Source of the DNA: an uncultured Burkholderiales bacterium
GTDB taxonomy: Bacteria > Pseudomonadota > Gammaproteobacteria > Burkholderiales > Usitatibacteraceae
Direction: 5' to 3'
Assembly (NCBI GenBank): GCA_964431425.1
Contig: CAYSKY010000001.1
Span: 1-32,645, forward strand
DNA length: 32,645 nt
A program made the translations under genes and the position numbers. Shown in pieces: positions 1 through 32,645 of this stretch. The notes beneath the pieces are model-generated. The model searched no databases, had not been told where the DNA came from, and saw nothing but the letters and a program-made list of their open reading frames with translations. Numbering within the stretch: the stretch's first letter is position 1; the number at the start of each line of letters is the position of its first letter.

Positions 1-1227
1 GGACAGAAGCACGACGTGGTGGTGGTCAATTTCGTCGACCGCAGCAACGAAGCCGACGCTCGCGTCTATCAGTTGTTGGCTGAAAAATTCCAATTGTTCG
101 AGGGCGTCTTTGGCGCCAGCGACGAAGTGCTTGGCGCAATTGGCTCCGGCGTGGACTTCGAGCGCCGCATCGCCGACATCTACCAGAATTGCCGCGAACC
201 TGAAGCGATCAAAGCCAGCTTCGAGCAGTTGCAGCTCGATTTGTCGGGCGAAATATCCGAGGCGATGGTCAAGACCCGGCAACTGCTGCTGGAGAATTTT
301 GATGAAGACGTCCAGGACAAGCTCCGGGTGAGTGCCGCGGACAGCCGCTCCGCGTTGAACCGCTATGAGCGGATGTTGATGGACCTGACCGAAGCCGAAC
401 TCAGTGACTTCGCAATTTTCGATCAAGACGGATTTACGCTGACTCGCTCTCCCAGCGCCGAACTCGACAGCGTCGATCTCGGTCGCTATGAACTGCCGCG
501 CCGCAGCGGTGAAGCACACCTCTACCGTGTTGGCCACCCGCTTGCCGTGTGGATTATTGAACAAACCAAGGCGCGAGAGCTATCCCACGCACGGCTTGTG
601 TTCGACTATGACCGCTACGGTATCCAAGTCACGACGCTTAAGGCCTATCGTGGGCAGACCGGCTGGCTCTCCGTCAGCCTGCTCTCCGTTGCCGCGCTCG
701 GCCAGCAGGAACAGCATCTAATCGTGTCCGCCACCACGGCAGGCGGTGTCGCGTTGGCCGAGGACGATCCGGAGAGGTTGCTGCGGTTTCCGGCACAACT
801 GCAAACCGCCGGCCTCTTCACCGCGGGCGATGGCGCGCTGACCGCGGACGCGGAAGCACGCAAGCAACACCTGTTGCGCGAAATCAACCAGCGCAACCTC
901 GGCTACTTCCAGCAGGAGGTCGAGAAGCTCGATGCCTGGGCAGATGACCTGAAGCTCGGCCTCGAGCAGGAAATCAAAGCGATCGATGTCGAGATCAAGG
1001 AAGTGCGCCGCACCGCAGCCGTCTCACCGGCGCTGGAAGAGAAGCTTGCCCACCAGAAGCGCCAGCGCGAACTGGAAGGCAAACGCACCAAGTTGCGCCG
1101 CGAACTGTTCAACCGTCAGGACGAAGTCGAGGCCCAGCGCAACGATCTGATTACCCAATTGGAAAAGCAACTGCAACAACAGGTCGAAGAACGCGTATTG
1201 TTCACGATCGAATGGGAGTTGCAATAA
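1..1227 (+). CDS. SNF2/DEAD-like helicase, C-terminal fragment (5' end lies outside the window)
   Basis: The frame is open from nt 1 (GQKHDVVVVNFVDRSNEADARVYQLLAEKFQLFEGVFGASDEVLG), so it starts inside a helicase motif VI-like ...GQ segment. A long Glu/Lys/Gln-rich coiled-coil-like tail follows. The TAA stop (1225-1227) overlaps the next ATG (1227). Confidence 0.7.
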   Translation, partial: GQKHDVVVVNFVDRSNEADARVYQLLAEKFQLFEGVFGASDEVLGAIGSGVDFERRIADIYQNCREPEAIKASFEQLQLDLSGEISEAMVKTRQLLLENFDEDVQDKLRVSAADSRSALNRYERMLMDLTEAELSDFAIFDQDGFTLTRSPSAELDSVDLGRYELPRRSGEAHLYRVGHPLAVWIIEQTKARELSHARLVFDYDRYGIQVTTLKAYRGQTGWLSVSLLSVAALGQQEQHLIVSATTAGGVALAEDDPERLLRFPAQLQTAGLFTAGDGALTADAEARKQHLLREINQRNLGYFQQEVEKLDAWADDLKLGLEQEIKAIDVEIKEVRRTAAVSPALEEKLAHQKRQRELEGKRTKLRRELFNRQDEVEAQRNDLITQLEKQLQQQVEERVLFTIEWELQ

Positions 1228-2114
1228 TGCCGAAGAAAAATGAAGTGACGATCGCGGGAAAGTCGTTTGAAGAGCTGAAACAGGTCAATGAATACGGTGC
1301 GGAATATTGGAGCGCGCGCGCCCTGCAACCCATGCTGGGTTACAGCCAGTGGCGGCGTTTCGAGCAGGCCATCGAACGTGCCATAACCTCCTGTAAAGAA
1401 TCGGGAAATCCGCCTGAGCATCACTTTGCCGGCGCCGGCAAACCGATCACCGGGGGCAAAGGTGCCATCCAGGTGGTGGATGACTACCAGCTCTCCCGCT
1501 TCGCCTGCTACCTCATCGCCCAGAATGGCGATCCGCGCAAGCCAGAAATCGCCCGGGCGCAGCAATACTTTGCCATCCAGACCCGCCGCCAAGAGCTTTC
1601 CGATCAGTTGTCAGCAGACATGGAGCGGCTGGAGCTTCGCAAACAAACCTCCGAAGAATTCAAGGCATTGTCCGGCGCTGCGCAAGATGCCGGGGTGCAA
1701 AGCAGAATGTTCGGCGTGTTCCACGATGCGGGCTACAAGGGCCTTTATGGCGGCCTGGGGCGCGAGTCCATCAAGCAACGCAAGTCCATTCCCGAAAAAG
1801 ACAATTTGCTCGACCGGATGAACGCAACCGAACTGGCTGCCAACCAGTTCCGCATGACCCAAACCCGCGACAAGCTGGCGCGCGACAATATTCGCAACCA
1901 GTCCCACGCGATACAGACCCATGAGAACGTCGGCAAGGAAGTGCGCGATGCCATCAAGCGCATTGGCGGCACATTGCCGGAGCAGATTCCGCCTGCCGAG
2001 CACATCAAGGAAGTTGAAAAGCGGGTCAAGACTGCGACCCCGAAGCTGACGCTAGATGAGCGTGAAGCCGGTGGCTTATTAGGTGATGCGACCGATAAGT
2101 ACAAGGATAAGTGA
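1227..2114 (+). CDS. dinD: DNA damage-inducible protein D (DinD) family protein
   Basis: The N-terminus FEELKQVNEYGAEYWSARALQPMLGYSQWRRFEQAIERAITSCKESG...HF and the segment DYQLSRFACYLIAQNGDPRKPEIARAQQYF match the DinD family as I remember it. I prefer the ATG at 1227 (TAATG overlap with the upstream stop) over the track start at 1212. Confidence 0.75.
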   Translation: MPKKNEVTIAGKSFEELKQVNEYGAEYWSARALQPMLGYSQWRRFEQAIERAITSCKESGNPPEHHFAGAGKPITGGKGAIQVVDDYQLSRFACYLIAQNGDPRKPEIARAQQYFAIQTRRQELSDQLSADMERLELRKQTSEEFKALSGAAQDAGVQSRMFGVFHDAGYKGLYGGLGRESIKQRKSIPEKDNLLDRMNATELAANQFRMTQTRDKLARDNIRNQSHAIQTHENVGKEVRDAIKRIGGTLPEQIPPAEHIKEVEKRVKTATPKLTLDEREAGGLLGDATDKYKDK

Positions 2115-2168
2115 GGCGAGCCATGACCGAACCCACCATCACCTGCCCGCACTGCAAAACCGAAATCA
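2101..2168. repeat. Copy 1 of a duplicated gene junction (dinD 3' end plus DUF2130 5' end)
   Basis: acaaggataagtgaggcgagccatgaccgaacccaccatcacctgcccgcactgcaaaac... aligns without gaps to 3456-3523. I counted 48 of the first 60 positions identical. Confidence 0.8.
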
Positions 2169-3469
2169 AGCTCACTGAATCGCTGGCGGCGCCGCTGATC
2201 GAATCCACCCGCAGGCAATTCGAGCAACAACTCGCGCAGAAGGACAGCGACATTGCCACGCGCGAGCACGCCATGCGCGAGAAGGAAAAACTGCTGGCCG
2301 ATGCCAAAAACAAACTTGGAGAACAAGTCGCCGATCAGGTTGAAGCGCAACTGAAACAAGATCGAACCCGAATCGCGGCGGAGGAGGCCAAGAAAGCCAA
2401 GCAGGCCGCCGCAACCGACCTTGACCAGAAAACCCGTGAAGTCGCCGACCTGCAGGAAGTGCTGAAAAGCCGTGAAGAAAAACTTGCCGAGGCACAGAAT
2501 GCGCAGGCCGAGCTGATCGTAAAACAGCGGGAACTGGACGATGCCAAGCGTGAACTCGAACTCACCGTTCAAAAGCGCGTGCAGGAAGGACTCGACGCCA
2601 CCCGCCAGCAAGCCAAGAAAGAAGCCGAGGATGAACAAAGGCTCAAGGTAATGGAGAAGGAGCAGACCATTGCCGCGATGCAGAAACAGATCGAAGACCT
2701 CAAGCGCCGGGCCGAACAGGGCTCACAGCAATTGCAGGGCGAAGTGCAGGAACTGGAACTTGAAAACCTGTTGCGCGCCAAATTTCCGTTCGATGCGATC
2801 GAGCCGGTACCCAAAGGCGAATATGGCGGGGATGTGCTGCACCGTGTCGTCGGCACGAGCGGCCAATCCGGCGGCACCATCTTGTGGGAATTCAAACGTA
2901 CCAAGAACTGGAGCGACGCCTGGCTGGTAAAACTTCGCGATGATCAGCGGACGGCGAAGGCAGAGATCGCCGTGATCGTGAGCCAGGTATTGCCGAAAGG
3001 TGTGGAAACCTTTGAGATGGTGGAGGGAGTGTGGGTCACACACCCGCGCGCCGCGTTGCCGGTTGCGATGATTTTGCGGCAGTCTTTGCTGGAGCTTGCG
3101 CTTGCGCGGCAGGTCACCGAAGGTCAGCAAACCAAAACCGAAATGGTCTACCAGTACCTCACCGGCCCGCGGTTTCGCCAGCGCGTGGAAGCCATCGTCG
3201 AAGCGTTTTCCACCATGCAGGAAGACCTCGATAAGGAAAAGAAAGCTATCACCAAAAATTGGGCGAAGCGGGAAGAACAGATTGCGCGGGTAATGGGTGC
3301 GACGGTGGGGATGTATGGGGATTTGCAGGGGATTGCGGGGAAGTCGCTGCAGGAGATTGAGGGGCTTGAGCTTTCTGCATTGGAAGCCCCGGTTGCGAGT
3401 AATACCAATTACACTGACCCCAAAAATGCTCGGCAGGGTGATGCGATCGACACGCACAAGGATTGGTGA
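2123..3469 (+). CDS. DUF2130-family protein: N-terminal CxxC zinc-ribbon-like motif, long coiled coil, C-terminal PD-(D/E)xK-like region
   Basis: MTEPTITCPHCKTEIKLTESLAAPLIE is the N-terminus I recognise for DUF2130. About 200 aa of Glu/Lys/Gln/Ala-rich heptad-like sequence follows. The C-terminal GDVLH...ILWEFKRTK fits a D...ExK nuclease motif. The ATG at 2123 lies 8 nt after the dinD stop. Confidence 0.7.
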   Translation: MTEPTITCPHCKTEIKLTESLAAPLIESTRRQFEQQLAQKDSDIATREHAMREKEKLLADAKNKLGEQVADQVEAQLKQDRTRIAAEEAKKAKQAAATDLDQKTREVADLQEVLKSREEKLAEAQNAQAELIVKQRELDDAKRELELTVQKRVQEGLDATRQQAKKEAEDEQRLKVMEKEQTIAAMQKQIEDLKRRAEQGSQQLQGEVQELELENLLRAKFPFDAIEPVPKGEYGGDVLHRVVGTSGQSGGTILWEFKRTKNWSDAWLVKLRDDQRTAKAEIAVIVSQVLPKGVETFEMVEGVWVTHPRAALPVAMILRQSLLELALARQVTEGQQTKTEMVYQYLTGPRFRQRVEAIVEAFSTMQEDLDKEKKAITKNWAKREEQIARVMGATVGMYGDLQGIAGKSLQEIEGLELSALEAPVASNTNYTDPKNARQGDAIDTHKDW

Positions 3470-3523
3470 AGTTAGTCATGACCGAACCTGCTATCAGCTG
3501 CCCGCACAACAAAACAGATCACG
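3456..3523. repeat. Copy 2 of the duplicated junction (DUF2130 3' end plus a decayed second DUF2130-like 5' end)
   Basis: acaaggattggtgaagttagtcatgaccgaacctgctatcagctgcccgcacaacaaaac... The ATG at 3478 opens only a 31-codon frame (MTEPAISCPHNKTD...) in which the CPHC motif has decayed to CPHN. Confidence 0.8.
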
Positions 3524-3527
3524 CACA

Positions 3528-4415
3528 ATGCCGCGCTTCGCCTGCTCTCTTCATTCGTTGGATGCTGGCGTGAGCCGGGAGCTAATTAGTAAAGCAACTC
3601 GTAACGAATTCCGCGAGGTATTGGTTGGCTTCACGCTCCGGGAGATTGACATGATATTTGAGGCCGCTCACTTGGCGCCCCGGGCGGATTATCAGCCGCC
3701 GGTCAGCGGTCAACGCCGCAGCCTCGTCGAGCAATACTACGCGAGCCTTGATTTCAGTTCGCAGCAAGATGTACGCAAGCTTCTTGGCGCGTACGAGGAG
3801 TTGATCGAACAACTCCAGCAATCACAGTCGCGTGCGATAAATCCGGAGGCAGTGGGGGGCACAATCGAAACGCTTTTGCGACGAATGGAGCGCGAGGGCT
3901 TCACTCTTCAATCAGGGCGCTTCGTTTCAACTAAACCACGGACATCGCTCGTTGAAGTCGCCGCAACCATTGCCTTGTCCGAAGAAAGTATTACGGAGCA
4001 CCTGGAGAAAGCCCGCGCAAAAGTCGAGACTGGGGACCATGCAGGCGCGATCGCCAGCGCGTACACGCTTGTGGAGGAGTTTCTTAAAGAGCTGCTTCGA
4101 AAGACCAATACACCATTCAATGAAAATGAGGGTGACCTTCGGGCGCTCTACAAGGTTATCGCGACACCGCTCAATCTTGACCCGAAGGGCGATCACCTGG
4201 AGAAGTATTTGAAGGCCATCATTGACGGCCTTCAGCGGCAGATAGGCGGGCTATACGAGGTAGCCAACAAAGCAAGTGACCGACATGCGCGGCGCTATAA
4301 CCCAGCCAAACATCACGCAAAACTTGCGGTTAATACTGCCTTCACGCTGTGCGAGTTTCTCCTTGAGTCATACGAGTATCAACAAAGACGTAGGGAAATT
4401 GGGCGAATATCATGA
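3528..4415 (+). CDS. Abortive infection family protein (Abi_C-like C-terminal domain)
   Basis: The C-terminal half (AGAIASAYTLVEEFLKELL...LYKVIATPLNLDP...LYEVANKASDRHARRYNPAKHHAKLAVNTAFTLCEFLLE) resembles the Abi C-terminus family (PF14355) from memory. I chose the ATG at 3528 because the track extension from 3297 overlaps the DUF2130 gene. Confidence 0.55.
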   Translation: MPRFACSLHSLDAGVSRELISKATRNEFREVLVGFTLREIDMIFEAAHLAPRADYQPPVSGQRRSLVEQYYASLDFSSQQDVRKLLGAYEELIEQLQQSQSRAINPEAVGGTIETLLRRMEREGFTLQSGRFVSTKPRTSLVEVAATIALSEESITEHLEKARAKVETGDHAGAIASAYTLVEEFLKELLRKTNTPFNENEGDLRALYKVIATPLNLDPKGDHLEKYLKAIIDGLQRQIGGLYEVANKASDRHARRYNPAKHHAKLAVNTAFTLCEFLLESYEYQQRRREIGRIS

Positions 4416-4519
4416 ATACCTGGATGCGATGCCTCGAACGCACTTGGATTCATAACTTGATCGCGCGCGGTTGTCTGAACGCTAACCGATTGACCAAGCA
4501 ATAAACTCAAGAGGCAAAC

Positions 4520-5785
4520 ATGCAAATTTTCTCCCTTCACAGTGGCGCCAACTGGATAGCAACGAAACCAGCGCAAGATGCTTTGCAGGACGGCGAAAAA
4601 GAAGAGCGTGACCCCGCGAAGGATGAAATCAAGCGTGTCCTCTCCGATTGCTTTCGCTGCAATAATCTGGTCGTCCTAGCAGGACTCGGTGCTTCGCTAC
4701 ACGTAAATGCTGAATGGGGTGCGGGTGGGCGCGTGCCAGTCGGCGGAAAGAAGATTGCACCAACAATGCCCGATCTCTGGCAGAAGGCCGAAGCCAAGAG
4801 CGGTGCCAATTTTAGTCAAGTCATAAGTCTGACAAGATTCCCAAAGGACGATCCCAATTTCAAAGGCAATATTGAAGCCCTCCTGTCGTATTGCAAAATT
4901 GGAGGTGAATTTAATGAAGGGGTCAACAAGACTCTTATTTCAACCTTCATTACCGACACCGAAGAAATAATCCGCAGTGAAGTTGATTTTCTGACTGCTG
5001 ATGATGGTGTCGAAGTGCATTCCGAGCTGCTTAGGAAGATTGCAAGAAGGTCAAATCGCAAGATTCGCACCAAGATTTTTACGACGAACTATGACCTCTG
5101 CTTTGAATATGCGGCCAGATATGGTCGGCATGTCGCAATCGATGGCTTCTCTCATTCCAGCCCGCAAGTCTTTGACAGCATATATTTCTCATATGACATC
5201 GTAAAACGGGAGGCCAGCCCCGATAGCCATGACTTCATTTCAAATGTTTTTCATTTGTACAAATTGCATGGATCTATAGACTGGGAAAAGAACACCACGA
5301 CCAATGAAATTCAGCGCGTTCCAGGTACCAAGAATCCCGTTCTGGTCTATCCGCGAAACACAAAGTACGAGTTGGCTTTTGAGCAGCCATACATCGAAAT
5401 GATGTCAGCGTTTCAAACGGCAATTCGCCAACCGGAAACGGCGTTGTTGGTGGTCGGATTCGGATTCAATGACAACCATCTAGCGGAACCGATACTTTCC
5501 GCTATTCGTTCCAATCTAAATCTGAAGGTCGTTATCTGTGACCCAGCATTGGCGCCCAAATCCGATCCAGAGCCAGCGAAAAATTCGGCGGGTTCAGCAG
5601 AGCTGAACCCGCATCTTAAAAAACTTGCTTATCTCATAAGCAAAGGGGATGCACGGTTGTCGCTCATTAATGGAACGTTCCAAGAGCTCGTTCCCGTACT
5701 GCCGGACATCGCGGCACTTACCGATCTTGAACAACATATGGATCGGGTAAGGCAGTTGCGGGGGCAAGAAAATGGCCAACAGTAA
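4520..5785 (+). CDS. SIR2-like (SIR2_2) protein, the SIR2 partner of a SIR2-HerA defence pair
   Basis: Motifs seen: NLVVLAGLGASL, IFTTNYDLCFEYAA, LYKLHGSIDW and LLVVGFGFNDNHL. The ATG at 4520 is preceded by AAGAGG. The 3' end overlaps the herA-like start by 14 nt. Confidence 0.8.
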   Translation: MQIFSLHSGANWIATKPAQDALQDGEKEERDPAKDEIKRVLSDCFRCNNLVVLAGLGASLHVNAEWGAGGRVPVGGKKIAPTMPDLWQKAEAKSGANFSQVISLTRFPKDDPNFKGNIEALLSYCKIGGEFNEGVNKTLISTFITDTEEIIRSEVDFLTADDGVEVHSELLRKIARRSNRKIRTKIFTTNYDLCFEYAARYGRHVAIDGFSHSSPQVFDSIYFSYDIVKREASPDSHDFISNVFHLYKLHGSIDWEKNTTTNEIQRVPGTKNPVLVYPRNTKYELAFEQPYIEMMSAFQTAIRQPETALLVVGFGFNDNHLAEPILSAIRSNLNLKVVICDPALAPKSDPEPAKNSAGSAELNPHLKKLAYLISKGDARLSLINGTFQELVPVLPDIAALTDLEQHMDRVRQLRGQENGQQ

Positions 5786-7490
5786 GCCGCTTGCCACAAG
5801 CCCATTTGATCCTAGTCGATATATCGGCTCGGTGATCTTCGTCAGCCCGGACGCCGCAAAGATCAACCTTCCTTATGCGGCGAGTGTTTCCGCCAAGCAA
5901 TATGCCGGCTACCCTGTACTTGGAGGCCAGGTAGGTGAATTTGTTTTCATCGAGGGAGAAGAACACGCCGTGCTTGGCCGGATCACAGAGGTTCGATTGC
6001 CAGATAACGAGCGGTTGAATGCGGAACCGGCACTTGGCAAAACACCAGACGCGCACCCAATCGGTTTCGTACAACTTCTGACGACCCTTGAGCTATCCGG
6101 TGGAAAGGTGATCTCCGGAATTCCTCAACATCCACGAATTGGACAGCATGTTTTCTCCGCGCACCCGCTACTGGTTAAGCATGTTGTTGAAGGCAACAAC
6201 GTCAATAAGACAGGGATGATCGAACTGGCAACAACGACGCAGGAATCGCGCACCAGCGTGAATGTGGCGCCGGGCCAATTGCTTGGTCGTCATTGCGCAG
6301 TTCTGGGCGCTACCGGCGGCGGCAAAAGCTGGACAGTTGCGAGAATCGTGCAAGAAATTGCCAGAATTGGGGGAAGGGTCATTCTTGTTGACCCGACAGG
6401 CGAATTCCACACGTATGACGATGGAGTCGAACACATATTTCTTGGCGGCGAGAAAAGGAGCCCGGACGATAAACAAACGGTTAGCTTCCCATATTGGAAT
6501 CTAACCGAACTTGACCTTTTTGCGATTTTTCAACCAAGCGGTGCGTCACAAACGCCGAAGCTTCGAGAAGCGCTGACAAGTCTCAAACTATCCTATTTAC
6601 AGAATGGTGAAGATAACCCGCAAAACATAATAAAAAGAAATGCTGTAAAGCGGGATTTTAGAAATGAATGTGTTCGGAATGAAGCGGTAATTGATGGCTT
6701 CGGCGCAAAATATCACATAAGACTCTTGCCTCGCCAAATCATAGAGGAGTGCGTACACGAATCCGGCGGCACGAGAAACAGTCCTGATCATACAATTTGG
6801 GGGGATTACAACGAGCAAGTCCGCGGATACTGCGAAACACTGGTCTCCAAGATTCATTCAATTACGCGTTCAAAGGCGCTTCGCTGTCTATTTGCGCCGC
6901 AAGAATTTGAATCCTTGACTGACAAAATTGACCAGTTCTTGCTCTCGGATAAGCACGTTCTTCGAGTGTCGATGCAAGACCTGTCGTTTGAACACAACGC
7001 GAGGGAACTGCTTACGAATGCACTTGGCAGATACCTTCTAACAAAGGCGCGAGAGCGAGTTTTTCAAACAAAGCCCACGGTTGTTATTCTCGACGAAGCT
7101 CATCAATTTTTGAATAAGAATATTGGTGATGAAAATAACCGAGTGCAACTTGATGCTTTTGGTCTCATCGCAAAAGAAGGCCGCAAATATGGCCTGACTA
7201 CCATTCTCGCAACACAGCGGCCAAGAGACATACCTGAAGACGTGTTAAGTCAAATGGGCATGTTTGTCGTGCACCGCCTGATCAATGAGAAAGACCGCCA
7301 AGTTGTCGAAAGTGCGTGTGGAAATCTAGATGCATCGGCGGCAGCGTTTCTGCCGACGCTAGGCCAAGGCGAGGCCATCCTCGTTGGGGTCGATTTTCCA
7401 ATGCCAACTCCAGTGAAGATAATTGAGCCTATCCGTACGCCCATATCAAAAGGACCGGATTATGCGAAGTATTGGAATACCGCAGAATGA
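5772..7490 (+). CDS. HerA-like (DUF87) ATPase/helicase of the SIR2-HerA pair
   Basis: Walker A is AVLGATGGGKSWTV and Walker B is PTVVILDEAHQF. Also seen: GLTTILATQRPRDI and an N-terminal barrel-like region. The TGA stop (7488-7490) overlaps the mod ATG (7487) as ATGA. Confidence 0.8.
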   Translation: MANSKPLATSPFDPSRYIGSVIFVSPDAAKINLPYAASVSAKQYAGYPVLGGQVGEFVFIEGEEHAVLGRITEVRLPDNERLNAEPALGKTPDAHPIGFVQLLTTLELSGGKVISGIPQHPRIGQHVFSAHPLLVKHVVEGNNVNKTGMIELATTTQESRTSVNVAPGQLLGRHCAVLGATGGGKSWTVARIVQEIARIGGRVILVDPTGEFHTYDDGVEHIFLGGEKRSPDDKQTVSFPYWNLTELDLFAIFQPSGASQTPKLREALTSLKLSYLQNGEDNPQNIIKRNAVKRDFRNECVRNEAVIDGFGAKYHIRLLPRQIIEECVHESGGTRNSPDHTIWGDYNEQVRGYCETLVSKIHSITRSKALRCLFAPQEFESLTDKIDQFLLSDKHVLRVSMQDLSFEHNARELLTNALGRYLLTKARERVFQTKPTVVILDEAHQFLNKNIGDENNRVQLDAFGLIAKEGRKYGLTTILATQRPRDIPEDVLSQMGMFVVHRLINEKDRQVVESACGNLDASAAAFLPTLGQGEAILVGVDFPMPTPVKIIEPIRTPISKGPDYAKYWNTAE

Positions 7491-9193
7491 ACAATAAACA
7501 AAAACTCGAACTTACCTGGATCGGAAAGGAAAAGCGCCCGCGTCTGGAGCCGCGCATTCTGTTGGAAGATCCGGAGAAGTCCTATCACGCCAAGCGTCGG
7601 GTTTCGGACGACGACATATTCGACAACCGACTCATCTTCGGCGACAACCTGCTGGCGCTGAAAGCCTTGGAGGCAGAGTTTGCCGGCAAGGTGAAATGTG
7701 TGTTCATTGACCCACCTTACAACACCGGTAGCGCCTTCACCCACTACGACGATGGATTGGAGCATTCTATTTGGCTGGGTTTGATGCGGGATCGACTGGA
7801 GATAATCCGACGACTGTTATCAGATGATGGTTCATTGTGGATCACCATTGATGACAACGAGGCACACTACCTGAAGGTGCTGTGTGACGAGGTTTTGGGG
7901 CGGCGAAATTATGTAACCAGTGTCGTGTGGGAAAAAGATAAAGGGAGGAGAAGCGACACCACGTTTTCTGCTTCACATGATTATGTTTTGATTTATGCGC
8001 GTGATCCGGAGCGATTTGCTAAGTCCAGAAACCTACTTGATCGTACTGAGGGTCAGCTTGATCGATATCGAAATCCAGACAATGACCCAAGAGGACGATG
8101 GCTCCAAGGCGACAATGGCACAGCAAAAAGTGCTAGTGAAGGATCTCGGTTTCCAATAACGCTACCATCTGGTCGAGTAGTTGTGCCGCCACCAAGTCGA
8201 GGTTGGAGTTTTTCGCGTGACACGCTTGAGACTGCCCGAACAGAAGGGCGAGCGTACTTTGGTGCCAATGGCGATGGCATGCCAATCATCAAACGATACT
8301 TATCCGATGTTCAGGATGGGGTCGTTCCGAGAACATGGTGGTCAGCTGATGAAGCGGGCCACAACCAAGAAGCTAAGAGAGATCACTTAAACAAGCTTCT
8401 TCAGGGAATTGAGCCATTTCCAACGCCAAAGCCAGAGCGGTTGCTTGAACGAGTTCTTGCAATCGCGACTAACGAAGGTGATATCGTTCTTGATTCTTTC
8501 GCCGGCTCCGGCACCACCGGCGCAGTCGCCCATAAAATGGGCCGCCGCTGGGTCATGGTCGAATTAGGTGTGCACTGCCACACGCACATCATCCCGAGAC
8601 TGCAGAAGGTCATCGACGGCGAGGACAAGGGTGGCATTACAGAAGCAGTTGACTGGCAAGGCGGCGGCGGTTTCCGGTATTACAAGCTCGCGCCCAGCCT
8701 AATCGTCAACGATCGCTGGGGAAACCCGGTCATCAACCCGGAATACAACGCCGCGCAGCTCACTGAGGCGCTTTGCAAGCTGGAAGCATTTACCTATGCA
8801 CCGTCCGAATCGCAGTGGTGGCAGCACGGGCATTCCAGCGAGCGCGATTTCATTTACGTCACGACGCAGAATCTTTCTGCCGAGCAATTGCAGGCGTTGT
8901 CGGACGAGGTGGGTAGCGAGCAAAGTCTGCTGGTGTGCTGCGCGGCCTTCCACGGCATGGCGGCTGCCAAAGCATCGGAGCGCTGGCCGAATCTGACTTT
9001 GAAGAAAATACCGAAGATGGTACTGGCGCGGTGCGAATGGGGGCATGACGATTACAGTTTGAATGTGGCGAATTTGCCGATGGCCGCGCCTGCCCCTCAC
9101 CCTAGCCCTCTCCCGGGAGGAGAGGGGACTAAAGTGGTGAAGGGCAAGAAAGCGGTACCCGGTCAGGGTGGGCTGTTTGGGGACGGTGAATAA
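7487..9193 (+). CDS. mod: Site-specific DNA methyltransferase, type III Mod-like (N6-adenine/N4-cytosine class, DPPY motif)
   Basis: CVFIDPPYNTG places DPPY at nt 7709-7720. FAGSGTTGAVAHKMGRRWVMVE is the AdoMet-binding motif. I prefer the ATG at 7487 (ATGA overlap with herA) over the track start at 7472. The TAA stop overlaps the res ATG. Confidence 0.85.
   Translation: MNNKQKLELTWIGKEKRPRLEPRILLEDPEKSYHAKRRVSDDDIFDNRLIFGDNLLALKALEAEFAGKVKCVFIDPPYNTGSAFTHYDDGLEHSIWLGLMRDRLEIIRRLLSDDGSLWITIDDNEAHYLKVLCDEVLGRRNYVTSVVWEKDKGRRSDTTFSASHDYVLIYARDPERFAKSRNLLDRTEGQLDRYRNPDNDPRGRWLQGDNGTAKSASEGSRFPITLPSGRVVVPPPSRGWSFSRDTLETARTEGRAYFGANGDGMPIIKRYLSDVQDGVVPRTWWSADEAGHNQEAKRDHLNKLLQGIEPFPTPKPERLLERVLAIATNEGDIVLDSFAGSGTTGAVAHKMGRRWVMVELGVHCHTHIIPRLQKVIDGEDKGGITEAVDWQGGGGFRYYKLAPSLIVNDRWGNPVINPEYNAAQLTEALCKLEAFTYAPSESQWWQHGHSSERDFIYVTTQNLSAEQLQALSDEVGSEQSLLVCCAAFHGMAAAKASERWPNLTLKKIPKMVLARCEWGHDDYSLNVANLPMAAPAPHPSPLPGGEGTKVVKGKKAVPGQGGLFGDGE
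9106..9126. repeat. GC-rich hairpin (8-bp stem CCCTCTCC/GGAGAGGG, 5-nt loop) inside the 3' end of mod
   Basis: ccctctcc-cggga-ggagaggg sits within cctcaccctagccctctcccgggaggagaggggac and is translated as PHPSPLPGGEGT. The sequence resembles REP/MITE-like hairpins that are usually intergenic. Confidence 0.5.
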
Positions 9194-11928
9194 TGGATAC
9201 ACCCGTCCAGAACTCCCGAGTGTTCAATCACGTCAGCGGTCGATTATCTCTTCGCCCGCCACAGGCGGAATCGCTCTCCCGCTTGGTGCGCGCGCTCGAC
9301 GCGGCACCGGAACTGCTGGGCCACGAGCGCGATGTGGCTGCCGTGTTGGCCAGCCTCAAGGCGGATTTTCCGATGCTGGAGGATTTCGAACGGGAGTTTC
9401 CCTCGCTGTGCTTTGCGCTGGCGACCGGTGTAGGCAAGACCCGCCTGATGGGGGCGTTCATCTCATACCTCCATCTGGCGCACGGCATCAACAACTTCTT
9501 CGTGCTGGCCCCGAACCTGACAATCTACAACAAGCTGATCGCCGACTTCACACTCAATACCCCGAAGTACGTGTTCAAGGGCATCGCCGAGTTTGCCCAA
9601 CAGCCACCGCTGATCATCACCGGCGACAACTACGACCAGTCCGGCGCCGCGGTCGACGATCAACCCCGGGGCTTTGCCCACGACGTGCGCATCAACATCT
9701 TCAATATCTCCAAGATCAATTCGGAAGTGCGTGGCGGCAAGGAGCCGCGCATCAAGCGGATGAAAGAGGTGCTTGGCGATAGCTACTTCAATCATCTGGC
9801 GAATCTGCCCGACCTCGTGCTGCTCATGGATGAATCGCACCGCTATCGCGCTAGTGCCGGCGTGCGGTCGATCAACGATTTGAAGCCGCTGTTTGGTCTC
9901 GAACTCACCGCCACCCCGTTTGTGGAAGCGGGCAGCGGGAAGACCGTGCCGTTCAAGAACGTGGTGATGGACTACCCGCTGGCACGGGCGATGGAGGACG
10001 GGTTCGTGAAGGAGCCGGCGGTCGTTACCCAGCGCAACTTTGACGCCAAGGCCCACACGCCGGAGGAGATCGAGAAGACCAAACTGGAAGACGGTATTCG
10101 CTTGCACGAGATCACGAAGGTGGAGTTGCTGACTTACGCGCGCGAGAACGGCGTCAATGTGGTCAAACCGTTCATGCTCGTGATTGCCCGCGATACGATG
10201 CATGCGGCAGCGCTGAAAGAGCTGCTGGAAGAAAAACTATTCGAGGGTCGCTATCGCGGCAAGGTGATCCAGGTGGATTCGAGCCGTACCGGCGCGGAAG
10301 AAGAGGAAATGATCACGCGTCTGCTGGCCGTCGAAAGCGTGGACGAGCCGACCGAGATTGTGATTCACGTCAATATGCTGAAAGAAGGCTGGGACGTGAC
10401 CAACCTCTACACCATTGTGCCGCTGCGGGCCGCCAATGCGCGCACGCTGATTGAGCAGTCGATCGGCCGTGGCCTGCGATTGCCGTATGGAAAGCGGACG
10501 GGCGTGGCGGCGGTGGATCGGCTGAACATCGTCGCGCACGACAAGTTCCAGGAAATCATCGATGAGGCGAACCGCTCTGATTCTCCGATTCGGTTGAAGC
10601 AGGTCATTCTTGAGGCGCCGAATGACGACGACAGGAAGGTTAGTGTGCAGGTTAGTTCTGGGGCGATGACGCGGTTGGGGTTGAGTGATGCCAACACTGC
10701 CCTCTCCACCGGCCTCGCGCCCGTAGGCGGGCGCGGCGAAGCAAACACGCCGGTGTTTTCGACGGAATCGGAACGCAACGCGGCGCTTGTGGTGATGAAC
10801 GTCATCAGCACGTACGAGGTCAAGCGCGATCTCGTGCCGACCAGTAGCGCGCTGCTCAGTCCGGAGGTGCAGCGTCAGATTCTTGCCGAGGTCACAGAGC
10901 GGTTGAAGCCATTGCAAGGGATCTTGATCGCGGATGATGTCAAGATAGACCTGGCTGCTGTGGTCGCGAAAACCACCGAGATTGTGGTGCAGCAGACCAT
11001 TGATATTCCGCGCATTGCGGTAGTGCCGACAGGCGAGGTCACCACAGGTTTTCATGCGTTCGAACTGGACGTTCGCCAATTGAATCTGCAGCCGGGTGAA
11101 CGCGAGATCGTCGGCCAGATGCTGCGCACCAATGAGCAATTCACCTTGGCGTCGGAGGTCGGACTCAAAGAAGCGCGGCTTGAGGACTACATCGTCCATG
11201 CCTTGGTTGACTTCGACGACATTGATTATTTCGTCCACGCCAATCTGCTCTATGACCTCGCAGGTCAATTGGTGAAACACCTTCTCAGCTATCTTTCGGA
11301 AGACGAGGCGCGCAGCGTGTTGGATCGGGATCGGCGGCTGATTGCCAGGGAAATCCACGCGCAGATGATGGCGCACTTCTGGGATAAGGCAACCTCATAT
11401 GACGTACGGGTCAGTCGCGGTTTTACCGATATTAAACGTCCCACCTATACCGTAATCGAAGGACAGACGCTGCAACACTTCCGTGAAACAGTTGTTGATA
11501 CAAGCCGCATAAAGCAGATGCTATTCGGGGGCTTCCTGCGTTGCCTGCACAATGAACAGAAATTCGACTCAGATACTGAGCGCCGCTTTTGCATCATCCT
11601 GGAGCGCGACGCGTTGAAGTGGTTCAAGCCAGCGAAGGGCCAGTTCCAGATTTACTACAAGCTCGGTAGCGAACAGCCAGAATATGTTCCGGACTTTGTC
11701 GCCGAAACGGACTCGACGATCTACATGGTGGAAACCAAGGCGCGAACCGACGTCAACTCGCAAGAGGTCCAGGCCAAGGCGGATGCCGCAGCGCGCTGGT
11801 GCAAACACGCTTCGGAATACGCAGCGGAGGTTGGCACGAAATCGTGGAAATACTTGCTTCTTCCGCATGATGAGATTGCGGAGTCGAAGCGGCTGGTGGA
11901 CTATTTGCGCTATGAGGTGAAGAGGTAA
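9193..11928 (+). CDS. res: Type III restriction enzyme Res subunit (DEAD/DEAH helicase with a C-terminal PD-ExK nuclease)
   Basis: Motif I is LATGVGKTRLMG and motif II is LLMDESHRY. Also seen: MLKEGWDVTNLY and QSIGRGLRLPYG. The C-terminal YVPDFVAETDSTIYMVETKA fits PD...ExK. The ATG at 9193 overlaps the mod stop (TAATG). Confidence 0.85.
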   Translation: MDTPVQNSRVFNHVSGRLSLRPPQAESLSRLVRALDAAPELLGHERDVAAVLASLKADFPMLEDFEREFPSLCFALATGVGKTRLMGAFISYLHLAHGINNFFVLAPNLTIYNKLIADFTLNTPKYVFKGIAEFAQQPPLIITGDNYDQSGAAVDDQPRGFAHDVRINIFNISKINSEVRGGKEPRIKRMKEVLGDSYFNHLANLPDLVLLMDESHRYRASAGVRSINDLKPLFGLELTATPFVEAGSGKTVPFKNVVMDYPLARAMEDGFVKEPAVVTQRNFDAKAHTPEEIEKTKLEDGIRLHEITKVELLTYARENGVNVVKPFMLVIARDTMHAAALKELLEEKLFEGRYRGKVIQVDSSRTGAEEEEMITRLLAVESVDEPTEIVIHVNMLKEGWDVTNLYTIVPLRAANARTLIEQSIGRGLRLPYGKRTGVAAVDRLNIVAHDKFQEIIDEANRSDSPIRLKQVILEAPNDDDRKVSVQVSSGAMTRLGLSDANTALSTGLAPVGGRGEANTPVFSTESERNAALVVMNVISTYEVKRDLVPTSSALLSPEVQRQILAEVTERLKPLQGILIADDVKIDLAAVVAKTTEIVVQQTIDIPRIAVVPTGEVTTGFHAFELDVRQLNLQPGEREIVGQMLRTNEQFTLASEVGLKEARLEDYIVHALVDFDDIDYFVHANLLYDLAGQLVKHLLSYLSEDEARSVLDRDRRLIAREIHAQMMAHFWDKATSYDVRVSRGFTDIKRPTYTVIEGQTLQHFRETVVDTSRIKQMLFGGFLRCLHNEQKFDSDTERRFCIILERDALKWFKPAKGQFQIYYKLGSEQPEYVPDFVAETDSTIYMVETKARTDVNSQEVQAKADAAARWCKHASEYAAEVGTKSWKYLLLPHDEIAESKRLVDYLRYEVKR

Positions 11929-12291
11929 ATCTGGATTGTCGCGGCCACGCTGTTATGCCAACAATACGGACAGACAGTGCCTTAATATCTTAGCCCCGGA
12001 GTGACAGTCACCACCGGCATACGAGCCAGACCTCGTAACTGCCAGCGATCAACAGACTCCAGGGCATGCACTTCCCGAGACGCGCAAGCGCCTGAGTGAC
12101 CGTGTAATTGGGTATCAGGTTTAGATGGTTTGCCTGTTCGATTCACCATACCACGCCGGTCTCGCCGTCAAGGACTGCGCGCGCTCCGCGCGCTTGCGAC
12201 CTGGCGGCCGTTTGTCATCCCTGACTGCTTGCGCTGCGGCGTGCTTTTCCGGTCTCGGGCAATCCCGCCCGAACAAGACCGGAGCAAGATC

Positions 12292-12801
12292 ATGTCGCAA
12301 AATACTCTTCACAACGAATCGTCAGAACTTCTCGTCCGTGACACGTTAGGCCAATACCGTTTGGCAACTGGCGATGAAGTCCTCAAGGCCGCACACCAAA
12401 TCATCGGTCGGCGGGTCCGTCGGGGCACTTCAATGTCGTCACCGCAGGTTGTACGTGATTACCTGCGTACGAAGCTTGCCGAGCGCGAGCACGAGGTTTT
12501 CGTCACTCTCCTGCTCGACTCCCAGAATCGCCTTATCGAATACATCGAGTTGTTCCGCGGCACGCTCACGCAAACCAGCGTGTATCCACGCGAGGTCGTC
12601 AAGGTTGCACTCTCCCGTAACGCCGCATCAATGATCCTGGCGCATAACCATCCGTCCGGAGTTGCCGAACCCAGCCGAGCGGACGAACTCCTGACACAAG
12701 CACTCAAGCAGGCACTGGCGCTGGTAGACGTGCGAGTGCTTGATCATTTCGTCGTCGCTGGCGCTGACACGGTCTCGTTCGCTGAGCGCGGTTTGCTATA
12801 G
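12292..12801 (+). CDS. radC: RadC-like JAB/MPN domain protein
   Basis: EVFVTLLLDSQNRLIEYIELFRGTLTQTSVYPREVVK and ILAHNHPSGVAEPSRADELLT contain the HNHPSG JAMM motif. I chose the ATG at 12292. The track extension back to 12130 is Arg/Pro-rich and unlikely to be coding. Confidence 0.85.
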   Translation: MSQNTLHNESSELLVRDTLGQYRLATGDEVLKAAHQIIGRRVRRGTSMSSPQVVRDYLRTKLAEREHEVFVTLLLDSQNRLIEYIELFRGTLTQTSVYPREVVKVALSRNAASMILAHNHPSGVAEPSRADELLTQALKQALALVDVRVLDHFVVAGADTVSFAERGLL

Positions 12802-12885
12802 CGTAAAGGGGGCTTGCTCCCAGGCCTATGCGGGCTTTTGCCGCCTCCCGATATTTCCTAGTGAAACGATTCCTCTTACGTTGCT

Positions 12886-14355
12886 TCACGGGTCAAGGGA
12901 TCCACACGCTGACTTTGTGAAAATCGCAGTGGCATGACCATAAATACAGATCTCCTTCTGCGCAGGGTCAATCGGTGTCGTCCAAGGGCGATAACGGCAG
13001 ATATCGGGCGACGTTTTTGATTGAGGGGCTACGCATGCTCCATACAGCGGACAACCGACGAGCTGTTCTCTTGAGTCGTCATCCAGACTTTCAAATTCAC
13101 TGGTGGACCAAATCTCGGTACCTTGAAAGTGTGGCGCAACAAAAGAGATGATTGCTTGATACCGCAAGTTTGATATGTCATGGGGATCTCCTATTGGCAC
13201 AAACAGCGCGGCTTCTTTCCCAAGCTCCTGGTAAATATGACACGGAGGTATCTTCGTCATCAGTTCGGCAAGGGCGGCCGCTGGATCCGGCGCAAGTAAC
13301 ATGGAAAGGTCAAAAAACGGGTCTGCAGCACGCATCGCTAAGTAGTCTTTGAATTTGTCTTCTATCGACTGAATCGCCGGCGCAAGGTCTTTGCCTAGCC
13401 GCTTATAGTTCTCCATCAAAGGGGCCAACATCTTGGTGAACAAGTCTACAAGATTCGCGTTGAGGTCCAAGAGTACGCCGTGTACGACGAAGGCCGGGAA
13501 TGGACTGGCTTCCAATGGAAAACCGGTGTCTTTCAACCGTTGGCACAAATAGACGAATCGAGCGCCTGGGTCCGTGTATTGGAGGGCAAGCGTTCCTAAC
13601 CGCAGCAAGTGCATAGCAGGCGCATCACCGCCAGAGTAGTACCCGTAAACTGCCCGTAGGACACGATATGGCGTCGCAGGAATGCTGCCCATATCCATCG
13701 TCATTCCAAAGTGTTTTAGAAAAGCCCGCTGCGCTTCGATTGCGAGTCCTTCGCAAATCATCTCTGTGCCGAATTCGACATCAAAGTCAACGATATTCCC
13801 GGTAGTATCCGTTTTCCGCAAGCTCAGATGAGCGCGGGCGGCCTCTAGGGTGCTCGCGCCGAAATCGAAACTGGCCTTTGTCGTCCACGCCCGAGTGACT
13901 TCAATTTGGTCACCATACTTTTCTTCATCGAATCGAGTGTCAGACGGCGTAGTCTCGCCTTGGATTAGCTTCCTGAGATTTGCGTGAGTTGCGATACTAT
14001 TTTGAGCCGGGCCGGACAGGATTGCGGACCCCTTCGACTGTCTATTTGGTTGTAGCGTATCCATGAACTCGACAATTCGACGAAGCTGCAATACAAACTC
14101 GTAGAGACCCGAAATGGTCGAAATGTTCTGCAAGTAGTGCAAATACTCATGCACGAATACGGCGAGTCCCTCGATATCAGAGGTGGTGACGTCTTGTTGG
14201 CCGTTCTTTGAAGCCGTTGACGTGGCGCCGCTCGCACCGGCCGGCACCGGAAAGACCTGATTGTCCTTACTTAACCGGATGATAAATGCGTGTGGCTGGT
14301 ATAAACCTTCGGCATCCATTGCTTCGCGTCTGAGGTGGTCTAGTATTTTCTTCAT
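12886..14355 (-). CDS. Hypothetical protein with an HExxH motif (putative Zn-metallopeptidase-like) and a Cys-rich C-terminus; third gene of operon Y
   Basis: FVHEYLHYLQN places HEYLH at nt 14137-14151. The last ~60 aa carry 6 Cys (GCPLYGACV...DICRY...EICIYGH...SAC). The ATG at 14355 follows GAAGGG and lies 79 nt downstream of the giant gene's stop. The track extension to 14655 overlaps that gene. Confidence 0.6.
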   Translation of the reverse strand: MKKILDHLRREAMDAEGLYQPHAFIIRLSKDNQVFPVPAGASGATSTASKNGQQDVTTSDIEGLAVFVHEYLHYLQNISTISGLYEFVLQLRRIVEFMDTLQPNRQSKGSAILSGPAQNSIATHANLRKLIQGETTPSDTRFDEEKYGDQIEVTRAWTTKASFDFGASTLEAARAHLSLRKTDTTGNIVDFDVEFGTEMICEGLAIEAQRAFLKHFGMTMDMGSIPATPYRVLRAVYGYYSGGDAPAMHLLRLGTLALQYTDPGARFVYLCQRLKDTGFPLEASPFPAFVVHGVLLDLNANLVDLFTKMLAPLMENYKRLGKDLAPAIQSIEDKFKDYLAMRAADPFFDLSMLLAPDPAAALAELMTKIPPCHIYQELGKEAALFVPIGDPHDISNLRYQAIISFVAPHFQGTEIWSTSEFESLDDDSREQLVGCPLYGACVAPQSKTSPDICRYRPWTTPIDPAQKEICIYGHATAIFTKSACGSLDP

Positions 14356-14434
14356 ATGACACCCTTCGGTTAAGCTAACCTGCGGCCATATTCCTTGGCG
14401 TCGCTTTCTATCCAATGACCCATCAGATTCAGTG

Positions 14435-17400
14435 TTACGTAACCAATCTCTCAAATTCGCGTGTATTGGATATTTCCACGCCATCCTCCCTGTAGCTTCT
14501 CGCAATCGTTGAGCGCTCGGAACAACCTGCACCAAGCTCAAGGACTCTGGAATACCCCTCGGCCGACGCAACCACGAGCCAGCCTTTGCCACATCGATCA
14601 TCGAATCGCGGGCCTTCGCGGTCGACTGGACCATCCTGCCAGTAAACGGATTCAACCATTAGCTTCCCTGTGCTATCGCGCCATCGGAACAGACCGTGCT
14701 CATCAGGTATCCAATCCAACTTCCGGCACATAACAGGATTCGCCGCTAACCACTCATCTTGTCCGGCGACTGCCAAAAGCGGTGTGCCACGTATGACCGC
14801 CGTTAAGTCAGGCCGTGGACCGAGCCTGTCGGGGTAGTCAGACGCATACCAGGATCGATATGCCTCCAGCACTCTGCGGCGAGCGACCCCAGCCGTATCG
14901 AGGGAATGGTTGTGGTGCGCCTCCGCGAAACAGAGTTCCAATTTGCGTCGCTCGCGCGCATGGGTCCAGTCATAACCCGCGATGACGGTCACTTCGCCGA
15001 TGATGGCGAATTGCGATTCTGGATGACTCACAAACTGCAGCTCATTCATGTTTTCGTGCTTTGCCCATTCCGCGCATTCGCTTCTTTGATGCGGAATCGA
15101 CAAAGGTATGAACGGGGGCCTTACGTCAGGTCTGATGATTAGCGGATCTGCAATCCGGGCCAGCAGCCAAGCATGAAAAGATCGCGCGCTTAGCTTTTTC
15201 GCATCGACAAGCTCTCCGATGATGTGCCTGATCGCCCGATAGACAAGCGACGTCCTGGGACGTCGAAATGCCAGCTTGATGTCCAGTGAGTTGAGCTGTT
15301 CCCGCAATTTGCCTTCTGCGTCTGCGTTCCATAGCGTGACTGGTGCCAGCCTATGCATGATTTGCATACAGCGTTCCAATAGCACTTCGAATTGGACGTC
15401 GATCTGCTCTGCCAGGGCGCGGATTTCACTATCAAACGGCGCAACAATCTCAAAGGCATCACCAAGGTCCGGCAATGGTTCGCCAGGCGTCACCATCGCT
15501 GCCGTCACGGCACGCTGGCTCGTCGCAAGAGGTGGAAGCGACATGTTGTAAATGGGAGGCAACTCCGTCTTCGCGATTGTTGTTGGAGATGAATTGGCGT
15601 CCACCATTGCAAGCAGCTGCCGTGCCTGACGACGAACCCCAAAATCCGCATGTGATTCAAGTAGCCTGAGATTGGGGACCAGAACGGAAAAATCGGCGTC
15701 CAACATTCCTGCGGATAGGTTTAGCGCGCAAAGCAAATAGACGACTCCATCCGAATTGCCGTCGTACACCAAATGTTTCGCTATACACGCCAGAATCTCG
15801 GTGCGGTTGCCGGTCACGAGCAGGTCAAGAAGGCAGGTCTGTGCTTCCATTGCCAATTCATTGACGCGCGACCCCAGCAGGGCAACCACCGCGTCCACGA
15901 CAATCGCACAGGCGGCTTGTGATGGCCGATCACTCGAAAGTAGGCGTTGACGAGGCGTGTGTTTAAACTCATTCAACTCAAGAAAGTGCTGCTCAATTTC
16001 GCCCCAGAGAGCCTCGATGGGGACGGCCTGAAAGAGAAAACTCTCGAAATCCTCCAGTCCCGTAATCCGTTCGCGCGCGCCGCGATAAGATGCGCGATAA
16101 TCTTCCACCAAGGCGTTGAGCAGGAATGGGCGCCATTTTTCAGCGTCGATTTCGAGCAGGCACCGCGCTGTTTCAATTCGCGCGCCGCCATCGTATTGGT
16201 GAAGCCAGCCCCCCGGTTCGGATCGACCAAATGCCTCAAGCGCAGCTCGCCCGGCGAGTTCTCGCTCTCCACGCGCAAGTATGATCTTGCTGGTCGTGGC
16301 AAACAGTGCTCTCGTACTGCCGAGCTTGCCGAGAAGTTCCGGGAGCGCCATTAGTTCGTCGTTGGTCATCCCTTCGAGCTTGTCTGCGAGGACGCGGTCC
16401 CACGGGAGATATGTGACGCGTTGCGTTTGACCGATTAACGCCTTGAGATCCGCGAAGGTCGCTATTCGGGCGACAATCTCACTTTCGGAGAGTGACCCGC
16501 CATCGGCCAAGACAATCGGTTTGTCTGAGGTCCGCTCTGGCGCTTCCCAGCTGTTCTCACAACGCTTCTGGGCTGCTTCCTTCGCAGGGCCTCCCTCACG
16601 AAGTCCCGCCGCCATTCCCCTGAACCAGGCTTTTCTATGCGAAGGAAACTCCTTGGTATTGATGACTTCGGATAGGAATTCAGCAAGGTCCGCGGCGAAA
16701 TTCTTCGCATTGAGCTCCTCCGCACGAGTGAACAGCGCTTGACTGATTTCGCTGGCAAGATTTGCATTGAATGGCACCAGCAGGGCCGCAATGATTGGTG
16801 CAACAAGGTGCACGTTTTTGACGTCAGCATCCAGCAGGCCAAGCGCCAGACCCTCGACTCCCGCGCAATGCTCCAGAACTTGGGCGTGCAGTAAGGTTTT
16901 TCGTATGCGAGCCCCTAGATCCGGACTCGATTGATATCCGGTTCGGATGAGCGTGGTTGCCGCCTGCTGAATGGAACTGCCACGATGGCCGTTCACCAGT
17001 GAGCTGATGGCAGGCAGAAAGAATTCAACTTTGCTTGCGGCGAGCGCCGGATTCGATTTGCTCAATCGCAATAGCCATCGAGTCCAGTCCAACAACTGCG
17101 AGTCCTCGTCGTGATAGATCCCAAATGTGTGACTAAACGCGCTCGCTAACTCTATGCGTGCCGCATCGGTATTTCCGGCCAACGCCCAGGCCTTCGATTG
17201 CTCGAAATAGCTGTCAAATTGCTCTGTCGGCCCTTCATCGGCTGAATGCAATGTCGCGATGAACTTAAGGCGGCGCGCCAAATTCTCTTGTGCATCTCCG
17301 CGCCGCCAGAATTCGAGCGACAGCGTCCGCATAAGTGACTGTGACCAGTAATTCTGCGTGGCTGAATCGTGCCAATATTCCTCGATCGCAGCGGCCAGTG

Positions 17401-20400
17401 TCGAGACACGTTGTGCGCCGTGAGCCGCAACCGCGGACACCATGAAACGGAAATACTCTTCGCGGAGCGCGCGATACTGGGACCAGGTTGTCAACTCATC
17501 GTGGGTCCATGCGCGGTGAAATAGTCTCAATGCCGGCTGGAGAGCATGGAGCAGGACCTGGCCTTCCATGAATTCGCCCCGGATCGCACTGCCCCAGACA
17601 TTCGCCACGAGCACAAGCATCCTTTCGAATAGCACACCTGCGGCACGGCGTGTCTCGTTGCCGCTCGGCACGGCCACAACGGGGTCGACAGGGCGCCCAA
17701 GCGACGAGAGCAGGCGATTTAGTTTGATGCGAATCGCAAAAGTGTGCAGGCTGTTTAACTGGTTGAATTCGTGGCTTACCTCAGCCAATGGCGGCTGCCC
17801 GCGTTGCGCGACGCTATCGGCAAAATCGCTTTCGCCTCGCATCCTCAGCAGTGCTTCGGCAGCAACGAGTCGCGCCGCCGACTCATTGTCGTCAGCCGGC
17901 AGAGAGGCGACAAATACGTCGAGCTCACGATCGACCGGAAGTACGCTGGAAAGCGACGTTGCGCATTGCCGGGCCAACAATGGACGCAGATGGATATAGG
18001 CTTTGCGCTGCTCAATTTCGTCGATGAATTTCTCGTACAACGTGCGATCGTCCCGCTCAATCAAGGCTAGCCCGGTTTGCCACACGAGGTTTTCGTGCAA
18101 CCGCTGCTCCGCGTCCTCTTGCCGTTCAAAGTGCGCTGGCTCCACTCGTATACTCTCGATGGCGCCGAACAGCTTGTCCAGCGGCCTGAAGTAGTGCGCG
18201 ACATCGCACCATTTTTCGAGGATGCCTTCAGCATTTCCGTCATGGGCCGACGAAGCATCTGCTCCGGTAATCAAATCAAGCGGCTCACATTTTTCGAACA
18301 GCGCGCTAGCAGCGTTGATTGCACCAACGCTCGCCATTTTCAGACAGAGCTCAAGAGCATCCGACGTACCAATTCGAAGCGCATCGTGTTTCACGGCATG
18401 CGAAAGTGCAGCATCGGCGCCGTCCAAAAGCATGATCAGGTTGGCGAGGTTGTGCTCCGCCATCGCACCGCCACGTTCGCCTAGCTCGTGTTCGAGAAGC
18501 CAGGTGCGCACGATTGCAAGGCCATCCTGGGTCTTGCCAGCCGCCTGCAGAACCAGATCAAGGTCTTCGCGAATTAATCCGAAGGATCGGGACGCAAAAA
18601 ACTGTTCGCGAAAGAACGATTGCGAACCCAGCGAAATCACGGCGGCGAATTCGTTGGCCTGAAAAAGGTGATAAAGCCGCTCCCAGCGTATCGGCGAACC
18701 CTTGTCAGCTCTATCGCATAGCACAGCCAGTTTCTTCTGCAACTCGATCTCGCGCTCGCCGGCATCCTGCGTCACCAGGTCGTTACGCGTGGTTTGAAGC
18801 AAAAACTGCTTAAAGCTATTGTGGAAGAAACGCCAGTAGTTGGGTCCGGGTTTCTCAAAATAGTGGTGCGCGTCGCGGCGAAATTCTTCGAGCGCTTGAT
18901 CCGTGAATACGCTTCGCAAAAGACGTAGATCCACACCATCCCGAAGGCGGCAGACCAGCGCACATATCTCCTTGGTTTGGAATGATCGTATCGCTAACCA
19001 GAACGTACGGTAGTCTGTTTCGATGTCACCGCTAAAGGTGTCCGCATTGGCTAAGACGTCGTTGCGTTCGCTGTCGGTGCCACACGCCGTCAGCTTTTCG
19101 ATGAGATAGGACAATGCCAGTGGGTGCCCGGCGGAGAGCTCATGAAGACGCTCATGGGAGCTTTCCCCATCTATTTTCCCCACCCCTGCGGCGTCGACTA
19201 TTGAATAGACGGCTTCACGTGAAAGCCGTTGCATTTGGATGGTCCGACCCTCGGCCTCGAGCTGCGCTCGAATGCGTGGACTAAGGCCTTCGAGGTCAAG
19301 GGTCTGAGAGCCACAAATAATTAACACACCGGGTGGAAGCGCATCCAGAGTGGGCAGTTCCTCAATGAGAGAGCGCACCGGATTCTGTTCGCGTTGAATG
19401 TGGTCGAGACCGTCGATCAGCAAGAGCGTTTTTATACTTCGCTCTTTCCATTGCCTACCAAGCTCGGCCAATTGCTCGAAGAAGGCCTCTTTGAATTCTT
19501 CCGGCGTCGCAGGAAAAGCTTTGGTTCGTTCAAGCTGATCGATTCCGGCTGTTCGCAGCATGAGAAACAAATCATGCCAAAACTGTCCAGCTTCACCGCG
19601 GCCCTGGAGGGGATCGTTTCGCACATAGGCGTAATACTTGATTACCCGTAACCCTGGCTTGTACCTAAACGTGTGGGTCAAAGTGGTGGACTTGCCCGCG
19701 CCAGGCGAGCCAAGCAACGCAAGGTAGCCCCTGTCCAAGCGCCCCACCAGATCTTCCAGGGCTTGCACGGTTCCGGCGATGGGCCGATAGAGCATCTCGG
19801 ACACGGGAAATTCGTGTCGAAAGCGAAGCCGGAAACGTTCTGTCCAACCCAATTGCTCGAGTAGCTCCGCTCTCGAGAATTCAATCTTGCGTACAGGATT
19901 GGCGACGCTCGTAAAGAGAAAATCGGCCAATTGCCGCAAATCCGTAATTCGACGTCCCAACTGGGATGTCGAACCGTTTATCGGATCCTGATAGCCGAAA
20001 TGGCAAGTGAAGCTCTCGAAGAATCCATCGAAATCGGTCCCGATCCCCGACTTTTGTCGAAGCGCTTCCACAGCGTTGTCGAAAGATGCAGTTTGTTTCG
20101 GAAACCCTTGGCGCCCGAGATCAAACGCTCGTACAAACTCGTTGAAAGAACGCTTTACGCCGTCGTCCCCAATTGGGACAAAGGCGTGAACTGACGGATA
20201 TTCGTTGGTGATGAGGTGAACCCGAACGGTTCGTCCAGGATACCTCGCTGAGATATCCCTCCATCCTAATGCAAGACCGGCAACAAGCGAGGTTTGCGCG
20301 CGGCCATCTTTGTCGGCAATGAGTTGATTGAATGAATACAAGCCAGGTTTATCCGTCCACTTGACTTGATAGGCATCGACAGAATTGGCCGTGACTATTT

Positions 20401-20632
20401 GTATGTCATCGGCACTTCCTGCATTTGGATCAGCAAGACGAATGGACTCCAGGTCGCCATCGAGTAAGCGGTCGTAGATCAACCCCGCACCGACCGCATA
20501 CTGCGTCCGGAAACCCATGGCCGCTGCGCGCTCGCCATCGCCCGAAGGGCGCCGAACGGTCGATCTGCTAGTCACGTGCCTGGCCCATTCTTTATCGCCA
20601 CCATTTACCGCTTCTCGAACTCGGCTAGCCAC
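14435..20632 (-). CDS. Giant STAND-type P-loop NTPase with an N-terminal Cap4/DUF4297-like PD-(D/E)xK nuclease domain and ~1600 aa of helical repeats (Avs/NACHT-like architecture)
   Basis: This is the longest ORF in the window.
- The N-terminus GFRTQYAVGAG...DDIQIV...AYQVKW fits a D...QxK nuclease.
- Walker A is GSPGAGKST at nt 19685-19711.
- LLLIDGLDH is Walker B-like, followed by VLIICGSQT.
- The rest is Leu/Ala-rich helical sequence.
- The start is uncertain: GTG 20632 (28-nt overlap with the upstream gene) or ATG 20518. Confidence 0.7.
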   Translation of the reverse strand: MASRVREAVNGGDKEWARHVTSRSTVRRPSGDGERAAAMGFRTQYAVGAGLIYDRLLDGDLESIRLADPNAGSADDIQIVTANSVDAYQVKWTDKPGLYSFNQLIADKDGRAQTSLVAGLALGWRDISARYPGRTVRVHLITNEYPSVHAFVPIGDDGVKRSFNEFVRAFDLGRQGFPKQTASFDNAVEALRQKSGIGTDFDGFFESFTCHFGYQDPINGSTSQLGRRITDLRQLADFLFTSVANPVRKIEFSRAELLEQLGWTERFRLRFRHEFPVSEMLYRPIAGTVQALEDLVGRLDRGYLALLGSPGAGKSTTLTHTFRYKPGLRVIKYYAYVRNDPLQGRGEAGQFWHDLFLMLRTAGIDQLERTKAFPATPEEFKEAFFEQLAELGRQWKERSIKTLLLIDGLDHIQREQNPVRSLIEELPTLDALPPGVLIICGSQTLDLEGLSPRIRAQLEAEGRTIQMQRLSREAVYSIVDAAGVGKIDGESSHERLHELSAGHPLALSYLIEKLTACGTDSERNDVLANADTFSGDIETDYRTFWLAIRSFQTKEICALVCRLRDGVDLRLLRSVFTDQALEEFRRDAHHYFEKPGPNYWRFFHNSFKQFLLQTTRNDLVTQDAGEREIELQKKLAVLCDRADKGSPIRWERLYHLFQANEFAAVISLGSQSFFREQFFASRSFGLIREDLDLVLQAAGKTQDGLAIVRTWLLEHELGERGGAMAEHNLANLIMLLDGADAALSHAVKHDALRIGTSDALELCLKMASVGAINAASALFEKCEPLDLITGADASSAHDGNAEGILEKWCDVAHYFRPLDKLFGAIESIRVEPAHFERQEDAEQRLHENLVWQTGLALIERDDRTLYEKFIDEIEQRKAYIHLRPLLARQCATSLSSVLPVDRELDVFVASLPADDNESAARLVAAEALLRMRGESDFADSVAQRGQPPLAEVSHEFNQLNSLHTFAIRIKLNRLLSSLGRPVDPVVAVPSGNETRRAAGVLFERMLVLVANVWGSAIRGEFMEGQVLLHALQPALRLFHRAWTHDELTTWSQYRALREEYFRFMVSAVAAHGAQRVSTLAAAIEEYWHDSATQNYWSQSLMRTLSLEFWRRGDAQENLARRLKFIATLHSADEGPTEQFDSYFEQSKAWALAGNTDAARIELASAFSHTFGIYHDEDSQLLDWTRWLLRLSKSNPALAASKVEFFLPAISSLVNGHRGSSIQQAATTLIRTGYQSSPDLGARIRKTLLHAQVLEHCAGVEGLALGLLDADVKNVHLVAPIIAALLVPFNANLASEISQALFTRAEELNAKNFAADLAEFLSEVINTKEFPSHRKAWFRGMAAGLREGGPAKEAAQKRCENSWEAPERTSDKPIVLADGGSLSESEIVARIATFADLKALIGQTQRVTYLPWDRVLADKLEGMTNDELMALPELLGKLGSTRALFATTSKIILARGERELAGRAALEAFGRSEPGGWLHQYDGGARIETARCLLEIDAEKWRPFLLNALVEDYRASYRGARERITGLEDFESFLFQAVPIEALWGEIEQHFLELNEFKHTPRQRLLSSDRPSQAACAIVVDAVVALLGSRVNELAMEAQTCLLDLLVTGNRTEILACIAKHLVYDGNSDGVVYLLCALNLSAGMLDADFSVLVPNLRLLESHADFGVRRQARQLLAMVDANSSPTTIAKTELPPIYNMSLPPLATSQRAVTAAMVTPGEPLPDLGDAFEIVAPFDSEIRALAEQIDVQFEVLLERCMQIMHRLAPVTLWNADAEGKLREQLNSLDIKLAFRRPRTSLVYRAIRHIIGELVDAKKLSARSFHAWLLARIADPLIIRPDVRPPFIPLSIPHQRSECAEWAKHENMNELQFVSHPESQFAIIGEVTVIAGYDWTHARERRKLELCFAEAHHNHSLDTAGVARRRVLEAYRSWYASDYPDRLGPRPDLTAVIRGTPLLAVAGQDEWLAANPVMCRKLDWIPDEHGLFRWRDSTGKLMVESVYWQDGPVDREGPRFDDRCGKGWLVVASAEGYSRVLELGAGCSERSTIARSYREDGVEISNTREFERLVT

Positions 20633-23196
20633 ATGAGCAATGTGTCCACGTCTTTTGCGAGTACCGTTGGTTCCGGTAACTCCATCGGTGTCTCGTCCGG
20701 TGCTTTGTGTTCAGTGGTCGAGTAGCGCGTCATGAGATCGTCAATCAAATCAACGTCACTCTGAAGTATTTTGGTCAGTCTCGCCAACTTCCCTTTGGTT
20801 TTAATATCGAGTCGATAACGGCCGACGATATTGTCGAGTAACACATATTCAACGACCGACTCAACCAGAATACGGAAATCGCTGCAGGCCGCCTTGAGAT
20901 TTTTGTCGTATTGGTCCATGTCGCCAGCCTTAAGCGCCTTCGATATAGCTGGCATCTCGTGGTCGCGGATCCTCGCAAGGCCCTGCTTAGGCTTTGATTG
21001 GCGCGGCGGCAGAGAACCGATGTTGCCAGACAATCCGCCCGTCCGTAACACTTGGTGGGTCACTACTCTGAGCTTAAATAACTTCCCTTCTTTTTTCGCT
21101 AGATTTTCCAACGTCTCGCGGGCCTCTTCCAGCGCCGCCAGCAGGGACAGTCGATGGGTAAACACAATCACTTGTCGCGACTGTGCCAATTCGGCCAGTC
21201 GTTCCGCGACTCGCGCTTCAAAGCGGTGATCCAATGAGGAAATTGGGTCGTCGAAGATAAATGGGGTCGACCGGCCCGATGCAAGGATATCGGCGAGAAA
21301 TGCGGCCATTGCGACAATACGCATTTCTCCTTCGCTTAGTACTTCCGGCACCGGTGCGCGCTTTTTCGCACCCTTCAGCGCCAAATGGAATGACACCTTG
21401 CCTTTGCCCTCATTGAGAGAAGCCGGAACGACAGGAATGGTACCGCCGCCGAGCTTGGCGAGTTCCTCGGTAAAGCGCGATTGATGTGCCTCAGCGAGCT
21501 CCTTGGAGGCCAATTCATTTTTCTTTCCCGTGAGGGCATGAGTACGTGCAAGCGCCTCTGCGGTTGCCAACTGGCTGATGGAAGCCAGACGCTTTACCTC
21601 GGCCTCAATTGCAGTCTTGTTTTGCGACAGCCATTCCTTGGCTCGCAATTCTGCAAGTCGCTTTTCTTTTTGTGCGCGACCGCCTTCGGTCTTGAGTGCG
21701 TTTAGAGAGCTCTCTTCAGCAACGACAGCCGCAGATCTTTTCTCAAGTGATGCGTCGATTTCGGACCAATCGAGAAGCGGCAGTGCAGAAATCGTTATGC
21801 CTGGCACCACCAGCGCGGCACGTGCCGCCAAAGCGGCGTGAATGGTGCTGTCGTTGCCGGTTTCCACCTCAGCTGCGACTAATCTCAAACTCCAATCCTG
21901 CAAAGTCGGGATAGCAAGAAAGCCCTTCTCCAATTGTGTGAGTTCGCTCGCTGCCTTGACGGCTTTCGCTTCCAGACCGCCCTTTATAAACGATTCAAAA
22001 GACTTCAATCGCTCCTTCGCCGCCTCGTCAAGCGGCTGTTGGCACAATACACAGGCAGAACCGTCATGAATGGCGGGAAACGTCATGCCTGGATAAGCGC
22101 CATGTGTCGAATATGCGCGAGCCTCCTCCCACATCCGTCGCCACGTGTCGCTTCCAACCTCCGGCAGCGCCGCCCCTGCAAAGACTTTTTCAGCATTCTC
22201 GGTAGCCGCCTTTCGAGAGGCGACGGCATCGACACGCTTGTCCCGCAAACCAGTCAGTTGTTCGTCGGAATACGACTGCTTGAGTTGAGCGACCGTATCC
22301 TTGAGGGCTGTGAGTTGAATCTTCAGTCTAGCAATTTCTTTTAACCGGTTGTCTATATTTCCCTGCTGAAGAGCGCTTTCCGTTGAGATTCGCTCGGCGT
22401 TCTCCTCGGCCGAATAGGAACAGGCCGCGTCGATGATGGCCTGTTTGGGTCCCGTATTCAAACGCGACAGGAAAATATGCGCCGGCGTTGCTATATAGGC
22501 AGGCGGCATCGTGGGCAACGCGGATACCAATGCGCTCTTCCGCTTCTGAAGCTCTCTGACGACTTCGTCACAGACATCGATCAACGTTGACAAGAGTCGA
22601 AGCCGGCGCGGCTCGTAAGTGGCTTCCCGTTTGGTGTTCACATACGATCCGGCCACCAGTACATCGAACACGTGTGCGTGCCTCAAGGGATCCACCGGTC
22701 CCTCGGTTAAGGTCCAATTATGGGGCGTCAGCGCCCCGTCCAGTGCATACGATATTTCGGCGCGAATCGTGGTCTTGTCGTCGGAAAAGACGTTTGAATG
22801 AAGTGTGTGTTTGACCTTGGCCCCACAAACCTCCTTCAAAAGCCGGGAGAAGCCAGTCTTTCCCGCGCCGTTGGCCCCATAGATCACGGTCATTTCGGCA
22901 TCGGCAAAACTGAGCGATGCGTCATGTCTGAGTGCATTGACTCCTTGAACGCCTGACAATTGTTCAAGGCGAAGCAACGGGCCGGTTTCAGCCGCATCAA
23001 ACGATCCCTTGGCCCCGACCGAAAAAGTCTTTGGCAACTGATTCATCGCCTCGGCGAAGCAGGTGTCCGCATACGCACCGATTTCCTTGGCGCTTGGAAA
23101 CGCGGGCGCAGCATGAAGGTGGTGCATTGCTGCCTGCATCCATTTGGGCCTCTCCCCGAGCCACTGATCAAATCCTGCATTGGGTCCGTTCGTCAT
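20605..23196 (-). CDS. AAA_13-family ABC/Rad50-like ATPase with a CxxC zinc hook, RloC/PrrC-like; first gene of operon Y
   Basis: - Walker A is GANGAGKT at nt 22855-22878.
- The central coiled-coil-like region contains CVLC at nt 22042-22053.
- Also seen: LSEGEMRIVAMAAFLA, FIFDDPISSLD and QVIVFTHR.
- The C-terminal tail carries FRILVES...STTEHK.
- The ATG at 23196 is preceded by AAGGGAAGG. The track extension to 23361 has no support. Confidence 0.7.
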   Translation of the reverse strand: MTNGPNAGFDQWLGERPKWMQAAMHHLHAAPAFPSAKEIGAYADTCFAEAMNQLPKTFSVGAKGSFDAAETGPLLRLEQLSGVQGVNALRHDASLSFADAEMTVIYGANGAGKTGFSRLLKEVCGAKVKHTLHSNVFSDDKTTIRAEISYALDGALTPHNWTLTEGPVDPLRHAHVFDVLVAGSYVNTKREATYEPRRLRLLSTLIDVCDEVVRELQKRKSALVSALPTMPPAYIATPAHIFLSRLNTGPKQAIIDAACSYSAEENAERISTESALQQGNIDNRLKEIARLKIQLTALKDTVAQLKQSYSDEQLTGLRDKRVDAVASRKAATENAEKVFAGAALPEVGSDTWRRMWEEARAYSTHGAYPGMTFPAIHDGSACVLCQQPLDEAAKERLKSFESFIKGGLEAKAVKAASELTQLEKGFLAIPTLQDWSLRLVAAEVETGNDSTIHAALAARAALVVPGITISALPLLDWSEIDASLEKRSAAVVAEESSLNALKTEGGRAQKEKRLAELRAKEWLSQNKTAIEAEVKRLASISQLATAEALARTHALTGKKNELASKELAEAHQSRFTEELAKLGGGTIPVVPASLNEGKGKVSFHLALKGAKKRAPVPEVLSEGEMRIVAMAAFLADILASGRSTPFIFDDPISSLDHRFEARVAERLAELAQSRQVIVFTHRLSLLAALEEARETLENLAKKEGKLFKLRVVTHQVLRTGGLSGNIGSLPPRQSKPKQGLARIRDHEMPAISKALKAGDMDQYDKNLKAACSDFRILVESVVEYVLLDNIVGRYRLDIKTKGKLARLTKILQSDVDLIDDLMTRYSTTEHKAPDETPMELPEPTVLAKDVDTLLMWLAEFEKR

Positions 23197-23544
23197 GGTG
23201 CCTTCCCTTGCTTGCCTGCCTACGCATGGACCCTCAACAATCGACAATTCGACCGAAAGAAAAAAAACTTCGCATGAGCGCTTCAAGCCCCCATTCGTAT
23301 TGGTCACTTCGCGAGATGCATGCCAAATACAGACGGCGTGCCTCTCGGATTTAGCGCGCATTTCGGGGGTCTGTCTACTACCCGCGCAGGTGGGTTTTGC
23401 CGCTCTGGCTTGTGAACATTCGTCCTGGTTGGCATAGCCAACTCAGACGGCGGGCAGGGAGGAATTCAGGGGGCTGTCGTGCGGCTATCCCATGGCTCAA
23501 GATGGACTCTGAAGTCACTGTTTGCAAGATGTTCATACCGAGTG

Positions 23545-25917
23545 TCACTTGTTCGCTGGCAAGCCGTCGATGTGGCCGGTCTTCAAGCAATTCGCAAACG
23601 CTTGCCCGTCAACCAGCTTGAAACCATAACTGTCAGCGTCCTCAATTGCCTTTGGTGTAAATGTTGATGTGGTAACGATCATCCCACATGTTCCGGAAGG
23701 GAACCGGAGCAAGCTGCCGGCGAGCTCACGAATGATGTTTGGTCCGACTGTTCGTGCGGAGGCATAGCATTTGCACTGTATCGCCCAAACCACATCCTGT
23801 TTTTCATCGTGCGCAAAGATATCGATTCCTCCATCGCCATTCCTGGAAGCGGCTTGATGAATGACACGAAATCCCATTTGCTTCATCAATGCGGCAACGT
23901 CTTTCTCAAAATCAAACCACGCGGATCGCGACCCGGCCGGCGCTTTCTGAAGAGTTCGATACAGGATGGCGGTTGCTGAGCGACTTCGATATATCCGTTG
24001 CCGCAAAGGCGCGGCAGGATCGCCTCGTCTGTGCGGACGAACGAAGGTATAACCTCTGGGCACACCAAATCCATAGCGGGCAGCCAGTAACATTTGGGTT
24101 GCGGTGGCATTTTCTGCTTTTCGCAAATGCCCCTCGACGTCGTGTGGCGATCGATGTGGCGAGTCTCCCGTTTCTCGAAGAAACGCCGTCACATCCGGCT
24201 GGTAATATCGGACTCGTGGCAGGTAAATAATCGACAGTGCTTCATTGGTGGAACAGCGAACGCCTTTTGCGGGCTTAGAAGAAAACTGGGCATGGCGATC
24301 CTCCACAACGAGAAAATCTCTGACCACAGAGGCGACCACCAGGACAAGCGCCAAGGCGGCATGCGCGTTTTCTTCGACGGTTTTCTCGTCGGCGTCGGCC
24401 CGCAGGATTTGCGGCGGACTGTATTGCCCCGTGGAGATATTGACGGGAATCATCAGGAATCTCTCTTGGGAGTCCCGGAAAATACCCGCGAACTCCCCTT
24501 CGATCTCGTATAGGTCGAGATACTTCAGGGTCCCAATGTTCACCTGGACACGCGCACCCCATGGCGCGCTCCACTGGCGATTCTCTCGGGCTTCCGTCAA
24601 AAGCCCTCGAATCGCTTCATCAGCGTCCGCTTCCGTGCAGGCCAGTTTCACGTCCGCCATCTCCTTATACAGAGCGAGTCTGGGAACATGCATGTCTCGG
24701 CCAGTGACAAAATTCCCCAAATCAAATAGCTCCTGAAATTCGAAATCAATCCAATAGTCGCTTGCTTGTTCTCCCAACGCGACGGGATCAATGTCGATGT
24801 ATCGCACGACAAAGTCACCGTCTCCCACGCGACCATCCAGCCAAGGTCGACGCTGACCGCATTTCGTGGACTCAGGGCTAAGTATTGCTGTCCAAAGTAA
24901 CTCTCGCACCACCCACTTGATAGGTTCGACCACAACCGGATGGGTATAGGAGCGCAGGACACCATGGACTAAATCGCCCAGTTTCTTGGCGTCCGGGAGC
25001 GCAGCTATCACCAATGCCAATTGATCGGAAATCGTATTCGTCGAAGTGGTGACACATCGAACAACCTCGTCAAAAAACGGCATTGTCGCCGGAGCGTTCG
25101 TTCGAGCTTCTGCGTTTACATAAACGCCATTCGAGAACTGGGTATCGCGTAAATCTTCTAGCGCGATTGCAAGGGTCTTGAGTTGACCATCATAGTGACG
25201 CGCCCATCGAGCGCGCATTTTGTCCCGTATAGACAAGTCGGCGTGCCAGTTCGATTTGGGATCGAGCATAAGCAACCAGTAAGCAAGCTCGTCGTCTCGG
25301 ACCAAGGATTTTTCGTGATCCTCCCACTTGAGCATGACTCGAAATGCCTCGAGCATGTCCGGATGCTCGGGATGCTTTGTGAAGTCGGCTAAATAGAAAG
25401 GGCTAAGTTGACCTCCAAAGCTGACGGAGAATGCGGCACGACCACGTTCGGCAACGGCCCGGACAAATGCACTGTCGGGGCTAACGAAGATCCTTGGAGA
25501 TCGTTGGCCACGAATGACGAGAGTGAAACTGACCAATGATCCGGCGCGATGGGGCCAGTTCCAAGTAACAACGCCGGTCATATTCAAACGTGCAGCCCGG
25601 AAATTCGTTTCATCGAGAGCGTGCAATATGGCGACGGGAGTGCCGTCTGCCGCAATCGTCCAGACCCCCCGAAACTTTGAGGTTCCCACCAAATTGCGCG
25701 ATAGGGCAATCAACTCTCCGTCCGTGATGGGCGATTGCGGACATTTTTCGAGTGGTGCCGAAGGGCATTTCACTCGTTCGATGATTTCTTCCACCCAACA
25801 ACCTTTCGGCTCGTATAGCTGAAGCAAGTTTGCGCGCCCCGCCGACTCCTGGCAATTGAGGCGACGTATTAATTCATGATGGCGACAAGCGAATACCTGA
25901 TCTGTGAGTGCTTTCAT
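23545..25917 (-). CDS. Large protein with a C-terminal Mrr-type (Mrr_cat) restriction endonuclease domain and an uncharacterised ~660-aa N-terminal region; third gene of operon X
   Basis: The last ~126 aa (nt ~23548-23925) are FEKDVAALMKQMGFRVIHQAASRNGDGGIDIFAHDEKQDVVWAIQCKCY...GMIVTTSTFTPKAIEDA, giving the D...QxK layout of Mrr_cat. I recognise nothing in the N-terminal 660 aa. I prefer the ATG at 25917 to the TTG at 25932. Confidence 0.7.
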   Translation of the reverse strand: MKALTDQVFACRHHELIRRLNCQESAGRANLLQLYEPKGCWVEEIIERVKCPSAPLEKCPQSPITDGELIALSRNLVGTSKFRGVWTIAADGTPVAILHALDETNFRAARLNMTGVVTWNWPHRAGSLVSFTLVIRGQRSPRIFVSPDSAFVRAVAERGRAAFSVSFGGQLSPFYLADFTKHPEHPDMLEAFRVMLKWEDHEKSLVRDDELAYWLLMLDPKSNWHADLSIRDKMRARWARHYDGQLKTLAIALEDLRDTQFSNGVYVNAEARTNAPATMPFFDEVVRCVTTSTNTISDQLALVIAALPDAKKLGDLVHGVLRSYTHPVVVEPIKWVVRELLWTAILSPESTKCGQRRPWLDGRVGDGDFVVRYIDIDPVALGEQASDYWIDFEFQELFDLGNFVTGRDMHVPRLALYKEMADVKLACTEADADEAIRGLLTEARENRQWSAPWGARVQVNIGTLKYLDLYEIEGEFAGIFRDSQERFLMIPVNISTGQYSPPQILRADADEKTVEENAHAALALVLVVASVVRDFLVVEDRHAQFSSKPAKGVRCSTNEALSIIYLPRVRYYQPDVTAFLRETGDSPHRSPHDVEGHLRKAENATATQMLLAARYGFGVPRGYTFVRPHRRGDPAAPLRQRIYRSRSATAILYRTLQKAPAGSRSAWFDFEKDVAALMKQMGFRVIHQAASRNGDGGIDIFAHDEKQDVVWAIQCKCYASARTVGPNIIRELAGSLLRFPSGTCGMIVTTSTFTPKAIEDADSYGFKLVDGQAFANCLKTGHIDGLPANK

Positions 25918-25948
25918 GTGGCGGCCCCACAAACGGACCGCGCTGGCA

Positions 25949-26653
25949 TCAAAGGCCCAAGTAGAATTTCGCAGTTGTCCAGTTCGTGGCGAAATCCAGA
26001 GTCACTGACGCAAAATCAGCACCGATGTCTGCTGCGATGTGTTTCGTGCTGGGTTCAAAGTAGTCTTTGATGTTCGATGACAAGAACACGGCCTTTTCGT
26101 TGTGGCCATGTGCTCTGAGCGATTGAATGGCCTCTAGGTAGGTTTCCACCACCACGCAGTCTTTCATCGACTGTTTTCCCGTCGCACCCGGTGTTCTTGC
26201 CGAGTTGACTCTCAGGAAAGCCTTCCCAAGAATATCATCACTCCGGGGAACGATTGTTGCGGCCGCTACTAACCTGTTGACAACGTCTTGTGCTCTTTGT
26301 GCGTGACCCGTGAGATGTGCTGTATCCATAGCGCCACTCGCACCATACAAGCAGGCGACGGCGTCGATGTCTTTTGCGCGTGCTCGAAATTTAACCAGCG
26401 CAGCTTCTGCATCGTCGTAGATGGCTTGCGCATTGTCACCAAGTTCAAAGCTGACTTGCTCCGCGATCAAGACAACCAAGCCGCCGCCGCTTTCAGCGGT
26501 AGCCAACAAATCTTGCGCCGATTTTAAATTGGTGGGATTGACATCGTCACGCGTAATGGCTCGCATCATATCAAGAATGGAACAGGTGTCCAAGCACAGC
26601 ACAGGCTTGCCGAGCACACGGATTCGAATGAGGTCTTGCGGAGACAACCCCAT
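25949..26653 (-). CDS. PIN-like domain protein (putative nuclease); second gene of operon X
   Basis: The acidic-residue pattern fits a PIN fold: PVLCLDTCSILD near the N-terminus, VVLIAEQVSFE, KDCVVVETYLEA and VFLSSNIKDY. The ATG at 26653 lies 2 nt after the upstream stop (26656-26658). Confidence 0.5.
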   Translation of the reverse strand: MGLSPQDLIRIRVLGKPVLCLDTCSILDMMRAITRDDVNPTNLKSAQDLLATAESGGGLVVLIAEQVSFELGDNAQAIYDDAEAALVKFRARAKDIDAVACLYGASGAMDTAHLTGHAQRAQDVVNRLVAAATIVPRSDDILGKAFLRVNSARTPGATGKQSMKDCVVVETYLEAIQSLRAHGHNEKAVFLSSNIKDYFEPSTKHIAADIGADFASVTLDFATNWTTAKFYLGL

Positions 26654-26655
26654 TG

Positions 26656-27315
26656 TCAGTGGCTATCGTAGTGCCGCAAAAGCTCCAACGCCGTCTCATA
26701 ATTAGACGCGAGATCGTGGGCCTCGTCTTCCGGCCAGCGATCAACCTCGACGAGCCATCTGCGCAGCGTACCGGGGTCTGCCCTGTGTCCGCTTCGATGT
26801 GCGGCGACCAGGAAGTTGAACCACCGCTCCTGGTCTTTGGGATGCGAGGCACCGGTCGATTTGTTTGCGGCCCCAGAAAAGCTCCGGAGGGCTGCCGCGG
26901 GTTCCTCTCCCAACCAATCTTTAACGGTTTGGCGCGATTGTGTGACTTTGATCCTAAAATCGCTTTCGCCAGCAGCAGGCTTGGCAATTTTATCGACGAA
27001 GTCTTGCAAGACCGCGTTGTAGGTGGCGATGCTGATGGATCCCGTTTCCTTGGGAACGATGTTCGCGACCTTGTAACCACTGGTGTCTTGCCAGAGGACC
27101 AATCCGATTGTCGGAGCTTTGCTATCCGACTCCCGCGAAAACACGATGATGTCCTCGCCGCTTGAACCTAGCCCTTTCAGGTGGCTCTCTTTTTCGTCTT
27201 CATGCTTCCATGGCGGCTCCACTTGCTTAAGTAGCAATTCGCGAATGGAGGATATTGGTGCGTTTGTCACATGAAGAGACAAATCCTGGAAAACCTCTAG
27301 GTCATTGGTAGACAT
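26656..27315 (-). CDS. Hypothetical protein, no recognisable domain; first gene of operon X
   Basis: The frame is open with coding-like composition and is tightly coupled to the PIN-like gene. I chose the ATG at 27315 (MSTNDLEVFQ...); the track start at 27324 is a TTG. Confidence 0.55.
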   Translation of the reverse strand: MSTNDLEVFQDLSLHVTNAPISSIRELLLKQVEPPWKHEDEKESHLKGLGSSGEDIIVFSRESDSKAPTIGLVLWQDTSGYKVANIVPKETGSISIATYNAVLQDFVDKIAKPAAGESDFRIKVTQSRQTVKDWLGEEPAAALRSFSGAANKSTGASHPKDQERWFNFLVAAHRSGHRADPGTLRRWLVEVDRWPEDEAHDLASNYETALELLRHYDSH

Positions 27316-27506
27316 GGGGCTCAATCGAAGGATGAATTAAAGTCATTCTACATTTGGGATCGATTTGGCCAGCGCTAGTCAGAGAGAAGAAGGCGTATCT
27401 GTGACGAGAGGTAATTCGCTCCTTGCCGCGACGGATATGCCGGTGTTGGCGGCAATCAAACGGCCCATGTTTTCCGCGCCCTTCCCTTCAAAACACTGCT
27501 ATACTA

Positions 27507-27526
27507 GTGATAACTATCATTATCAC
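27507..27526. promoter_or_regulatory. Inverted repeat GTGATAA-N6-TTATCAC in the divergent region upstream of the integrase
   Basis: gtgataactatcattatcac lies 32 nt upstream of the integrase ATG. It directly follows a TATACT hexamer (27500-27505). No convincing -35 element is found at 17-bp spacing. Confidence 0.3.
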
Positions 27527-27557
27527 AGACGAAAACGACTGTGCTAAAGTAGCGGTT

Positions 27558-29466
27558 ATGGCCACCCAAAGCTTGCTGAATCAAACCCTTAGGCCGACGC
27601 CGGTCCTGAGCGCCGATGAGGCTGCTTTCCTGAAATCCGCATTCCTCGGGCTCGACCTTGGCGAGGCGGCTGAGCGCTACCTGGGAACGACCGACGCTCG
27701 CGTGGTCAGGCGCAAGCACCGCGACATTCTCACGCGCGCTCAGCTACGCGCACAACGCGCCGACCGGGGCGATCTCGCCAAGCATCTGCTTTATGCGCCC
27801 CCGATCCGGCCGCCGCGACTGCCCCGCCTGCGGGAGACCTTCGATGAATTCGTCGCCCGGCGCGGCTATGCCGGCTGGCGTTTTAGCGAACAGCTCGAGG
27901 CCTATGAAGCCGAAGTCCCGTTGCCGGCCACGCGCCCTACGACCGCTCTGGTTGACGCCGCGATCGAGGCGATCGAGGCGTTAGCGGCGCTCACCGATCA
28001 CCCAACGCCCGCCTCGCTCGTCGCCTGGTGGTTTCAACCGCGCCTGGCCGGCACCCTTCGCCGCGCCCACGTCAAAACCATGGGAGATTTTACGGCCCTG
28101 TTGCGCGCGGGCCCGCGCTGGTTCGATCAACTGTCGGGGGTAGGCGCCGTCAAGGCGGCAGCGGTGCTCACGTTCCTCGACACCCATCGCCGCACCTTGG
28201 GCGACCTGGTGCCCGTCGAGGCGCGTGCGCTCACCCCCCTGCCCTCCCCGCCTTTATTCGCGTCCCCAGGAACGAACGTCGCCCCACTGGAGCGGCTCGC
28301 CATGGTGCCGGCGCTGGACGGCTCGCAGGGCAGCAACCGGGGGGAGCGCGCCGCGCGCATCAATGCGCAAAATGACCTGGAGGCGATCCACTTCGTGCTG
28401 TCGCGTTTCGCCTATAAGCCGAAGACGCTGCGTGCGTACAAGAAGGAGTTAGAACGGGCACTCCTCTGGGCGGTGGTCGAACGGGGCAAGGCGTTTTCGT
28501 CGCTCAACACCGATGACGCCAATGCCTACGTCGCCTTCCTGATGGCGCCCTTCCCACCCGAACGCTGGATCGCAAGCTTGACCCCTGAGGATATTCGCCG
28601 CGGCAAGCGCCAGAAAAAGGTACGAAGGTTTAGTGAAGCCTGGCGGCCTTTCGCCGGCCCCTTGTCGCCAGAGAGCATCAAATATGCCGTCACGGTCCTA
28701 AAATCGGCGTGTGAGACGCTGGTGGAACAGCGCTACCTGGATTCGAATCCGTTTGGCGATACCGCCCTGCCCCCGCCCAGCCACAAGCCGCAATTCGCCA
28801 AACGCCACCTGCCCCAACCTCTTTGGGAAAAGTGCCAGGCCGCGTGGCTTCTAGACCGAGACACGCCCGAAGGGCGCCGGGCTGCGAGCAAGAGAGATCG
28901 CGGGCGCAACCACCGACCACCTGACGCGCGAACAGACGCCGGAGGCCGGGGTCGTGTTTTTTCTGACGGTCATTGGCAAAGGCAACAAGGTGCGTGAGGT
29001 CGTGCTGCTGGAATGGGTGCTCCCCTACCTGGTCGAGCACTGGATCGATCGGGGCCTCGTCTCCCCGGAAAACCGGTTATGCCCGATCGCGGATATCCCC
29101 TTCGCGTTAGAGGCGCCTGCAGCGTTGATTGGCAGTCTGGATGGGCGCCGCGACGCCAGCCAGACCCTCTCGCCGGCGACCGTCTACGAGATCGCCCACG
29201 AGGCCTTTGCGCGCGTCATCCCGCAGCTGGACAAAGGGAGTGAAGAGGCGAAGAAGCTGCTTAAGGCTTCGACACATTGGCTGCGCCATACCTACGCCAC
29301 CCACGCGTCACAGCGTGGCACCGACTTGAGCATCATTCAGGAAAACTGCGGGCATGCCTCGATTGAGACGACCGGAAAATATCGGCAGACGGACAAGAGT
29401 GAACGGCTGCTGGCCACCCGATCTTCCTTCCCAGCACCACCGGTGGCCCCGGAAACGAATCGCTAG
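27558..29466 (+). pseudogene. Tyrosine recombinase/integrase disrupted by a frameshift near 28852-28885
   Basis: Two ORFs in different frames (27558-28997 and 28855-29466) together make one integrase. The upstream frame ends its sensible sequence at ...LWEKCQAAWLLDRDTPEG. The downstream frame reads GAGLRAREIAGATTDHL...FFLTVIGKGNKVREVVL...HWLRHTYATH...GHASIETTGKYRQ, which gives the R, K, HxxR, H and Y catalytic layout. The ATG at 27558 is the first ATG after the Arg/Cys-rich track extension. Confidence 0.7.
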
Positions 29467-29482
29467 CGCGAGATTGCAGGCC

Positions 29483-29503
29483 GAATATTTACCGTAAATA
29501 TTC
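29483..29503. repeat. AT-rich perfect hairpin/palindrome GAATATTTA-CCG-TAAATATTC just after the integrase stop
   Basis: Two 9-bp perfect arms with a 3-nt spacer, 17 nt after the TAG at 29464-29466. No T-run follows, so it is not a canonical intrinsic terminator. Confidence 0.4.
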
Positions 29504-29589
29504 GTGGTGTCTTTGACCTCATGCGCAGCAATATCAGCGTGTACGGTCTGGATGCCTCGATCAAGATGGCAGCCGCTGTCGTCGAACAC

Positions 29590-29605
29590 TGTAGTCATTG
29601 GACGA
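29590..29605 (+). repeat. Isolated copy of the 16-bp iteron TGTAGTCATTGG(G/A)CGA, upstream of parA
   Basis: tgtagtcattggacga is 15/16 identical to the copies at 32445-32460 and 32544-32559. It is also 15/16 identical to the reverse complement of 32352-32367, which shares its GGA variant. Confidence 0.7.
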
Positions 29606-29614
29606 TGCGGCATA

Positions 29615-29637
29615 CGTTGTTAAACGGTTTAACAACG
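29615..29637. promoter_or_regulatory. Palindrome copy 1 (perfect 23-bp CGTTGTTAAAC-G-GTTTAACAACG; core TGTTAAACGGTTTAACA)
   Basis: Read directly from the sequence. It lies in the integrase-parA intergenic region. It is a candidate operator or parS-type protein-binding site. Confidence 0.6.
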
Positions 29638-29751
29638 CCCGAGTCGTGCCTTGCGAACCGAGATCCCTTGCAACCTAAACGCGGGCCGATCAACGCAAGG
29701 GTTTGCATAATGGGAACGGGCTCGTCCACTGCATGCAACCCAATCCAAGTC

Positions 29752-29768
29752 TGTTAAACGGTTTAACA
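29752..29768. promoter_or_regulatory. Palindrome copy 2 (TGTTAAACGGTTTAACA)
   Basis: The 17-bp core is identical to copy 1. Confidence 0.6.
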
Positions 29769-29863
29769 AGCCTTCTCGCCTTATGGCAATTCCGCATGGC
29801 GTGTGGGCGAAATCCTTCCTTATTACCTAAAAATGTCGATCCACACTTGCTTACTCAGACGGC

Positions 29864-29880
29864 TGTTAAACCGTTTAACA
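29864..29880. promoter_or_regulatory. Palindrome copy 3 (TGTTAAACCGTTTAACA)
   Basis: Same arms as copies 1 and 2, but the central base is C instead of G, as if the site were inverted. Confidence 0.6.
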
Positions 29881-30009
29881 AGGCAGACGAGCGCACAGCT
29901 TCCTACCCGATCAACCTAATCGGTAAAATTCAACGCAAACTAAATTTAGGCGCGAACTCTGTTGAATCATTGACGCTCGGTGCATGGCGTGTATATTAGC
30001 GCAACTGCG

Positions 30010-31275
30010 ATGAATTTGATGAAAGGCCTGAATTTAGTGGATCGACTTGCCTCCCCTCCCCTGCCAGCCGCCGCGCGAGTAACGATGGATGACTTGCTCA
30101 TCATCGCCGATCGCGCGACGTCCATGTTAGAGCAAATCCGTACGATCGCTTTTGCGCCCGAACAACGCAAGCGGGCCCCGATATTTTCCAGCACCCAGTT
30201 TGCGCGCCTATGTGGTTTGGACAAGAACCAGTTTAATTATCGCTTGCGCAGTAAAGGCTTGCCGAGTGGCCAGCAACGACAGCCAAGAAGCAGTCGGGAA
30301 TTCACTTTGGAGGAGTCGCTGGAATGGGTCAAATTCCATCGTACCCTCCCCGTCCGACCGGCCGGCCAGGACGGCTTTGTCGTGACTATTGCCAACTTTA
30401 AGGGTGGCGTATCCAAAACGACAACGGCGGTCGCGCTCGCGCAAGGGCTCACTTTACGTGGCCACCGGGTCCTGTTGATCGACGCCGATCCGCAAGGCAG
30501 CGCGACGACATTTTGCGGATTCTTGCCGGATGCGGAAGTCGATGTTACCGACACCATTTCGCCGTTATTCCACGGCAAGTGGGATACCGACGATGGCGAG
30601 AAAGAAATCAACGGCATCGAGTATGCAATTCGCAAAACCTATTGGTCCGGCTTGGACTTGGTACCAGCCTCCCCTGCTCTATTCGGTGCTGAGTTTGTCT
30701 TGCCCGCTCGGCAAATGGAGGAAAAGGATTTCCGGTTCTGGGACGTGTTGTTAAACGGTTTAACATCGGCCAAAAAGGTCTATGACGTGATCATCATCGA
30801 TACGCCGCCATCGATGAGTTACATCACCCTGAACGCCCTGCTCGCCGCCGATGGTCTGGTCATTCCCATTCCGCCGAAGTCGCCCGACTTTGCAAGCTCG
30901 GCCCAGTTCTGGCGCCTTTTCTCCGATTTGGCGCACTCCATTCGGGACAAGATGCCGTTCGAGAAGACCTATGCTTTCGTCAATATTCTGTTGTCGCGCG
31001 TGGATATGTCAATACAAGCCACGTCCGTGGTTCGCTCCTGGATTTCAAAGACCTACGGAGACCGCGTATTGCCCGTACAAATTCCACAGACCGCCGTTGC
31101 TGAGGTCGCCTCGATCGAATTTGGCACGGTGTACGACATTACCAAGTACAGCGGATCGAGCCGAACCTATGAGCGCGCGCGCGAAGCCTATGACCAGTTC
31201 GTCGACCTCATGGATCAGTCCATTTCCCAAACATGGCCAGAAACAACGGTCGTTGAACAGAAAGCAGGTGAGTGA
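30010..31275 (+). CDS. parA: ParA/Soj-family partition ATPase with an N-terminal HTH-like extension (type Ia-like)
   Basis: The deviant Walker A is VTIANFKGGVSKTTTAVALA. Also seen: VLLIDADPQGSAT and VIIIDTPPS. The ~100-aa N-terminal extension contains FSSTQFARLCGLDKNQFNYRL. The start is uncertain: ATG 30010, 30019 or 30085, or the track GTG at 29980. Confidence 0.85.
   Translation: MNLMKGLNLVDRLASPPLPAAARVTMDDLLIIADRATSMLEQIRTIAFAPEQRKRAPIFSSTQFARLCGLDKNQFNYRLRSKGLPSGQQRQPRSSREFTLEESLEWVKFHRTLPVRPAGQDGFVVTIANFKGGVSKTTTAVALAQGLTLRGHRVLLIDADPQGSATTFCGFLPDAEVDVTDTISPLFHGKWDTDDGEKEINGIEYAIRKTYWSGLDLVPASPALFGAEFVLPARQMEEKDFRFWDVLLNGLTSAKKVYDVIIIDTPPSMSYITLNALLAADGLVIPIPPKSPDFASSAQFWRLFSDLAHSIRDKMPFEKTYAFVNILLSRVDMSIQATSVVRSWISKTYGDRVLPVQIPQTAVAEVASIEFGTVYDITKYSGSSRTYERAREAYDQFVDLMDQSISQTWPETTVVEQKAGE
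30749..30765. promoter_or_regulatory. Palindrome copy 4 (TGTTAAACGGTTTAACA), inside the parA coding sequence
   Basis: The 17-bp core is identical to copies 1 and 2 and encodes LLNGLT within ParA. Confidence 0.6.
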
Positions 31276-31277
31276 TC

Positions 31278-32288
31278 ATGGCTGGCGGACTCAAAGCATC
31301 TCTCGACAAGTTCAAGGACCTCGATGCCTCCACGGTAAGCAAGCCGGCATCGCCAGGCGATACAACTGGGACAAGCTCTCAGCCGAATTCACCCAAATTG
31401 CATTCGGCTCCCGGTGGTATGGCGGCTTTCAGTGGACAACTTCGCGCTGCCAACGATACTGTCCGCAAACTCGAAGAACGTCTGAAGCAGCATGAAGGCA
31501 GCGTACCGACCCTACGTATAGATGCGCGACGGGTGCGATTCTCGCGTTCAGCGAATCGTCACGAGCAGCACTGGAAAACAGGAATTTTCCGCATTTTCAA
31601 AGAGGATCTGAAGTCCTCGGGTGGCAACGTCGTGCCGGTACTTGTACGGCCGGTGAGCGGCGATCCAGATGCTGATTTTGAAGTGACGTATGGCCACCGT
31701 CGCACCAAGGCGTGCCAAGAAGAAGGGCTGCCGCTGTTGGCCATCGTCCAACCGCTGACGGACCTCGAGCATTGGCTGGCGATGGCTCGCGAAAACATGC
31801 ATCGCGAGGATCTCACGCCCTATGAGCTTGGCGACATGTACGTCAACGCGCTGCATGACAAGTTCTTCGAGAACGCTGCGCAGCTTGCTGTACATTTTGA
31901 GAAAAGCCGCGCGCATGTGAGCCAGGCAATCAAATTGCGCAACCTCCCGCAAGTGGTGCTTGATGCGTTTCCGTCGCCCTACGATCTGCAGTATCGCTGG
32001 TCTGATGAATTGTCTCTACGCTTGGCCGCCAATCCCAAACCAATACTCGACCAAGCAAAACTGCTGGCGAAGAAGAAGGGCGCACTATCGGGCGCGCAAG
32101 TGTTCGCCGCCTTGTGTCCTTCGGCAAAGCAGGCTTCCATGTCAGCGCTGAAAATTGGCGAACGCGTCATTGGCCGTACGGTTTTTGCCAAAGGGCGCCT
32201 GCAAATCCAGTTTGAGCCGAACGTGATCGCGCCGGATCGTATTCCCGACTTGGCTGCTGTCATCACGGATTTTCTTCGAGCCAAATGA
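31278..32288 (+). CDS. parB: ParB/Srx-domain partition protein (ParB-like nuclease N-terminal domain plus HTH)
   Basis: PVLVRPVSG...FEVTYGHRRTKACQEEG contains the GxRR box. AAQLAVHFEKSRAHVSQAIKLRNLP is HTH-like. The ATG at 31278 lies 2 nt after the parA TGA (31273-31275). Confidence 0.75.
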   Translation: MAGGLKASLDKFKDLDASTVSKPASPGDTTGTSSQPNSPKLHSAPGGMAAFSGQLRAANDTVRKLEERLKQHEGSVPTLRIDARRVRFSRSANRHEQHWKTGIFRIFKEDLKSSGGNVVPVLVRPVSGDPDADFEVTYGHRRTKACQEEGLPLLAIVQPLTDLEHWLAMARENMHREDLTPYELGDMYVNALHDKFFENAAQLAVHFEKSRAHVSQAIKLRNLPQVVLDAFPSPYDLQYRWSDELSLRLAANPKPILDQAKLLAKKKGALSGAQVFAALCPSAKQASMSALKIGERVIGRTVFAKGRLQIQFEPNVIAPDRIPDLAAVITDFLRAK

Positions 32289-32309
32289 ATCGCGCCTTCA
32301 TCGCTCCAC

Positions 32310-32636
32310 GACTACACCGGGAGCAAGGCGGGTGTTTCGAATATCGGAATATCGTCCAATGACTACGTTTCCGCATCGTTCCGCGACTACAGCATTGATC
32401 GTGTTCGGAAACGTCGTACTGCGACAAGACGTTTCCCGCTATTTTGTAGTCATTGGGCGATGCAGCTGGTCGGACCCGTCGCCTTTTTGTAGTCAGTCAC
32501 CGATTTCTGTTGCAGTTTGAATGACCGTAACCTGTGGATAACATGTAGTCATTGGGCGAGCGCATCGCTCGTTGACTACAGGCAGTGACCGAGTGTTTTG
32601 TAGCAACTTGCGCCATGAAATGTAGTCGCTGACCGA
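32310..32636. repeat. Iteron array downstream of parB (TGTAGTC/GACTACA cores; 16-bp TGTAGTCATTGG(G/A)CGA subclass; TGTAGTC...ACCGA subclass)
   Basis: - 16-bp iterons: 32352-32367 (reverse orientation), 32445-32460 and 32544-32559.
- 7-bp cores: 32310-32316, 32385-32391, 32488-32494, 32574-32580 and 32621-32627.
- Three cores are followed by (G/C)T(C/G)ACCGA: 32488-32503, 32574-32592 and 32621-32636.
- The array may continue past the window end. Confidence 0.75.
32533..32541 (-). promoter_or_regulatory. Consensus DnaA box (TTATCCACA on the minus strand)
   Basis: TGTGGATAA on the + strand is the exact reverse complement of the 9-mer DnaA box consensus. It sits 2 nt upstream of the iteron at 32544. 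Confidence 0.5.
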
Positions 32637-32645
32637 TCTATATAC

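Follow-up and report, generated by a model that had tools for sequence, protein, structure and literature searches.

Adjoining genes for an Avs-like STAND NTPase, a PDC-S06 ATPase and an uncharacterized HExxH protein in a probable defense island of an uncultured Burkholderiales bacterium

The locus described here is most likely a defense island carried by an integrative or plasmid-like element with an integrase and ParAB, in which three independently evolving single-gene modules lie next to one another and are perhaps co-transcribed. The genes were found in the first 32,645 nucleotides of contig CAYSKY010000001.1 (assembly GCA_964431425.1, family Usitatibacteraceae), the stretch referred to below as the window, and encode an ABC/SMC-type ATPase (gene 1), a giant STAND NTPase (gene 2) and a HExxH protein (gene 3). 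They are read as independent modules rather than as parts of one system because their relatives, a single split island aside, never co-occur in more than 200 related loci.

Annotation of the window recovered the genes on which the predicted defense-island and mobile-element context had been based, namely radC, an integrase, a type III restriction-modification (R-M) operon and SIR2-HerA. Specifically, the island contains genes for SIR2_2 and HerA, an N6_N4 methylase and ResIII (type III R-M), RadC, a Mrr_cat protein and PIN_12, and the mobile backbone is represented by a split integrase, ParA and ParB. Similarly, genes for HsdR, PLD-helicase, AbiE, RES, PIN, Gabija-like, NACHT and KAP proteins are found beside relatives of the three genes.

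Layout and transcription of the three genes

All three genes are encoded on the minus strand: gene 1 at 20605-23196, gene 2 at 14435-20575 within a maximal open reading frame of 14435-20632, and gene 3 at 12886-14355. An open reading frame check and direct reading of the DNA confirmed the co-directional arrangement and the tight junctions of the original prediction (a 28-nt overlap or an 86-nt distance at the first junction and 79 nt at the second). The stop codon of gene 1 occupies 20605-20607, and the first junction varies with the start codon of gene 2: GTG 20632 yields a protein of 2065 aa and the 28-nt overlap, GTG 20575 a protein of 2046 aa and a 29-nt gap, and ATG 20518, located 86 nt downstream of the gene 1 stop, a protein of 2027 aa. 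A P-x-x-G-E-R motif conserved throughout the gene 2 family lies upstream of ATG 20518, and GTG 20575 is therefore the likely start on sequence grounds; this choice agrees with the N-terminus of the closest gene 2 homologue (P0004). The first spacer would accordingly span 20576-20604. The second spans 14356-14434, between the stop codon of gene 2 (14435-14437) and the ATG of gene 3 at 14355, 6 nt upstream of which lies a GAAGGG Shine-Dalgarno sequence.

Neither junction contains a predicted site resembling a terminator or promoter on the minus strand, and genes 1-3, spaced 29 and 79 nt apart, could form one transcription unit. Co-transcription of the three genes is thus plausible, and a lineage-specific functional link between them is therefore possible.

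Family membership of the ATPase and the STAND NTPase

By sequence, gene 1 (863 aa) is a full-length member of PDC-S06, a catalogued single-gene candidate. It matches the PADLOC model PDLC04893 with an E value of 2.6e-285 (947 bits), residues 7-863 align with positions 6-859 of the 862-position model, that is, end to end, and nothing sets it apart from the family. The 863-aa form is favored over the public gene call, which starts 19 codons later, because both homologues and the PADLOC model support the greater length. PDC-S06 is a computational candidate, and no experimental validation was found in the literature mentioning it. Consistent with the prediction of an AAA_13 ATPase bearing a CxxC hook, gene 1 scores 55.9 bits against Pfam PF13166 (cut-off 36), and a family alignment displays Walker A, C382-x-x-C385, the ABC signature and Walker B; the C382-V-L-C385 motif, situated in an insert that separates the two ATPase halves, shows no variation across 19 sequences. 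The C-terminal 198 aa match no Pfam family, and this domain contains conserved E779 and D814 as well as an (R/K)-x5-H830 motif in which H830 is invariant and the residue six positions upstream is usually, not strictly, R or K.

Several similarities to RloC and PrrC are apparent. Firstly, gene 1 shares with them an ABC/SMC-type ATPase head and the Pfam family AAA_13. Secondly, the invariant CxxC of the insert resembles, at the sequence level, the zinc hook of RloC. Additionally, gene 1 has a separate C-terminal domain, the (R/K)-x5-H motif of which is reminiscent of the HEPN motif Rx4-6H. Despite these similarities, the PADLOC PrrC model covers only a 47-residue stretch around Walker B (31 bits), the putative HEPN motif has an arginine that varies among homologues, and gene 1 lies outside any R-M locus, the setting expected of RloC/PrrC-type proteins. 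It is immediately flanked by gene 2 and the Mrr_cat gene, approximately 8.7 kb separate it from the type III R-M operon on the opposite strand, and none of the annotated loci of its relatives adjoins R-M genes. These relatives stand alone on plasmids, on integrative elements or on prophage-like contigs; those at 40-45% identity reside in replicons of Ralstonia, Aeromonas, Pseudomonas and Paraburkholderia and on integrase-bearing contigs. Where the match exceeds 500 aa (28 loci), no relative of gene 2 or gene 3 is present, and the annotated neighbors differ. By analogy with RloC and PrrC, the ATPase and hook of gene 1 would sense a DNA or infection cue, whereupon the C-terminal domain would be switched on.

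Gene 2 is read, from its predicted structure and family alignment, as a sensor of the Avs type carrying a Cap4-like nuclease. From the N-terminus, it is composed of a Cap4-like PD-(D/E)xK nuclease followed by a NOD module, a long region that probably consists of helical repeats and, at the C-terminus, a conserved domain rich in Trp and Gly. The tripartite Avs architecture is assigned because of the structural model, its top structural matches, the Walker motifs (Walker A GSPGAGKST and Walker B DGLDH), which are invariant in the family, and the more than 1,200 aa that lie C-terminal to the NOD. An AlphaFold2 model of residues 1-800 (pLDDT 81) comprises the Cap4-like N-terminus, the NOD and a helical region, and its top PDB match by Foldseek is SeAvs3 (8dgc_A; E 2e-17, probability 1.00, 906 columns), followed by other STAND/NLR structures. 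The match to Avs3 includes the N-terminus of gene 2, in which the catalytic-type residues D30, D37, D38 and Q51-x-K53 (D...DD...QxK) are invariant in the family alignment, and the earlier description of an Avs-like STAND protein with an N-terminal PD-(D/E)xK domain is largely upheld by these results. With the Pfam model that had been suggested for this domain, PF14130 (Cap4/DUF4297), gene 2 scores 18.6 bits and so falls short of the 26.2-bit cut-off, and only one of 22 family members matches.

With SeAvs3 (AVAST type 3; Cap4 nuclease-STAND-TPR; PDB 8DGC) gene 2 appears, on the model, to share the same domain order; the two are also alike in size (a 2028-residue chain versus 2046 aa) and in being single genes. 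They are, however, only 14% identical in the structural alignment, a profile search of PDB sequences with gene 2 did not retrieve 8DGC even at E <= 10, and a PADLOC search of gene 2 and its family matched no Avs3 model. A second comparison is offered by AVAST type 1, which consists of the MBL nuclease Avs1a and the trypsin/protease-STAND protein Avs1b (PMC12799240). The NOD and winged-helix region of gene 2 is homologous to Avs1b (E 2.5e-29; other family members reach 1e-38), and total lengths are comparable (about 1,930 versus about 2,050 aa). Nevertheless, the PADLOC and NCBIfam Avs1b models match residues 252-745 only, the match spans only positions 211-695 of a 1924-position model, and NCBIfam NF041810 gives 85.3 bits, over residues 253-744 only, against a cut-off of 1500; all members of the gene 2 family match the Avs1b model in this manner, over the NOD only. 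Moreover, the N-terminus of gene 2 is modeled as a Cap4-like nuclease and not a protease, the gene upstream is the PDC-S06 ATPase and not an MBL nuclease, and neither gene 1 nor gene 3 matches Avs1a or Avs1c in PADLOC. Gene 2 was accordingly rejected as an Avs1b equivalog on the basis of a score far below the cut-off and the lack of both a protease and an MBL partner.

The gene 2 family is widespread, with proteins of about 2,050 aa and more than 180 full-length homologues at approximately 30% identity. Its closest relative stands alone beside pheST, HU and MerR genes, and others are likewise solitary on annotated IncC and Rhizobium plasmids. The premise that Avs proteins are normally single-gene systems holds for this family in the loci examined but does not extend to AVAST type 1, which pairs two genes (PMC12799240); gene 2 has no partner of that kind. 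By analogy with SeAvs3 and SeAvs7 (PMC13581612), the long C-terminal sensor of gene 2 would bind a conserved phage protein, ATP-dependent oligomerization of the NOD would gather the N-terminal Cap4-like PD-(D/E)xK nucleases, and the gathered nucleases would degrade dsDNA, thereby aborting infection.

The gene 3 family

Gene 3 (489 aa) is the most novel piece of the three. Among the searches recommended alongside the original prediction, PADLOC placed gene 1 in PDC-S06 over its full length and recognized the NOD only of gene 2 as Avs1b, and structure prediction with Foldseek led from gene 2 to SeAvs3; gene 3, in turn, has no PADLOC, Pfam or NCBIfam match, and Foldseek searches of PDB and BFVD with its predicted fold gave no hit at E <= 0.001. 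It belongs to an uncharacterized family of proteins of about 470 aa with 281 cluster representatives at E <= 1e-3, and may be described as a putative metal-dependent hydrolase of unmatched fold. Within the motif H69-E-Y-x-H73, 37 sequences show no variation at H69, E70 and H73; further invariant residues are N77, T80, E202 and the C-terminal cysteines C435, C441, C453 and C470. Gene 3 probably binds metal. The AlphaFold2 model (pLDDT 88.8, pTM 0.91) places HExxH on a long helix, and the only hint to its fold is that 51 columns match peptide deformylase locally (E 0.84). The invariant HExxH and the downstream glutamate E202 recall zincins such as ImmA/IrrE and the thermolysin-like gluzincins. 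However, no Pfam peptidase model matches gene 3, the confident model lacks a significant fold match, and the four invariant cysteines are not a zincin feature. A zincin fold of a known clan was rejected, as neither PDB nor BFVD yielded a match at that E threshold despite a pTM of 0.91. Of the putative metallopeptidase originally proposed, then, the invariant HExxH stands while membership of a peptidase clan, by fold or by Pfam, does not.

Relatives of gene 3 adjoin a NACHT-like protein of 2148 aa, an NCAB2 protein and a KAP NTPase, as well as RES (twice), PIN_12, HNH and UvrD-like genes. STAND/KAP-type NTPases other than gene 2 occur within three genes of a relative in the independent loci L003, L092 and L095, a distribution that might hint at a loose affinity; the orientation of neighbors varies, being convergent in L003 and L084. 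It is possible, if on balance unlikely, that gene 3 is not a defense gene at all but cargo of a mobile element or prophage, with an unrelated function, that came to lie by chance at the island edge next to radC. In keeping with this proposal are a match to phrog_15354, a phage orthologous group of unknown function (E 2.6e-13), and the presence of transposition genes (TniQ, IS elements) or housekeeping genes near some relatives. The recurrence beside relatives of the RES, PIN_12, HNH, NACHT and KAP genes named above, together with Gabija-like genes, argues the other way. Gene 3 is preferably read as a member of a HExxH and four-cysteine family, putatively metal-binding, that recurs in conflict or defense neighborhoods.

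Co-occurrence across related loci

The relationship among the three families was examined by tblastn and profile-HMM cross-searches of 82 gene-2, 43 gene-1 and 87 gene-3 loci, including up to 10 kb of flanking DNA. Profiles of genes 1 and 3 matched none of the 82 gene-2 loci, profiles of genes 2 and 3 none of the 43 gene-1 loci, and the gene-2 profile none of the 87 gene-3 loci. The sole real exception is one island in which a gene-1-like and a gene-3-like gene are separated by Fic and Gabija-like genes. Clustering of neighbors revealed no family in more than six of approximately 80 gene-2 loci and none common to independent gene-3 loci; in the loci examined, no conserved neighbor exists for any of the three families. 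The exact trio is known from one contig only, and the closest homologues of its members are distant, at 45% (gene 1), 53% (gene 2) and 34% (gene 3) identity.

These data bear upon two further explanations. That genes 2 and 3 compose a module, with the HExxH protein serving as a lineage-specific accessory such as a processing or regulatory protease of the giant, is considered very doubtful. The 79-nt gap, the good ribosome-binding site and the lack of a predicted terminator would suit such a module, gene-3 relatives adjoin varied effectors and NTPases, and the pairing of proteases with effectors has precedent (PMC12799240), with AVAST type 1, Hachiman and Lamassu all containing protease-nuclease pairs. 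Yet the two families are absent from each other's loci (0/82 and 0/87), the neighbors of gene 3 share no common family and vary in orientation, gene 2 already possesses a fused nuclease effector of its own, and the peptidase activity of gene 3 is only putative, its fold matching no known zincin. Least probable, to the point of being nearly dismissed, is the original prediction of one undescribed system uniting a Rad50-like sensor ATPase with a STAND nuclease and a metallopeptidase: the close packing of the genes in one direction, the lack of a predicted terminator and the defense-type domains of all three genes speak for it, but the co-localization of homologues, named beforehand as its test, is not observed in the 82, 43 and 87 loci beyond the one split island, gene 1 falls in a candidate family catalogued as single-gene, and the gene 2 family is solitary in all loci examined, its closest relative included.

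Taken together, the three genes look like independent single-gene anti-phage modules. For the gene 3 family there is, in addition, a slim chance that it represents a new kind of defense-island enzyme, found beside Avs-type STAND, NACHT, KAP, RES, PIN and HNH proteins. Such an enzyme might be a metal-dependent protease with a processing or regulatory role and, in this bacterium, would then modulate the product of gene 2, with which gene 3 is perhaps co-transcribed.

Arrangement and co-occurrence of the three genes

The window DNA contains three ORFs on the minus strand between 12886 and 23196: gene 1, encoding an AAA_13 ATPase of 863 aa (20605-23196, with a TAA stop at 20605-20607), gene 2, encoding a giant STAND NTPase of 2046 aa (14435-20575), and gene 3, encoding an HExxH protein (12886-14355, with its ATG at 14355). 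Three starts are possible for gene 2, namely GTG 20632, which overlaps gene 1 by 28 nt, GTG 20575, which lies 29 nt after gene 1, and ATG 20518, which leaves a gap of 86 nt. Every gene-2 homologue carries a P-x-x-G-E-R motif 6-10 residues past the Met; the window's copy is encoded upstream of ATG 20518, and reading from GTG 20575 gives an N-terminus that lines up with the one in protein P0004, the closest relative. Because both motif position and the P0004 N-terminus fit GTG 20575, gene 2 is placed at 14435-20575. Its stop lies 79 nt from the gene 3 ATG, which is preceded by a GAAGGG ribosome-binding site, and a consensus scan identified no minus-strand terminator-like or promoter-like site at either junction. 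The coordinates and junctions read from the DNA thus bear out the original prediction of three co-directional, tightly spaced genes, and co-transcription of genes 1-3 appears plausible.

That prediction went further, proposing the trio ("Operon Y") as an undescribed three-gene defence system which, if true, would represent a new multi-component immune pathway. While the observation itself is confirmed and most of the domain assignments are correct, the reading as one system is unsupported: relatives of the three genes fail to co-localise in every direction in which this was analyzed. Specifically, in 80 genome loci of gene-2 relatives from different species and in two contigs that carry the closest relative, neither tblastn nor profile HMMs found a relative of gene 1 or gene 3 within flanks of up to 10 kb. 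Similarly, none of the 43 gene-1 loci (28 with a match of >500 aa), taken from plasmids and from metagenome and viral contigs, contains a relative of gene 2 or gene 3, and gene-2 relatives are absent from all 87 gene-3 loci. The gene-1 profile matches 2 of those 87, weakly at L163 and also at L128, where the gene-1-like and gene-3-like genes are separated by ~6 kb, a distance equal to that in the window. L128 was rejected as support for the trio, as no giant lies in the interval, which is occupied by Fic and by a Gabija-like pair of ATPase and helicase genes; it is another defence island with two of the three families in common. The order on this metagenome contig (L128 73-9173) is gene-1-like AAA_13 ATPase, Fic, AAA_15/AAA_21 ATPase, UvrD-like helicase and gene-3-like gene, with the first and last of these apparently frameshifted.

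Examination of neighbouring genes more broadly gave a comparable picture. Across ~80 gene-2 loci, the most frequent neighbour family occurs in at most 6; RadC and integrase are among the recurrent families, and the largest neighbour group includes one type I HsdR. At 53% identity, the nearest relative of gene 2 is solitary, with pheST, HU and MerR to one side of it and an island carrying RadC and integrase to the other, and relatives on annotated IncC and Rhizobium plasmids are equally solitary. The trio itself is found on one contig only, and a DNA-level search of plasmids with the 10.3-kb region returned nothing, and hence no near-identical copy there. Comparative sequence data therefore do not support the proposed combination as a system, and the trio is most likely a stack of three modules, each independent of the others, within a defence island.

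The Avs-type giant and its AAA_13 neighbour

Gene 2 belongs to a widely distributed family, with >180 full-length homologues of ~2,050 aa and 24-53% identity in Proteobacteria, Bacteroidota, Chloroflexota, Planctomycetota and other phyla. Klebsiella, E. coli, Vibrio and Rhizobium all have members, as do IncC plasmids. The 90%-identity cluster of homologue P0036 comprises 301 members from V. parahaemolyticus, V. vulnificus, V. cholerae, E. coli, Shewanella and Vreelandella, with copies also flanked by tra genes on V. cholerae IncC plasmids (L215), and this spread indicates recent horizontal transfer.

The original assignment of gene 2 as an Avs/NACHT-like protein with a PD-(D/E)xK effector is largely borne out by structure and conserved residues, although Pfam matches to NACHT and Cap4_nuclease, like those to AAA_16 and AAA_22, are all sub-threshold. 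Residues 1-800, modelled with AlphaFold2 (pLDDT 81, pTM 0.71), have as their best PDB match the AVAST type 3 protein SeAvs3 (8dgc_A; E 2e-17, 906 columns), followed by other STAND/NLR proteins. Sequence profiles of gene 2 did not retrieve Avs3 in a search of PDB sequences, yielding P-loop noise only. Invariant within the family are D30, D37, D38 and Q51-x-K53 (numbered from ATG 20518), together with Walker A and Walker B. Avs1b models from PADLOC and NCBIfam align with gene 2 over the STAND NTPase module (NOD) only, at model positions 211-695 of 1924, with an NCBIfam score of 85 bits where the cut-off is 1500. We read gene 2 as an Avs-type receptor with a nuclease resembling Cap4, a NOD related to that of Avs1 and a sensor specific to the family. 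As it differs from both AVAST type 1 and AVAST type 3 in the tests defining membership of each, it belongs with its relatives to a distinct, apparently unnamed Avs-type family, to which neither PADLOC v2 nor NCBIfam gives a name and of which a literature search by accession number found no mention. For STAND proteins associated with defence, a 2026 census that took Cap4 as a seed effector counted at least 90 families of distinct structure (PMC13581612), and the gene-2 family may be one of these.

Architecture, structure and conserved residues suggest that gene 2 most likely functions in the manner of Avs3 and Avs7, for which sensor binding, oligomerisation and Cap4-mediated dsDNA cleavage have been described (PMC13581612). 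By analogy, the sensor would bind a phage protein, the NOD would oligomerise, and the assembled Cap4 nucleases would cut dsDNA.

Two further observations concern this family. Firstly, the C-terminal ~170 residues of gene 2 are strongly conserved across phyla and look unlike helical repeats, with a consensus of W-(K/Q)-D-G-P...C-S-E-G-W-L-V-V-A-S and several invariant Trp and Gly residues; invariant residues extend upstream to ~residue 1735 (region ~1650-2046, window 14435-15600). This conserved stretch could belong to the sensor or form another functional domain. Secondly, at L069 (16077-19490), one relative of the giant is followed after 13 nt by a protein of 1137 aa, which has a weak Cap4_nuclease match of its own and could represent a second Cap4-bearing defence protein stacked beside the first.

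Gene 1 exceeds the Pfam AAA_13 cut-off and aligns over its full length with PADLOC model PDLC04893 (PDC-S06; E 2.6e-285), and on this sequence evidence it is a member of PDC-S06 and hence already known as a candidate. PDC-S06 is a computational single-gene candidate, and the papers naming it do no more than list it. Searches against PDB sequences gave only generic ABC/SMC matches. Alignment of 19 relatives revealed invariant Walker A, C382-x-x-C385, ABC signature, Walker B, D-loop and H-loop motifs. The C-terminal domain adds the invariant residues E779, D814 and H830, the last of which ends a HEPN-like (R/K)-x5-H motif that is not strictly conserved. The earlier description "RloC/PrrC-like" is fair for this architecture, but the PADLOC PrrC model itself covers only the Walker B stretch. 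More tentatively than for gene 2, gene 1 may work as an RloC-type protein, in which ATPase and hook may govern the C-terminal effector.

The HExxH family and the surrounding island

Gene 3 is the most novel of the three, and its family is uncharacterised. It has no match in Pfam, PADLOC, NCBIfam or PDB sequences; phrog_15354, a group without assigned function, does match, and an exhaustive search identified 281 cluster representatives at E <= 1e-3. Among 37 aligned members, H69-E-Y-x-H73, N77, T80, E202, C435, C441, C453, C470 and W458 are invariant. The "putative metallopeptidase" of the original prediction is therefore a call from the HExxH motif. The structure model is confident (pLDDT 88.8, pTM 0.91) and finds nothing in PDB or BFVD at E <= 0.001, such that the modelled fold is apparently new.

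Relatives of gene 3 adjoin RES (at two independent loci), PIN_12, HNH, UvrD-like, NACHT, KAP and Gabija-like genes, and because of these neighbours the family is placed in conflict or defence neighbourhoods, with no partner defined thereby. A constant partner such as RES was rejected, since no neighbour family is common to gene-3 loci beyond near-identical contigs and the two RES neighbours. Taken together, the neighbours at loci L170, L173, L098, L092, L095 and L003 comprise RES-domain, PIN_12 and HNH proteins, a NACHT-C (NCAB2) protein, a KAP NTPase and, at L003, a 2148-aa NACHT-like protein, which has only weak NACHT matches and no BLASTP similarity to gene 2.

Family matches across the window agree with the surroundings originally described. 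Beyond one side of the trio are Bro-N, DUF2130 and Abi_C proteins, SIR2_2 with HerA, an N6_N4 methylase with ResIII, and RadC; beyond the other are a Mrr_cat protein, a PIN_12 protein, a split tyrosine integrase, ParA and ParB. No tRNA gene was found at the island boundary. Overlapping or abutting plus-strand ORFs at 16-4415, encoding a 403-aa product without a family match and the Bro-N, DUF2130 and Abi_C-domain proteins, extend the cargo of mobile-element or abortive-infection type that lies upstream of SIR2-HerA. Upstream of gene 1, three more co-directional minus-strand genes (23545-27324) encode proteins of 222 aa (no family match), 234 aa (PIN_12) and 795 aa, the last recognisable only by a C-terminal Mrr_cat nuclease (residues 671-782), a region that also matches PADLOC PDC-S02 models. 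Their junctions, of 16 nt and 2 nt, are tighter than those of genes 1-3, and they may constitute a separate candidate module. On the plus strand, the integrase (27423-29466) appears to be divided between a DUF3701/SAM-like N-terminal part (27423-28997) and a catalytic Phage_integrase part (28954-29466) that overlap in different frames, suggesting a frameshift, pseudogene or assembly error; local GC reaches 0.65 at 28001-29000.

The locus provides a clean case of defence-island stacking in which close spacing imitates an operon, and the comparative evidence against a system makes costly operon-level follow-up avoidable. Worth pursuing instead are the apparently unnamed Avs-type family of ~2,050-aa Cap4-STAND proteins and, above all, the HExxH family, which combines an unmatched fold with recurrence beside toxin and defence genes and merits a direct test.
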